From positions 1 to 64,000 of the forward strand of contig CAVZSQ010000001.1 of the NCBI GenBank assembly GCA_963777955.1: a stretch of DNA of 64,000 nucleotides, read 5' to 3'. The position numbers were made by a program, and so were the translations under genes. The DNA is from Calditrichia bacterium. GTDB lineage: Bacteria; Calditrichota; Calditrichia; JAJRVZ01. Below, in pieces: positions 1 through 64,000 of the stretch. Each line of letters begins with the position of its first letter. Positions within the stretch are counted from its first letter, which is position 1. A model generated the notes under the pieces. That model worked only from the letters and a program-made list of their open reading frames with translations, was not told the origin of the DNA and made no database searches.

Positions 1-2
1 CT

Positions 3-488
3 GAAAACCTGGCTTATATAAATCCAACACTGTTGACCGCCGGCATGGGTGGTTTCCCGCTGGGAGACCTCTACCATTGGTGGAATCCGGCTGTGAGAGC
101 AGGAGCAACCGACTATTATTCAGCATGGTTGGCTCAGGCTGATCAGGAGAGAGCCACAATTGCCACCTGGCTGGAAACTGGCAATCCTGCCTCAATAAAA
201 AGAATGCCGGATAGCGTTGTCCCTGTGAATTTTACTCTAAGTCAGAATTATCCGAATCCATTTAATCCGACCACTCGGATTAAATACTCGATTCCGGTAA
301 AAGGTCATATATTACTTAAAGTCTATAATCTCCTGGGCCAGGAGGTAGCAACGTTGTTCGCCGGCATCAGGCAGCCGGGGAATTATGAAGTGACATTCAA
401 TGGAAAAGAACTGGCCAGTGGTATTTACTTTTATACTTTAAAATCAGCAACTATTACAATCACCAGGAAACTGGTTCTCATCAGATAG
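3..488 (+). CDS. 5'-partial secreted protein with T9SS/FlgD-type C-terminal sorting domain
   Basis: Frame is open from position 3 (ENLAY..LLTAGMGGFPLGDLYHW); ends with LSQNYPNPFNPTTRIKYSI..LKVYNLLGQEV..LASGIYFY..TRKLVLIR CTD. Confidence 0.85.
   Translation, partial: ENLAYINPTLLTAGMGGFPLGDLYHWWNPAVRAGATDYYSAWLAQADQERATIATWLETGNPASIKRMPDSVVPVNFTLSQNYPNPFNPTTRIKYSIPVKGHILLKVYNLLGQEVATLFAGIRQPGNYEVTFNGKELASGIYFYTLKSATITITRKLVLIR
340..433 (+). repeat. 94-bp near-identical CTD-coding segment, copy 1 (copy 2 at 2371-2464)
   Basis: 340-421 identical to 2371-2452, then one mismatch and 11 more identical bases. Confidence 0.9.
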
Positions 489-625
489 TTCTTTTCATGA
501 ATAATAAATTTTCGTTGGATTAAGGAAGCGGTCTTGAACATCCTTTTTTCCTGAACGCTCATAGTGCAGAGATGCCTTCAATATCATTATTTATATAGTT
601 ACAGAGATTAAAAGGAAACTGGTTT

Positions 626-2519
626 ATGAAGAAATTAGTTAATTTATTTCTTGCGGTTGTATCTGCATTACTGTTCATAAACAGTGGTGTGGCTGTAGCG
701 CAAATCTATGTTGATCAATGGGGTAAGACAAGTCGTGGTATAGACTGGCCGATCCTGAATGACTCAACAACATCCGCTGGCGATGCCGGAATTGGATCTG
801 GTGCGCCTCCGACATCATGGGCAACCATTCGCGGCGGTTTTGGCCAGACTCTTGAAGCAACCACCGATCAGGCGGTCGTTGTCAGTGGCCAACTCGAATT
901 TGTCGGCGGCGGCGGTGGAAACGCTTATACCCATTTGCGTTATGCGCTGACCTTTCAGGACAGCGTCACTTTGAATTATCAGTATACGGATTCTGCTGTA
1001 TGGGTAAGCAACCTGGCCCACTACGGCTATGAGTTTACACCACGAACCGGCACGGGTTTAATGGCCAATGGTAACAACGGTGTCGGTACGGTCTGGTCGC
1101 TATATGACGTGGCGGGCTGGAATAGTACATTTGGCGCCGACATCAAGCCGCTGGCAGCAGAAAATCAGGCACCCCGCAATGCGGAAATGGTGGCCGGCGT
1201 TTATAACTGGGCTATTTCGGTTCAACCGCTGGGCAACGGCAGCAACGAAGTCCGCTGGTACTTGATTGAACAGGATAATAAATACTGGTATGGCGGCATT
1301 GTTATAGATACTGCTGCAGTAAGCACGAAATTCAACGGTATCTGTTTTGGTTTTTATAGCGATTTGCAGGCTACGCAGGTCAACCTGACTAATGTCCAGG
1401 TTAAACTGGGCAATCCGCTTGAGCCTTATCATGGCTGCTGGTGTGTATATACAGTGGGTACCTGGGGCTTCATAGGTAACAGAATGGGCGGATGGGATTT
1501 TGTACCGGGAGAAATGGTGGGTGAGGCCGGCGTGGCCGGTGATGCCCTGGCTACCGGCTGGGTGGCAATCCGCGGCGGTTTTTATGATCCAATTAAACTC
1601 ATGGTAGATCGTGCCTTTATCATGAAGGGTACTATCGAATTCGTCGGCGGCGGCTTCGAGTCAGTGAATAGTTTTCGTTTTGGCGTCTTTTATAGCGACA
1701 GTGCCGGAATGGTCCAGGATGTGAATACCGATTCAGCCCGGTGGTCGGGAACCGAAGCGCATCACTCCGGTTATCTGTTCATACCTCCGAGTGGGACCAA
1801 TGGTCCCGCTGACTGGTCGGGAACAAGCCAGCAGGTACCCTACCGGTCAATAGCAGACCAGCAGGGTACCTGCGGTGCTGTGGTCGATGATGCCTGGTTG
1901 AGTACGGAGGGTGCATATAATTATGTTTTGGGCAGTAATCTTCAGGTTCCGGCTAATGCCGTTGCCGGGGCGGGAATTTATTCTTTTGCCATATCAATTG
2001 AACCACAGCTATTCAGATACGATAGCTGTGAAATCAGGTATAAACTGGTTAAAAGTGACAGTAGTTATATATTTGCCGGGAAGGTGATCGATAATCGATG
2101 TGCCGATTGTCAGCGAGGAATTCAACTGTGTTGCTTTTGCTCTGAATACCAATGCTTCGACTACAGCGATGTATATCTACGAAGTCTTTCTTGATATGGG
2201 CGATCCTATTGATATTCCTACGGGTATGGAAGCAGAAAATCAAAAATTGATACCGGCCGGTTATAACCTGCAGCAGAATTATCCGAATCCGTTTAATCCG
2301 CTGACACAGATCAGGTACTCTATTGCGCAGAAAGGTATTATTTCGCTGAAAGTGTATAACCTGCTGGGTAAGGAGGTAGCAACGTTGTTCGCCGGCATCA
2401 GGCAGCCGGGGAATTATGAAGTGACATTCAATGGAAAAGAACTGGCCAGTGGGATTTACTTTTACCAGTTGAAAGCGAATGATTTTGTTAAAATAAATAA
2501 AATGATTTTGTTAAAATGA
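626..2519 (+). CDS. Secreted protein with two tandem ~240-aa uncharacterised domains plus T9SS-type CTD (+1 frameshift near 2096)
   Basis: Signal peptide; internal repeat (WATIRGGF/WVAIRGGF, LEFVGGG/IEFVGGG, AGVYNWAISVQP/AGIYSFAISIEP); ORF 2100-2519 continues it and carries LQQNYPNPFNP. Confidence 0.8.
2371..2464 (+). repeat. 94-bp near-identical CTD-coding segment, copy 2
   Basis: Direct comparison with 340-433. Confidence 0.9.
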
Positions 2520-2653
2520 TGATTTAATACAATTGTTTCATACCTGGTTCAACTGTCCTGATTTTTACAACCAGAATATCTGAGATAACTGTTGAATCAA
2601 AATACAATTTTATATAGTTTACTTTTGGATAAAACAGTTCAAAGGCGGATCTA

Positions 2654-3965
2654 ATGTCACTTAAAGAAACTAAAAATCTATCCGGAGTTGAGAGGAATAA
2701 TTCATCGCCTGCAGATAAACCTGGAGGAAAGTATCGTTGGGTCATCGTGGCCTTATTGTTTTTTGCTACCACGACCAACTATATTGATCGCCAGGTATTC
2801 GGCATCCTGGCTCCCTTTCTGGAAAAAGAGATCGGTTGGAGTGAACTGGATTACAGTCATATTGTGATTGCCTTTCAGGCTGCTTATGCTATCGGCCTGC
2901 TGTTGGTGGGCAGGTTGATCGACCGCCTGGGCACCAAACTTGGTTATTGTCTGGCCCTGATCTGCTGGAGTCTGGCCTCGATGAGTCATGCCCTGGCCGG
3001 GACGGTCAGAGGATTTGCCACGGCCAGATTCGCGCTGGGGCTCAGTGAAGCGGGCAATTTCCCGGCAGCAATTAAAACTGTGGCTGAATGGTTTCCCAAA
3101 AAGGAAAGGGCCTTTGCCACGGGCCTGTTCAATTCCGGTTCGAATATCGGTGCTATCCTTGCTCCATTAATGGTGCCCTGGATAACCCTGGCCTATGGCT
3201 GGCGGATGGCATTCATCATAACCGCTGCCATAGAATTAATCTGGGTAATCCTCTGGCTTATTTTCTATGACAAACCGGAGAAATCCAGATATTTAAAAGC
3301 GACTGAGTTGGCTTATATTCAGGCAGATCCACCTGATACGCCCGATAAAAATTCCCTGGTTGAGTTTAATAAAATACAAACAAGCCTGGGCCTTCGCTAT
3401 GGGCAAGTTTTTAACCGATCCGGCCTGGTGGTTTTATATATTCTGGATTCCGAAGTTTTTATATTCCAAGCATGGTATAACCCTGAATAAAATTGGACTG
3501 CCGCTGATCATCATCTTTCTGATGGCTGATGTAGGAAGTATAACCGGAGGCTGGTTGTCTTCATTCTTCATTAAACGCGGCTGGACGGTTAACAAAGGCC
3601 GCAAGATGGCCATGTTTATTTGTGCAGCACTGGTAACCCCGATTATTTTAGTCTCGCAGGTCTCTAATCTCTGGGTGGCTGTGGCTTTGTTGAGTCTGGC
3701 CACGGCGGCTCATCAGGGCTGGTCAGCCAATCTGTTCACCATTACCTCGGATGTCTTTCCGCGCAAGGCGGTTGGCTCAGTGGTTGGTTTCGGTGGAACG
3801 GCCGGGGCGATCGGAGGCATGTTGATCTCCACAGCTGCCGGATTGATTCTGGAATTCAGCGGAAGTTATATGCTGATCTTTTTAATTTGCGGATTGCTTT
3901 ATTTGATCGCTTTTGGAATTATTCATTTACTGGTGCCCAAATTGGAATCGATAGAAATGAAATAA
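2654..3965 (+). CDS. exuT: MFS hexuronate transporter, ExuT-like (+1 frameshift near 3348)
   Basis: RWVIVALLFFATTTNYIDRQ, EAGNFPAAIKTVAEWFPKKERA, AAHQGWSANLFT; ORFs 2654 and 3360 join and align with the intact paralogue at 19184. Confidence 0.88.
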
Positions 3966-3975
3966 GCAAATTATT

Positions 3976-4101
3976 AAATTCCAATGACCAATAACCAAAC
4001 TCCAATAAGTAGTAAATGAAGTTAATTGAAAATTGGTGCTTGGAATTTGGTTATTGGAATTTTTATTGCATTGGTTATTGGAATTTGGTGCTTGGAATTT
4101 A
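3976..4101. repeat. Heptamer tandem repeats in inverted arrangement (CCAAT-type then TTGG-type units)
   Basis: ttccaat gaccaat aaccaaa ctccaat ... ttggtgc ttggaat ttggtta ttggaat. Confidence 0.75.
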
Positions 4102-4163
4102 CTATTGTGTTCTTCAAAAAAATATACAGATGATCGTACATATAAACTAAAAGGGTAAAAAAA

Positions 4164-4985
4164 GTGAAGAAAATACGTATCGCTATTATTGGTGCAGGCA
4201 ACATTGGCAATGCCATAGCCAATGGCCTGGTTGAATCAGGGCGCTTTGCCGCCGAAGATATCACGCTGACCCGGCGGCAAATTCATCTGCTCGATGAAAT
4301 GAAAAAGCAGGGTTTTAAAGTCGGAACCGATAATCGCCAGGCAGTTAAAAATTCCAAAGTCATTATCATCGCTGTTGAACCGCGGCAGGTGGATGCTGTG
4401 CTGGAAGAAATCAAACCGGACCTGGAAACACAGCAGCATATCCTGGTCTCGGTAGTTACCGGGATTTATATCAAACAAATCAGCCGGCAGATCGGCAAAA
4501 AAATTACGATTATACGCGCCATGCCCAACACCGCTATCGCAGTGCGTGAATCTATAACCTGTATCGCTTCCGATACGGCAGACGGTCCGGCCATTGAGAT
4601 TGCCAAGTCCATTTTTGATTCGGTCGGTAAAACTTTGCTGATAGATGAGGAACGCATGGTTGCTGCTACTGCTTTGGGAGCATGCGGGGTAGCCTTCTTT
4701 TTGCGGGCGATCCGCGCTGCTTCGCAGGGGGGAATCGAGATAGGATTTCACGCCCATGATGCGCTGGCGATAGCTTCACAAACCGCACGGGGCGCCGCCA
4801 CTTTATTATTGAGTACGAAACATCACCCTGAACACGAAATCGACCGCGTTACCACTCCACGCGGTTGCACCATTGCCGGTTTGAACCAGATGGAACATGA
4901 AGGATTCAGCTCGGCTATGATCAAGGGAATTACTGTCTCGGCTGAAAAAGCTGCTAAATTATATACCCATCCAGATACTGATTAA
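4164..4985 (+). CDS. proC: Pyrroline-5-carboxylate reductase
   Basis: IIGAGNIG Rossmann motif, RAMPNT, HPEHEIDRVTTPRGCTIAGL. Confidence 0.92.
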   Translation: MKKIRIAIIGAGNIGNAIANGLVESGRFAAEDITLTRRQIHLLDEMKKQGFKVGTDNRQAVKNSKVIIIAVEPRQVDAVLEEIKPDLETQQHILVSVVTGIYIKQISRQIGKKITIIRAMPNTAIAVRESITCIASDTADGPAIEIAKSIFDSVGKTLLIDEERMVAATALGACGVAFFLRAIRAASQGGIEIGFHAHDALAIASQTARGAATLLLSTKHHPEHEIDRVTTPRGCTIAGLNQMEHEGFSSAMIKGITVSAEKAAKLYTHPDTD

Positions 4986-6205
4986 TTTTCAGTGATCTCG
5001 TTACAGACCAGCACCTGCGTAGTATAGGCCGTTTTATCGATACCGACCACGCGAAAAAGTATTTCAAAATATCTGGGTATGTGCTGGTACTTCTTCATGA
5101 AAATATCATCAAGTTCCTTGCGCTGTTCCGGAGTTATCAGGTACTGCACAATATGTGGCGCCCCGAGGGAATGGTAAGAAGCGATAATAAAGATTGAATT
5201 CTTTACCGGACCGGGAAGTTTCACCGCAATGACCAGATCTTCATTAGGGCCTGAGGAATGCAGGTTGGTGCTGTAAATTCGCGGAGCCGTTGAATCGGGT
5301 ACCGTATAAATAATACGGTGGGGTGCAATTTCGAAATTCAGATGCGAACGGGCCAGGGTGTGTTTAAGGGTGTATAAAGTCTTGATGCTGCCGACAAAAA
5401 CCAGATTGTACATATCAAGTATTTGCGGATTTATATCCGATGATTTTCTGAGGATCGGCTTCTGATTTGCGGAAAGAAACAGCGACATCAGCGGTGGTAA
5501 ACTCCAGACACTGTGATACGGAAAATAAGGTTCAGACGGGGGGGTCAACCGTAGCTCAGGATGTTGCAGGCGCAAAGTATCGAATTCATCACTGGTATTG
5601 ATGCGTCCGTCGCGCACCCCGATGATCCGGTCAAATTCCTTAAAATCCATGTTATAAACGAAATGGTCGCCCGGAACAATTAAGATGGGCAGTGTCGACT
5701 GTAAATATTCACCCCAGATGGGATCATTCTTATCAATAACACTGTAACTATCCAATTGTTTCTGCAGCGACCGGGAGTTGAACCACAGGATGGTCAAGCC
5801 GATTAGCAGCAGGACAATAAGGATCAGTTGATAGTAGTTATGTAAAAAATAAAAAAGATACTTAGGCGTATAGAAATTTTCTTCAGCCTGAATAAATTGT
5901 GATTCGTAGTGACCCTTGGGAATTTTTAAACGGTACTTGTCATTCTTGCCTTCAGTAAAATAATACCGCTCCAGTTTTTTACGCAGGGAATAGGTATGAG
6001 AGCGTACGATGGTATCTTCGGCCGGATTGAAATCCGCTTCTTTGCCAAAAACCTCTATGGCAATAGTCGTTTCTTTAAGAGCCTTACCTTTCAGGCTGGA
6101 ATCGACCAGATATTTCAGATAATGACTGTAAATCGGAGAATAACAGAATTCCTTACTGTTTAAGATCTTTTCCAGTAAATTTTGTCTGGTGGAATCGTTA
6201 AGCAT
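4982..6205 (-). CDS. Membrane-anchored one-component transcriptional regulator (N-terminal wHTH-like domain, one TM helix, periplasmic domain)
   Basis: LEKILNSKEF..YLKYLV..LKETTIAIEVFGK..FNPAEDTIVR..LRKKLERYY..IPKGHY N-domain; hydrophobic LILIVLLLIGLTILWF segment; divergent from eda. Confidence 0.7.
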   Translation of the reverse strand: MLNDSTRQNLLEKILNSKEFCYSPIYSHYLKYLVDSSLKGKALKETTIAIEVFGKEADFNPAEDTIVRSHTYSLRKKLERYYFTEGKNDKYRLKIPKGHYESQFIQAEENFYTPKYLFYFLHNYYQLILIVLLLIGLTILWFNSRSLQKQLDSYSVIDKNDPIWGEYLQSTLPILIVPGDHFVYNMDFKEFDRIIGVRDGRINTSDEFDTLRLQHPELRLTPPSEPYFPYHSVWSLPPLMSLFLSANQKPILRKSSDINPQILDMYNLVFVGSIKTLYTLKHTLARSHLNFEIAPHRIIYTVPDSTAPRIYSTNLHSSGPNEDLVIAVKLPGPVKNSIFIIASYHSLGAPHIVQYLITPEQRKELDDIFMKKYQHIPRYFEILFRVVGIDKTAYTTQVLVCNEITEN

Positions 6206-6294
6206 AAGTCGCCAGGGTTTGTCGTCTTCATTAAATAATCAAAATAATATAAAGAATATATCTATTTGAAGTAAATTTTTTTAATCAATTATTG

Positions 6295-6324
6295 GTTTTT
6301 CACAGTTTTTCACAGTAATCGACT
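6295..6324 (+). promoter_or_regulatory. Three 10-bp direct repeats, candidate regulator site
   Basis: GTTTTTCACA GTTTTTCACA GTAATCGACT; related triplet at 9727-9756. Confidence 0.6.
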
Positions 6325-6394
6325 TTATTCTAATGTTTTGTTGACTAAATTCCAGACTGTTTTGATCACTTCGTAACCTGAGGTTGCCGAAAGT

Positions 6395-7081
6395 ATGAAG
6401 AAATCATTTGAAATTTACCAGCGTTTAAAGACCCGGCAGCTGATAGCTCTGCTGTCACCGCTGCAACCGGAACATTGTGTGCAAGCTTATGAAGCGTTAA
6501 CACCCCTGGGAATTGTACTGGAAATTGCCTTCCGCACGAAGGCAGCTCTGGACGGGATCAAAGCGGTTTTACAGAAGGATAAAACCGCCCTGATCTTAGC
6601 CGGTACGGTTATGACTGTCAACCAGGCTAAACAGGCGATCAAAGCAGGTGTTGCAGGTGTCGTTTCAGCCGATTACATCGCGGATGTAGTTGAATTCTGC
6701 GTCAAACGTGACATCATGTGCGTGCCTGGCGGTCTGGCTGATGCAGGCAAGCAACTCTCCCTTAAGTCGAAAATTCTGAACTGCCCGTATGAAGATCTTG
6801 CACAACGCTACCCCTATCAGTGGCTGTACAAACTTTTCCCGGCTGTCACACCTCAGGTTGCCTTTTATGAATTGTCGAGGACCTGGCAGGGTCCTTATAA
6901 AGGTCTGACCGTCATCTATACCGGGGGTATTTCGCTTAATAATCTGCCCCAGATCGTACAGAGCGATCCCCTGGGCATTTACTGCGGTTCAGCCCTGACT
7001 AAAGATATAAATCAGCCCGAGAAAATGGTTGAAGAAGCGCAGCGCTGGATCGGGATTGTCGAAAAATACCGGAAAAAATAA
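6395..7081 (+). CDS. eda: KDPG/KHG aldolase family protein
   Basis: LEIAFRT, AGTV, KLFPA Schiff-base lysine, YTGGIS. Confidence 0.8.
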   Translation: MKKSFEIYQRLKTRQLIALLSPLQPEHCVQAYEALTPLGIVLEIAFRTKAALDGIKAVLQKDKTALILAGTVMTVNQAKQAIKAGVAGVVSADYIADVVEFCVKRDIMCVPGGLADAGKQLSLKSKILNCPYEDLAQRYPYQWLYKLFPAVTPQVAFYELSRTWQGPYKGLTVIYTGGISLNNLPQIVQSDPLGIYCGSALTKDINQPEKMVEEAQRWIGIVEKYRKK

Positions 7082-7118
7082 TCATATTTGTGCTAAAATT
7101 ATGCTGAAGGAGAATTGC

Positions 7119-8390
7119 ATGGAACGGCCGAAAAGAGTAATATCTGGTAAATGGCGTGGATTCTCGAAAACGGTTTGTCTGGGTGCTGCTATCATTTTAT
7201 TGCTGCTGCAGGCTTGCCAGAAAAAGGAGAATTTCCAGCAGTCACAGTTGTCACCATCTTTTATCGTAGCCGACAGTTTGCCCTGGTCGGTGCGCATGGC
7301 AGAATCGGAAATTTATCGCCAGGGTGATTCGCTGGTCTATAGCCCGGCTTATCCCAAAGGCAACTGGAATTATCAGACCGGTTTATTTCTTAAATCATTG
7401 CTGGAACTGGGGCAGACGCATGGTAGTACCACGCGTTATTATGATTACGTAAAGCGGGTAGTCGATTCCTATGTGCAGGAAGATGGCAGTATCATAACCT
7501 ATCAACTGGAAGATTATAATATAGACAATATTAATTCCGGAAAAGTTTTATTAGCCTTGTATAGAACAAGTCATGAAGAAAAATACCGCCAGGCGGCTTT
7601 TTTAATCCGCAAACAGTTGAGTGAACAACCGCGTACCAAGTCCGGCGGATTCTGGCATAAAAAAATATACCCCTGGCAAATCTGGCTGGATGGTATTTAT
7701 ATGAGCGCCCCCTTTTACCTGGAATTTTCAAAAATGTTCGACCAGCCGGCGGGCTATGAGGATGTGATCGGCCAGATACTGCTGATTGACACTCGAACCC
7801 GTGATCCCAAAACCGGTCTGCGTTACCATGGCTGGGATGAAAGTAACGGGCAAAAATGGGCCAATCCCGTGACCGGTTGCTCCCCGAACTTCTGGGGCAG
7901 GGCCATGGGTTGGTATGGTATGGCTTTGGTAGATGTACTTGATTATTTACCGGCTGATTTCCCGAGGAGGGAACAGATAGTTTTTATTCTCAATGATTTG
8001 AATAAAGCCGTCGTGAGATATCAGGATAACAAAACCGGTTTGTGGTACCAGGTGCTGGATCAGGGCGATCGGGCCGGGAACTACCTGGAAGCGTCAGCTT
8101 CGGCTATGTTCGTCTATACTCTGGCCAAATCCTTTCAGCTGAATTACAGCGACAGCAGCTGCTGGCAGGCAGCAGTAAAAGGGTACCGCGGTATGATTGA
8201 TAATCTGGTTAGCGTAACACCAAACGGCCTGGTGAGTTTGAACCGGATATGCAGTGTTGCCGGTCTGGGCGGTAATCCGTACCGCGACGGAACTTACGAG
8301 TACTATATCAGTGAACCGGTGGTGAGCAACGATTTAAAAGGTGTGGGACCGTTTATTCTGGCCGCGCTGCAAATGGAAAAGGTTAAATAA
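7119..8390 (+). CDS. GH105 unsaturated rhamnogalacturonyl hydrolase, lipoprotein
   Basis: YNIDNINSGK, GGFWHKKIYPWQIWLDGIYM, FWGRAMGW, NYLEASASAMF; lipobox LQAC; AAGGAG before ATG 7119. Confidence 0.9.
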   Translation: MERPKRVISGKWRGFSKTVCLGAAIILLLLQACQKKENFQQSQLSPSFIVADSLPWSVRMAESEIYRQGDSLVYSPAYPKGNWNYQTGLFLKSLLELGQTHGSTTRYYDYVKRVVDSYVQEDGSIITYQLEDYNIDNINSGKVLLALYRTSHEEKYRQAAFLIRKQLSEQPRTKSGGFWHKKIYPWQIWLDGIYMSAPFYLEFSKMFDQPAGYEDVIGQILLIDTRTRDPKTGLRYHGWDESNGQKWANPVTGCSPNFWGRAMGWYGMALVDVLDYLPADFPRREQIVFILNDLNKAVVRYQDNKTGLWYQVLDQGDRAGNYLEASASAMFVYTLAKSFQLNYSDSSCWQAAVKGYRGMIDNLVSVTPNGLVSLNRICSVAGLGGNPYRDGTYEYYISEPVVSNDLKGVGPFILAALQMEKVK

Positions 8391-8394
8391 TAAG

Positions 8395-9750
8395 ATGAAA
8401 ATATTAATTCCACTCCTGTGCGGAATTTGTTTGAATTTTTGTTCAGCGCAGATACCGGCCTTAACGCCGGCTTTTCCCGGCGCCGAAGGTTTTGGACGTC
8501 TGACCAGCGGCGGGCGCGGGGGAACAGTGCTTGAAGTCACCAATCTGAATGATGCTGGTCCGGGCAGTTTACGCGCCGCAGTGGAGAGCAGCGGCGCGCG
8601 GACGGTGGTCTTCAAGGTATCCGGCACAATTGCTCTCCGTTCACCGTTAATAATAAAACATGATAACATCACTATTGCCGGTCATACTGCTCCGGGAGAC
8701 GGAATTTGTATCCGCGATTACAGTGTATTGCTGCAGGCTGATAATATTATTATCCGCTATTTACGTTTCCGGATGGGGGATAAATATAAACAGGTGGCTG
8801 ATGCCCTCGGCGGCATCGGGCAAAGCGATATAATTATAGATCACTGTTCAATGAGTTGGGGCATCGATGAAGTGGCCTCTTTTTATGATAATAAAAATTT
8901 CACCATGCAGTGGTGCCTGATCAGCGAAAGTTTGAACAATTCATGCCATCCCAAAGGTAAGCATGGCTATGCCGGGATCTGGGGTGGCAAGGGGGCGACC
9001 TTTCACCATAACCTGCTGGCCCACCATTCCAGCCGTAATCCGCGTTTCAACGGCAGCCGCACCAACTGGGGTATAACGGGTGAGGAGATAGTCGATCACC
9101 GTAACAATGTGATTTATAACTGGAGTGAAAATAGCGCTTATGGCGGTGAAGGGGGCAGTCAAAATATAGTTGCCAATTATTATAAATACGGACCGGCCAC
9201 GGGATCTAAATCGTTAAAGAAAAGAATCGTGAATCCCTGGGGTATAGATGGCCGGTGGTATGTGGCCGGAAATTTTGTCTGGGGATTTCCTGAAGTAACC
9301 GCCGATAATTGGAACGGCGGAGTGGCCAGTGATTTTCCGGCAACAATCCGCCTGGCTCAACCTGTTCCTTTTGCAGCAGTGGTCACAGATAGTGCAGAAA
9401 CTGCTTATCTGTCGGTTCTGGCCGCTGCCGGGGCCGTATTGCCCAAGCGTGATGCGGTGGATTGCCGGATCATCGAGGAAGTACGAACCGGAACGGCTGC
9501 CTATGGTAGTTTTCCCCGGGCCGGTGCCGGCATCATCGATTCCCAGGATGAGGTTGGCGGCTGGCCGGAATTGAAAACTTATGACGTACCGGTTGATAAC
9601 GACCATGATGGAATGGCTGATGATTGGGAGTTATCCGTCGGCCTTAATCCGAATGCTGCCGATGATCAGAAACAGGATCGTGATGGTGACGGCTACACTA
9701 ATTTGGAAGAATACCTGGTTTTTATTGTTATTCACTGTTTTTCACAGTGA
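8395..9750 (+). CDS. PL1 pectate lyase
   Basis: PAFPGAEGFG, VTNLND.GPGSLR, IIDHCSMSWGIDE, SRNPRF, C-terminal D.D.DGM.D.WE..D.D.DGYTNLEEYL. Confidence 0.9.
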   Translation: MKILIPLLCGICLNFCSAQIPALTPAFPGAEGFGRLTSGGRGGTVLEVTNLNDAGPGSLRAAVESSGARTVVFKVSGTIALRSPLIIKHDNITIAGHTAPGDGICIRDYSVLLQADNIIIRYLRFRMGDKYKQVADALGGIGQSDIIIDHCSMSWGIDEVASFYDNKNFTMQWCLISESLNNSCHPKGKHGYAGIWGGKGATFHHNLLAHHSSRNPRFNGSRTNWGITGEEIVDHRNNVIYNWSENSAYGGEGGSQNIVANYYKYGPATGSKSLKKRIVNPWGIDGRWYVAGNFVWGFPEVTADNWNGGVASDFPATIRLAQPVPFAAVVTDSAETAYLSVLAAAGAVLPKRDAVDCRIIEEVRTGTAAYGSFPRAGAGIIDSQDEVGGWPELKTYDVPVDNDHDGMADDWELSVGLNPNAADDQKQDRDGDGYTNLEEYLVFIVIHCFSQ

Positions 9751-9756
9751 TTCACT
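9727..9756 (+). promoter_or_regulatory. Three 10-bp direct repeats upstream of the TonB-dependent receptor
   Basis: GTTATTCACT GTTTTTCACA GTGATTCACT; matches 6295-6324. Confidence 0.6.
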
Positions 9757-9845
9757 TTATTTAGCAAAATTATTCATTAGATTTTCAGCAGTCACCATAA
9801 AAAGTGCTCGTAAGCAAATAATTCTTGTCTTAATGAGGATATTTT

Positions 9846-12800
9846 ATGAAAAAGTCGGTACTTATTTTTCAAATACTCTTAGCGCTTACTCTTTTGATCA
9901 GCTCAGGTTTCGGTCAGGGTACTCTGACGGGGGTTATCAGTGATTCTCTTACCAATGAAGCATTGATCGCAGCCGAGGTATATTTTCTCGGGACGGCCAT
10001 CGGTACGGTCACCGATATAAATGGTAAATACAGAATCGATGGTATCTCCGCAGGCACCTACAACCTGAGAGTTTCCTATATAGGATATCATCAAAAAAAT
10101 ACTATGGTGACTGTTAAAGCACGCGAAACAACTGTCCTTAATGTTAAATTAGCGCCGGGTACGGTAGAAGGGGAAGTAATACAGATCACTGCCCAGGCTG
10201 GAAGGACAGGCTGCCGCGATCAATCAGCAGATCAGATCAAAAACGATTATTAATGTTGTTTCCGAGGAAAAAATCCAGGAATTACCTGACGTCAATGCGG
10301 CTGAATCGATAGGACGTCTGCCCGGGGTGTCCATAAAACGATCAGGCGGCGAAGCCAATAAAATTGTCATGCGGGGATTAAGTGACAAGTACTCTACTAT
10401 CACCGTTGACGGAGTGAGGATTGCTTCGACTGATGAGGAATCCAGGGGGGTGGATCTGAGCACAATCTCACAGGGCTCACTGGCCGGAATTGAACTTTAT
10501 AAAGCTCTGACTCCCGACATGGATGCAGATGCTATTGCCGGGTCTGTAAATCTTGGTCACTAAAAAAGCTCCGGAGGAAAGATTACTCAGGTTAGATACC
10601 AAAGGATCTTATAACAAGTTGAATGATACTTACAGCCAGTATGATTTTAATTTGAGGTATGGGGAAAGATTTTTTAAGAACTTATTAGGCGTACAGGTCA
10701 GCGGAAATCTGGAGAAGAAAGATCGCAGTAAAGAAAATAAGGATCTCGATTACTACTATTATTACAATGCTCAAACTACCAGTTGGGACAGGTACAGGAT
10801 TGATGATTTTAATTTAAGGTATACCGATGAAACCAGAGACCGGCTTGGAGTCAGTATATTATTGGATGCTAATACTCCGGAAGGTGGATCGGTCCGGTTT
10901 AATAATGTTTTTAATAAAACTGAACGAAGATTTCTCGAACACGAACGAAACTATCCGGTACAGGACACTCCTGAGTATAATTATCGTGATCACGACCAGG
11001 AAACTCAAACTTATACCGGATCAATTACCGGTGAAAATTATTTCCTTGGACTGACAGAAAAATGGGGTATATCCTATGCCGTATCTAAATCTGCCAATCC
11101 CTTTGACTATAAACTCAGTTTTACAGAAGCAGGTGATGCAAATGATCCGCCAGCTGGTATGAGACAAATTCCTGAATCATTATATCATGGGCCACCCGAG
11201 GCCTTTATCCCCTATGCATACAATAATTTCAATAAAACAGTTTTAGACACTGCTTTTTTCCGCGATGAGCGAAACACTGACAGTGAAAAGAATATTTTTC
11301 TTAATCTGGCCAAAAACTATACCATCGGAAATTTATTGTCAGGTGAATTAAAAGTCGGTGGAAAATATTTATACCGCTCCAAGGACCGGTCGCTATCCGA
11401 ACAATATGCTCCTTACTGGATTTGGTCCAATCCATTTTTTGAATATACTTATGAATCTGGAACAATAAGGCGTAAGGATTTTAGCGGCACTTATTTTGAA
11501 GATCTTGTACTGGCCAATGGACTGATTGTCCTTTCGAACTTTCTGGATAAAAATCCTGTTAATAGAAAAATATACGACAGTGCCGATTTATATCCCTTGA
11601 TAAATAGCGATGCAATCAGAGAGTGGTGGAAACTCAACCGCAATGGGCTGCAGGATTCTTCTTTGACCAGTCCTGAATATGGGGAGAATCCTGAGGCAAG
11701 AGGCCGTTATTATGATGTTACCGAGAGGATTTCTTCCGCATATTTAATGAACACACTTAATTACAAAAATTCCGTTACATTTATCGCCGGATTGCGGATA
11801 GAACATGAGAATAATTACTATGCCGCAAAATATACGCCTTATGCTTCCGGAGGATTTCCCTGGGTACGCCTGGTAATAAGAGATACTTCCTCAGTCCATC
11901 ACGAAACGGTATTTCTGCCAAATTTTCATCTCTCTGTCAAACCTGTTGATTTTCTGAATGTGCGTCTGGTGGCATATAAGGGCCTGGTGCGCCCCGATTT
12001 TAACCAGCGCCTGCCAAATTCTATTACCAAAGCCCGCAGTACTGCTTTCCCGGGCAATAACTGGTATCTGGGGAATACCGGCTTAAAAGCTGCCAAGGCC
12101 TGGAATTTTGAAGTAAATACCTCGGTGTTCAGCAGTAAAATTGGACTGTTGTCAGTTTCCGTATTCTATAAAGATATTAAGGATATGTTTCAATCTATGA
12201 ATGGGTTGGCGATAAGGACTATTGATGATCTTAGAAAATTCGGTGTTACGCTTGAAAAAAGTCCTTATCCCAATGATCCTTTTGTCATCTGGTATACTTA
12301 TAATTCAAAAAAGACTACCTGGGTTAAGGGAATAGAAGTGGAACACCAGGCTAATTTCAGATTTCTACCCGGTCTATTGAAAAATATTGTACTCAGTTAT
12401 AATTTCTCCATCATCAGATCCCGTACTTATGTGCCGTTTCTCGAGGAATATACAATACCGCAGCCCCCGCCTTTTCCCCCTTTAGAGCGGAACAGACCTG
12501 TCGAACGAAGATCCAAACTGGAAGGGCAGCCGGAATTTTTTGGTAATTTTTCTGTCGGGTATGATATCGGCGGCTTCTCGATCAGGTTCTCAGTTTTTCA
12601 CCAGGGTGAATATTATTCCGGCTATATGACCAATGATCAAACGGGTACTGATCGGACTGTAGATAAATTCACCAGGTTGGATCTGGCCGTTAAACAAAAG
12701 ATCACCAGGAATATAGATTTGATGTTAAGTATTAACAATCTGACCGATGTCGAGGAAAGTACGACAAACCATAATAAAGCATACGGCTGGAACCTGTTGA

Positions 12801-12856
12801 ACAGCAGTGAAAAATATGGTACCACCGCTGATCTTGGATTAAGAATAACATTATAA
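9846..12856 (+). CDS. TonB-dependent receptor with N-terminal CarboxypepD_reg-like domain (two +1 frameshifts near 10200 and 10553)
   Basis: Joined reading gives QAEGQAAAINQQ, ELPDVNAAESIGRLPGVS, KALTPDMDADAIAGSVNLVTK plug; barrel ends DLGLRITL. Confidence 0.88.
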
Positions 12857-12943
12857 ATCACGGTCAGTATAATTTTATCATGATTAAAAATTTATATTCT
12901 CATAATTAAACTAAACCAATTACCAATTTAACTGGAGGTAAAC

Positions 12944-14588
12944 ATGCGTACCTGTAATTTACGAAGATTTGTTTACGTGTTTTTGTTATTCCTGGTGCTG
13001 GCGCCAATGCTGGCATATGCCCAGGAAGATCCGCTCATCCTGGAACCATTCGGTGTATCGGGTCAATACTTGAATGCCCAGATTGATGCGGATTCACTGA
13101 CGCGGACAGCCACTCGTGTCTATGTTCTGCGCAGAGGGGATGATAGTTATTATTTTGTCAATGCTGTCATTAACAATGTTGGTTGGACTCTGCGGATCAG
13201 GGCAGAGGAGGGAGCCGGCCGGAGACCTGTTATTTATTTGTATGGTAATCCATTCCCCACGCATTTTGTTCAAATGGCCGGGGATCTCTGGTTGAAAAAC
13301 CTGATCGTCTGTGGTTTTGCCGAGAATATCGAAGGTGAAATTGCCAACGATCCCCCGCGGATGATCCGGGCACAAACTGCCGGTTTGAATTTTACCATGG
13401 ACGGCTGCCTGATCACGGAAACACGGGGCGAACATCTGCGTTTCGAACAGTCAATGAAAACCTGCAGAATAATTAACAATGTTTTTGCCAACCAGGGTGA
13501 CCTGGGTGGATCGAACCTTGGTGCCGGAAAGCCGATGGATTTCAGAAATGCTGCCATCGATTCAATCATTATCCAGAACAATACTTTTATCAATTTTCAG
13601 GATCGTATTGTCCGGCATCGGGCCAGTATTGTCCCGATCAAATACTTTTTATATGATCATAATACTGCGGTTAATTCCCTGGGATATCATGGTACCATTT
13701 CGCTGGATAATGTCGGGGATGAAGTGATCATCACCAATAATTTATTCTACGACACATTCGTCGCCGGTGCTGATACAGATGGTACCCGTCAGTCAGAGTT
13801 CGACGAAAGCGGTGAAAAGGATCTGCGCAATAATTTGGGTAAAATGTTCTGGATTTTCTCCGAACCCAATGATACCACAAATTGGACTGTAGCAGGAAAT
13901 TATTATACGGTTACCCCTAATGTACAGAACTTCTATGCATCAGTAGCAGCTGAAGGTGTTTTGGCAGAAGGTGCTCCTTTAACTCATCATATCATGACTC
14001 GTTTGGGTGCCGATTCAGTCTACTGCTTTCACCAAAGAAGCACTTACCATGACGAACATTCCCAGAGATATGGTTAATATGGCTATGTGGTATCGCGACT
14101 CGCTTGGTGGTAATAAAGATAAGAATACCCCCTGTGCCTGCTGGGATCGGGCCACTGATGACTTCGATCGCAGATCATGGCAGTATATGGCTGACACACT
14201 GGACTGTGGTTATGCCGATACTTGTGCTGCTGCTACCGGATCAACCACTGGTGGCCAGGTTGGGGATCTCAGATGGACACTGGTACCTGTCTCCGGTCTG
14301 ATCGATGTCGGTCAGGGTATTCCGCAAGCCTTTAAGTTAAATCAGAACTACCCCAATCCATTTAATCCAGTTACCAAAATCACTTTTACTATCAATAAAG
14401 TGGATCAGGTACGTCTTGAAATTTACAGTATCACCGGTCAGAAAATTGCAACTCTGCTTAACCAGAAAATGAAACCGGGTACTCACGAAATCGAATGGAA
14501 TGCCAGCCAGGTCGCTTCTGGCGTATATTTTTACAAGTTCAATTATGGATCGCTGACGATGACTAAAAAAATGGTCCTGATTCGCTAG
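12944..14588 (+). CDS. Secreted beta-helix-like protein with T9SS-type CTD, partner of the TonB receptor (+1 frameshift near 14021)
   Basis: Signal peptide, IIIQNNTF/YDHNT/IITNNLF repeats, GGQVGDLRW, LNQNYPNPFNP CTD; GGAGG RBS. Confidence 0.78.
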
Positions 14589-14611
14589 TAAGTTAGTAAT
14601 AGCTTCTTCAT

Positions 14612-14660
14612 AACCCCGCCGGGGCGAAAGGTCGATCTGTTCAAACCGGCGGAGTTTTTT
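14612..14660 (+). terminator. Hairpin plus T-run after the CTD protein gene
   Basis: AACCCCGCCGG...CCGGCGGAGTT followed by TTTT. Confidence 0.55.
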
Positions 14661-14682
14661 AAATTTTAAATACGGTAAAATC

Positions 14683-16290
14683 ATGAAAATATATAATCGA
14701 TTTATAAATTTGGGACTCTGTTTAGCGCTGCTTATTCTCAGTACAGCGCTCTGTGCCCAGCAGAATTCCAGCGAGGTATTTTTTAATGTGATGCGTTACG
14801 GTGCTGTAGCCGATGGTGTTACAAAAAATACCCGGGCCATTCAGCAAATTATTAAAATGGTCAGTGAAAAAGGGGGCGGCACTGTCTACTTCCCGGCCGG
14901 AGAGTACCTGACCGGTCCCATCCACCTTAAAAGTAATATCACCCTGTACCTGGAAAGCGGTTCGATTCTTAAATTCAGCCAGGACTTTAATGATTATCTG
15001 CCGATGGTGCAGTCAAGGTGGGAAGGAACCGAGGTGGTCAATTTTTCCCCGCAAATTTATGCTTACGGCGCTGAAAACATCGCCATCCGCGGCCGGGGCT
15101 TGATCGATGGACAGGGTGCTGTCTGGTGGGAAAACCGCGACCGCTATGAAAAAGATCCGAACACCTCTGAAAAAAATGGTCTGGAACCATGGCAAAAAGA
15201 GTTCGTTGAAAAGAATAAAAATACTTCGTCATGGTATTTCTGGAATGATAAAAAAGGGGGGATGGCGGCTCCCTTCCTCAGACCGCCCATGATCCAGCCG
15301 GTGGATTGTAAAAATATTCTGATCGAGGGGATTTCCATCAAAAACCCGCCCTTCTGGACCCTGAATCCGGTATATTGTGAAAATGTAACGATCGATGGAA
15401 TTACCATCACCAATCCGGCGGAATCGCCGAATACCGACGGCATTAATCCCGATGCCTGCCGGTATGTACATATCAGTAATTGTCATATCAGCGTGGGGGA
15501 CGATTGTATCACTATCAAATCCGGGCGGGATGCCGACGGCCGCAGGGTGGGACGGGCCTGTGAAAATATTACCATCACCAATTGTACCATGCTCGACGGG
15601 CATGGCGGGGTGGTAATCGGCAGCGAAATGTCCGGGGGAGTGAGCAAAGTTACAATTTCGAACTGTGTGTTTGAAGGCACCGACCGCGGCATCCGCCTCA
15701 AATCGATGCGCGGCCGCGGTGGCATTGTGGAAGAAATACGGGTCAGTAATATTGTCATGAGGAATATTACCGGGGAAGCCATCACCCTGAATATGTTCTA
15801 TAATCCGACTTCTGAAGAACCGGTTTCTGAAAGGACGCCATGCTTCCGTAATATCCATATCAGCGATTTAACCGTAAGCAATTCTAACAAAGCCGGCGTC
15901 CTGCTGGGTTTACCCGAAATGCCCATTGAAAATATCACTTTTAATAATTTAAATATGGACACTAAATCAGGTTTCTATATAAAAGACAGCCGCGATATCG
16001 GATTCCATAACGTAAAAATCAATACACAAAAAGGGGCTGCCATTACCGTTGAAAATTCAACTAAAATTGAATTTGACGATGTCAGATCAAATAATACACT
16101 TCCCGGTACACCGGTGCTGCAGTTGACCGATGTACAGGATATATTTATCCATGACCTCTGGCCCGGTACAGACCCGGACCGTTTTGTAAAACTGGAAGGG
16201 AAAAACTCCCGTGACGTTTATATTGAAGGGAATAAAATTCTATCGGTCGAGCTGCCCGGTCCAACTGAATTGAAAGCACAAACACAATGA
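14683..16290 (+). CDS. GH28 polygalacturonase
   Basis: NTDG, GDD, GHGG, RLK catalytic motifs; signal peptide. Confidence 0.92.
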   Translation: MKIYNRFINLGLCLALLILSTALCAQQNSSEVFFNVMRYGAVADGVTKNTRAIQQIIKMVSEKGGGTVYFPAGEYLTGPIHLKSNITLYLESGSILKFSQDFNDYLPMVQSRWEGTEVVNFSPQIYAYGAENIAIRGRGLIDGQGAVWWENRDRYEKDPNTSEKNGLEPWQKEFVEKNKNTSSWYFWNDKKGGMAAPFLRPPMIQPVDCKNILIEGISIKNPPFWTLNPVYCENVTIDGITITNPAESPNTDGINPDACRYVHISNCHISVGDDCITIKSGRDADGRRVGRACENITITNCTMLDGHGGVVIGSEMSGGVSKVTISNCVFEGTDRGIRLKSMRGRGGIVEEIRVSNIVMRNITGEAITLNMFYNPTSEEPVSERTPCFRNIHISDLTVSNSNKAGVLLGLPEMPIENITFNNLNMDTKSGFYIKDSRDIGFHNVKINTQKGAAITVENSTKIEFDDVRSNNTLPGTPVLQLTDVQDIFIHDLWPGTDPDRFVKLEGKNSRDVYIEGNKILSVELPGPTELKAQTQ

Positions 16291-17585
16291 AAAAGCATTT
16301 ATTTTCTGCAAATTTATGTGGTCTTATACTTACTGCTCTGCTTTGCAACTGGTTTATGTCCGGCTGTACAGGTAATTCTACCCTGGACAGAGAATACCCG
16401 CAGGTGATACCGCTACGCGTCGACAATAGCAATGGTCCTGACCGTGCCGATGAAGTGCTGACCATAAATATTAATTCGATCAAGAATAAATATCCTGATT
16501 TCAATGCGCAGGCGTACCGCGTACTGGACGGAGATCTGGTGCTGGCCAGTCAGGTTGACTACCTGGCAGTAGGCGAACTGTCCGGCCAGATCTCCTTTAT
16601 TTGTACTCCTATGGCAGCCGGGCAATCAAAAAATATAAGTATCCGTTATAACAGCCAGGGCACCAAAGTGCAAAACTATAAAAAACGGACCCAGGCTGAA
16701 CTGTCACATAAAGTCGGGGGTAAATGGGTAGGGCGTAAATATGAAGGGGGATCATTTGAAAATGTGGAACACCTGCGCGTCCCGCCCGAACATACCGATC
16801 ATTCATTTTTTATCCGTTATGAAGGCCCCGGCTGGGAATCGGATAAAGTAGGCTATCGCTTTTATCTGGATTGGCGAAATGCCGCCGATATATTTGGTAA
16901 AAAAACCACGGAAATGGTGCTGCAAAATACGGGACAGGATGGTTTTGAATCGTATCACCAGATGTCGGATTGGGGCATGGACATCCTGAAGGTCGGCGAT
17001 GCGCTCGGCCTTGGTTCGGCTGCCATGTGGATTGATAATAAAGCCGAACGTGTTTCAGTAACTGATTCTATCACCTGTGCCATCACCGCCAATGGCCCGA
17101 TACAATCGCAAATTCGGACGGATTATTATGGCTGGCAGGCCTTCGGCGGCGGCGGCCAGAAATACAACCTGGTCTGCTGGCTGACCATCAATGCCGGCAG
17201 CCGTCTGACGCATTGTAAATTGCAGATTTCCGGAGAGCCTCCCAATCTGTGCACAGGAATTGTTAAAAGTGATTCAGCGGCGGTCTTTTACAATCAGGAT
17301 ACCACCCGGACCTGGCAATACCTGGCTACTTATGGAATGCAAAGCCTGGCCAATGACCGGCTTGGTATGGCAATTCTGTACCGGCAATCTGATCTGCTGG
17401 AAAATACAGCCGATGCTTTGAATCAGGTTGTGGTGCTAAAACCTCAAAACGGAATAGTGGACTATTATTTTCTGGCAGCCTGGGAAAAAGAACCGGGAGG
17501 AATTGTCACACTGGAACAGTTCCGGCAATACCTGGATCAGACTGTAAATACTCTGGATGCACCGGTTAAGGTGACCCTGAACTAG
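16287..17585 (+). CDS. DUF4861-family lipoprotein
   Basis: GPGWESDKVGYRFY..DIFGK..DWGMDILKVG.ALGLG; lipobox MSGC. Confidence 0.75.
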   Translation: MKKHLFSANLCGLILTALLCNWFMSGCTGNSTLDREYPQVIPLRVDNSNGPDRADEVLTININSIKNKYPDFNAQAYRVLDGDLVLASQVDYLAVGELSGQISFICTPMAAGQSKNISIRYNSQGTKVQNYKKRTQAELSHKVGGKWVGRKYEGGSFENVEHLRVPPEHTDHSFFIRYEGPGWESDKVGYRFYLDWRNAADIFGKKTTEMVLQNTGQDGFESYHQMSDWGMDILKVGDALGLGSAAMWIDNKAERVSVTDSITCAITANGPIQSQIRTDYYGWQAFGGGGQKYNLVCWLTINAGSRLTHCKLQISGEPPNLCTGIVKSDSAAVFYNQDTTRTWQYLATYGMQSLANDRLGMAILYRQSDLLENTADALNQVVVLKPQNGIVDYYFLAAWEKEPGGIVTLEQFRQYLDQTVNTLDAPVKVTLN

Positions 17586-17610
17586 CCGGCGGTTGTGTAT
17601 CTTATGCTAA

Positions 17611-18918
17611 GTGAAATCGAAATTTATGTATATAGTACTTATTGCGCTTCAGGTTGCCTTTCTATTTGCCTCAATACCGGATACAGCCTTACCTGATAAT
17701 CTGGTTGTAGCGGGAGACGGCAGCGGTGATTATACAACAATCCAGGGGGCCATCGATGCAGCACCAGCTAACGCCAGCCGGCCGTTTGTAATCCTGATTA
17801 AAAAGGGTACTTACCAGGAAAAAATATACATCGACAAACCATTTATTACCCTGGTTGGTGAAAACCGCGACAGCACCTGCATCATTTATGCTGAACTGCG
17901 CTCCAACTGGCGGAAAGATCATTCCGACGATGACTGGGGAGCGGCGGTGGTAAATATCGGTGATAAGGCCAACGATCTTACCCTGGCCAATTTGACAATC
18001 TATAATAATTATGGATCATTATCAGGCGAGCATGATCATCAATTTGCAGTAAGGGGTTTTGCAGCGACGCGGATTATTATTATTAATTGTACTATTAAAG
18101 CAGACGGTGGGGATACACTTAGTTTATGGAATAAGATTTCCGGAATGTACTTTCACGCTGATTGCTATTTCGAAGGGTGGGTGGATTACGTCTGCCCCCG
18201 CGGCTGGTGCTATATAACCAATTGCCGGTTTTTTGGTTACAATACACCATCGGCAAGTATCTGGCATGACGGCGATAGCGACCCTGATCAAAAACTGGTA
18301 ATTCGTAATTCTTATTTTGATGGTAGGCCAAACTTCCCGCTAGGCAGGAACCATCGTGACGCCCAGTTCTATTTACTGGACTGCACCTTCTCGGAGAATA
18401 TGGCCGACCGGCCCATTTACCAGGTCAAGGATTCGACTGCCTACCGGTGGGGCAAGCGGTATTACTATTATAATAACCGTAGACCGGCTGGTGATTATAA
18501 CTGGTATGCTGACAATCTTCAGCAGGCTAAAGGATCACCGCTGCCTGAGCAGATCACTCCAGGCTGGACCTTCCAGGATAAATGGGACCCGGAAAAAAAT
18601 ATACCGGCCGTATTGCCTTATGCTTACCGGCTTGAGCCGGCCGAGGGTAAAATAAAAGCCGCCGCCGCCGAAGGCCTGCCTACTCTGCTTAAGTGGATAC
18701 CGGCCCGGGGAGCGAAGTCCTACAAGGTTTATTTTGGAACATCGAATCCCCCGGATTATATTGCCAGTGTATCAGAATCCGGTTATGCCCCGGGAAAATT
18801 AAAACCGCAGACGACTTATTTCTGGCGGATTGATGTCGAGACTGCTGCGGGTATTAAAGCAGGAACGGTATGGTCTTTTCAGACTGAAACGGACGGGAAT
18901 GTTCAAAAACCACATTAA
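17611..18918 (+). CDS. CE8 pectin methylesterase with C-terminal FN3-like domain
   Basis: VVAGDGSGDYTTIQGAID, GTYQEK, GGDTL, EGWVDYVCPRG, LGR; tail YKVYFGTS..TYFWRID..WSFQT. Confidence 0.85.
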   Translation: MKSKFMYIVLIALQVAFLFASIPDTALPDNLVVAGDGSGDYTTIQGAIDAAPANASRPFVILIKKGTYQEKIYIDKPFITLVGENRDSTCIIYAELRSNWRKDHSDDDWGAAVVNIGDKANDLTLANLTIYNNYGSLSGEHDHQFAVRGFAATRIIIINCTIKADGGDTLSLWNKISGMYFHADCYFEGWVDYVCPRGWCYITNCRFFGYNTPSASIWHDGDSDPDQKLVIRNSYFDGRPNFPLGRNHRDAQFYLLDCTFSENMADRPIYQVKDSTAYRWGKRYYYYNNRRPAGDYNWYADNLQQAKGSPLPEQITPGWTFQDKWDPEKNIPAVLPYAYRLEPAEGKIKAAAAEGLPTLLKWIPARGAKSYKVYFGTSNPPDYIASVSESGYAPGKLKPQTTYFWRIDVETAAGIKAGTVWSFQTETDGNVQKPH

Positions 18919-18946
18919 GGGTAATTAGTAATTGGTAATTGGTAAA
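18919..18946 (+). repeat. TGGTAAT-type heptamer tandem repeat
   Basis: gggtaat tagtaat tggtaat tggtaaa. Confidence 0.65.
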
Positions 18947-18951
18947 ACATA

Positions 18952-19101
18952 TATGGCGTCTACCCGGATGTGGTTCGCGATATTGCCAGGCAACTTGATG
19001 TGCCGTTGATCGATATGTACAAATTAAGTCGTCAAATGGCCGCTCTGGTTGTCGGACAACTGAAGGCCACGGATTTGGAATTGAAAAAATATTTACGGTA
19101 A
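18952..19101 (+). pseudogene. Remnant 3' end of an SGNH/CE12 rhamnogalacturonan acetylesterase
   Basis: Translates YGVYPDVVRDIARQLDVPLIDMYKLSRQMAALVVGQLKATDLELKKYLR*; no N-terminus and no DxxH loop. Confidence 0.6.
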
Positions 19102-19183
19102 ATTAATAGAAGGGGTACGGGCAGGTTAATCTGCAGCTGATGTTATCTGGATGTAGAATCTAATACTGGAAGGAGATGTATTA

Positions 19184-20494
19184 ATGATCACGGAGAAACC
19201 AAAAAGTGAAAATCAAAATGTTGCCGGGATGAATGTGCCTCCTCCCGTTACAGCAGGAGGAAATTATCGCTGGGTCATTGTTGCTCTGTTATTTTTTGCC
19301 TCGACAATTAATTATATCGACCGGCAGGTACTGGGTATATTAGCCCCCTTTCTGGAAAAAGAAATCGGCTGGAATGAAATTCAATATGGATACATCGTAA
19401 CCGCCTTTCAGGCTGCTTATGCCATCGGACTGCTATTGGTGGGCCGGTTGATTGACCGCTTGGGAACTAAACTGGGTTATTGCCTGGCGCTGATCGGCTG
19501 GAGTTTAGCAGCCATGGGACATGCCCTGGCCCGGAGTGTAATGGGATTTGCTACGGCCAGATTCGCACTGGGGATCAGTGAAGCGGGGAATTTTCCGGCA
19601 GCTATCAAAACCGTAGCTGAATGGTTTCCGAAAAAGGAGAGAGCCCTGGCTACCGGTTTGTTTAATTCCGGTACGAATGTGGGGGCCATTGCTGCTCCGT
19701 TGATGGTACCCTGGTTAACCATAAATTATGGCTGGCAAATGGCATTCATTGTCACCGGCGCTATCGGATTTACCTGGGTAATATTTTGGCTGTTATTCTA
19801 TGAAAAACCCGAAAAACAGAAACGCCTGAAATCAAGTGAATTAACTTATATTCAATCAGATCCGCCCGATCCGCCGGTTAAAATTCCCTGGTTGAGTTTA
19901 ATAAAATATAAACAAACCTGGGCTTTTGCCATTGCCAAGTTTCTGACCGATCCGATCTGGTGGTTTTACCTGTACTGGGTTCCAAAGTTTTTATTTTCCA
20001 AGCACGGTATTACGCTGGATAAGATCGGGTTACCGCTGGTCATTATCTATGTGATGGCCGATATAGGAAGCATCGGTGGTGGCTGGTTGTCTTCGTTTTT
20101 TATTAAACGTGGCTGGACGGTCAACAAAGGCCGCAAGGTGGCCATGCTGATCTGTGCTCTGGCAGTTGTGCCGATTATTCTGGTCTCGCAGGTCTCTGAA
20201 TTGTGGATGGTAGTTGCGCTGTTGAGTTTGGCGACCGCCGCACACCAGGGCTGGTCGGCCAATCTGTTCACCACGACCTCGGATGTCTTTCCGCGCAAGG
20301 CCATCGGTTCGGTGGTCGGTCTGGGGGGTATGGCTGGGGCTATAGGGGGTATGGTGATTGCAACTATCGCCGGATTCATTCTGGAATTCACTGGCAGTTA
20401 TGTGATACTTTTTTTAATTTGCGGCCTGGTTTATCTGCTGGCCTTCGCAATTTTCAATTTACTGGTGCCTAAATTAGAAGCGGCCGAGATGTAA
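19184..20494 (+). CDS. exuT: MFS hexuronate transporter, ExuT-like
   Basis: Intact paralogue of 2654-3965; NYIDRQ, FLTDPIWWFY, AAHQGWSAN. Confidence 0.9.
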   Translation: MITEKPKSENQNVAGMNVPPPVTAGGNYRWVIVALLFFASTINYIDRQVLGILAPFLEKEIGWNEIQYGYIVTAFQAAYAIGLLLVGRLIDRLGTKLGYCLALIGWSLAAMGHALARSVMGFATARFALGISEAGNFPAAIKTVAEWFPKKERALATGLFNSGTNVGAIAAPLMVPWLTINYGWQMAFIVTGAIGFTWVIFWLLFYEKPEKQKRLKSSELTYIQSDPPDPPVKIPWLSLIKYKQTWAFAIAKFLTDPIWWFYLYWVPKFLFSKHGITLDKIGLPLVIIYVMADIGSIGGGWLSSFFIKRGWTVNKGRKVAMLICALAVVPIILVSQVSELWMVVALLSLATAAHQGWSANLFTTTSDVFPRKAIGSVVGLGGMAGAIGGMVIATIAGFILEFTGSYVILFLICGLVYLLAFAIFNLLVPKLEAAEM

Positions 20495-20503
20495 GAAAAA
20501 CTA

Positions 20504-20557
20504 ACCCACCTCTAGATCCCCTCCCTTATGAATAAGGGAGGGGACAAAGGGGTGGGT
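20504..20557. repeat. Nested GC-rich palindrome (REP-like)
   Basis: TCCCCTCCCTTAT-ga-ATAAGGGAGGGGA inside ACCCACC...GGTGGGT; similar element at 61677. Confidence 0.7.
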
Positions 20558-20586
20558 CAGTATGCAAAAGGCGAAAGGAACAAAAA

Positions 20587-21420
20587 ATGGAAGTGAGATA
20601 TACTGCCGACCAGGTGCGTTATCAGACCATGACCACCGCCGAACTGCGGGAGTCATTCATGCTGGAGAATCTTTTTGCAGCTGGTAAAACAGAACTGGTT
20701 TATTCTGATCTGGACCGGGCCATCATCGGTTCCGCTGTTCCCACCAGCAATGGATTATCTCTGGAAGCCAGTAAAAAAGAGATGGCGGCTGCTTATTTTG
20801 CTGAACGTCGCGAGATAGGTTTGATAAATATCGGAGCAGCGGGCGTGGTTAAAGTTGACGGCAAGGACTATGTACTGGAAAATCGTGATGGATTATATAT
20901 CGGCCGGGGCAGCCGGACAATTCTGTTCAGCAGCATAGATGCCCCAAGGCCTGCCCGTTTTTATCTGCTTAGTTATCCGGCGCACAGCAGTTACCCGACC
21001 ACGCTGATTAAGATGGCCCAGGCTAACCAGGTACACCTTGGTTCGCCGGAAGAAGCCAACCAGCGGATAATCTATCAATATATTCATGTCAATGGTGTGA
21101 AAAGTTGCCAGCTGGTCATGGGTTTTACCCAACTTGCCGTGGGCAGTATCTGGAATACAATGTCCACGCACACCCATCAGCGCCGCAGCGAGATCTATAT
21201 GTATTTTGATCTGGCTGCCAAAGATGTGGTATTTCACTTTATGGGTAAACCAGACGCCACCAAACATATGGTCATGCGTGACAGCCAGGTCGTACTCTCG
21301 CCGAGTTGGTCAATTCATTCGGGAGTCGGCACACGCAATTATGCTTTTATCTGGGGCATGGGCGGGGAGAATCAAGAGTTCACCGATATGGATGCAGTGG
21401 GCATGGAAATTTTAAAGTAG
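20587..21420 (+). CDS. kduI: 5-dehydro-4-deoxy-D-glucuronate isomerase
   Basis: SCQLVMG, WNTMSTHTHQRRSEIYMYF, SPSWSIHSGVG, WGMGGENQEF. Confidence 0.95.
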   Translation: MEVRYTADQVRYQTMTTAELRESFMLENLFAAGKTELVYSDLDRAIIGSAVPTSNGLSLEASKKEMAAAYFAERREIGLINIGAAGVVKVDGKDYVLENRDGLYIGRGSRTILFSSIDAPRPARFYLLSYPAHSSYPTTLIKMAQANQVHLGSPEEANQRIIYQYIHVNGVKSCQLVMGFTQLAVGSIWNTMSTHTHQRRSEIYMYFDLAAKDVVFHFMGKPDATKHMVMRDSQVVLSPSWSIHSGVGTRNYAFIWGMGGENQEFTDMDAVGMEILK

Positions 21421-21427
21421 TGAAACC

Positions 21428-21497
21428 TGGTTATTGGTAATTGGTAATTGGTAATTGGTTATTGGTTATTGGTTATTGGCATTTGGAATTTGGGTAT
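21428..21497 (+). repeat. Ten tandem TGGTWAT-type heptamers
   Basis: TGGTTAT,(TGGTAAT)x3,(TGGTTAT)x3,TGGCATT,TGGAATT,TGGGTAT. Confidence 0.85.
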
Positions 21498-21514
21498 TGC
21501 TTCCTGGAGGTTGT

Positions 21515-22276
21515 ATGATATTGGATAAATTCAAACTGGATGGAAAAATTGCCGTCGTAACAGGAGCGGCCCGCGGGCTGGGTCAGGCCATTGCTGTAGG
21601 ATTAGCTGAAGCCGGAGCCGATCTGGCGGTGGTGGATCTATTGCCTACTGCCGAGACGGAAAAACAGATAACAAAATTAAAGCGCCGTGCCGTCGGCATC
21701 AAGGCTGATCTGGCTGATCTTGATTGTGTGGACGCGATTGTTCAGCAGACATTAACATCTTTTGACCGGATCGATATTTTGTTTAACAATGCCGGTATTA
21801 TTCGCCGGGCCCCGCTGGTTGAGTTCAGCCAGAAGGATTGGGATGATGTTATCAATATCAATCAGCGTACCCTGTTTTTCCTAAGTCAGGCTGTGGTCAG
21901 GCAGTTTATAAAACAGGGCCATGGCGGGAAAATAATTAACACGGCTTCAATGCTGTCATTCCAGGGCGGGATTTTAGTGCCATCATATACAGCGTCCAAA
22001 AGCGCAGTGCTGGGGTTGACACGTCTGATGGCCAACGAACTGGCTAAACATAATATCCAGGTTAATGCCATAGCACCTGGTTATATGGCCACCGACAATA
22101 CCGCGCAACTGCGGTCGGATCCCGAACGGAGTAAATCGATTCTTGACCGTATACCGGCAGGTCGCTGGGGTGAGCCAGGGGATCTGCAGGGGGTTGCCGT
22201 GTTTTTAGCCTCAGCCGCCGCCGATTATATCAGCGGTTACACGATTGCCGTTGATGGCGGCTGGCTGGCCCGTTGA
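21515..22276 (+). CDS. kduD: 2-dehydro-3-deoxy-D-gluconate 5-dehydrogenase
   Basis: SDR with NNAGIIRR, ASMLSFQGGI.VPSYTASKS, VDGGWLAR; next to kduI; GGAGG RBS. Confidence 0.93.
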   Translation: MILDKFKLDGKIAVVTGAARGLGQAIAVGLAEAGADLAVVDLLPTAETEKQITKLKRRAVGIKADLADLDCVDAIVQQTLTSFDRIDILFNNAGIIRRAPLVEFSQKDWDDVININQRTLFFLSQAVVRQFIKQGHGGKIINTASMLSFQGGILVPSYTASKSAVLGLTRLMANELAKHNIQVNAIAPGYMATDNTAQLRSDPERSKSILDRIPAGRWGEPGDLQGVAVFLASAAADYISGYTIAVDGGWLAR

Positions 22277-22302
22277 GAAGGTTAATTTTTTGAAAAATTT
22301 GG

Positions 22303-22354
22303 TTGCAATTTTATTTAATATTAAGTACACTTAATCGATTACTTTATCGGTTAA
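22303..22354 (+). promoter_or_regulatory. Sigma70-like promoter with LacI-type operator(s)
   Basis: TTGCAA-17bp-TACACT followed directly by palindrome TAATCGATTA (22332-22341) and TTATCGGTTAA (22344-22354). Confidence 0.6.
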
Positions 22355-22367
22355 GTTGCTTGATTAT

Positions 22368-23390
22368 ATGCGAAATCGTAAACATTTAACACTTAAAGAT
22401 ATTGCCCGCCAGTTAAAAATTTCCTCGGTAACGGTATCAAAAGCACTCCGCGATCACCCGGATATCAGCCGGACTACCAAGAAATTAGTACAGGAAACAG
22501 CCCAGAAAATGGGGTATGTGCCTGATTATATCGCCCGCAATCTCTCGGCAGGGAAATCCAATACCATCGGCCTGGTAATCCCTAAAATTGCTCATCATTT
22601 TTTTTCATTGGCTATCGAATCCATCTACCGCACCGCCTATGAAAAAAACTATGAAATCATCATGACTGTCTCACAGGAAAATGCCCAGAATGAAATCAAG
22701 CAGATACACACCCTGCTGGCCATGAGAGTGGATGGCCTGCTGATCTCGGTTACCGAGCAGACCCGCGATACCCAGATATTCGAACACGTGCGGGATCTCA
22801 ATGTACCGCTGGTTTTTTTTGATCGCGTCATTGACGGATTGGGTTTCAGTTGCGTGGTGACCGATGATTATAAAAGTTCTCTGCAAACTACCGGAAGATT
22901 ACTCGATACCGGATTCAGAGATATAATTCACCTGGCCGGGTATCAGCATACCAGTATCGGCAAGAAACGCCTGGCCGGTTTTCAACGCGCTTTCGAAGAG
23001 AGGGGACTGCCCCTGCCGCCGAACCACTTCATCGAAGGGGGATTCGGCGAAGAAGACGGTTATCGCGGTTTTATTCAACTATATAACAGCGGTAAACTGC
23101 CCCAGGTTATTTTTACGGTGACTTTCCCGGTAGCCCTGGGTGTGCTGCTGGCTGCTGAAGAGGCCGGCTTGAAAGTACCGGACGACCTGCACCTGATCAG
23201 TTTCGGCGGCAGTAACTATAACCGTTTTCTTAAACCGTCACTGACCTATATCGAACAACCAGTTGAAGAGATCGGCCGTATCGCTACTGAATTGTTATTC
23301 GAAGAAATAAGGGTAGGACGGGGACCATCCGGACGACGGATTGAATTACCGACTAATCTGGTTTTTTGTGATACATGCAAAAAATTTTAG
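22368..23390 (+). CDS. LacI-family transcriptional regulator
   Basis: TLKDIARQLKISSVTVSKAL HTH, hinge YVPDYIARNL, PLVFFDR, PSLTYIEQP. Confidence 0.93.
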   Translation: MRNRKHLTLKDIARQLKISSVTVSKALRDHPDISRTTKKLVQETAQKMGYVPDYIARNLSAGKSNTIGLVIPKIAHHFFSLAIESIYRTAYEKNYEIIMTVSQENAQNEIKQIHTLLAMRVDGLLISVTEQTRDTQIFEHVRDLNVPLVFFDRVIDGLGFSCVVTDDYKSSLQTTGRLLDTGFRDIIHLAGYQHTSIGKKRLAGFQRAFEERGLPLPPNHFIEGGFGEEDGYRGFIQLYNSGKLPQVIFTVTFPVALGVLLAAEEAGLKVPDDLHLISFGGSNYNRFLKPSLTYIEQPVEEIGRIATELLFEEIRVGRGPSGRRIELPTNLVFCDTCKKF

Positions 23391-23402
23391 GAAGGTGATG
23401 CC

Positions 23403-24815
23403 ATGGCCAGCTTGAAATTAAATCCAAATCGCTTTTTTGATCCTGATCCTGCAATCAGAAAAATAGCGGCCGGATTGTATGATCAGGTCAGGAATTTACC
23501 TATTATCAGCCCGCATGGCCATGTGGATGCCAGGCTGCTGGCTGAAAATAATCCGTTTCCCGATCCGGCAGAACTGATCCTGATACCCGACCATTATATT
23601 TTCCGCATGCTCTATTCCCAGGGTATCGCTCTGGAGACATTAGGGATACCTGCTATAGATGGTCGGGCCGTGGAAAAAGATCATCGCAAAATCTGGCAGA
23701 CCTTTGCCGATCATTTTTATCTGTTCGCCGGTACACCCACCGGCGCCTGGCTCGCGCATGAACTCAGTGAAGTTTTCGGCATAACTGAAAAATTGAGCGG
23801 CGGCAGCGCGCTAAAAATCTATGACCAGTTGCTGGCGAAACTGCAATCGGCTGAATTCCTGCCGCGGGCTCTGTTCGACCGCTTCAGAATCGAGGTGCTT
23901 ACTACCACTGATGGAGCAGCCGATTCATTATCATATCACCGTAAAATTAAAGAATCGGGATGGGCGGGACGCGTGCTCCCGGCTTTCCGGCCGGATGCTG
24001 TCATTAATCTCTCTGCCGCCGGTTGGCAGGCGGAAATCGGGAAATTGGAGAAAGTGACCGGACGAAATATTTCTTCCTTCAAGGAATTCCTCACTGCCCT
24101 GGAAGAGCGGCGTTCGTTCTTCAAATCAATGGGTGCCACTTCCACCGATCAGGGTGTGTTCAGTCCATATACCCATAAACTGAGTACAGCAGAAGTTGAA
24201 GCTATATTTAAACGGGGATTGCATGCCCAGGCTGACGAAAAAGATGCGGCTGCATTCACCGGACATATGCTGATGGAAATGGCCCGCATGAGTGTCGAAG
24301 ACGGCCTGGTCATGCAGATTCATCCCGGCTCATTCCGTAATCATAATCAATTTGTATTAAAGCGCTTCGGTACAGACAAGGGTTCCGATATTCCCGTGCA
24401 AACGGAATATACACACAACCTCCATGAATTACTGAATGAATACGGCAATGATCCCCGCTTGACCCTGGTGGTATTCACCCTGGACGAATCCAGCTATTCA
24501 CGCGAACTGGCGCCGCTGGCCGGACATTATCCGGCGATGAAATTAGGACCGTCATGGTGGTTCCATGACAGTATTGAAGGGATGACCCGTTTTCGCGAGA
24601 GTGTTACCGAAACAGCGGGAATTTATAATACCGTGGGCTTTATTGATGATACCCGTGCCTTTCTTTCCATTCCAGCGCGGCATGACCTGAGCCGCCGGGT
24701 CGATGCAAATTTTCTGGCCCGTCTGGTAGCCCGCCATATCATCGATCTGGAGGATGCGGACAGGATGATTCACGACCTGACCTATAATCTGGCCAAGAAA
24801 ACCTTTAAACTGTAA
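23403..24815 (+). CDS. uxaC: Uronate isomerase
   Basis: IISPHGH, PDHYIFRMLYSQG, MQIHPG, SWWFHDS, GFIDDTRAFLSIPARHD. Confidence 0.95.
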   Translation: MASLKLNPNRFFDPDPAIRKIAAGLYDQVRNLPIISPHGHVDARLLAENNPFPDPAELILIPDHYIFRMLYSQGIALETLGIPAIDGRAVEKDHRKIWQTFADHFYLFAGTPTGAWLAHELSEVFGITEKLSGGSALKIYDQLLAKLQSAEFLPRALFDRFRIEVLTTTDGAADSLSYHRKIKESGWAGRVLPAFRPDAVINLSAAGWQAEIGKLEKVTGRNISSFKEFLTALEERRSFFKSMGATSTDQGVFSPYTHKLSTAEVEAIFKRGLHAQADEKDAAAFTGHMLMEMARMSVEDGLVMQIHPGSFRNHNQFVLKRFGTDKGSDIPVQTEYTHNLHELLNEYGNDPRLTLVVFTLDESSYSRELAPLAGHYPAMKLGPSWWFHDSIEGMTRFRESVTETAGIYNTVGFIDDTRAFLSIPARHDLSRRVDANFLARLVARHIIDLEDADRMIHDLTYNLAKKTFKL

Positions 24816-24832
24816 AAATCCGGGTGATAGAC

Positions 24833-26080
24833 ATGAAATTAGCAAAATACTCATTGGGCATAGGCGATCGTTTTTCGCAGCAGGCCAGGGCACAATTGAA
24901 AGCGATTATGCTGGCCAAAGAAAAAAACGTGCTGATCACACCGGTCTGGAATAAATCATACCGTGAACATCAATTGATCGGCAGTACTCCAGCTACGACC
25001 CGCCAGCAGGCCGACGAAGCGGTCAAAAATCTGGCCTGGTCAGAGACCTATTTTGTGGATGCCGATCATATTAATCTGAAGAATGTCGATTTCTTTATGG
25101 ATAGTTGTGATTTCTTTACTCTCGATGTTGCAGATGCTATCGGCCAGCAAGCCACGGCGAGTGAAGTCAAATCTTTTATTAACAAATACTCCAGCTACGC
25201 TGGTGATCTGCCCCTGGCTGGCTTGGATAAAAGTATTCAGGTTACGGCAACCCTGATCCGGGAAGTTGCCGGGAAATATTTGTTCGCTGCCCGGCAGGCC
25301 GGAGAGATATACCGTCATATTAAAAGGAGCAGACCGGACGGTGCCTTTATAATCGAAGTTTCCATGGATGAGACTGACCAACCGCAAACACCGCTGGAAT
25401 TATTCTTTATCCTGGCTGCCCTGGCCGATCAGCAGATCCCCGTGCAAACCCTGGCGCCTAAATTCAGCGGCCGCTTCAACAAGGGGGTTGATTATGTCGG
25501 TGACCTCGATAAATTCCGGGATGAATTCGAGCAGGATATCGTTATTCTGAAAACTGCCATCCCTAAATTCAATTTACCGGCGGATTTAAAACTGAGTGTG
25601 CATTCAGGCAGTGATAAGTTTTCACTATATCCGGTTATCCGCCAATTAATCCGTAAACACGATGCCGGAGTACATCTGAAAACAGCCGGTACCACCTGGC
25701 TGGAAGAATTGATCGGACTGGCCGAGGGAAGCCCGGCAGGCCTGCGGCTGGCTAAAGATATATACAACCGTTCTTTGGAAAAATACGATGAATTATGTGC
25801 ACCATATGCCACGGTCATTGATATAGATAAACGCAAACTGCCGGCCAGGGAACAGGTCCAGCATTGGGACGGCCTGACCTTCAGTAGCACTCTGCGGCAT
25901 GATCAGCAGCATAAAAATTACAATCCGCACTTTCGCCAGCTCCTGCATGTGGGTTATAAAATTGCCGCCGAAAAAGGCGACTTATACCTGAAGAACCTGC
26001 GGGAGTGCAGCGAAGTGATTGCCGGCAATGTAACGACAAATTTATTTGAGCGGCATATTAAGCCGCTTTTTCTGGAATAA
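24833..26080 (+). CDS. uxaE: Tagaturonate/fructuronate epimerase
   Basis: SLGIGDRF, DADH, EVSMDET, GRFNKGVDYVGD, KLSVHSGSDKF, HLKTAGTTWLE. Confidence 0.88.
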   Translation: MKLAKYSLGIGDRFSQQARAQLKAIMLAKEKNVLITPVWNKSYREHQLIGSTPATTRQQADEAVKNLAWSETYFVDADHINLKNVDFFMDSCDFFTLDVADAIGQQATASEVKSFINKYSSYAGDLPLAGLDKSIQVTATLIREVAGKYLFAARQAGEIYRHIKRSRPDGAFIIEVSMDETDQPQTPLELFFILAALADQQIPVQTLAPKFSGRFNKGVDYVGDLDKFRDEFEQDIVILKTAIPKFNLPADLKLSVHSGSDKFSLYPVIRQLIRKHDAGVHLKTAGTTWLEELIGLAEGSPAGLRLAKDIYNRSLEKYDELCAPYATVIDIDKRKLPAREQVQHWDGLTFSSTLRHDQQHKNYNPHFRQLLHVGYKIAAEKGDLYLKNLRECSEVIAGNVTTNLFERHIKPLFLE

Positions 26081-26097
26081 AAAATTGGAGCGATTCA

Positions 26098-26932
26098 GTG
26101 GAAAAAAATAATTTGGCAAACTATGTTTGATCTGAACGGAAAAGTAATTGCTAGTCACCGGTGCCACCGGTATACTAGGCGGAGAAATTGCCTGTGCACT
26201 GATCGAACTCGGAGCCCGGGTGGCCATCATGGATATGCAGACCGAATTAGCGGATGAAATCAACAACGCCTGTCGGGATTTTCCGAACAGTATATTGTGC
26301 TTAAATGCGATGTGCTCAATCGCGAATCGGTTGGTGATGCTCTGCAGCAAATTTTAAGAGTTTTTAAAAATGTCGATTGCCTGATCAATGCCGCCGGCGG
26401 GAATAATCCCAAAGCTACCACCTCGGCCGATCAACCATTTTTTGATATTCCTGCCGATGCTTTTAACTGGGTGCTGCAGTTGAATCTGAACGGTACGGTG
26501 CTGCCCTGCCAGGTATTCGGCAAATATTTTGCCGGCCGCGGGCAGGGAAATATTCTGAATATATCTTCGATGAACGCTTTCCGGCCGCTGACCCGTATTC
26601 CGGCCTATTCAGCCGCCAAAGCTGCGGTTAGTAATTTTACACAGTGGCTGGCTGTTCATATGGCTCAGGAATACTCGAAAAATATCCGGGTCAATGCGGT
26701 GGCTCCGGGATTTTTCCTGACCCAGCAAAATCGTTTTTTATTAACTGATGAAAAAAGCGGCGAACTGACCACCCGTGGCAAAACGATCATCAATCATACG
26801 CCATTAGGCCGGTTTGGAAATCCGGCTGATCTGCTGGGAGCCGTGGTATGGTTATTATCCCCGGCCTCGGACTTTGTTACCGGATCGGTCATTGCGGTCG
26901 ATGGCGGTTTTGCTGCTTTCAGCGGCGTATAA
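26098..26932 (+). CDS. uxuB: SDR D-mannonate oxidoreductase (fructuronate reductase, UxuB/UxuD-like); several single-base frameshifts at 26100-26265
   Basis: VTGATGILG, LINAAGGN.P.ATT, NISSMNAFRPLTRIPAYSAAKAAVSNFTQWLAVH; GGAG before GTG 26098. Confidence 0.8.
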
Positions 26933-26968
26933 ACATAATCTGCATAAATAATTAATAAGGAGAATGTT

Positions 26969-28423
<1,455 letters not shown>

Positions 28424-28480
28424 CCTGCACAGGATTTATGGCAGTGAGCCGCTAACCAGATGACTAACGGGTAGTTGAGT

Positions 28481-29737
28481 ATGCTTGTTGGTAAAGGTGA
28501 ACCGGGACTTGTGCTGAGTGAAGCTGATGTATTACAGCTTTGTACTCAGGCGCTGGATTCCATGAAACTTGATGGACGCCGGGTGCTGGCCATTATTCCC
28601 GATCTTTCCAGGACGGCACCCCTGGATATCATGTTCCGGTCTGTCTACAAACTTCTGGCTCACCGGGTAAAAAACCTCGATTTTATCATTGCCAGCGGAA
28701 CTCATCCCCCCTTGAGTGAAGCAGCGATTAATCAACGGGTGGGAATTACTCAGCAGGAACGGCAAACCAAATATTCCCAGGCTCGTTTCTTTAATCATTA
28801 CTGGAACAAAGCAGATCAATTAAAGCATGTCGGTACCATAGATGCGGAAGAGGTAGAACGTATCTCGGCCGGATTGATGCGACAGAAAGTGGATATATCG
28901 ATCAATAAAATGGTATTCGACTATGATCTGTTAATGATAATCGGTCCAACTTTTCCGCATGAAGTGGTGGGCTTCTCCGGGGGGACCAAATATCTTTTTC
29001 CGGGGATTGCCGGCCAGAATATTATTGATATGTTCCACTGGCTGGGTGCCCTGATCACCAATCCGCGTATCATCGGCATTACGGATACACCCGTACGCAA
29101 AATAGTTGACCGGGCGGCAGCTTTATTGCCCATCGAGCAGATCTGTTTAAGTCTGGTGGTGCAGGGGCAGGGCCTGGCCGGCCTGTTTATCGGGACGCCG
29201 GAGCAAGCCTGGCGTGCCGCGGCAAATTTGTCGCGCCAGATACATATTGTTTACAAGGATCATGCTTTCAAGAAAGTGTTGTCCTGTGCCCCGGCCATGT
29301 ATGAAGATCTGTGGACCGGCGGTAAATGTATGTATAAACTGGAACCGGTGGTGGCCGACGGCGGGGAATTGATTATTTATGCTCCGCATATAAAAGAAGT
29401 TTCGGTAACCCATGGTACCATACTGGAAAAAATCGGTTATCATGTGCGGGATTATTTTGTAAAGCAGATGGATAAATTTCAGGATATCCCCGCCGGAGTG
29501 ATGGCGCACTCCACCCATGTCAAAGGTGCCGGGACCTATGTGGACGGTGTTGAACGTCCCAGAATCAAAGTCACGCTGGCCAGCGGGATATCAGCGGAGA
29601 TTTGTAAAAAAATAAATTTGGGCTATCTGAATCCGGATTCGATTTATATTAGTGAATGGCAGAACCGGGAAGAGCAGGGGATTCTGTATGTGCCCAAAGC
29701 AGGTGAAATATTATACAGATTAAAAGAGGAAATATAA
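28481..29737 (+). CDS. LarA-family (nickel-pincer) 2-hydroxyacid racemase/epimerase, probable mannonate/gluconate 2-epimerase
   Basis: IPDLSRT, ASGTH, FPHEVVGFSGGTK, KCMYK LarA-type motifs; substrate inferred from gene context. Confidence 0.8.
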   Translation: MLVGKGEPGLVLSEADVLQLCTQALDSMKLDGRRVLAIIPDLSRTAPLDIMFRSVYKLLAHRVKNLDFIIASGTHPPLSEAAINQRVGITQQERQTKYSQARFFNHYWNKADQLKHVGTIDAEEVERISAGLMRQKVDISINKMVFDYDLLMIIGPTFPHEVVGFSGGTKYLFPGIAGQNIIDMFHWLGALITNPRIIGITDTPVRKIVDRAAALLPIEQICLSLVVQGQGLAGLFIGTPEQAWRAAANLSRQIHIVYKDHAFKKVLSCAPAMYEDLWTGGKCMYKLEPVVADGGELIIYAPHIKEVSVTHGTILEKIGYHVRDYFVKQMDKFQDIPAGVMAHSTHVKGAGTYVDGVERPRIKVTLASGISAEICKKINLGYLNPDSIYISEWQNREEQGILYVPKAGEILYRLKEEI

Positions 29738-31024
29738 ATGGCACAGAAAAAGAATGTTGTTGTAGCCCAGTCCGGCGGACCTTCGCCGGTAATCAACAAT
29801 TCCCTGCGCGGTATTGTTGATGCCTGTAAAATGTTTCCGGAAAAGTTCCAGGAGATCTATAGCGGCTATCACGGTATCGAGGGGGTGCTGAAAGAAGAAT
29901 TACTGGATCTGTCAGCCCAGCCGGAACAGGAGATTGCACTGTTGCGCACCACGCCGGCTGCCGGATCGATAGGTACCTGTCGCTACAAACTGAAAGAAAA
30001 ACAGAAAAAAGATTTTCAGCGGGTGATCGATGTGTTCAAGGCTCACGACATCGGTTATTTCTTTTATATCGGCGGGAATGATTCCATGGATACGGCGCAT
30101 AAAGTGGCCGCCATGGCCAGGACCCAGGGGCTGGATCTGATTGCCACCGGGGTGTCCAAAACTATCGATAATGATGTGGGGGATTCTGCCTTCAAATTGA
30201 TCGATCATACGCCGGGATACGGCAGTGTGGCCCGTTACTGGGCTTGTATGGTGCAGAATATTAATGAAGAGAATATGGGTTCATCACCGGCAGATCCGGT
30301 AATTGTGCTGCAGGCCATGGGCCGGAAAATAGGTTTTATTCCGGCTGCTGCCCGTCTGGCCGATCCGAAACGGGAGATGCCGCTGCAGATATATCTGCCG
30401 GAGTCCGGGTTGTCCCTGGCCGCTCTGGCTGATCACGTTAACGATGAACTGAAACGCAGCGGCCGGGTGATCGTGGTGGTCAGCGAGGGATTTGATGTCG
30501 GGGAACTTGGTGAGGTGAAAGATTCGTTCGGCCATACCAAGTTCAGTTCCAGCATGCTGACGGTCCAGCAGGCGGTGGTCAATCATCTGAACGGGGCTAA
30601 ATTACAGGCCCGCGGGGCAGCGCGGGGACAGGTACCCGGTACCGATCAACGGGATACCATGATTTATGCTTCGACCGTTGATTTGGAAGAGGCTTATAAA
30701 ATCGGTCAGAACGCCGTGCGGATTGCCGTGGAAGAAGGATCGGGTTATATGTCCACCCTGCTGCGGCGGCCGGGATTTATCTATAATGTCGATTATGACA
30801 AAGTACCGCTGGAACAGGTAGCCAATTCCGAACGCAAATTTCCTGAAAACTGGATTGCGCCCAACCGGATAGATGTAACCGATGAATTCGTCCGGTATGC
30901 CCGTCCGTTGATCGGAGAGGATTGGGTCAGCGTACCGGTAATCGACGGCCGGCAGCGCTTCGCCCGGCTTGAAAAAATATTTGCCGGACAGAAACTGCCT
31001 AAATACGTACCCGAAGCATACTAA
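29738..31024 (+). CDS. PfkA-family kinase with pyrophosphate-type signature
   Basis: AQSGGPSPVIN, IGGNDSMDT, SKTIDND, MGR, VVSEG. Confidence 0.85.
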   Translation: MAQKKNVVVAQSGGPSPVINNSLRGIVDACKMFPEKFQEIYSGYHGIEGVLKEELLDLSAQPEQEIALLRTTPAAGSIGTCRYKLKEKQKKDFQRVIDVFKAHDIGYFFYIGGNDSMDTAHKVAAMARTQGLDLIATGVSKTIDNDVGDSAFKLIDHTPGYGSVARYWACMVQNINEENMGSSPADPVIVLQAMGRKIGFIPAAARLADPKREMPLQIYLPESGLSLAALADHVNDELKRSGRVIVVVSEGFDVGELGEVKDSFGHTKFSSSMLTVQQAVVNHLNGAKLQARGAARGQVPGTDQRDTMIYASTVDLEEAYKIGQNAVRIAVEEGSGYMSTLLRRPGFIYNVDYDKVPLEQVANSERKFPENWIAPNRIDVTDEFVRYARPLIGEDWVSVPVIDGRQRFARLEKIFAGQKLPKYVPEAY

Positions 31025-31062
31025 CAGAACATGGATGAAATTTAATTAAGGAGATCTTCGAA

Positions 31063-31950
31063 ATGACTGATCCGCAAGCTTTATTACGGGAATTCAAACC
31101 GAAGCATAAATTTTTAATTGCGATTGACTCGGATGGTTGCGCCTTTGATACGATGGAAATCAAACATAAAGAATGTTTCATACCCAATATCATCAAGTAC
31201 TGGAACCTGCAACCGGTTTCCAAATATGCCCGGGCTGCAGCCGAATTCGTTAACCTGTACTCCAGGTGGCGCGGGATCAATCGCTTCCCGGCCCTGACCA
31301 TGACCTTCGATCTGTTGCAGGAGTGGCCGGAAGTGCAGAAACGGAAGGTGGAGATTCCCGCAGCACTTTCCCTGAGGGAGTGGATCAAACGGGAAACCAA
31401 ACTCGGCAATCCGGTGCTGGAAGCGGAAGTTAAAAAGACTGCAGATCCAATTCTTAAGCAGGCCCTGGATTGGAGCAAGGCGGTGAATGCTTCTGTGGCC
31501 GATCTGGTACATCATGTGCCGCCGTTTCCATTTGTGCGGGAATCGCTGTCGAAGATCAGCGCATGGGCCGATATCATCGTCTGTTCGGCGACCCCCTATG
31601 AAGCCTTGCGCCGGGAATGGGAGGAACATGATATTGCCAAATATACTCAGGTGATTGCGGGTCAGGAGATGGGCAGTAAAAAGGAGCACATCCAGTTTGC
31701 CTCCTCCGGCCGGTACGATAAGGATAAGGTTCTGATGATCGGGGATGCTCCCGGCGATATGAAAGCAGCGCTGGGCAACGAGGCCAAATTCTTCCCGGTC
31801 AATCCCGGTGAAGAGGAAAAATCGTGGGAGCTATTTTATAAAGAAATCGCCGACAAGTTTAACCAGGGAACCTATAGCAGGGAAACGGAGCAGAAATTGA
31901 TCCAGGAATTCGACCGGCATCTGCCGGAACTCCCGCCCTGGAAAAAATAG
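31063..31950 (+). CDS. HAD-superfamily hydrolase
   Basis: IDSDGCAFDT motif I, CSAT motif II, MIGDAPGD motif IV. Confidence 0.85.
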   Translation: MTDPQALLREFKPKHKFLIAIDSDGCAFDTMEIKHKECFIPNIIKYWNLQPVSKYARAAAEFVNLYSRWRGINRFPALTMTFDLLQEWPEVQKRKVEIPAALSLREWIKRETKLGNPVLEAEVKKTADPILKQALDWSKAVNASVADLVHHVPPFPFVRESLSKISAWADIIVCSATPYEALRREWEEHDIAKYTQVIAGQEMGSKKEHIQFASSGRYDKDKVLMIGDAPGDMKAALGNEAKFFPVNPGEEEKSWELFYKEIADKFNQGTYSRETEQKLIQEFDRHLPELPPWKK

Positions 31951-31956
31951 AGTCAA

Positions 31957-32397
31957 TCATTTCCACTGAACGCGGACGAATCTCAGGGTGACCAGACCAA
32001 ATGAGATGGTCAGCCGATTGCCGCTTATTGAATAACTGCCGGTCATTATCTCATTTGACGAATTTATAGTAATGGACCCGGCCGAAGTGTAATAGGTTCC
32101 GTTTATAGTAAAATTATAAGAATCCTGATAATAAACGGTCCGCATGGTTCCGTCGGAATTGAAAGTCCAAATCTCGTATTCTGCCTCGCTTATATTATTT
32201 ATCCATCTGCCCAGAAGTTCGGGATCAAGAGTATTTTCTGCAGAAGGATCGGGCAGATATAGATCATTATTCTGTCCATAGCCCTCTTCACTGCCGCCGG
32301 TTATACCCAGGGGATTATCGCCGCCCCATTGGGCACAGCCAGTGATTATAAGAATAAAGAGGGAGGATAATATAAAATTATAAATGAATCGCTTCAT
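31957..32397 (-). CDS. Lipoprotein paralogue 5 with conserved CAQWGGDNPLGITGGS N-peptide and lipocalin-like beta domain
   Basis: Lipobox ITGC; GAGGAG RBS before ATG 32397. Confidence 0.85.
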   Translation of the reverse strand: MKRFIYNFILSSLFILIITGCAQWGGDNPLGITGGSEEGYGQNNDLYLPDPSAENTLDPELLGRWINNISEAEYEIWTFNSDGTMRTVYYQDSYNFTINGTYYTSAGSITINSSNEIMTGSYSISGNRLTISFGLVTLRFVRVQWK

Positions 32398-32465
32398 TTT
32401 ATATCTCCTCTGTTTAATATAAGACGACAAGTTCAAAAAGGTGTTCGTCGGGAACATTGGCTATT

Positions 32466-32927
32466 TCAGTTTTGGTACCAGACTATTTGCGGATTTATTC
32501 GAAGTAAAAGCAGTTCTTGCTCACCATCATTAAGTGTCAGATAATCACCGTTTATCGAATAAATATAAATTATCCTTTCGCCATCACTGTTGAGCGTGAG
32601 AATATTGCTGGAGACATTATAGGTCCCTTCAGTTTCTTGTGGACTGACCCCAGAGTGAGTCACCATGGTAAACGTACCATTGGCATTAAAAGCAATAGTG
32701 CGAATAGTTTGAACCCACCGACCTGCTGAAGTCCACAAACCTACCAACTCAAAATCGATGGTATTCCCGCCCGCGGGGTCCGGTAAATTTAAATCTTCAT
32801 TTTGTCCGTATCCCTCCCCGCTGCCGCCGGTTATACCCAGCGGATTATCCCCGCCCCATTGGGCACAACCACTTATTATAATAGTAAATAGCAGAGATAA
32901 TAAAGGAGCAAAACTTAATCGTTTCAT
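32466..32927 (-). CDS. Lipoprotein paralogue 4 of the array
   Basis: Lipobox ISGC followed by the invariant peptide; AGGAG RBS. Confidence 0.85.
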   Translation of the reverse strand: MKRLSFAPLLSLLFTIIISGCAQWGGDNPLGITGGSGEGYGQNEDLNLPDPAGGNTIDFELVGLWTSAGRWVQTIRTIAFNANGTFTMVTHSGVSPQETEGTYNVSSNILTLNSDGERIIYIYSINGDYLTLNDGEQELLLLRINPQIVWYQN

Positions 32928-33096
32928 TTCCTGATCTCCTGTGCTTTAAAAAATCATTCCACAATAAAGGTTGCTGGAGACAACTTTTATTGCGGATTAA
33001 CTTTAATTTCTGTAACGACTAAGAAAAAATCTCAGTTATGATTTAAACTCTTTATCCGCAGTAGCAAATATGCGTCGTATCAGGATGAATTTTAAC

Positions 33097-33531
33097 CTAG
33101 CGAATCTGACCCCGATGTAGAACCAGTATATAATCTCCCTGGGTAAGCGTCAGTTGATTACCATTAATCTCATAGGTCATAATTGACGAGCCATCGTTAG
33201 AACTTAGTGTCAGGATATTTCCGGAAACGCTCCAGGTTCCTTCATAACTGTCATCTAAACTATCATAGAAGTATTCTTCAATCTGATAGGTTCCATCCGC
33301 ATTAAAAGTGTAGACAAGAGAATAGGGATAATCATACATACTCCACACACCCACCAGATCGGGATCGATCTGGTCGGAACCGTCGGGTAAATTCAAATCG
33401 TTATTTTTTCCATAGCCATTATTACTGCCGCCGGTTATTCCCAGGGGATTATCGCCGCCCCACTGGGCACAACCACCTATCATTATGATTGAAAGGAAGA
33501 ATAGAAAAAGAGTAAATATAATTAGTTTCAT
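33097..33531 (-). CDS. Lipoprotein paralogue 3 of the array
   Basis: Lipobox IGGC followed by the invariant peptide; GGAGGAG RBS before ATG 33531. Confidence 0.85.
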   Translation of the reverse strand: MKLIIFTLFLFFLSIIMIGGCAQWGGDNPLGITGGSNNGYGKNNDLNLPDGSDQIDPDLVGVWSMYDYPYSLVYTFNADGTYQIEEYFYDSLDDSYEGTWSVSGNILTLSSNDGSSIMTYEINGNQLTLTQGDYILVLHRGQIR

Positions 33532-33563
33532 TTCGGGGACTCCTCCGTCTGTTAAGAAAGATA

Positions 33564-33606
33564 ATATCAAACCTAAGATTGGCGCTGACAACCTTAGGTT
33601 TGATAT
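33564..33606 (-). terminator. Perfect 14-bp intergenic hairpin within the lipoprotein array
   Basis: ATATCAAACCTAAG / CTTAGGTTTGATAT. Confidence 0.5.
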
Positions 33607-33619
33607 ACTTGCAGATCGA

Positions 33620-34072
33620 TTATTCTATAATGATATCGGCTCGGGTCAGTATCAGTTCAACATCACCATCATCAAGCGTCAGGTGATTGTTATTTACCGA
33701 ATAAGTATAAACGAGAGTTTCACCACCATAAATGTTAAAAGTAAGGGTATTCCCGGAGACACTATATGTTCCTTCCATCACCTGGGTGAATTTCGTGGAG
33801 TGTATCACTATTGTAAAAGTACCGCTGGCATTAAAAGCAAAAGTATAGGTGGTCTGTACCCATTGGCCGGCAGTAACCCACATCCCAATCAGTTCCGGAT
33901 CGATGATATTCCCATCGGCAGGTTGTGGTAAATTTAGATCGCCATTTTGTCCGTAACCCTCCTCACTCCCTCCGGTTATGCCCAGAGGATTGTCACCGCC
34001 CCACTGCGCACAACCAATCAGCAAAAATACAAATATGGCAGGTATCATCAAATAATTTATGAATTGTTTCAT
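33620..34072 (-). CDS. Lipoprotein paralogue 2 of the array
   Basis: Lipobox LIGC followed by the invariant peptide; AAGGAG RBS. Confidence 0.85.
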   Translation of the reverse strand: MKQFINYLMIPAIFVFLLIGCAQWGGDNPLGITGGSEEGYGQNGDLNLPQPADGNIIDPELIGMWVTAGQWVQTTYTFAFNASGTFTIVIHSTKFTQVMEGTYSVSGNTLTFNIYGGETLVYTYSVNNNHLTLDDGDVELILTRADIIIE

Positions 34073-34143
34073 TTTTCGATCTCCTTGATCTAATTCGCAT
34101 CAAAATCTGAATAAATGAATTCAGATAAAATATAATTACGATC

Positions 34144-34579
34144 CTATGTTACTCTTTTGGCACGGTATAGCACTATTTGTTTATTGCCATAGGACAGGAT
34201 AAGTCTGATTACCGTCTACCAGATAGGTATATACCTCCGAATTACCGCCGGAACTAATAGTAAGGGTGTCACCGGAAACGCTCCAGAGTCCTGAGATGGT
34301 TCTGTCTAACTGGTTTTCGAGATAATGCTCCATCGTAAAAGTTCCATCGGCATAAAATGTAAATACCGTTGTTGAATTGTCTCCATAGGACGCCCAGCTA
34401 GCCACAAGTTCTGGATCAATTTCACCGAAATTCTCCGGTAAATTCAGATCGTTATTTTGTCCGTACCCTTCTTTGCTGCCACCGGTTATACCCAGGGGAT
34501 TATCACCACCCCATTGGGCACAACTGCAAAGTAGCACGGCTAACAGGAATACGATCAAAAGAGGCATGTGTCGCTTCAT
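34144..34579 (-). CDS. Lipoprotein paralogue 1 of the array (+1 frameshift near 34204)
   Basis: Lipobox LCSC followed by the invariant peptide; removing one base gives GNQLILSYGNKQIVLYRAKRVT*, matching the paralogue C-termini. Confidence 0.8.
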
Positions 34580-34599
34580 AATATTAGTTCCTCTTTTTA

Positions 34600-35784
34600 C
34601 TAAAAATTATATGTGATGGAAAGCCGGTTGGCGATCGGCTCGGCCGAGCCGCTGATAAAATACGGCCCGTCGAAGAGCAGGCCTTCATTAAAAGCAGCGT
34701 CGAGTACGAAATTCCCAAAGTTAATGCCCAGGCCGAAAGTCATCTTGAATTCCGTGCTGTATGACTTCGATTCGGTTTCACTGCCCCCTTCGGGTTTAAA
34801 TGTCTCAGTCACACTCTGGAAAACCTGGGCGGCACCCAGCCGGCCGGTCAGCCATTTGCTGATCTTCGATTCAAGGCCCAGAAACACACCGGGTAAGGTC
34901 ATAGTCGTAATAGTGCCTTCATAATCATCTTTTACCTCTTCACCATCTTTTGAATATCCTACTACCTCTAAACCGAGTACCAGCAGGTTATCGTCATTCA
35001 ACTGATAATTCACTCCGATACCGCCCGCAAGGTTTAAGCGGTTGTAATCGGTGGTATAAGTAGTATCGAGGCCGAAACCGGGAGTTATTTCTCTGCTGGC
35101 CGTACCATAATAACCGACTACCAGCGGTACCAGTTGAAATTTATCCCTTTTTGCCATCCACATCCGCCCGTTAAAACCGACGGCCATTCCGTCCCAGGTC
35201 GACTTTAAATCTTCTTCCGCACCAGAGGCTGGAAATTCAGTATCGGCAGCAGGCAATTCAACCCGCAGACCCAGATCCATTTTTTCGTTGCTTATTCCCA
35301 CCCCTATAGCTATATAGCGGGCTGATTCTTTATATTCCACCGTATCGGTTCCGTTATCCATATCCGCTGAATAGCTGTCCATGCCAATTCTTAAATTTAC
35401 ACCTAAATCAAAGCCGGATAACTTGGTACCGAAAAATAAATCTGTCGCCCGGTCCAGGCTTACCTCATCCACCACACCTGCCGGGATGTCCAGATCGAGC
35501 GGGCTGTTCAGATAAGCACCCAGGACCATATTGGCAACCGGCATGTGTACGCCAATGGAGTAATAGGAGTTGTCATTCTTCACGCGCAATTCCCCGACAA
35601 CCTGGTTGGAGTACTGGTAGAAGGTACCAGGAAAAACAAAAATGTTCGAGTTATCACGCATGTAAAAACCAACCCCGCCCATGGATCCTACCCTGGTTTC
35701 GGTGGCTAATACAGCTGGTTGATACAGCAAGAAAGAGGTCAATAAGAACACGATAACTAAAGATAAAGTTCTTAAATTCTTCAT
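34600..35784 (-). CDS. Outer-membrane beta-barrel protein (FadL/PorV-like N-terminus)
   Basis: Signal peptide, TRVGSMGG..DNSNIFVFPG, alternating amphipathic strands, C-terminal ITYNF. Confidence 0.72.
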   Translation of the reverse strand: MKNLRTLSLVIVFLLTSFLLYQPAVLATETRVGSMGGVGFYMRDNSNIFVFPGTFYQYSNQVVGELRVKNDNSYYSIGVHMPVANMVLGAYLNSPLDLDIPAGVVDEVSLDRATDLFFGTKLSGFDLGVNLRIGMDSYSADMDNGTDTVEYKESARYIAIGVGISNEKMDLGLRVELPAADTEFPASGAEEDLKSTWDGMAVGFNGRMWMAKRDKFQLVPLVVGYYGTASREITPGFGLDTTYTTDYNRLNLAGGIGVNYQLNDDNLLVLGLEVVGYSKDGEEVKDDYEGTITTMTLPGVFLGLESKISKWLTGRLGAAQVFQSVTETFKPEGGSETESKSYSTEFKMTFGLGINFGNFVLDAAFNEGLLFDGPYFISGSAEPIANRLSITYNF

Positions 35785-35862
35785 AAAAGATCCTCCTGAT
35801 TATTATAAAGTACTTTTAAGTGATTTCCAAGCGCCCAGAAAATGATTATTTAAGTCTAAATA

Positions 35863-35890
35863 AAGTTAATAATATTTTTTAAGATGTCAA
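35863..35890 (-). promoter_or_regulatory. Putative sigma70 promoter of the barrel-lipoprotein operon
   Basis: TTGACA-16bp-TAACTT on the minus strand. Confidence 0.4.
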
Positions 35891-35940
35891 GAGTATTTAT
35901 TGAATTGTTTTGATCCAGACTGTTTCGGGGTATTGGTTAT

Positions 35941-35978
35941 AAAAGAAAAACCTACCCAGGGCATGATCTGAGTAGGTT
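35941..35978 (-). terminator. Intrinsic terminator downstream of kup
   Basis: Minus strand AACCTACTCAG-loop-CTGGGTAGGTT then TTTCTTTT. Confidence 0.7.
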
Positions 35979-36083
35979 CTCCAGACGTTAGGCTACACAA
36001 GGCGTGTAGACTTAGGTAGGTGTTGTATATAACCATGAATTTATTATTTCTATTCCAAAAATCAAAATAAAATTTTAAAAAAA

Positions 36084-37968
36084 TTAAACTTCTACAAATT
36101 GCCCTAATTCCACCACGCTGTTTGCCGGGATCTGATAATAGAGATTAGCCTGGTAGGCATTACGTGACATCATAATGAAAAGAATTTTACGCCAGCGGGC
36201 CATGCCCCGCTTGGCCGTAGCCAGCAACGTTTCCCGGCCGAAGAAAAAGGTGGTCAGCATCGGCTTATATTTAAAGTGCTCATCATCGATCCCGGACAGC
36301 AAACGCGGTATGTCAGGATCCTCCATAAAACCATAATAGGCTATAATTCGAATTACTCCTTCGCCCAGAAATTCAAGCTGAACCCGTGATTCATTGCTGA
36401 TACGGGGTACCTCAGTCGTAATCACGGTCAGGAAAACAATTGAGCTGTGCAGTACTTTGTTGTGCTTCAGATTATGCAGTAGTGTCCGCGGTACCCCTTC
36501 GGGATTGGTGGTCATATAGATGGCCATGCCGGGGACACGGGTAGGGGGATGATTCTGAATATCATGTACGAGGTCGTCGACCGAGAGGGCTTCTTCTTTA
36601 AAACGCTGGGCCAGCAGGGATCTCCCTTTTCTCCAGGCGGTCATCAGCATAAATACTATCAAGGCAATCAGCAGGGGAAACCAGCCGCCATGCCAGATTT
36701 TGAAAATATTGGAAGCGAAAAAGGCTAATTCAATACCTAAAAACAGGGTAAAAATGAATCCCACGATTCCCATATTTATTTTCCAGAATCTGCGCAAGGA
36801 TGAAAAAGCCAGCAGGGTGGTTATAACCATGGTCGTGGATACGGCCACTCCATAGGCTGCCGCCAGATTATTCGAAGAACGGAAGCCGATGACCAGTCCG
36901 ATAGTGGCAATCATCAAAATCCGGTTGATTTGCGGAATATAAATTTGTCCGATAATCTGTTCTGATGAATGCCGGACTTCCATGCGCGGACTGTAGCCGA
37001 GTTGCAGGGCCTGCCGGGTTAATGAAAAAGCGCCGGTAATGATGGCCTGTGAAGCGATAATCGTAGCCAGGGTAGCCAGTATGACCAGCGGATAAAGCGC
37101 CCAATCCGGAGCCAGAAAATAAAATGGATGTTCAATCGCTGCAGGAGTTTCTATGATCAAAGCCCCCTGTCCCAGATAATTGATCAGCAGGGCCGGAAAT
37201 ACGAAACTGAACCAGGTAAAACGGATCGGGTATTTCCCGAAATGACCGATATCAGCATAGAGCGCCTCCGCGCCGGTAACACACAGGAATACACCGCCTA
37301 AAACCAGGAAAGCAGTCATGCCCTGCGAAGTCAGAAAATTTATGGCATACCATGGATTGAAAGCATATAATACCTGGGGGTAATGCAGGATCCCCCGGAT
37401 CCCCAGTAAAATAAGACTTATAAACCATACGACCATCACCGGTCCAAAAACTTCCCCGACTTTGGTAGTTCCGTGTTTCTGGAAATAAGAATAACAGGAT
37501 CAGTACCAGGATGGTGATCGGCAGGATAAAGGGTTCAAAGAAGGAAGTCGCCACATTCAAACCCTCAACGGCACTGAGCACCGAAATAGCCGGGGTGATC
37601 ATACCGTCTCCATATAATAAGGCAGCACCAAAAATGCCGATAACCAGCAACAAGCCCTGAGTATGTTTTTTTCTTTTTTTGTAAAAAGCTACCAGCGTGG
37701 TTAACGCCAGTACTCCGCCTTCACCCTTATTGTCAACCTTCAGAATAAAGATCAGATATTTGATGGATACGATGATGATCAGGGTCCAGATGATCATGGA
37801 CAGGATACCGAGGACATTTTCCGGAGTGCGGCCGATGGTATGAGTTCCGTGAAAACAGACCCGCAGAACATACAGCGGGCTGGTACCAATATCACCGAAC
37901 ACCACGCCCAGCGCAGCGAGGGCCAGAAGTTTTAAGGAAGATCCATTTACTGTTGATTTATCTGTCAT
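36084..37968 (-). CDS. kup: KUP/HAK/KT potassium transporter (+1 frameshift near 37484)
   Basis: GVVFGDIGTSPLY, DNKGEGG, GDGMITPAISVLSAVEG, TGAEALYADIGHFG, GQIYIP. Confidence 0.93.
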
Positions 37969-38090
37969 TACTATTTCCACTTAATAGCTGGAACTATATA
38001 TATTAAGTTATTAAAATAACTGATTATCTTACAAGAAGTAAATAATAATTAATCAAGGAATTTTCCAGGATAAGTTTCGTTTAAAATAAT

Positions 38091-38504
38091 ATGAAAATTA
38101 TTAAGAAAATCGGGATTTCACTGCTGGTTATCCAGGTTTGCAGTTTTTATATGCTGGAGACTAATTTCATTTGTAAAAAAATGGAATGTTGCGGGCAGTC
38201 CAAATCAAAGCCGGCTCAATCATGCCGTTGCGCATCCACAGCAGATCAGCCGGTTTTAAAGAATATTAAATTTTGTGCATGTCCAGCCAATCTTAATGAT
38301 CAAAATCCACGGTCTGCTTCACTCATCGCGGAATCAGAATCCAAAACAACCGTTCAAAATATAAAGGCAATAATAAATCCTACCGGGCAATTCCAATTTA
38401 TAGATCTGTCCAGGTCCGCAACCAGCGGGCAGGCAGCGGTGCTCTTAATAAATCAATTTACTGCTGTAGATACCTATCTGCTTAACTGTAATTTTTTAAT
38501 TTAG
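38091..38504 (+). CDS. Cys-rich small protein preceding the metal efflux operon (possible leader ORF)
   Basis: CKKMECC..SCRC..FCACP, ends YLLNCNFLI. Confidence 0.6.
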   Translation: MKIIKKIGISLLVIQVCSFYMLETNFICKKMECCGQSKSKPAQSCRCASTADQPVLKNIKFCACPANLNDQNPRSASLIAESESKTTVQNIKAIINPTGQFQFIDLSRSATSGQAAVLLINQFTAVDTYLLNCNFLI

Positions 38505-38656
38505 ATACTTTCTAAATATTACTTAATCAATTATCGTACTACCGGCTGCTGGTGCGATCCCGGGCTGTAACACTGTTGAGTCCGCAGATCAAGCCATTTC
38601 AAGCGCGTTGGTGGTATATCTATTCGACACGATTTATAACGAAGGAGTCAGGATCG

Positions 38657-39940
38657 ATGATAACTTCATCAAAAATTCTGCAAATAATTTTAGTATTCAT
38701 CATGTCCGGGGGATTAATGGCACAGCCCAGGGCTTCGGCCGGTTTAGATGAACTGGTTACCGAACTTTTAGCCCATAACCCGCAATTACAGGCCGCGCGT
38801 CAAAAAACCGCCGCAGCAAAAACCGTGGTCCGGCAGGTCTCGGCCTGGGAAGCGCCACAGGTCGGGATTGAGTTTTACCAGACTCCCATTCAGTCTTTTC
38901 CTGATCCGCTTAAGCATAGTATGGAAACCGACTATTTTATCCAACAGATGTTTCCCTTCCCCGGAAAACTATCAGCGATGGAGCAGGCAGCTCAACAAAA
39001 TGCCGGGATGATAGATCAGGAATACCGCGCCCTGGAACGGAAGATGATCCGGCAGTTAAAGAATTCTTTTTATGAATTGTACCTGGTACAGCAAAAGATA
39101 AGTATCAATGCCGAAAACCAGGAATTGATGAAGCAATTTATTCAGATCGCGCTGAAACAATATGAGGGGGGGATGGGTAATCAATCCGATATCCTGCGTG
39201 CCCAGACTGAATATTCTGTACTGCTCAATGAACAGATCGACCTGGATCAGCAGCAGCGGATCATGAGCGCAATGCTGAATACGCTGATCAATCATCCTGT
39301 CGATGAATCCCGCGGTACAATAGCTGAGATCAAAACTGATTCACTGCCCTGGACGCTGGAGCAATTGCAAATCCTGGCTTTGCGAAATCGTCCGGAGTTG
39401 CAGGGGATGAATAACAATATTGCCATGAATGAAGCTGAATTGACCGCCTCAAAACGGGAGTATTTTCCGGATTTGATGGCTAAAGTTATGTACAAAAATA
39501 TGTCCGATACCAAAGATGATTTCTGGTCGGTAATGCTGGGTATGAATTTTCCCCTCACCTTCTGGTCAGGCAGCCGCTATACAGCAAAAGTTGAAGAGAA
39601 TAAACTGAAAGTGATACAAGCCGAAAATGAGTTTACCGGTATGAAAAATATGGTAGTGAACGAAATCTACAGTGCGCTGGTCCGGATGCAAGCCAGTTAC
39701 AATTCCATGAAACTTTACCAAAGCACCAGTATTCCGCAGGCAGAACAGACCCTGCAATCGATGCTGACAGGATATCAGAACGGAAAAACGGAATTTCTGA
39801 TGGTCATCGATTCCTACCGGATGATGTTGATGGCCAGGCTGGACTATCAGATGTCTTTAATGAACTACCTGACCGGTCAGGCTCAACTGGAAGAGGCGAT
39901 CGGTATGGATATCACCGACATTGCCAACCAGATTAATTGA
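38657..39940 (+). CDS. TolC/CusC-family outer-membrane efflux protein
   Basis: NPQLQAAR, QMFPFPGKL, RPEL, YQNGKTEFL; AAGGAG before ATG 38657. Confidence 0.88.
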   Translation: MITSSKILQIILVFIMSGGLMAQPRASAGLDELVTELLAHNPQLQAARQKTAAAKTVVRQVSAWEAPQVGIEFYQTPIQSFPDPLKHSMETDYFIQQMFPFPGKLSAMEQAAQQNAGMIDQEYRALERKMIRQLKNSFYELYLVQQKISINAENQELMKQFIQIALKQYEGGMGNQSDILRAQTEYSVLLNEQIDLDQQQRIMSAMLNTLINHPVDESRGTIAEIKTDSLPWTLEQLQILALRNRPELQGMNNNIAMNEAELTASKREYFPDLMAKVMYKNMSDTKDDFWSVMLGMNFPLTFWSGSRYTAKVEENKLKVIQAENEFTGMKNMVVNEIYSALVRMQASYNSMKLYQSTSIPQAEQTLQSMLTGYQNGKTEFLMVIDSYRMMLMARLDYQMSLMNYLTGQAQLEEAIGMDITDIANQIN

Positions 39941-39963
39941 TATCGTGATAAGGAGAAGCATAC

Positions 39964-41550
39964 ATGAAGAAGATTATTATAACTGCCATTGTTTGTATTT
40001 TGATTGGATTGGCCGGCGGATGGTTTTTCTTTCATACCTCTGCAACAACAACGCAGGAAACTGCTGCTGAAAGAAAAATACTCTATTACCGGGATCCAAT
40101 GAATCCACTGATCACCTCGCCAGTACCTAAGAAATCATCAGATGGGATGGATTTTACAGCGGTTTATACAGAGGAATCGGCTGGTGCAAAGAGTAAAAAA
40201 GTTGCCTATTATCAGGATCCCATGCACCCCTGGTATACATCCGACAAACCGGGTAAAGCACCCGATTGCGGTATGGATCTGGTGCCGGTTTATGAAGGGG
40301 ATAGCGAGGTCAAAGGAATTAAAATTGATCCGGCCATCGTACAGAATATGGGTACAAAAACGGAGATCATCAGCAACCAGAAATTGAGTAAAACAATCAG
40401 GACGACCGGTAAAATCGATTATGATGAGACAAAAGTTTATGCGGTGAATGCTAAATTTATGGGTTGGGTTGAAAAACTTCATATCGATTACAGCGGCCAG
40501 AACGTACACAAAGGCGAGCCTTTAATGGACATCTACAGTCCGGAACTGGTAACCACTCAGCAGGAATATCTTCAGGCGATCCGTTACCAGGCACAGTTAG
40601 CCGGCAGTGCAAGAGCAGAGGTTAAAAAAGGTGCCGACGATTTGGTACAGAGTGCCAGGCGGCGATTGCTTTTCTGGGATATACCTGAAAGTGAAATAGT
40701 CGCCCTGGAACAGCAAGGTATTCCCAAAAAAACAATGACCATCAATTCTCCGGTAAACGGTGTAGTGATCGAAAAGATGGTTCTGCCGGGGCAGAATATT
40801 ATGCCGGGAATGACCCTGTACAAAATTGCCGATCTTTCAACGCTGTGGATCCTGGCTGATATATATGAATATGAATTACCCTGGGTAAAGGTTAATCAGA
40901 AAGCAGAAATTGAACTTTCATATCTTCCCGGTAAAACTTTTAATGGAACGGTAACTTATATCTATCCGTATCTGAGCGCTGAGACCAGGACTGCCAGGGT
41001 GCGTATCCAGATCGGTAACACAGCTGGTCTTGAACTTAAACCGGAAATGTTTGTGACGGTCAAACTGATTTCTCCGCTCAGCGTCGATGCGGTGACAGTA
41101 CCGGAACAGGCTGTTATCCGTTCCGGCGAAAGAAATATCATCGTGATCTCATTGGGTAACGGTTATTTCGAGCCGCGTGAAGTAAAACTGGGGCTGACCG
41201 CTGATGGTTATACTCAAATTCTTGCCGGTGCCCATGCTGGTGAAGTGGTGGTCACTTCATCGCAATTCCTGATTGATTCGGAGAGTAATCTTAAAGCGGC
41301 AATTTCTTCAATGCGTGGACATGAAAACATGGCAAGGCCGCAAGCGGTCATGGAACCAACAGACAGTACTAAAGAAAAGAATTCTGCCGGCATGGAACCG
41401 GTTGGTAAGAACCAGAAGCAGATAATATATACCTGTGTCATGCATCCGCAGATCAGAACTAATGAACCCGGCGATTGCCCGTTGTGCGGGATGAAACTCG
41501 TGCCAGTAGAAACCGATTCAGGTTCCACTGGAACGAAACATGTTCATTAA
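39964..41550 (+). CDS. cusB: CusB-like RND periplasmic adaptor with three heavy-metal-binding modules
   Basis: YYRDPMNP, YYQDPMHP..PDCGMDLVP, IYSPEL, YTCVMHP..CPLCGMKLVP. Confidence 0.88.
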   Translation: MKKIIITAIVCILIGLAGGWFFFHTSATTTQETAAERKILYYRDPMNPLITSPVPKKSSDGMDFTAVYTEESAGAKSKKVAYYQDPMHPWYTSDKPGKAPDCGMDLVPVYEGDSEVKGIKIDPAIVQNMGTKTEIISNQKLSKTIRTTGKIDYDETKVYAVNAKFMGWVEKLHIDYSGQNVHKGEPLMDIYSPELVTTQQEYLQAIRYQAQLAGSARAEVKKGADDLVQSARRRLLFWDIPESEIVALEQQGIPKKTMTINSPVNGVVIEKMVLPGQNIMPGMTLYKIADLSTLWILADIYEYELPWVKVNQKAEIELSYLPGKTFNGTVTYIYPYLSAETRTARVRIQIGNTAGLELKPEMFVTVKLISPLSVDAVTVPEQAVIRSGERNIIVISLGNGYFEPREVKLGLTADGYTQILAGAHAGEVVVTSSQFLIDSESNLKAAISSMRGHENMARPQAVMEPTDSTKEKNSAGMEPVGKNQKQIIYTCVMHPQIRTNEPGDCPLCGMKLVPVETDSGSTGTKHVH

Positions 41551-41567
41551 CGAGCGGGAGCACGATC

Positions 41568-44500
41568 ATGATCTTAGAAAAAATAATTGAACGATCCATA
41601 CGCAACAGATTAATTGTAATTCTGAGCGTGGTTTTTCTGATCGGCTGGGGTCTCTATTCCATGCTGAATATCCCGGTCGATGCCATCCCCGATTTGAGTG
41701 ATGTACAGGTGATCATTTATACGGAGTATGCCGGTCAATCACCGCGGATTATCGAAGACCAGGTAACCTACCCGTTGACCACAGCGATGGTATCTGTGCC
41801 GGCAGCGAAGGTGGTACGCGGATATTCGTTTTTCGGCTACTCGCTGGTCTATGTGATTTTTGAAGATGGAACGGATATCTACTGGGCGCGCAGCCGTGTC
41901 CTGGAGTATCTCAATTATGCCCAGAAACGGCTTCCGGAGAAAGTCATTCCCACACTGGGACCGGATGCCACCGGCGTGGGTTGGGTATTTGAATATACGC
42001 TCAGTTCAGATCAGCGATCATTGCAGGAATTGCGTTCCTATCAGGATTGGTATCTTAAATACGAATTAAGTTCAGTGGAGGGTGTGGCCGAGGTGGCCAG
42101 TATCGGTGGTTTCGTCAAAGAATACCAGGTGACCGTGGACCCGGTGCGCTTGCTGGCTTACCATCTGCCGTTGCATATGGTGGAAATGGCTATTATGAAT
42201 TCCAATAATGATGTCGGCGGGGAAGTGATCGAAATGGGTGAAATGGAGTTCATGGTCCGCGGGCTGGGCTATATAAAATCCCTGGATGATATCCGCAATA
42301 TCCCCGTCATGACTGATCCGGCAGGCGGGACACCGGTTTATGTCAGAGACATTGCCGATGTGACAATTGGTCCGCTGATGCGCCGGGGACTGGCTGAAAG
42401 CAACGGCGAGGGGGAAGTGGTCGGCGGTATCGTGGTGATGCGTTACGGACAAAATGCGCTTGAGGTGATCAAGAATGTGAAACAGAAACTCGAGGAACTC
42501 AAACAGGGGTTGCCGGCAGATGTAAATATTTCCGTTGCCTATGACCGCTCAGGCCTGATCGAACGGGCCATCGATACCTTGAAAGGTAAATTAATCGAAG
42601 AAATTATAATTGTGGCCATTGTCTGCATCATCTTTTTACTCCATGTACGAAGTGCTTTTGTGGCGATAATTACTTTGCCAACAGCTATCCTGATATCTTT
42701 TATAATAATGAAGTGGCAGGGTATCAACGCCAATATCATGTCACTGGGCGGAATTGCCATCGCCATCGGGGCTATGGTCGATGCAGCCATTATTATGATC
42801 GAGAATGCCCATAAACATATTGAATATGAACGCGAAAAACCTCCGGCCGAACAACGCGACCGCTGGCAGATCATTCTGGACTCATCCAAAGAGGTCGGAC
42901 CGGCCCTGTTTTATTCACTGCTGGTCATTACTGTCTCTTTTATTCCGGTATTCACCCTGGGTGCACAGGAAGGGAGATTGTTCCGTCCCCTGGCTTTTAC
43001 CAAAACCTATGCCATGGCCGCGGCGGCGGTTTTATCGATCACAATTGTTCCCATTCTGATGGGTTACTGGATCCGCGGCAGAATTCTGCCGGAAGAAAAA
43101 AATCCGGTCAATAAACTTTTGATCAGGATATATGGTCCACTGGTTGATCTTGTGCTTAAATATAATAAAACAGTTCTGATTATAGCAGCCGGCCTGATCC
43201 TGGTCACGCTGATTCCGCTCAGCCAAATCGGTTCTGAATTCATGCCGCCGCTGTACGAAGGGGACCTGCTGTATATGCCCACGACCATGCCGGGCATGTC
43301 GATTACCAAGGCCAGGGAACTGCTGCAGCAGACGGATAAGATCATCAGACAATTTCCGGAAGTGCATCATGTGTTCGGGAAAATCGGACGGGCAGAAACT
43401 GCTACTGATCCGGCCGGTCTGGATATGATCGAAACCACAATCATGCTGAAACCTGAAGATGAATGGCGGCCCGGAATGACCGTCCCGAAGTTGATTGATG
43501 AACTGGACCGGGCCATCCAGTTTCCGGGCCTGACCAATTCCTGGACCATGCCGATCAAGACACGCGTCGATATGCTCAGCACCGGTATTAAAACACCGGT
43601 GGGGATAAAAATATCCGGTCCTGATCTGAGTATGCTGGAAAAAATCGGCATCGAAATTGAATCTGTGTTACGCACCGTGCCCGGAACTTTAAGCGCTTTT
43701 GCCGAAAGATCGGTCGGGGGAAATTATCTGGATTTCGATATCGATCGCCTGGCTGCTGCGCGGTACGGTCTGACTATAGGTGACGTGCAGGATGTTATCC
43801 AGACTGCCATGGGCGGAATGAGTATTACCAGCACGGTGGAAGGACTGGAACGATATCCGGTAAATTTACGCTATAGCCGTGAACTCCGGGATAACCTGGA
43901 AGCCTTACGCCGGGTGCTGGTCCCGACACCCGCCGGCCAGCAGATACCCATCGGGCAACTGGCGACAATTACGACACGTAAAGGGCCGATGGTCATACGC
44001 AGCGAAGACAGCCGCCCCAATTCCTGGATCTTTATTGATATCAAGGATATCGATATAGGTAGTTATGTCCGGCAGGCGCAGAAAGTGGTTTCGGAAAAAA
44101 TCAAACTGCCAGCTGGTTATAATATCACCTGGAGTGGTGAATACGAATATATGCAGCGCGCCCGGCAGCGCCTGATGCTGATGATACCGTTGACGCTCTT
44201 TATAATTTTCGTGATCATTTATTTCAATACCCGCTCTATTACCAAGGTAGCCATTATCTTTTTAGCCGTGCCTTTTTCGCTGATCGGAACCTTCTGGTTT
44301 CTGTACATCCTGGGCTATAATCTCAGTATTGCAGTCTGGGTGGGGATCATCGCCCTGGCCGGACTGGATGCTGAAACAGGTGTGGTGATGTTGTTATACC
44401 TGGATCAGGCTTATGATCAGCAAAGGCAGAAAGGACTGCTGCGGAAACTCGGTGACCTGAAAGATGCGATTCATCACGGCGCGGTAAAAAGGGTCCGGCC

Positions 44501-44717
44501 TAAAATAATGACAGCGGCAGTGATTATTGCCGGGTTGTTGCCGATCATGTGGAGCCACGGCACCGGAGCAGATGTAATGAAACGGATTGCCGCACCGATG
44601 GTTGGCGGAATTGTAACTTCAGTACTTTTGGAACTGATGGTTTATCCGGTAATCTATTATCTTTGGAAAAAAAATTATCTGCAAAGGAATGATGAGGGAT
44701 TAAAAACAGGGAATTAA
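41568..44717 (+). CDS. cusA: CusA/SilA heavy-metal RND efflux pump
   Basis: DAIPDLSDVQVII, LGPDATGVGWV, GSEFMPPL.EG, KRVRPKIMT, VMKRIAAPMVGG. Confidence 0.95.
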   Translation: MILEKIIERSIRNRLIVILSVVFLIGWGLYSMLNIPVDAIPDLSDVQVIIYTEYAGQSPRIIEDQVTYPLTTAMVSVPAAKVVRGYSFFGYSLVYVIFEDGTDIYWARSRVLEYLNYAQKRLPEKVIPTLGPDATGVGWVFEYTLSSDQRSLQELRSYQDWYLKYELSSVEGVAEVASIGGFVKEYQVTVDPVRLLAYHLPLHMVEMAIMNSNNDVGGEVIEMGEMEFMVRGLGYIKSLDDIRNIPVMTDPAGGTPVYVRDIADVTIGPLMRRGLAESNGEGEVVGGIVVMRYGQNALEVIKNVKQKLEELKQGLPADVNISVAYDRSGLIERAIDTLKGKLIEEIIIVAIVCIIFLLHVRSAFVAIITLPTAILISFIIMKWQGINANIMSLGGIAIAIGAMVDAAIIMIENAHKHIEYEREKPPAEQRDRWQIILDSSKEVGPALFYSLLVITVSFIPVFTLGAQEGRLFRPLAFTKTYAMAAAAVLSITIVPILMGYWIRGRILPEEKNPVNKLLIRIYGPLVDLVLKYNKTVLIIAAGLILVTLIPLSQIGSEFMPPLYEGDLLYMPTTMPGMSITKARELLQQTDKIIRQFPEVHHVFGKIGRAETATDPAGLDMIETTIMLKPEDEWRPGMTVPKLIDELDRAIQFPGLTNSWTMPIKTRVDMLSTGIKTPVGIKISGPDLSMLEKIGIEIESVLRTVPGTLSAFAERSVGGNYLDFDIDRLAAARYGLTIGDVQDVIQTAMGGMSITSTVEGLERYPVNLRYSRELRDNLEALRRVLVPTPAGQQIPIGQLATITTRKGPMVIRSEDSRPNSWIFIDIKDIDIGSYVRQAQKVVSEKIKLPAGYNITWSGEYEYMQRARQRLMLMIPLTLFIIFVIIYFNTRSITKVAIIFLAVPFSLIGTFWFLYILGYNLSIAVWVGIIALAGLDAETGVVMLLYLDQAYDQQRQKGLLRKLGDLKDAIHHGAVKRVRPKIMTAAVIIAGLLPIMWSHGTGADVMKRIAAPMVGGIVTSVLLELMVYPVIYYLWKKNYLQRNDEGLKTGN

Positions 44718-44772
44718 ATATTATTTCAGGAGTTAAAGATTTAGTACATCTAACCAATAGGAGATAGATATT

Positions 44773-45345
44773 ATGAAGACATATATATTTATGATAGCGG
44801 CTTACCTGGTGCTGTTCAGCGCTGTCACAGTCAGGTCCCAACATATGCACCCCGCTACTGCAGAAAAAATGCAGGGGATGATGGGAAAACCCACCGGGGA
44901 ACAGGTAGTGGACGGCTTAAAAGTGCAGTTATGGGTGATACCCCAGGCAGAACATGAAAAAATGATGCAGGAGACCATGAAAGATTCTGCAAGCACCAAA
45001 GGTATGCACCATGGAATGACGGGTATGATGAATATGAAGCATGGTTCCGGCGGGTGCGGTGATTCTGCGATGGTCTCAAACCATAAAGCAACTATGATGA
45101 CAGGCACTCATCATCTCATGATTATGATCCTCGATGCTGACACTGGTCTGGAGGTCAATACTGCAGAGGTTAAACTTCATATTCTTACACCAACGCAAAA
45201 TCATTTATCCGCTGAATTGATAAAAATGAAAAATCATTATGGTGCAGGAATAAGTTTCAATGAGCAGGGCAAGTACATGTTACATGCACAAATTACCAAA
45301 GAGGGGAAAGAGTACCAGGCTGTCTTTACTTATGAGCAAAAATGA
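44773..45345 (+). CDS. Secreted Met/His-rich putative metal-binding protein
   Basis: Signal peptide; MHHGMTGMMNMKH, THHLMI, NHYG. Confidence 0.65.
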   Translation: MKTYIFMIAAYLVLFSAVTVRSQHMHPATAEKMQGMMGKPTGEQVVDGLKVQLWVIPQAEHEKMMQETMKDSASTKGMHHGMTGMMNMKHGSGGCGDSAMVSNHKATMMTGTHHLMIMILDADTGLEVNTAEVKLHILTPTQNHLSAELIKMKNHYGAGISFNEQGKYMLHAQITKEGKEYQAVFTYEQK

Positions 45346-45373
45346 TTAAAAAGAATACTAGAGGAGTTCTTAG

Positions 45374-45922
45374 ATGAAAAACTATATTTTTCTATCAATA
45401 CTTTATGTTTTCAGCACTGCCGTCATGTACACCTGTTCAAAGGATGCGAACACAATGTACGAGACCGATAAGCAACCTGCGCTTATTGTATCTCCCGCCG
45501 ACGGGAGTACCGGTGTGCAGTTGAATGCAACAGTAACCCTTTCGTTTGCCCGACCGGTTATGGAAGGGATTGTGGAAAACAATTTCCATCTGATCAGTGC
45601 CAGGGATATGGCCGACTCCATGTCCATGGGTCATCCCATGATGAGTCATAGTAATATGATGATGGCCATGTCGGACTCGGCGATCATGCACCACCTGGAC
45701 CGTTATCATTCGACCCATGGAGATTTTAGCTGGAATAGTGATAGTACACTCTGCACATTTTTTGCCGATTCCATGCTGGCCGGACATACACAGTACATGA
45801 TCCATCTTGGAGGTGAAATGGTCAAGATGATGAAAGAGCATATGGGCGATATGGGCACAATGCACGGGATGGGAACAGGCCAGCTGAGCGACAATATCAT
45901 GCTGCACTTTACAACCTATTGA
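45374..45922 (+). CDS. Met/His-rich lipoprotein with Ig-like (Big_5-type) domain
   Basis: MYTC lipobox; VSPADGSTGV..TLSFARPV; MGHPMMSHSNMMMAM inserts. Confidence 0.62.
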   Translation: MKNYIFLSILYVFSTAVMYTCSKDANTMYETDKQPALIVSPADGSTGVQLNATVTLSFARPVMEGIVENNFHLISARDMADSMSMGHPMMSHSNMMMAMSDSAIMHHLDRYHSTHGDFSWNSDSTLCTFFADSMLAGHTQYMIHLGGEMVKMMKEHMGDMGTMHGMGTGQLSDNIMLHFTTY

Positions 45923-45940
45923 TCAGGCAGGAAAAGTATT

Positions 45941-45969
45941 TTGAATTTAAATCCTTTCATACTTAAATT
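45941..45969 (+). promoter_or_regulatory. Putative sigma70 promoter of the nuo operon
   Basis: TTGAAT-17bp-TAAATT. Confidence 0.35.
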
Positions 45970-46020
45970 GGAAATAGGAATTTTTGATACGACTACAAAA
46001 CTTCGTCGGGAAAACGGAAT

Positions 46021-46458
46021 ATGAACGGTCCATTAGATCATTCCAACTTAATCTGGCCGTTATTGGTTTATACCGTGCTGGTTCTGCTGCTCGTTCTGGG
46101 AGTGATGCTGGGGGTTGCCTACCTGCTGGGACAACGGCACAAAGACCGGGCCACCGGTGAAACCTTTGAATCCGGAATTGTCGGTACCGGTTCAGCGCAG
46201 CTCCGCTTCTCTGCTCACTTCTACCTAATAGCCATGTTTTTTGTAATCTTTGATCTGGAAGCTGTATTCATTGTTGCCTGGGCTATTGCTTTTAAAGAAC
46301 TCGGCTGGATGGGTTACACGGCAGTTTCGGTTTTTATCGGCATTTTGCTTGTGGTGCTGATCTATGAGTGGCGGATCGGTGCGCTGGATTTCGGGCTGAG
46401 CGGTAAAAAACTGTTAAAAAAATATCAGATCTTGAATAAAAGTCTGGATGAGTTATAA
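46021..46458 (+). CDS. nuoA: NADH-quinone oxidoreductase subunit A
   Basis: FESG, FYLIAMFFVIFDLE, YEWRIGALDF. Confidence 0.95.
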   Translation: MNGPLDHSNLIWPLLVYTVLVLLLVLGVMLGVAYLLGQRHKDRATGETFESGIVGTGSAQLRFSAHFYLIAMFFVIFDLEAVFIVAWAIAFKELGWMGYTAVSVFIGILLVVLIYEWRIGALDFGLSGKKLLKKYQILNKSLDEL

Positions 46459-46481
46459 ACTAAAACTTTGATATCTCAATT

Positions 46482-47081
46482 ATGATTCAGGTACAACCTT
46501 CCCTGGAAGAAACAGTCAGGCAGAGTATTGTCCTGAGCCGTCTGCAGGATTTGCTGGCCTGGGGACGGAAAAATTCCATGTGGCCGTTCAATTTCGGTTT
46601 GTCCTGCTGCTATGTGGAAATGGCCACCAGTCTGACTCCCCGTTATGATATCGCCCGGTTCGGGGCCGAAGTCATCCGCGGAACACCACGGGAAGCGGAT
46701 GTCATGATCATTGCCGGAACCGTATTTATGAAAATGGCGCCGATCATCAAAAGACTTTATGAACAGATGATGGAACCGCGCTGGATAATTTCCATGGGTT
46801 CCTGCGCCAACTCCGGCGGTATGTATGATATTTACAGTGTGGTGCAGGGGGTGGACAAGTTCATGCCGGTGGATGTGTATGTGCCGGGTTGCCCGCCGCG
46901 CCCCGATGCTTTTATGGAAGGTTTGATGATGCTGCGCGATGCAGTGGGCAAAGAAAAACGTCCCCTGAGTTGGATTGTGGGCAATCAGCAAACCATTAAA
47001 CCGGCAAAAACAAGTATGCGCGACCTGAAGCAGGATCAAAGAAAAAAATGGGGCACATTTAAATCGGCAGATGAGATCTAA
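46482..47081 (+). CDS. nuoB: NADH-quinone oxidoreductase subunit B
   Basis: [30 protein letters not shown]. Confidence 0.96.
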
Positions 47082-47119
47082 CCGGTAGGTAAACATTGTA
47101 GCATGAATAATCAGGATTT

Positions 47120-48868
47120 ATGCCAGATAATCCAACGATTGTTACAGAACTGCGGACAAAATTCGGTGACGCGGCAATCACTATTCAATCTACCTGTGAT
47201 CTTATTCCTACTGTCTGGATTGAAAAAAAACAGATCAATCCTGTATTAAAATATCTTAAAACAGAAATCAGCAGTCCGTACCGCATGCTGTACGACCTGA
47301 CGGCTATCGATGAACAACTGCGCGGGAAAAGGGCTGGACAACCAGCCAGTGACTTTACCGTGGTTTATCACCTGCTGTCGCTGCAGCGCAATGAGGATGT
47401 GCGGATTAAGGTTGCTTTATCCAAAGATGAACCGTTGCTGCCCAGCATTACCGGTATCTGGCCAAGCGCCAACTGGTATGAACGCGAAGTTTTTGATATG
47501 TTCGGGATAAAATTTAATGGGCATCCGAATCTGCGCCGTATTTTAATGCCGCCAACCTGGCAGGGCTATCCGCTGCGTAAAGAACATTATGCCCGGGCTA
47601 CAGAGGCAGGGCCGTTCGAATTGACCGATCAGAAACAGGATACCGAACAGGAAGCCCTGCAATTCAAACCGGAAGAATGGGGCATGCAGCGGCAGAGTGA
47701 AGATTCCGATTTCATGTTCTTAAATCTGGGTCCGCAGCATCCCGGTACTCATGGTGTACTGCGTCTGGTCCTGCAACTGGATGGAGAAGAGATAGTCGAT
47801 ATCGCACCGGATATCGGATATCATCACCGTGGCGCCGAAAAGATGAGTGAGCGGCAGACCTGGCATACTTATATCCCGTACACCGACCGGATTGATTATC
47901 TGGGCGGGGTCATGAATAATCTGCCCTATCTGCTGGCGGTAGAAAAATTAGCCGGCATCAAAGTCCCGGAACGCGCACAGGTAATCCGCATCATGCTCTG
48001 CGAACTCTTCCGCCTTTCCAGTCATCTGGTCTGGTACGGAACCTTCGCTCAGGATATCGGGCAGCTTTCGCCCGTATTTTACATGTTTTACGACCGCGAA
48101 CGCATCCTGGATATTGTCGCTGCCATTTGCGGCGACCGCATGCACCCGAACTGGTTCCGTATCGGCGGAGTAGTGCAGGACCTGCCCATGGGCTGGGAAA
48201 CAATGGTACGCGATTTTGTAAAATATTTTCCCAAACGGATCAGGGAATATGATAAACTGACCATGAATAACCGTATCCTGAAAGCACGAACCGTGGGGAT
48301 CGGCTGTTATACCCTGGCCGAGGCGATCGATTGGGGAGTGACCGGTCCTGGTCTGCGCGCTACAGGTCTGGAGTGGGATTTTCGTAAAAAGCGGCCCTAT
48401 TCAGGGTACGATCAGTTTCAATTTGAAATTCCAACAGGTAAAAACGGGGATTGTTATGACCGGGCCCGGGTGAGAGTGGAGGAAATGCGGCAGAGTGTAC
48501 GCATTATTGAACAGTGTCTGGAAAACATGCCTGCCGGAGCGTACAAATCGGATCATCCGCTGGCCACACCACCGTTGAAAGAAAAAACGATGCACGATAT
48601 TGAAACCCTGATTACACACTTTCTGGGAGTCACCTGGGGACCGGTGCTGCCGGAAGGTGAAGCCTTTTGTGCGGTGGAAGCCTCCAAAGGCAACAATGGT
48701 TATTATGTGGTCAGCGACGGCGATATTCATGCTTACCGTACCAGGATCCGGACACCATCTTTTCCTCATATCCAGATGGTACCTTACATCAGCCGGGGGC
48801 ACACAGTCGCCGATCTGCTGGCAATTCTGGGGAGTATTGATTATGTATTGGCGGATTTGGATAGGTAA
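47120..48868 (+). CDS. nuoCD: Fused NADH-quinone oxidoreductase subunit C/D
   Basis: [19 protein letters not shown] then [25 protein letters not shown]. Confidence 0.96.
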
Positions 48869-48870
48869 AA

Positions 48871-49183
48871 AGGCACATAGGCACTATGGCACTGGGGCAA
48901 TTAATGGCCCTCGACTTGCTCGGGGACCTTCGACCGGTCGTCGAGCGAAGTCGAGACGACCCCACTGATGGGTCATCCCGGGCTTGTCGAAGATCTGGCG
49001 CCAGACAGAACCCTGGATCTGTTTTGAGAAAGAATAATGGAAATTTCCCCTCTGGAGAGGGGTGGATTCCCGCCGCAGGCGGGAAGACGGGGTGTGTGGA
49101 ATAAGGGGTTGGATAAAGGTTAAAGGATAAATTATAAAATGTGTCGGGCTTTTCTTTACCCATTAACCATTGCCCATTAACCT
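48871..49183. repeat. Mosaic of short tandem repeats and palindromes inside the nuo operon
   Basis: GGCAC octamer run, CTCGACTTGCTCG/CGAGCGAAGTCGAG, CCCCTCT-gg-AGAGGGG, TTCCCGCC-gca-GGCGGGAA, GGWTAAA and CCATTAA heptamers. Confidence 0.65.
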
Positions 49184-49209
49184 GATTTTCAACAAATAGA
49201 ATTTTGAAT

Positions 49210-49675
49210 ATGCTGACGGAAATAGAAAAACAGGAAATCGAAGCAGGAAGTCAGGCAATTTCCTCACCGCCCGGCAGTCTGCATTGAAGCACTTAAGGTA
49301 GTGCAAAAGCACCGTCGCTGGGTGTCAGATGAGAACATCCGGGACATTGCTGCATTTTTAATCATGTCACCAGAAGAAGTGGAAAACGTGGCTACCTTTT
49401 ATAATCTGGTTTTTCGTAAACCGGTCGGACGCCATGTCATTCTGGTTTGCGACAGCATCAGTTGCTGGATCATGGGTTATGAGAATATTGTGTCTAACCT
49501 GAATAAAAAACTGGGTATCGGGTTGGGTGAAACCACTACCGACGACCGTTTTACTTTACTGACCGTACCCTGTCTGGGAACATGTGATCATGCCCCGGCT
49601 CTGATGATCGACGATGACCTGTACCGGGATCTGAGTGCCGATAAGTTGGATGAGATTATACAAAAATATAAATAG
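49210..49675 (+). CDS. nuoE: NADH-quinone oxidoreductase subunit E (+1 frameshift near 49242)
   Basis: MLTEIEKQEIE joins QFPHRPAVCIEALKVVQKH; VATFY, CDSISC, CLGTCD. Confidence 0.92.
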
Positions 49676-49707
49676 TAATTAGTAATTGGTAATTGATAAT
49701 TGATAAA
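49673..49707 (+). repeat. TRGTAAT heptamer tandem repeat between nuoE and nuoF
   Basis: tagtaat tagtaat tggtaat tgataat tgataaa. Confidence 0.65.
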
Positions 49708-49708
49708 A

Positions 49709-50983
49709 ATGGAAAGACCATTAACTCAACATATCCGTCCCGGCGCTGCCCCGCTGAGTTTAAAGGAATATGAAAAAACCGGTGGTTATCAGGCTTTCCG
49801 CAAGGTAATTAAAGAAATGAAACCGGCCGATGTTATCCAGCTGGTCAAGGATGCCAACCTGACCGGCCGCGGCGGAGCTGGTTTTCCAACCGGACTTAAA
49901 TGGAGTTTCGTGCCGGCTGGTCCTGAAGCTCCCCGGCCGAAATACCTGGTGGCCAACGGCGATGAAATGGAACCGGGTACCTTTAAAGATCGTTTGCTGC
50001 TGGAAGGCGATCCGCATCAGTTGCTGGAAGGGATGATGATCAGCGCATATGCCATCCAGGCTGATATCGCTTATGTATTTTTGCGTGCTGAATATAAACT
50101 GGCCGCGAAAATTATAAACCAGGCTCTGGCCGAACTTCATGAAGCAAATTACCTGGGGGAAAGAATTCTGGGCAGTGACTTCAATCTGGAAATGCATTTG
50201 CATACCAGCGTCGGCCGCTATATGTGCGGAGAAGAAACCGGTTTGCTGAATTCACTGGAGGGCAAACGCGCTACTCCCAGAGCCAAGCCTCCTTTCCCGC
50301 AGATCAGCGGACTTTTTGGTAAACCAACCATCGTCAATAATATTGAAACGCTCTGTTGCGTGCCGCATATCGTTAATCAGGGTACAACCTGGTTTAAAAG
50401 TTTAAGTCTTACTCCCGAAGGGGGTACAAAATTATACGGCGTCAGCGGGCGCGTAAAGAATCCGGGAGTGTGGGAACTGCCGATGGGTACCACCATGCGT
50501 GAAATTCTGCAGGAATATGCCGGGGGAATGCAGGAAGGGTATAAATTCCGCGGGGCCTTACCCGGCGGTGCTTCAACCGATTTTCTGGTGGAAGAACATC
50601 TGGATATCCCGATGGACTTCGATGCAGTCAGCAAGGCCGGCAGCCGGTTGGGGACAGGCACTATGATCGTTCTGGACGATCGCACCTGTCCGGTGGGTTT
50701 TGTACATAATCTGGAACATTTCTTTGCCCAGGAATCCTGCGGCTGGTGTACTCCCTGCCGGGAAGGTTTGCCCTGGGTGGAAAAGATATTGGGGGCCATT
50801 GAACAAGGGGCAGGACAACCTGGCGATCTGGATTTACTGACGGCTCATTGTAAATGGCTGGGACCGGGTAACACCTTTTGTGCACTGGCACCGGGTGCTA
50901 TGGAACCTTTGCAAAGTGCCCTGAAATATTTCCGCAGCGACTTTGAACGCCACTTCACCGAAAAAAGGTGTCCGTGGAGGTAA
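49709..50983 (+). CDS. nuoF: NADH-quinone oxidoreductase subunit F
   Basis: GRGGAGFPTG, NGDEMEPGT, CGEET, ESCGWCTPCREG, TFCALA. Confidence 0.96.
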   Translation: MERPLTQHIRPGAAPLSLKEYEKTGGYQAFRKVIKEMKPADVIQLVKDANLTGRGGAGFPTGLKWSFVPAGPEAPRPKYLVANGDEMEPGTFKDRLLLEGDPHQLLEGMMISAYAIQADIAYVFLRAEYKLAAKIINQALAELHEANYLGERILGSDFNLEMHLHTSVGRYMCGEETGLLNSLEGKRATPRAKPPFPQISGLFGKPTIVNNIETLCCVPHIVNQGTTWFKSLSLTPEGGTKLYGVSGRVKNPGVWELPMGTTMREILQEYAGGMQEGYKFRGALPGGASTDFLVEEHLDIPMDFDAVSKAGSRLGTGTMIVLDDRTCPVGFVHNLEHFFAQESCGWCTPCREGLPWVEKILGAIEQGAGQPGDLDLLTAHCKWLGPGNTFCALAPGAMEPLQSALKYFRSDFERHFTEKRCPWR

Positions 50984-50986
50984 GGA

Positions 50987-53683
50987 ATGCCCAAAATCTA
51001 TATAGAAAATAAAGAATATACCGTTGAATCCAAATATAAAAACCTGCTGGAGGTATGTCTATCCCTTGGTTTTGATCTGCCTTATTTCTGCTGGCATCCG
51101 GTACTGGGTTCGGTGGGTGCCTGCCGGCAATGTGCCGTGAAAAAATTTCAGAATGAACAGGATAGCAGGGGGCGGATTGTGATGGCCTGCATGGAACCGG
51201 TGGTGGACGGTCTGCGCATCTCCATTCAGGATCCTGAAGCCAGAGAATTCCGGGCGATGGTTATCGAATGGTTGATGACCAATCATCCCCACGATTGTCC
51301 GGTGTGCGATGAAGGGGGAGAATGTCATCTGCAGGATATGACGGTGATGACCGGGCATAATTACCGCCGCTACAATTTTAACAAGCGGACCCATAAGAAT
51401 CAGTACCTGGGTCCTTTGATCAATCATGAAATGAACCGGTGTATCGCCTGTTATCGCTGCGTGCGCTATTACCGCGATTATGCCGGCGGCCAGGATCTGA
51501 ATGTTTTTTCTTCACGCAACCGGGTCTACTTCGGCCGGCAGCAGGACGGCATCCTGGAAAGCGAATTCAGCGGCAATCTGGTTGAAGTATGTCCCACCGG
51601 GGTCTTCACCGATAAAACGTTTAAACAGCATTATTCCCGTAAATGGGATCTGCAGACTGCACCTTCGATTTGTGTGCACTGTTCGCTGGGGTGTAATATT
51701 ATTGCCGGGGAAAGATATGGAACCCTGCGCCGGGTGTTGAACAGATATAATGGGGAAATTAATGGCTATTTTATTTGTGATCGCGGACGGTTTGGTTATG
51801 AGTTTGTCAATAGTACCTCCAGAATCAGGAAGGCATCCCGGAAAAGTAATGGAAAGTTTGAACCGGTGTCCAAAAAAGAAATCCTGGATAGTCTGCAACA
51901 GCTATTTAATTCCGGTAAAAAAATAATCGGCATTGGATCTCCCCGGGCCTCGCTAGAGTCCAACTTCGCCCTGCGGACCCTGGTTGGACCCAAGAATTTT
52001 TATCAGGGTTTTTCAGACAGAGAATTTAAGGTGGTACATACTGGTTTGAAAATTCTCAGTCAGGGAACCTATAAACTGCCCTCATTGCGGGAGTGTGAAA
52101 AAGCTGATGCCGTATTAATCCTGGGTGAAGATATCACCAATACCGCTCCGATGCTGGCTCTGGCCGTGCGCCAGGCAGTGAGACAGCAACCGCTGCAGAC
52201 GGTACAAAAGATGAATATTCCCCTGTGGCATGATGCGGCAGCCAGGGAATTGATCCAGGATCAGCACGGACCGCTTTTTGTGGCGACTCCAGCTCAGACC
52301 AAACTGGACGAAATTGCCACAGCCAGCTGCCGCGCCACACCATTGAATATTGCCCGGTTGGGATTCGCCGTTGCTCACCTGATTGATCACCAGGCACCAG
52401 CCCCTGCCGCAGATCTTTCCGCCGCTGAACGGACTCTGGCCGAAGAGATTGCCCGGTACCTGAGTGCTGCCAGCAATCCATTGGTTATTGCCGGCAGCAG
52501 TACAGGCGAAGAAAGTATCCTGCAATCTGCAGCAAATATTGCTGCGGCATTATCATCGGAAAAGAGAAAGGCCGGTCTGTTTTTAACCTTTGCCGAAAGC
52601 AACAGCATTGGCATGGGATTGCTGGGCGGTAAAGCACTCGCGGCAGCAGTCGAGGCAGAAGCGGAGACGGTGATTATCCTGGAGAATGATCTGTACCGCC
52701 GCGGCGAAGAGCAGCAGATAGATAAAATACTTGCTACTGCCAGGCAGATCATCGTACTGGATCAACTGGAAACAGTGACTACAAAAAAAGCAACGATCCT
52801 GTTGCCGGCAGCGACCTTTGCCGAGGCTTCCGGCACGCTGGTCAATAATGAAGGACGGGCACAACGTTTCTACAAAGTATATACACCTGCAGACGATATC
52901 CAGGAGAGCTGGCGCTGGTTAAGTGATATTATGCTGGAAACCGGAAAGAATGGGGTCGCTGGCTGGAAGAATCTGGATGGTCTGTTGACAGAACTGGCCA
53001 AGACATTACCGGAATTTGAACAGTTGCTAAAACTTGCGCCGGATGCAGACGGGGAAAAAATTCCACGGCAGTCTCACCGTTACAGCGGCCGCACCGCCAT
53101 GAATGCCGGGATTAATGTCAGCGAACCGAAACCACCGCTCGATCCCGACTCGCCATTCGCATTCTCAATGGAAGGATTTCAGGGCCGCCGCAGTCCTGCG
53201 GCGGGCACAATCCAGTTGTTCTGGTCGCCCGGTTGGAACTCGGTCCAGTCAGTCAATAAATTTCAGACGGAGGTGGGTGGAGCGCTTCGTGGTGGTGATC
53301 CGGGAATTACACTGGTTCAATCTGAGACGAATAAAACGGTCTATCATAAAGATTTGCCTGTGGACTACAAATTACGCCATGGAGAGTGGCTGGTGGTACC
53401 GGTGTACCATATTTTCGGCTCTGAAGAACTGAGTGCCAGATCCGAAAATATCGCTCAACTGGTTCCGCAACCCTATGCCTTAATTAACTCTCAGCAAGGG
53501 ACGCAATTAAACTTGAAGGAAAATGACAAGATATTGTTACAGATTAATTCCCTGCACCTGGAACTGAATGTCCGTTTCAGCGATACGTTAACTGCCGGTA
53601 CTATTGGTTATCCGCTTGGTTTGAAAGATCTGCCTTATCTGGATCTTCCGGCTGCGGGAACAATAGAAGGGATCAGAGCATGA
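50987..53683 (+). CDS. nuoG: NADH-quinone oxidoreductase subunit G (long form)
   Basis: [42 protein letters not shown]. Confidence 0.96.
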
Positions 53684-54633
53684 GTCCGACTCTGCAAATC
53701 CTGCTGATTGTGGTTGGGATTCTGATGGCGGTTATGACCGTAGCGGCCGCACTGATCTGGCTGGAACGGCGGCTGTTGGCCCTGTGGCAGGATCGTTATG
53801 GCCCGAACCGGGTGGGTCCTTTCGGCTTGATACAGGTGGTGGCGGATATGGTCAAGATTTTCTTTAAAGAAGACTGGGTGCCGCCATTTGCCGATAAACC
53901 GGTTTTTATCCTGGCCCCGGCCATTATCATGATCACGGTGCTGATGAGTTTCGCGGTAATCCCTTTTGCCCCTGATCTGTATGTGGTCGATCTGAATATC
54001 GGTTTATTGTTTTTCCTGGGCTTGTCATCACTGGGCGTGTACAGCCTGGTACTGGCCGGCTGGGCTTCCAATAATAAGTATTCGCTGCTGGGCGGTCTGC
54101 GGGCCGCGGCCCAGATGATGGCTTATGAAGTTTTCATGGGTCTGTCGCTGCTGGGTGTGGTAATGCTGGCTGGTACGTTCAGTTTACGGGGGATTGTCGA
54201 AGCACAACGGGAGATCTGGTTCATCGTTCCGCAGTTTCTGGGATTCATTATATTTTTGCTGGCGGGTATCGCCGAAACCCATCGTTTACCGTTTGATATT
54301 CCTGAAGCGGAAAGCGAAATCATCGCCGGTTTTCACTCCGAATATTCGGGATTGAAATTCGGTATGTTCTTTGTAGGGGAATATCTTGGCGTGACACTTA
54401 TTTCGGCTATGACCGCCACTCTGTTTCTGGGGGGTTGGCTGGGACCTGACTTTTTACCCCCCTGGACCTGGTTCATGCTGAAAACTTTTATTTTTATTGT
54501 GTTATTTATTTTATTGCGTGCCGGTTTACCCCGGCCGCGCTATGACCAGTTAATGGTTTTAGGTTGGAAAGTTTTACTACCACTGTCCCTGTTGAATATT
54601 CTGGTTACCGGTGCTATTGTTTTAGCCGGATAA
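53680..54633 (+). CDS. nuoH: NADH-quinone oxidoreductase subunit H
   Basis: [37 protein letters not shown]. Confidence 0.96.
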
Positions 54634-54689
54634 AATTGCGGGAAAAAATGAGTTATGAAAAGATTGATATATAGCACAGAGATAATCGC

Positions 54690-55205
54690 ATGATCAGTAT
54701 TCTGCACAGTCTGTGGCTGGCCTTTCTGCATATGTTTCGCCGCAGGGTGACAGTTCAGTATCCTGATGAGAAAATGGCGCTGCCGGCGCGCTGGCGCGGA
54801 CGCATTATTCTCACCCGTGATCCGGATGGCCAGGAACGCTGTGTGGCCTGTTATTTGTGTTCCACGGCCTGCCCGGTTGATTGCATCGCTCTGCAGGCTA
54901 CCGAGGACGAACACGGACGACGTTATCCGGAATTTTTCCGCATTAATTTTTCGCGCTGTATATTCTGCGGATACTGTGAAGAAGCCTGTCCCACCTATGC
55001 GATTCAACTGATTCCCGATTACGAAATGGCCGAATACAACCGGCAGAACCTGGTCTATGAAAAAGAAAACCTGCTGGTCGACGGCACAGGTAAATATCAT
55101 GATTATAATTTCTACCGTGTTGCCGGACTGGCCATCGGTGGAAAGGAGAAGGGCACGGCGGAAAGGGAAGATCCGCCGCTGGATGTGAAGGATTTAATGC
55201 CATAA
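54690..55205 (+). CDS. nuoI: NADH-quinone oxidoreductase subunit I
   Basis: [12 protein letters not shown] and [12 protein letters not shown]. Confidence 0.96.
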
Positions 55206-55206
55206 T

Positions 55207-55716
55207 ATGGAAATAACATTTTATATTGCAGCGCTAGTCGCGATTATCGCCACGATCATGGTCATCACCCGGCTTAATGCCGTGCATGCATTGTTGTACC
55301 TGATTTTGTCTCTGCTGGCGATTGCGGTTATATTCTTTGTGAGCGGGGCACCCTTCGTCGCCGCCCTGGAAGTGATCATTTATGCCGGGGCCATCATGGT
55401 TTTATTCGTATTCGTGGTGATGATGCTCAACCTGGGCAAATCTTCGATCAGCCAGGAGAACCAGTGGCTGTCGGCCAGGAGTTGGATTGGTCCGGGGATT
55501 CTGGCTTTAATTCTGATCGTGGAATTGGTTTATATCCTGTTGACACTTCGTTCAGCCCGTCCGCAAGGAACGATAATCGGGCCGAAGGAGGTTGGTACTT
55601 CTCTGTTTAGTGTATATATCATCGGTGTGGAATTGGCAGCCATGCTGTTGTTAGCCGGCATGGTGGGTGCTTACCATCTGGGAAAAAGAAAAAACAAACT
55701 ACACACCGGTTTATGA
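55207..55716 (+). CDS. nuoJ: NADH-quinone oxidoreductase subunit J
   Basis: [21 protein letters not shown]. Confidence 0.95.
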
Positions 55717-55729
55717 GCGGGGAGGCGCA

Positions 55730-56038
55730 ATGATTGAAATTCCCATTGCCCATGGTTTGATCCTGGCCGCAATTTTATTCACTCTGGGCTTGATCGGTGT
55801 GCTGGTACGCAGAAATATTGTTTTTATACTGATGTCGATAGAAATAATGTTTAATGCTGCCGGATTGGCCTTTGTCCTGGGTGGTTCACGCTGGATGCAG
55901 GCTGATGGGCAGGTGATGTTCATTTTTATTCTGGCGGTCGCTGCGGCGGAAGTCGCAGTCGGCCTGGCCCTGATCCTGCAGATCTATCAGAGATTCAAAA
56001 CTCTGGATGCAGATGCTCTGAGTAAAATGAGAGGCTGA
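55730..56038 (+). CDS. nuoK: NADH-quinone oxidoreductase subunit K
   Basis: [29 protein letters not shown]. Confidence 0.95.
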
Positions 56039-56039
56039 G

Positions 56040-57933
56040 ATGCTTGCCTGGTTGTGGCTGATTCCTGTATTACCCTTGATCGGTTTTCTGCTGCTGGTAT
56101 TTTTTGGCTCTAAATTATCAAAGCAGGGTGTAGCCATTATTGGCGTTGGCTCCATCGGGATCTCGGCAGTAATAACAATCCTGATCACCTATTCTTTTAT
56201 TAGCAGTCCTCCGGTTAATTATCAATTCAGCCAGGTGTTATGGACCTGGGTATCGGTTTCCGATTTCGCGCCGGCCCTGGCATTCTATCTTGATCCACTG
56301 GCTCTGATCTTCATGCTGGTCATCACCTTTGTCGGATTCCTGATCCATCTTTATTCAACCGAATACATGGCCGCTGAGGAGGGTTACAGCCGGTTCTTTG
56401 CTTATATGAATCTGTTCATCGGATCGATGCTGATCCTGGTACTGGGGGATAATCTGCTGCTGCTTTATCTTGGCTGGGAAGGGGTCGGCCTGTGCAGTTA
56501 TCTGCTGATCGGTTTCTGGTACAAAGATCCTCTAAACGGTTATGCCGCGCGAAAAGCATTTGTGGTTACCAGGGTTGGTGATACGGCCATGGCGGTGGGA
56601 TTGTTCATTTTGTATTCGACCCTGGGTACACTTAATATACAAACCATTTTAGCACAAGCTTCATTGCATTGGGTAGTGGGGTCGTCATTGGCCATTACCA
56701 CGGCTGCTTTATTATTAGGCGGGGCAGTGGGGAAGTCGGCACAGTTGCCGTTACAGACCTGGCTGCCGGACGCCATGGCCGGTCCGACTCCGGTCAGTGC
56801 CTTAATCCATGCAGCCACCATGGTTACGGCGGGTGTATATCTTATTGCCCGCATGAATGTAATGTTTACCCTGGCTCCGCTGGTGCAGCTGATTGTGGCT
56901 ATTGTGGGTGCGCTGACTTTGCTGCTGGCCGGATTCAGCGCCCTGGTTCAAACCGATATTAAACGTGTTCTGGCCTATTCAACCATCAGTCAGATTGGCT
57001 ACATGTTCCTGGCACTGGGGGTGGGTGCCTGGGCTGCGGGAATATTTCACTTCATGACCCATGCCTTCTTTAAAGCCTTGCTGTTCCTGGGTGCCGGAGC
57101 GATTATTATCGCCCTGCACCATGAGCAGAACATGTTTAAAATGGGCGGACTGAAAAAATTACTGCCGGTTACTTACTGGACCTTTCTGATCGGGTCAGCT
57201 TCGCTGGTGGCTTTGCCGCTGGTCACGGCCGGATTTTACAGTAAAGATATGATTTTATGGTACTAGCTGGTCTTCTGAAAAAGGGGCCTGGTGGTTATGG
57301 ACCATGGGAATTCTGGGTGCGTTCATGACCGCTGTCTATACCTTTCGTATGGTTTTCATAACCTTTTACGGTGAAGTCAAAACACCGGTCCATCATCCCC
57401 CCGGCCAGCGGATAAAAATTCCACTGATTATTCTGGCTGTACTTTCTGTCGCCGGAGGATTCCTGGATTTGCCGCATAACCTGGGGCACGTGACCATCTT
57501 CTCGGATTTTATTCAGAAAGTTCTCCCAGCCGTAAGAAGTCATGAAGTAGAGGCCAGTGTTGAGACAATGTTTCAGATTATTTCAGCGTTTATAACCTTT
57601 GCTGGAATTTACCTGGCCTATTGGCTATACCTGAAAAATCCAAATTATATACAAAAATTGTCGCAGGCTAAACCGGTTGCTTTGCTTAAAAAGTACTGGC
57701 ATTCCGGCTGGGGATTTGACTGGCTGTATGACCGTCTGTTTGTCCTGCCCTTGCTGTGGCTGGCGGCAATAAATAAACGGGACTTTATTGATCTGGGCTA
57801 TAGCGGTATCGCCTGGCTCAATCGTAAATCCAATGAAATTCTGGTGCGTACTCAGACCGGCCAGTTGCGCTGGTATGCTATGGGACTGGTCCTGGGTGCG
57901 GTGATCCTGTTAATGATTGTGGTGTGGCTATGA
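56040..57933 (+). CDS. nuoL: NADH-quinone oxidoreductase subunit L (+1 frameshift near 57264)
   Basis: GWEGVGLCSY, GKSAQLPL.TWLPDAMAGPTPVSALIHAATM, GFYSKD; ORF 57304 supplies the C-terminus. Confidence 0.94.
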
Positions 57934-59447
57934 TATTAATCTGGTTAATCACCATTCTGTTATGCGGCGGGCTGCTGGCCTGGATTGCCGGCCGCTGGAG
58001 TTCCAGTTTACCGCGCTGGATTTCATTGCTGGCGGTTATTGGTGTGGCGATCCTGAGTATCTGGATCTGGATTGATAATAATAACCAGCCTGTTTTAAAT
58101 ACTGATAGTAACTGGTGGATAGAAATCAATTGGGAATGGTTGCCGCAGTTTGGTATCAATTTTCATCTGGCCCTGGACGGCCTGAGTCTGCTGCTGATTG
58201 TACTGACTTCATTCTTAGGCATATTATCTGTTCTGACTTCCTGGACAGAGATCCAGTCTAAAATCGGTTTTTTCCATTTTAATTTACTGTGGATCCTGGC
58301 CGGGATCACAGGGGTATTCCTGGCCATGGACCTGTTTTTATTTTACTTTTTCTGGGAAGTCATGTTGATACCGATGTATTTTCTGATCGGGATCTGGGGG
58401 CATGAGAACCGTATTTATGCAGCCATAAAATTCTTTATCTTTACCCAGGCCAGCGGTCTGCTGATGCTGCTGTCAATATTAGGTTTGTATTTCATCCACG
58501 GCCGCCTGACCGGCATTTATACATTTGATTATAATCATCTGCTGGATACGATGATTGAACCCGGGGCGGCCCGCTGGTTAATGTCGGGTTTCCTGATCGC
58601 TTTCCTGGTAAAGTTGCCAGCGGTGCCCCTGCATACCTGGTTACCCGATGCTCATACCGAAGCGCCGACAGCGGGAAGCGTCATCCTGGCCGGATTACTG
58701 CTTAAAACCGGGGCCTACGGTTTATTGAGGTTTGTTGTACCGTTATTTCCCCAGGCTGCTGTCGATATAGCACCTGTGGCCATGATACTGGGGGTAATCG
58801 GTATTTTGTATGGCGCCAAACTGGCGTTCGCGCAAACCGATATGAAAAGGATGGTGGCCTATACCAGTGTCAGTCATATGGGTTTTATTTTGCTGGGTGT
58901 CTTCGCTTTTAACGAACTGGCTTTGCAGGGTGTAGTACTGCAGATTATTACGCATGGCATCAGTACCGGGGCGCTGTTTATAATTGCCGGGATGATGAAA
59001 GAGCGGCTGCACACCCGCGACATGCAGCAGATGGGCGGCCTGTGGGAAAATGTTCCGCGTCTGGCCGGTGTTTCCATGTTGTTTGCCATGGCCTCCCTGG
59101 GCTTACCGGGACTGGGCAATTTTATTGCTGAAATGCTGGTACTGTTCGGCGCATATATGGCGGACAAAATGATAACGATAATCGCTACGGCCGGCTTGAT
59201 TGCCTCGACTTTATATGCACTCTGGTTTATACAGCAGGTTTTTCATGGACCTAAAAAGCAGGATTATAAAGTCAGGGATCTGAACCTGCGCGAGATGGTG
59301 ATCATGGTTCTGATGATAGCGGTGATTGTCTGGCTGGGCTTGTATCCACAGCCGGTCCTCGAAACGGCAAAACCGGTATTACAGCAGATACAGAAAGTTG
59401 TCGTTGCTTCAACCGCAGCCATTCCGGGGAGGGGAAGCAGTGAATAG
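57930..59447 (+). CDS. nuoM: NADH-quinone oxidoreductase subunit M
   Basis: LDGLS, FWEVMLIPM, HTWLPDAHTEAPTAGS; ATGA overlap with nuoL. Confidence 0.95.
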   Translation: MILIWLITILLCGGLLAWIAGRWSSSLPRWISLLAVIGVAILSIWIWIDNNNQPVLNTDSNWWIEINWEWLPQFGINFHLALDGLSLLLIVLTSFLGILSVLTSWTEIQSKIGFFHFNLLWILAGITGVFLAMDLFLFYFFWEVMLIPMYFLIGIWGHENRIYAAIKFFIFTQASGLLMLLSILGLYFIHGRLTGIYTFDYNHLLDTMIEPGAARWLMSGFLIAFLVKLPAVPLHTWLPDAHTEAPTAGSVILAGLLLKTGAYGLLRFVVPLFPQAAVDIAPVAMILGVIGILYGAKLAFAQTDMKRMVAYTSVSHMGFILLGVFAFNELALQGVVLQIITHGISTGALFIIAGMMKERLHTRDMQQMGGLWENVPRLAGVSMLFAMASLGLPGLGNFIAEMLVLFGAYMADKMITIIATAGLIASTLYALWFIQQVFHGPKKQDYKVRDLNLREMVIMVLMIAVIVWLGLYPQPVLETAKPVLQQIQKVVVASTAAIPGRGSSE

Positions 59448-60917
59448 TACGATGCTCAGCGCTCTGCTGCCCTTAATTATCCTGGCCGCCGGTGCGATTC
59501 TTATTATGCTGGTTATCGCCATCAAGCGTAATCATACCCTCAGTTTCATTGTCTGCACTATTGTGCTGGTTACAGGTTTGGGTTCACTTTTCTTTATTTA
59601 GACATGGTGCCGCAGGTGATAGCTCCGCTGGTGATCGTCGATTCCTATGCACTATTTTATATCGGACTCATTCTGCTTTCTACCCTGGCTATTGCATTTT
59701 TGTCGTATGATTATTTGCGCAAGGTGGAAGGGGAACACGAGGAGTATTATCTGTTGCTGTTACTGGCTGCACTTGGGTCAGCTGTATTGGTTGTCAGCCA
59801 GCATTTTGTTATGCTGTTTCTGGGCCTGGAAATATTGAGTGTCTCGCTCTATATATTAATTTCATATTTATATCAACGCGGGCAGTGTATAGAGGCGGGA
59901 GTGAAGTACCTGATCCTGGCTGCGGCTTCTTCTGCTTTCCTGCTTTTTGGCATGGCGCTGATCTATAATGCCACCGGAACCATGGAATTTGGATTAATTC
60001 CCCGGCGTCTGGCTATCACCGGGGCAGGATCGCTGCTGGTCTTCAGCGGCCTGGCCCTGATGCTGGTTGGTATAGGCTTTAAACTGGCCGTGGTGCCTTT
60101 TCACATGTGGACGCCCGATGTATATCAGGGTGCACCAGCGCCGGTTACCGCCTTTATTGCCACGATTTCAAAAGGGGGGATGTTTGCCCTGATCCTGAGA
60201 TTCTTTATCACTTTTGATATTTATAAGTATGATGTTTTGCTGTTGATTTTTTCGATCATTGCTGTTGCTTCCATGTTTACCGGCAATTGGCTGGCTTTAC
60301 AGCAGCAGAATGTCAAACGGATTCTGGCCTACTCTTCCATTGCGCATCTCGGTTATCTGCTGGTGGCTTTTCTGGCCGGACGCAAGTTTGCAGTCCCGGC
60401 GGCAACTTTTTACCTGGCAGCCTATTTTATGACCACGATTGCTGCATTTGGAATTGTGTCGGTTCTTTCCGGCAGGGAAGGGGAGGCCGATGATCTTCAG
60501 GACTATCACGGACTTTACTGGCGCCATCCCTGGCTGGCGGCGATTTTCACCGCTGCTTTGTTTTCATTGTCGGGAATTCCACTGACTGCCGGATTTGTCG
60601 GTAAATTTTACGTGTTGATTGCCGGTGTTCATTCTTCATTGTGGTGGCTGGTAGTAATACTGGTGATAAATAGTGCAATTGGTTTGTACTATTATCTGCG
60701 TATCGTGGTGGCTATGTTCACTCCAGTTGGGCCGGGAGAAAAGTTAAACAATATACCAAGTGCTGGTGTATCCCTGGCCGGTAGTGTAGTACTGGCAGTC
60801 ATGATGCTTTTACTGCTAGGCCTGGGAGTTTATCCTTTCCAGTTGATCGATCTCATCCAATCAATCGGTTCCAGTCTCGATAATACTGTTATAGAGTCAA
60901 TTCAATCTATACCCTGA
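59440..60917 (+). CDS. nuoN: NADH-quinone oxidoreductase subunit N (-1 frameshift near 59597)
   Basis: GTG start MNSTMLSALLP joins ORF 59604; EAGVKY, FKLAVVPFHMWTPDVYQGAP, YYYLR. Confidence 0.93.
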
Positions 60918-61035
60918 GTACTTTATTTATTTATTGTAGAGAGAGAATATTTTTTTTTGAAATACAGTTATATTAATATATCTTCTAATTGTTGGTCTAT
61001 AAATTTTAAAAAAAGATGTTTCAAAAGTATCAATT

Positions 61036-61191
61036 TGTCATTCTGAATCCCGATTCGACTGACGGGCGCCTCACCTGCGGCAGGAAAGCGAATCGGGATG
61101 AAGGATCTTCATCTTATTAAAATTAACAGATTCTTCCTCGTCCCAACCTGTCTGCCGCCAGGCAGGTAAATCAGGACTCGTCAGAATGACA
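61036..61191. mobile_element. MITE/REP-like element with 11-bp terminal inverted repeats and nested palindromes
   Basis: TGTCATTCTGA/TCAGAATGACA; inner ATCCCGATTCG/CGAATCGGGAT; CCTGCGGCAGG; ACCTGTCTG..CAGGCAGGT. Confidence 0.6.
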
Positions 61192-61236
61192 CTCTGGAGA
61201 GAGTTCGAATAGGTTTTTAGTAAAAATGGAGGGTCT

Positions 61237-61677
61237 ATGAAAGTTAGCGAAATCTTGACAAATAAAGGTCCGCAGGTGGTCACCATCTGGGAAGAGAAAA
61301 CCATACAGGAATCCATAGATCTGATGGTGCAGAATAAAATCGGCGCCTTGATGGTAATTAATGCCGAGGGTAAGCTCATCGGAATCATCACTGAAAGGGA
61401 TATTTTGCGGGCTTATCATGCTCATCCCGATGCCGCCGGTGAACTGTCGGTAAAGGAAATCATGACCCGCAAGGTGATTATTGGCAATAAGGACGATACC
61501 CTGGAATATGTGGAAAGCGTGATGACTGAAAACCGCGTGCGCCACCTGCCGATTATTTCCGAAAAACGCCTGGTCGGGATCATTTCGATCGGGGATGTAG
61601 TCAAAGCTTTAAGTAAAGAGTCCAAGAGCGAGAACCGCTATCTGAAGGATTTTATTGAAGGGAAGCATATGGGATGA
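61237..61677 (+). CDS. CBS domain pair protein
   Basis: IGALMV..GIITERD, RVRHLPI..GIISIGDVVK. Confidence 0.92.
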   Translation: MKVSEILTNKGPQVVTIWEEKTIQESIDLMVQNKIGALMVINAEGKLIGIITERDILRAYHAHPDAAGELSVKEIMTRKVIIGNKDDTLEYVESVMTENRVRHLPIISEKRLVGIISIGDVVKALSKESKSENRYLKDFIEGKHMG

Positions 61678-61735
61678 CCCTCCCCAAGCCCCTCCCTGTT
61701 CGCTTCTTGGCGAACAGGGAGGGGTAGGGGTGGGT
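61677..61735. repeat. Nested GC-rich palindrome (REP-like), same type as 20504
   Basis: CCCCTCCCTGTTCGC/GCGAACAGGGAGGGG inside ACCCTCCCC...GGGGTGGGT. Confidence 0.7.
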
Positions 61736-61867
61736 TTTACCCTTAAACTTTTACAAAACTTTTACAATTAACCTATCACAAATCTCCTATTTTTAATTGC
61801 TGCCTGTTTGTTCATCAAACCGGACTGCCCGCGGTGTTCTGTTTTCAGAAAAATATAAAGGGGGACC

Positions 61868-63016
61868 ATGCCAATGAATTCGACACAGATGCCCAAATTA
61901 TTTATTAATGGATTTACAATTGACAGGCCGATCATCCAGGGGGGTATGGGAGTTGGAATCTCCATGTCCGGCCTGGCTTCAGCGGTAGCAAATGAAAACG
62001 GCATCGGGGTTATTTCTTCGGTCGGCCTGGGGTTGCTCGAAGCGAAATCGCTGCAAACCTACAGGGAGGAAAATAAGACAATCCTTGCGCCGGGAAATTC
62101 ACAAGGCGCGTATCCTGAGCAACGGAGTGTTGGGATTAAATATTATGGTGGCAGTTGCAGATTATGATGAATTGGTTAAAATTGCTTTTGATGAAGAGAT
62201 TGATATTGTATTTCTGGGAGCAGGACTGCCTTTAAAATTTCCAAAAGAAATATCGCCCGACCGCTTAAAGCATGCCCATACCAGGGTAGGGGTTATTGTG
62301 TCTTCGGCGCGGGCCACCAATATAATTTTTCAATCCTGGAAAAAGAATTATGACCACGTCCCGGATCTGGTTGTTGTGGAAGGTCCCATGGCCGGAGGTC
62401 ATCTGGGCTTTAAAAAAGAGCAAATTGATGATCCTGATTATAAACTGGAAAAATTGATCCCGGAAGTGCTGAGCGTGGTCAGCCGGTATGAAGACCAGGT
62501 TGAAAGGATCATTCCGGTGATTGCTGCTGGCGGATATTTTCACGCGGTGCCGATATTTACAAATTTTTAAGTTTAGGGGCACAGGGTGTACAAATGGCAA
62601 CACGATTCGTGGCGACTCATGAATGTGATGCCTCTGTACAGTTCAAGCAATCCTATCTCGACTGTAAAAAAGAGGATCTTATAATAATTCAAAGTCCGGT
62701 GGGATTACCGGGCCGGGCCATTCGTAATAAATTTTTGGATGAAGTATCGGCAGGGGAAAGGAAACCGTTTAAATGTCCGTGGCAATGCCTGAAAACCTGT
62801 GACTTCCGGGAAGTACCTTACTGTATCGCCCAGGCCTTAAAGAATGCCCGACAGGGTAAGCTGGAAGAGGGATACACCTTTGCCGGCTCGAATGCGTACC
62901 GGGTTAATGAAATAATTTCGGTAAAAGAACTATTCCAGGCCCTGGAGCAGGAATATGCCCAGGCCGTTTATTATAATTCGCTGCAACCAACTGTCGAGGT
63001 AGGTATTCCCGGTTAA
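61868..63016 (+). CDS. Nitronate monooxygenase/FabK-like flavoprotein (frameshifts near 62083 and 62535-62546)
   Basis: PIIQGGMGVGIS, GAGLP, VEGPMAGGHLG, IAAGG, QMATRF..ECDAS, SPVGLPGRA across three ORFs. Confidence 0.85.
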
Positions 63017-63080
63017 TCCGACAGGAGAATAATCTATATTCCAAAAAGTTATCATTATTCGATTCAAGACTTGACTAAAT

Positions 63081-63130
63081 TGGTAATTGGTAATTGGGTT
63101 TTTGGAATTTGGTTATTGGAATTTGGATTT
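63081..63130 (+). repeat. TGGTAAT/TGGAATT heptamer tandem repeat
   Basis: tggtaat tggtaat tgggttt t tggaatt tggttat tggaatt tggattt. Confidence 0.7.
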
Positions 63131-63425
63131 TGAGATCAGTATCTTGACTAGCGTACATAACAATATATCTTCATAATTTTAGGCCCAAATTATTAATTTC
63201 TTGACTTCTTTAAGCAGGATTTTTATTTTTATTTGCATAATATAATCTGTTAGGGATTGTACTTATCCTGCCCTAGGTAATTGGAGCAGTCTTTTATACT
63301 AATCTATAGAAGTTGTAATAATTAGTCTTAATCAATGGATTGCGGATTAGGTTTTTCATAGAAGCAGTAGAGATAAATAAAAACCGATACAGTTATAAGA
63401 TTCATCGCTGCCCTGAAGAAAAATA

Positions 63426-64000
63426 ATGGCAAAAATTCAAATCATATTGATTGAAGACAACCGACTGCTGCGGGAAGGCATCGCCGCCATGCTGAACAAT
63501 CATGGTGATTTTAAAGTCGTTGCGCGATCTGAAGATGGTGATGCGTTACGTCAGTTAAAGAGCCTGGGTCATCCCCCCGATATTGTCCTTTTGGATCTGG
63601 GTCTGGAAAAAGCAAACAGCTTGAGGCTGATGGCCCTGCTTCAGGAAGAATTACCCGCGGCAAAGATCATCGCGATGGATATCCTCCCCGAACACGTCGA
63701 CCTTGTCGAGTTTGTGAAAGCCGGCGGATCCGGATTCATTCTTAAAAACGCCCCGGTGAAAGATTGGATCGAAACGATCAAGACCGTTGCAACGGGAGCA
63801 AAAGTACTACCCCCGGTTTTGACCCAATCACTCTTCACACAGATTGTAGAGTTAGCCCTCAAGAACGGCAAAGAGATACCCGCCGACTCAATCCAGTTTA
63901 CGAATCGGGAACGTGAAGTCGTCGACCTGATTGCGCAAGGCCTGAGCAACAAAGAAATCGCTGAATCACTCCACATCGCCACCTATACCGTCAAGAGCCA
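63426..64000 (+). CDS. NarL/LuxR-family response regulator (3'-partial; absent from the ORF track)
   Basis: MAKIQIILIEDNRLLREGI..PDIVLLDL..GFILK..FTNREREVVDLIAQGLSNKEIAESLHIATYTVKS. Confidence 0.92.
   Translation, partial: MAKIQIILIEDNRLLREGIAAMLNNHGDFKVVARSEDGDALRQLKSLGHPPDIVLLDLGLEKANSLRLMALLQEELPAAKIIAMDILPEHVDLVEFVKAGGSGFILKNAPVKDWIETIKTVATGAKVLPPVLTQSLFTQIVELALKNGKEIPADSIQFTNREREVVDLIAQGLSNKEIAESLHIATYTVKS

Follow-up and report, generated by a model that had tools for sequence, protein, structure and literature searches.

We have analyzed a window of 64,000 nucleotides from a Calditrichia bacterium. Upstream pectin-catabolic genes for an ExuT-like MFS transporter, KduI and KduD (positions 19184 to 22276) and a gene for a LacI-family regulator (22356 to 23390; PF00356 and PF13377) precede an operon with the gene order uxaC-uxaE-uxuB-gnd-larA-pfk-HAD, all on the forward strand. 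The first five genes of the operon encode a uronate isomerase (uxaC, 23403 to 24815; above the PRK02925 cut-off), a tagaturonate/fructuronate epimerase (uxaE, 24824 to 26080; PF16257), an uxuB-type SDR D-mannonate oxidoreductase (uxuB, 26123 to 26932; above the PRK08277 cut-off for its 3′ part), an NADP-dependent 6-phosphogluconate dehydrogenase (gnd, 26969 to 28423; TIGR00873 with 761 bits, above the cut-off) and a LarA-family hexonate 2-epimerase of the GntE type (larA, 28475 to 29737). The uxuB frame is broken near 26152 and near 26250 to 26260 in this assembly, and tblastn places the gene in two frames; one base is missing at 26152 in related-strain contigs from two of four sequencing runs. 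A promoter scan was uninformative, with 7 sites against 13.8 expected. No RNA run is listed among the sequencing runs that contain this genome, and all shares are below 0.2.

The last two genes are the subject of this study. The ATG of pfk (29738 to 31024; 428 amino acids) directly abuts the larA stop codon, which ends at 29737, and the HAD gene (31063 to 31950; 295 amino acids) begins 38 nucleotides beyond pfk, preceded by AAGGAG at 31048 to 31053. The first encodes a PfkA-family, PPi-type phosphotransferase (hereafter PFK) of a cluster-linked clade in the PRK14072 subfamily, a proposed sugar-acid kinase; the second is a HAD-superfamily protein with a large helical cap, either a phosphatase or a phosphotransferase. 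The coordinates agree with the earlier note, which had placed a PfkA-family gene immediately after LarA with a HAD gene following, and had also pointed to the lack of a gluconate kinase. There is none in the operon, and the genome, which is 91.8% complete, yielded no TIGR01313 gluconokinase.

The surrounding genes are those of a known route. In the account of Rodionova 2012 given in PMC6978723, the hexuronate branch of Thermotoga maritima runs from UxaE through fructuronate reductase, GntE2 (LarAH20, 4NAR) and GntK to Gnd, and GntE2 has been assayed (PMC7583248). The cluster contains uxaE, a mannonate oxidoreductase, a GntE-type LarA and gnd, thus the same upstream and downstream enzymes and the same type of epimerase, with 6-phosphogluconate as the end point. 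In contrast to Thermotoga, the GntK-type FGGY kinase is replaced by a PfkA homologue of the PPi type together with a HAD protein, and larB and larE were not found here. The terms 'phosphofructokinase' and 'HAD' gave no matches in two supplements of PMC7583248.

The best match of LarA in the PDB is Thermotoga GntE2 (4NAR, E 2e-63), and it retains R46, K172, H188 and the H-E-V loop. Across six motif regions no LarA signature follows the type of kinase. Verified queries for larB and larE gave no match in the incomplete genome, and the epimerase may therefore lack its cofactor; the search for larC used a motif only.

Other kinases are encoded elsewhere in the genome. The scan of FGGY kinases covered the four intact ones, none of which reached the gntK cut-off, while the fifth gene of this family is split in two; two of the genome's FGGY kinases, L007 and L008, are uncharacterised. 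The PFK and HAD genes match neither TIGR01313 nor TIGR01314, and three of three other PFK-clade genomes have no TIGR01313 match above the cut-off. The genome also encodes two ATP-type PFKs, a Thermotogales-type PPi-PFK (above the cut-off) and a transaldolase-family protein of 223 amino acids, which could be an FSA-type aldolase.

The PFK scores 370.5 bits against the NF010675 profile, for which the cut-off is 273, and its best PDB match by both sequence and fold is 3HNO (TM 0.85). All the motifs quoted in the earlier note are present at the residues given, i.e., GGND (112 to 115), SKTIDND (140 to 146), QAMGRKIGF (192 to 200) and VPGTDQR (299 to 305). PPi-type PFKs are recognized by an aspartate at the fourth position of GGD(D/G) together with the lysine of PKTIDxD (PMC12203962); both D115 and K141 are present in 81 of 81 PFK-clade rows. 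The clade is tight and spans phyla, and a quick tree separates it from the outgroup at an SH-aLRT of 100, the long row P0172 landing on the clade side and the PFKs of loci L111 and L139 outside. Compared with the PRK14072 PPi-PFKs of Nitrosospira (3HNO), Marinobacter (3K2Q) and Methylococcus (Q609I3, cited in PMC5673643), the protein shares the fold, the Asp104/Lys124-type PPi signature, the catalytic TIDND and the MGR motif. It differs from them in sequence (about 36% identity), in belonging to a separate long-branched clade, in its linkage to hexonate genes and in being additional to an ordinary PPi-PFK.

The earlier note saw departures from the common Pfk motifs near the acceptor site, and this could be upheld in part. 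Q192, K197-I198 and D303 are clade-typical and flank the acceptor loop: Q192 occurs in 81/81 clade rows (glutamate in 76/89 of the outgroup), I198 in 79/81 and D303 in 76/81. On the other hand, residue 140 varies within the clade (P 55, S 21 and A 5 of 81 rows), and 18 of the 89 outgroup proteins likewise have T302. D186-P187, which places Asp-Pro at positions 161/162, is near-invariant in the clade yet is seen outside it too. In the classical enzyme Arg162 binds the phosphate of fructose 6-phosphate (F6P), for which Glu161 lowers the affinity (PMC12203962). Arginine or lysine stands at 162 in just 15 of 89 outgroup proteins, and loss of Arg162 is for that reason weak evidence. Most of the cited motif changes are not unique; SKTIDND, the Arg162 loss and a His249-to-Thr change were dropped as proof of a new acceptor, these positions being variable.

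The remainder of the active site is conserved. T142, D144, D146, M194, G195, R196 and E250 are invariant in 31/31 aligned sequences, and these residues, which cover the catalytic base (Asp127 in E. coli numbering) and the acceptor ring, are kept together with R296 and R305 as in F6P-using enzymes. Of the four ligands of the F6P 6-phosphate, R296 and R305 are retained and the other two are replaced by P187 and T302, both variable in the outgroup. The ring-binding and catalytic residues are intact, which agrees with mannonate, fructuronate or plain F6P (the last in a phosphate relay, discussed below) no less than with gluconate. Searches for fusions gave a HAD-Gnd protein (P0273), two long PFK-HAD proteins and a long Gnd-PFK protein; those containing PFK show stretches that resemble frameshifts, are each known from one record and were not counted.

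The HAD protein has motifs I to IV, with a cap inserted after motif I, and D22, D24, T177, K206, D228 and D232 are invariant in 17/17 aligned sequences. Its predicted structure (pLDDT 95) is closest to phosphoglycolate phosphatase and β-phosphoglucomutase, at 12 to 19% identity, so the nearest folds comprise phosphatases and mutases alike. There is no real sequence match in the PDB, and the ESM Atlas gives matches to unnamed HAD clusters only. Known enzymes provide models for two roles, protection of Gnd and standing in for a kinase. Gnd is inhibited by 4-phosphoerythronate, which is removed by the repair phosphatases PGP, Pho13 and CpgA (PMC6449344), and ThrH is a HAD phosphotransferase that can replace a kinase in vivo (PMC1079889); the window HAD differs from these models in lacking a sequence match among solved structures. 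The family has a wider distribution than the PFK clade, with 68 of 261 Verrucomicrobiota genomes against 17; 22 of the 68 have no hexonate LarA, and 7 of the 11 PfkBx genomes of this panel have the HAD. A single match was found in 251 Bacillota genomes, in an unrelated context and without PFK. A pdxB-like gene is present in 10 of 80 HAD-seeded loci.

We compared 78 Calditrichota genomes, 261 Verrucomicrobiota genomes and 306 loci, including two uncharacterised PfkB kinases, the KdgK-like PfkBx and PfkBy. Among the Calditrichota, seven genomes carry the PFK clade, 18 carry PfkBx and none carries both, hexonate LarA being present in 30. In the Verrucomicrobiota the corresponding numbers are 17, 11 and none, and all 28 have LarA; this exclusion taken alone is non-significant (P about 0.09), and related genomes are not independent. 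The PFK clade is accompanied by HAD and hexonate LarA in 7/7 Calditrichota and 17/17 Verrucomicrobiota genomes. Across the 306 loci, 81 contain the PFK clade, 32 PfkBx and 18 PfkBy, and no locus contains two of the three. At L103 the order is PFK-HAD-uxaE; at L104 and L105 it is PfkBx-HAD-uxaE, with an intact HAD at 70% identity. As PfkBx occupies the PFK slot before an intact HAD, the PFK is the part that has been replaced.

PfkBx or PfkBy is present in 15 of 19 Calditrichota larA loci without PFK, and at one Verrucomicrobiota locus that slot is taken by an FGGY kinase, as in Thermotoga. None of 43 PFK-seeded loci gave an FGGY match, and 33 of them contain at least one of uxuB, larA and gnd, an association far above chance. 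In the Verrucomicrobiota, 62 of 90 LarA genomes have neither the PFK clade nor PfkBx, with PfkBy elsewhere in four of five checked. PFK shares a genome with PfkBx in G085 and G114, and with PfkBy in G087, in G874 (where the motif is intact) and in three Bacillota that belong to a degenerate sub-branch. Mutual exclusivity, for which the earlier note had proposed profiling against gntK, is observed against PfkBx in both panels and against PfkBx and PfkBy across the loci; in close relatives the PFK stands in for a KdgK-like PfkB rather than for a canonical gntK, and a few genomes hold PFK and another kinase.

Because PFK and HAD occupy the place of the ordinary sugar-acid kinase of related bacteria, this PFK family probably has a second job. 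The earlier note had proposed a PPi-dependent gluconate or mannonate kinase; the PFK, with HAD, does fill the kinase slot of the GntE route, while the acceptor and the activity are inferred. We put at about even the chance that the PFK phosphorylates sugar acids with PPi and that the HAD serves as a clean-up phosphatase. The operon would then convert pectin uronates into ribulose 5-phosphate: UxaC, UxaE and UxuB would yield D-mannonate, LarA would invert C2, a single step would phosphorylate C6, and Gnd would decarboxylate 6-phosphogluconate. The PFK would itself transfer phosphate from pyrophosphate to the sugar acid, which would bind in the manner of F6P: the carboxylate would occupy the 6-phosphate pocket, and the terminal CH2OH would lie at the catalytic Asp144. 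Stereochemically, D-mannonate and D-fructuronate resemble F6P most closely, and the Thermotoga analogy suggests gluconate; within the direct-kinase scheme, mannonate is a tentative choice of acceptor, and gluconate and a keto-uronate are each slightly less likely still. With mannonate as acceptor, LarA would act on 6-phosphomannonate. A mannonate kinase activity and one of 6-phosphomannonate 2-epimerase are known from Lactobacillus suebicus (PMC6978723), where they similarly bridge mannonate to 6-phosphogluconate and link the isomerase route with Gnd; there, in contrast, the kinase is an ATP-dependent extract activity, no genes are assigned, GntK homologues are suspected and PFK and HAD are not implicated. 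The HAD would dephosphorylate sugar-acid phosphates that are dead ends or inhibit Gnd, such as the wrong epimer or 4-phosphoerythronate.

A possible but clearly less probable arrangement is a relay, in which the pair forms an ATP-free, PPi-driven two-enzyme kinase. The PFK would transfer phosphate from PPi to a ketose carrier (F6P or fructuronate), giving fructose 1,6-bisphosphate or fructuronate 1-phosphate, from which the HAD would pass it through phospho-Asp22 to C6 of mannonate, gluconate or perhaps 2-keto-3-deoxygluconate (KDG), and LarA would act on the phosphorylated hexonate. The constant company of HAD and PFK in both panels, and in 4/4 newly fetched Marinisomatota-type loci, would be expected of such a pair, as would the lack of HAD from all 18 Calditrichota PfkBx genomes and the order at L085, where only a HAD remnant of 63 residues stands between PfkBx and gnd. 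The unchanged F6P ring residues, the precedent of ThrH, the four HAD clusters with an out-of-clade, ordinary-looking PRK14072 PFK (L111, L127, L139 and L151) and the absence of any kinase in view at 11 of the 32 HAD loci that have two or more of uxuB, larA and gnd are also consistent with it. However, an intact HAD adjoins PfkBx in four loci, including the slot swaps at L104 and L105, and PfkBy in one, and 22 genomes have the HAD family without hexonate LarA. The PfkBx-HAD and PfkBy-HAD loci likewise weaken the idea that HAD alone substitutes for a kinase. Complete or near-complete genomes with HAD and LarA and no PFK (G814 and G859) carry PfkBy elsewhere, and if fructose 1,6-bisphosphate were the donor the remaining PFKs of the genome should be enough.

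Somewhat less probable again is that the enzyme is a reversible PPi-PFK of the ordinary kind, using F6P or sedoheptulose 7-phosphate (S7P) to process the pentose-phosphate output, with HAD as a repair phosphatase and an unrecognised hexonate kinase elsewhere. Membership of PRK14072 by score, retention of all the catalytic residues, transketolase in 8/81 PFK-clade loci and the coexistence of PFK with PfkBx or PfkBy in some genomes fit this. So would Thermogutta terrifontis THTE_2629, a possible clade member labelled an S7P-phosphorylating PPi-PFK by homology only; gnd (THTE_2631) is two genes away from it and an SDR three, in a genome without transaldolase (PMC5673643). Yet this reading leaves the PfkBx exclusion and the slot swap unexplained, PfkBx clusters share the pentose output and have no PFK, and no TIGR01313 kinase was detected here or in the three other genomes. 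The S7P bypass that the earlier note offered as its alternative is moreover unneeded, a TAL/FSA-family gene (PF00923, above the cut-off) being present in 5/5 PFK+HAD genomes tested, including this one, although three are short and possibly aldolases. Compatible with both the direct kinase and the relay, and rather unlikely, is a kinase system of broad C6 specificity, with KDG among its substrates and the Entner-Doudoroff branch covered as well. The genome has kduI, kduD, uxuA and eda, with no KdgK-like gene found; KdgK-like matches (E ≤ 1e-30) occur in 0/7 PFK+HAD Calditrichota, and a second, KdgK-like match is seen in 13 of 18 PfkBx genomes. Against this, a KdgK with 68 to 74% identity to the query is encoded in 9 of the 40 remaining PFK-seeded genomes; the thresholds could miss distant KdgK types, and the genomes are incomplete.

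The route itself is already known from Thermotoga, and what differs here is PFK and HAD in the position of the kinase. A functional parallel is found in sulfo-EMP2, where SqiK (PF00365) takes over from YihV (PF00294) on sulfofructose (PMC9594981). There too a PfkA-family enzyme takes the place of a kinase of the PfkB family, and the substrate is a fructose analogue with a non-phosphate group at C6, although it is a sulfonate rather than a carboxylate and an aldolase follows instead of an epimerase and Gnd. Our literature search, with most subscription papers outside its scope, found no enzyme of the PfkA fold that uses a carboxylated sugar. The comparison reveals two uncharacterised kinases, PfkBx and PfkBy, at the same step, and the order of phosphorylation and epimerisation differs in the literature between Thermotoga and L. 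suebicus. If the pair is a two-enzyme kinase, the orphan 6-phosphomannonate 2-epimerase would gain, in LarA, a type of gene. Conversion of uronate to ribulose 5-phosphate is redox-neutral (PMC6978723), and if the direct kinase is correct, a PPi-driven step would spare anaerobic pectin degraders across many phyla one ATP for each sugar acid. A PfkA-fold enzyme would then have a carboxylated sugar as its substrate, and many proteins annotated as 6-phosphofructokinase would be misassigned.

The PFK and HAD genes form the end of a same-strand run, lacI-uxaC-uxaE-uxuB-gnd-larA-pfk-HAD, lying in a pectin locus with GH28, pectin methylesterase, an ExuT-like transporter, kduI and kduD, and an eda-like gene farther upstream. 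The gene positions of an earlier note are correct: larA ends at 29737 (+), PFK starts directly after it at 29738 (+), and HAD starts 3′ of PFK at 31063 (+). The closest relative, at 93% identity, is labelled Calditrichota. In the present assembly uxuB (26123-26932) has two frame breaks in its 5′ part. Contigs of related strains have one base fewer at 26152 in two of four sequencing runs, and thus the break is likely to be an assembly error. Frame breaks also split a gene at 2654-3965, uxuA (locus L017) and zwf (C22:302157-303693), suggesting that indel errors are present in the assembly of this genome (G000). The minus strand at 31957-34579 carries five tandem paralogous lipoprotein-like ORFs, in which the N-terminal stretch following the signal peptide is almost identical.

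The same note held that gluconate kinase is absent, and our search agrees. No TIGR01313 gluconokinase was found in G000, which is 91.8% complete, and the four intact FGGY kinases scanned (one scoring as a xylulokinase, another as a rhamnulokinase near the cut-off, and two without assignment) all fall far from the gntK cut-off; a fifth, split FGGY gene lies outside that scan. No KdgK-like gene was found in G000 either, so that with eda (6395-7081), kduI and kduD (20587-22276) and uxuA (G000:C18:142763-143951) present there is no evident kinase for KDG. The genome has a TAL/FSA gene, zwf in two pieces, and a second uxuB in a separate uxuB-uxuA pair. Its five PF00365 genes comprise two with ATP-type motifs, a Thermotogales-type PPi-PFK over the cut-off, one that is N-terminally extended, and the window PFK. 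At L004:1039-2538 a 500-aa protein carries a divergent PfkA domain behind an extension of ~150 residues, which we take to resemble a cyclic-nucleotide-binding domain. Queries for larB and larE, verified over their cut-offs, gave no match in G000, and a larC-like motif was not found there. Despite the lack of larB and larE matches, the residues that bind the cofactor are retained in the window LarA; an assembly gap, cofactor uptake or a different cofactor are possible explanations.

We examined which kinases accompany these clusters. Among 43 PFK-seeded loci, HAD occurs in 32, hexonate LarA and gnd in 27 each and uxuB in 26; PfkBx, PfkBy and FGGY kinases occur in none. The LarA proteins of these clusters belong to two subfamilies, the window type and group 18 (over the NF052594 cut-off). 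Across all 78 Calditrichota genomes of at least 80% completeness, the PFK clade and HAD occupy an identical set of seven, each with an adjoining LarA. From the 23 PFK-less LarA genomes 19 loci were retrieved, with gnd in 18, PfkBx, a 360-aa PfkB protein, in 14 and PfkBy in one. The nearest kin of PfkBx are KDG kinases, and at two loci (L073, L076) it occurs in addition to a canonical KdgK. PfkBx is present in 18 Calditrichota genomes and in none of the seven with the PFK clade (hypergeometric P 0.0004, a value that exaggerates the significance, since related genomes are not independent). Among 261 sampled Verrucomicrobiota genomes, 17 carry the PFK clade and 11 carry PfkBx, never together (P of exclusion alone 0.09). 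All 28 have hexonate LarA, and HAD is present in 17/17 PFK-clade genomes, mostly unlinked. Over 306 loci from different seeds, partly redundant and excluding L005 and L089, the PFK clade (at least 60% identity) occurs in 81, PfkBx in 32 and PfkBy in 18, with no locus holding two of the three. PfkBx (L062:3220-4299) and PfkBy (L064:6538-7614), KdgK-like PfkB families adjoining larA and gnd in PFK-less clusters, are candidate ATP-dependent gluconate or mannonate kinases.

The exclusion has exceptions. PFK and PfkBx stand at separate loci in G085, a 1.4 Mb single-cell genome in which no HAD was found; G114 has PFK-HAD and two PfkBx; and G874 has PfkBy and a PFK with intact motif, PfkBy being absent from four other PFK genomes tested. 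In one sub-branch of the clade, made up of sequences from six Bacillota genomes and one of Victivallales, R296, T302 and D303 are lost; the six Bacillota are without HAD, and PfkBy is present in three of them and in the Victivallales genome. Of 90 Verrucomicrobiota LarA genomes, 62 lack both PFK clade and PfkBx; PfkBy was present in four of five checked.

Two further genes recur in these clusters. A pdxB-like 4-phosphoerythronate dehydrogenase gene (423 bits against a cut-off of 434) is present at L044, L049, L050, L054, L055 and L094, in several phyla, and in 10 of the best 80 of 551 HAD-seeded metagenome loci. An iolB-like gene lies directly 5′ of uxuB or PFK in small-genome bacteria (L044, L045, L048, L049, L061, L123, L136), that of L044 scoring over the TIGR04378 cut-off.

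The window PFK passes the PRK14072 profile, and its nearest structures are 3HNO and 3K2Q. In a quick IQ-TREE run of 36 rows, a branch of 0.97 (SH-aLRT 100) divides the clade from the other PRK14072 proteins, with one very long row, P0172, falling on the clade side. The PPi signature reported earlier is upheld: D115 and K141, corresponding to the residues defined in PMC12203962, are invariant across 81 clade rows, which are partly redundant. The residues for catalysis and for binding of the ring are intact. The departures noted near the acceptor site stand in part, Q192, K197-I198 and D303 beside the acceptor loop being clade-typical, S140 and T302 non-diagnostic. Position 192 is Gln in the clade versus Glu in 76/89 outgroup rows; positions 161 and 162 are Asp-Pro in 79/81 and 80/81 clade rows, Arg/Lys at 162 being also rare in the outgroup (15/89). 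Together these residues suggest a tuned acceptor site; sequence does not prove a new substrate.

What does HAD contribute? Its four motifs and several basic residues of its large helical cap are invariant among 17 aligned members. The structure model (pLDDT 95) is nearest to phosphoglycolate phosphatases and beta-phosphoglucomutases, at 12-19% identity, and HAD is predicted to be a phosphatase or phosphotransferase, the evidence fitting hydrolysis and transfer alike. Many family members (P0276-P0295) have a Cof-type HAD domain fused in front of them, and a few are joined to glycoside hydrolase or BTAD domains. The best 80 of the 551 HAD-seeded loci hold clade PFK in 23, out-of-clade PFK in four, PfkBx in four, and PfkBy and a KdgK-type kinase in one each; the other 47, many of them short, have no kinase in view. 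The order PFK-HAD-uxaE at L103 becomes PfkBx-HAD-uxaE at L104 and L105, a swap that points to PFK as the exchangeable kinase and HAD as accessory.

Most likely the PFK-HAD module, which is real, conserved and cross-phylum, supplies the missing phosphorylation. We give an even chance to the reading that PFK would do so directly, as a sugar-acid kinase. A relay of phosphate from PFK to HAD is distinctly less probable. It fits the findings that HAD is a near-obligatory companion of PFK and absent from 18/18 Calditrichota PfkBx genomes, that an ordinary-looking PFK serves in four clusters, and that L085 keeps a mere remnant of HAD (63 residues, 7940-8128) flanked by PfkBx and gnd, the pattern that a kinase swap followed by decay of HAD would leave; ThrH offers a precedent (PMC1079889). 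Against it, HAD is intact beside PfkBx in PFK's slot at L104 and L105, and its family is broader than PFK (68/261 Verrucomicrobiota genomes, 22 without LarA). THTE_2629, a possible member of the clade near gnd and an SDR gene, is labelled by homology an S7P-phosphorylating PPi-PFK, and xanthan did not induce it (fold change 0.87, FDR 0.48; PMC5673643). That the window PFK is itself an ordinary PFK we consider unlikely, a little more so than the relay.

If PFK acts directly, the acceptor may be mannonate, gluconate or a keto-uronate. In G108 and G109 the single uxuB adjoins uxuA and PFK, so that mannonate arises in free form and probably marks the branch point. LarA motifs are the same whatever the kinase type, and all kinase types therefore probably act at one step. 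By stereochemical reasoning, fructuronate, which is fructose carrying a carboxylate at C6, and mannonate, the reduced form of fructuronate, both match F6P; gluconate does not at the carbon corresponding to fructose C5, where its configuration is inverted. GntE2 converts free mannonate with a KM of 17 mM; for GntE1 (120 mM) its authors suspected a different native substrate (PMC7583248). In L. suebicus mannonate is phosphorylated first and then epimerised, the description assigning genes to neither step (PMC6978723). SqiK is a PfkA protein that replaces a PfkB kinase on such a fructose analogue (PMC9594981). From gene context, LarA motifs, kinetics, stereochemistry and the SqiK analogy we keep all three acceptors and rank mannonate slightly first.

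The route is the GntE branch of Thermotoga (Rodionova, 2012, as described in PMC6978723), and one locus has larA, larE, FGGY kinase and uxuB together, as in Thermotoga. In Table S1 of PMC7583248 the kinase listed for group 18 is of the ribokinase family and that for group 20 of the FGGY family; PFK is not listed in that table. Our literature searches turned up no published description of a kinase that phosphorylates gluconate, mannonate or fructuronate with PPi. The PFK-HAD cluster is a variant of this known route and probably brings the PfkA fold an activity that is new to it.
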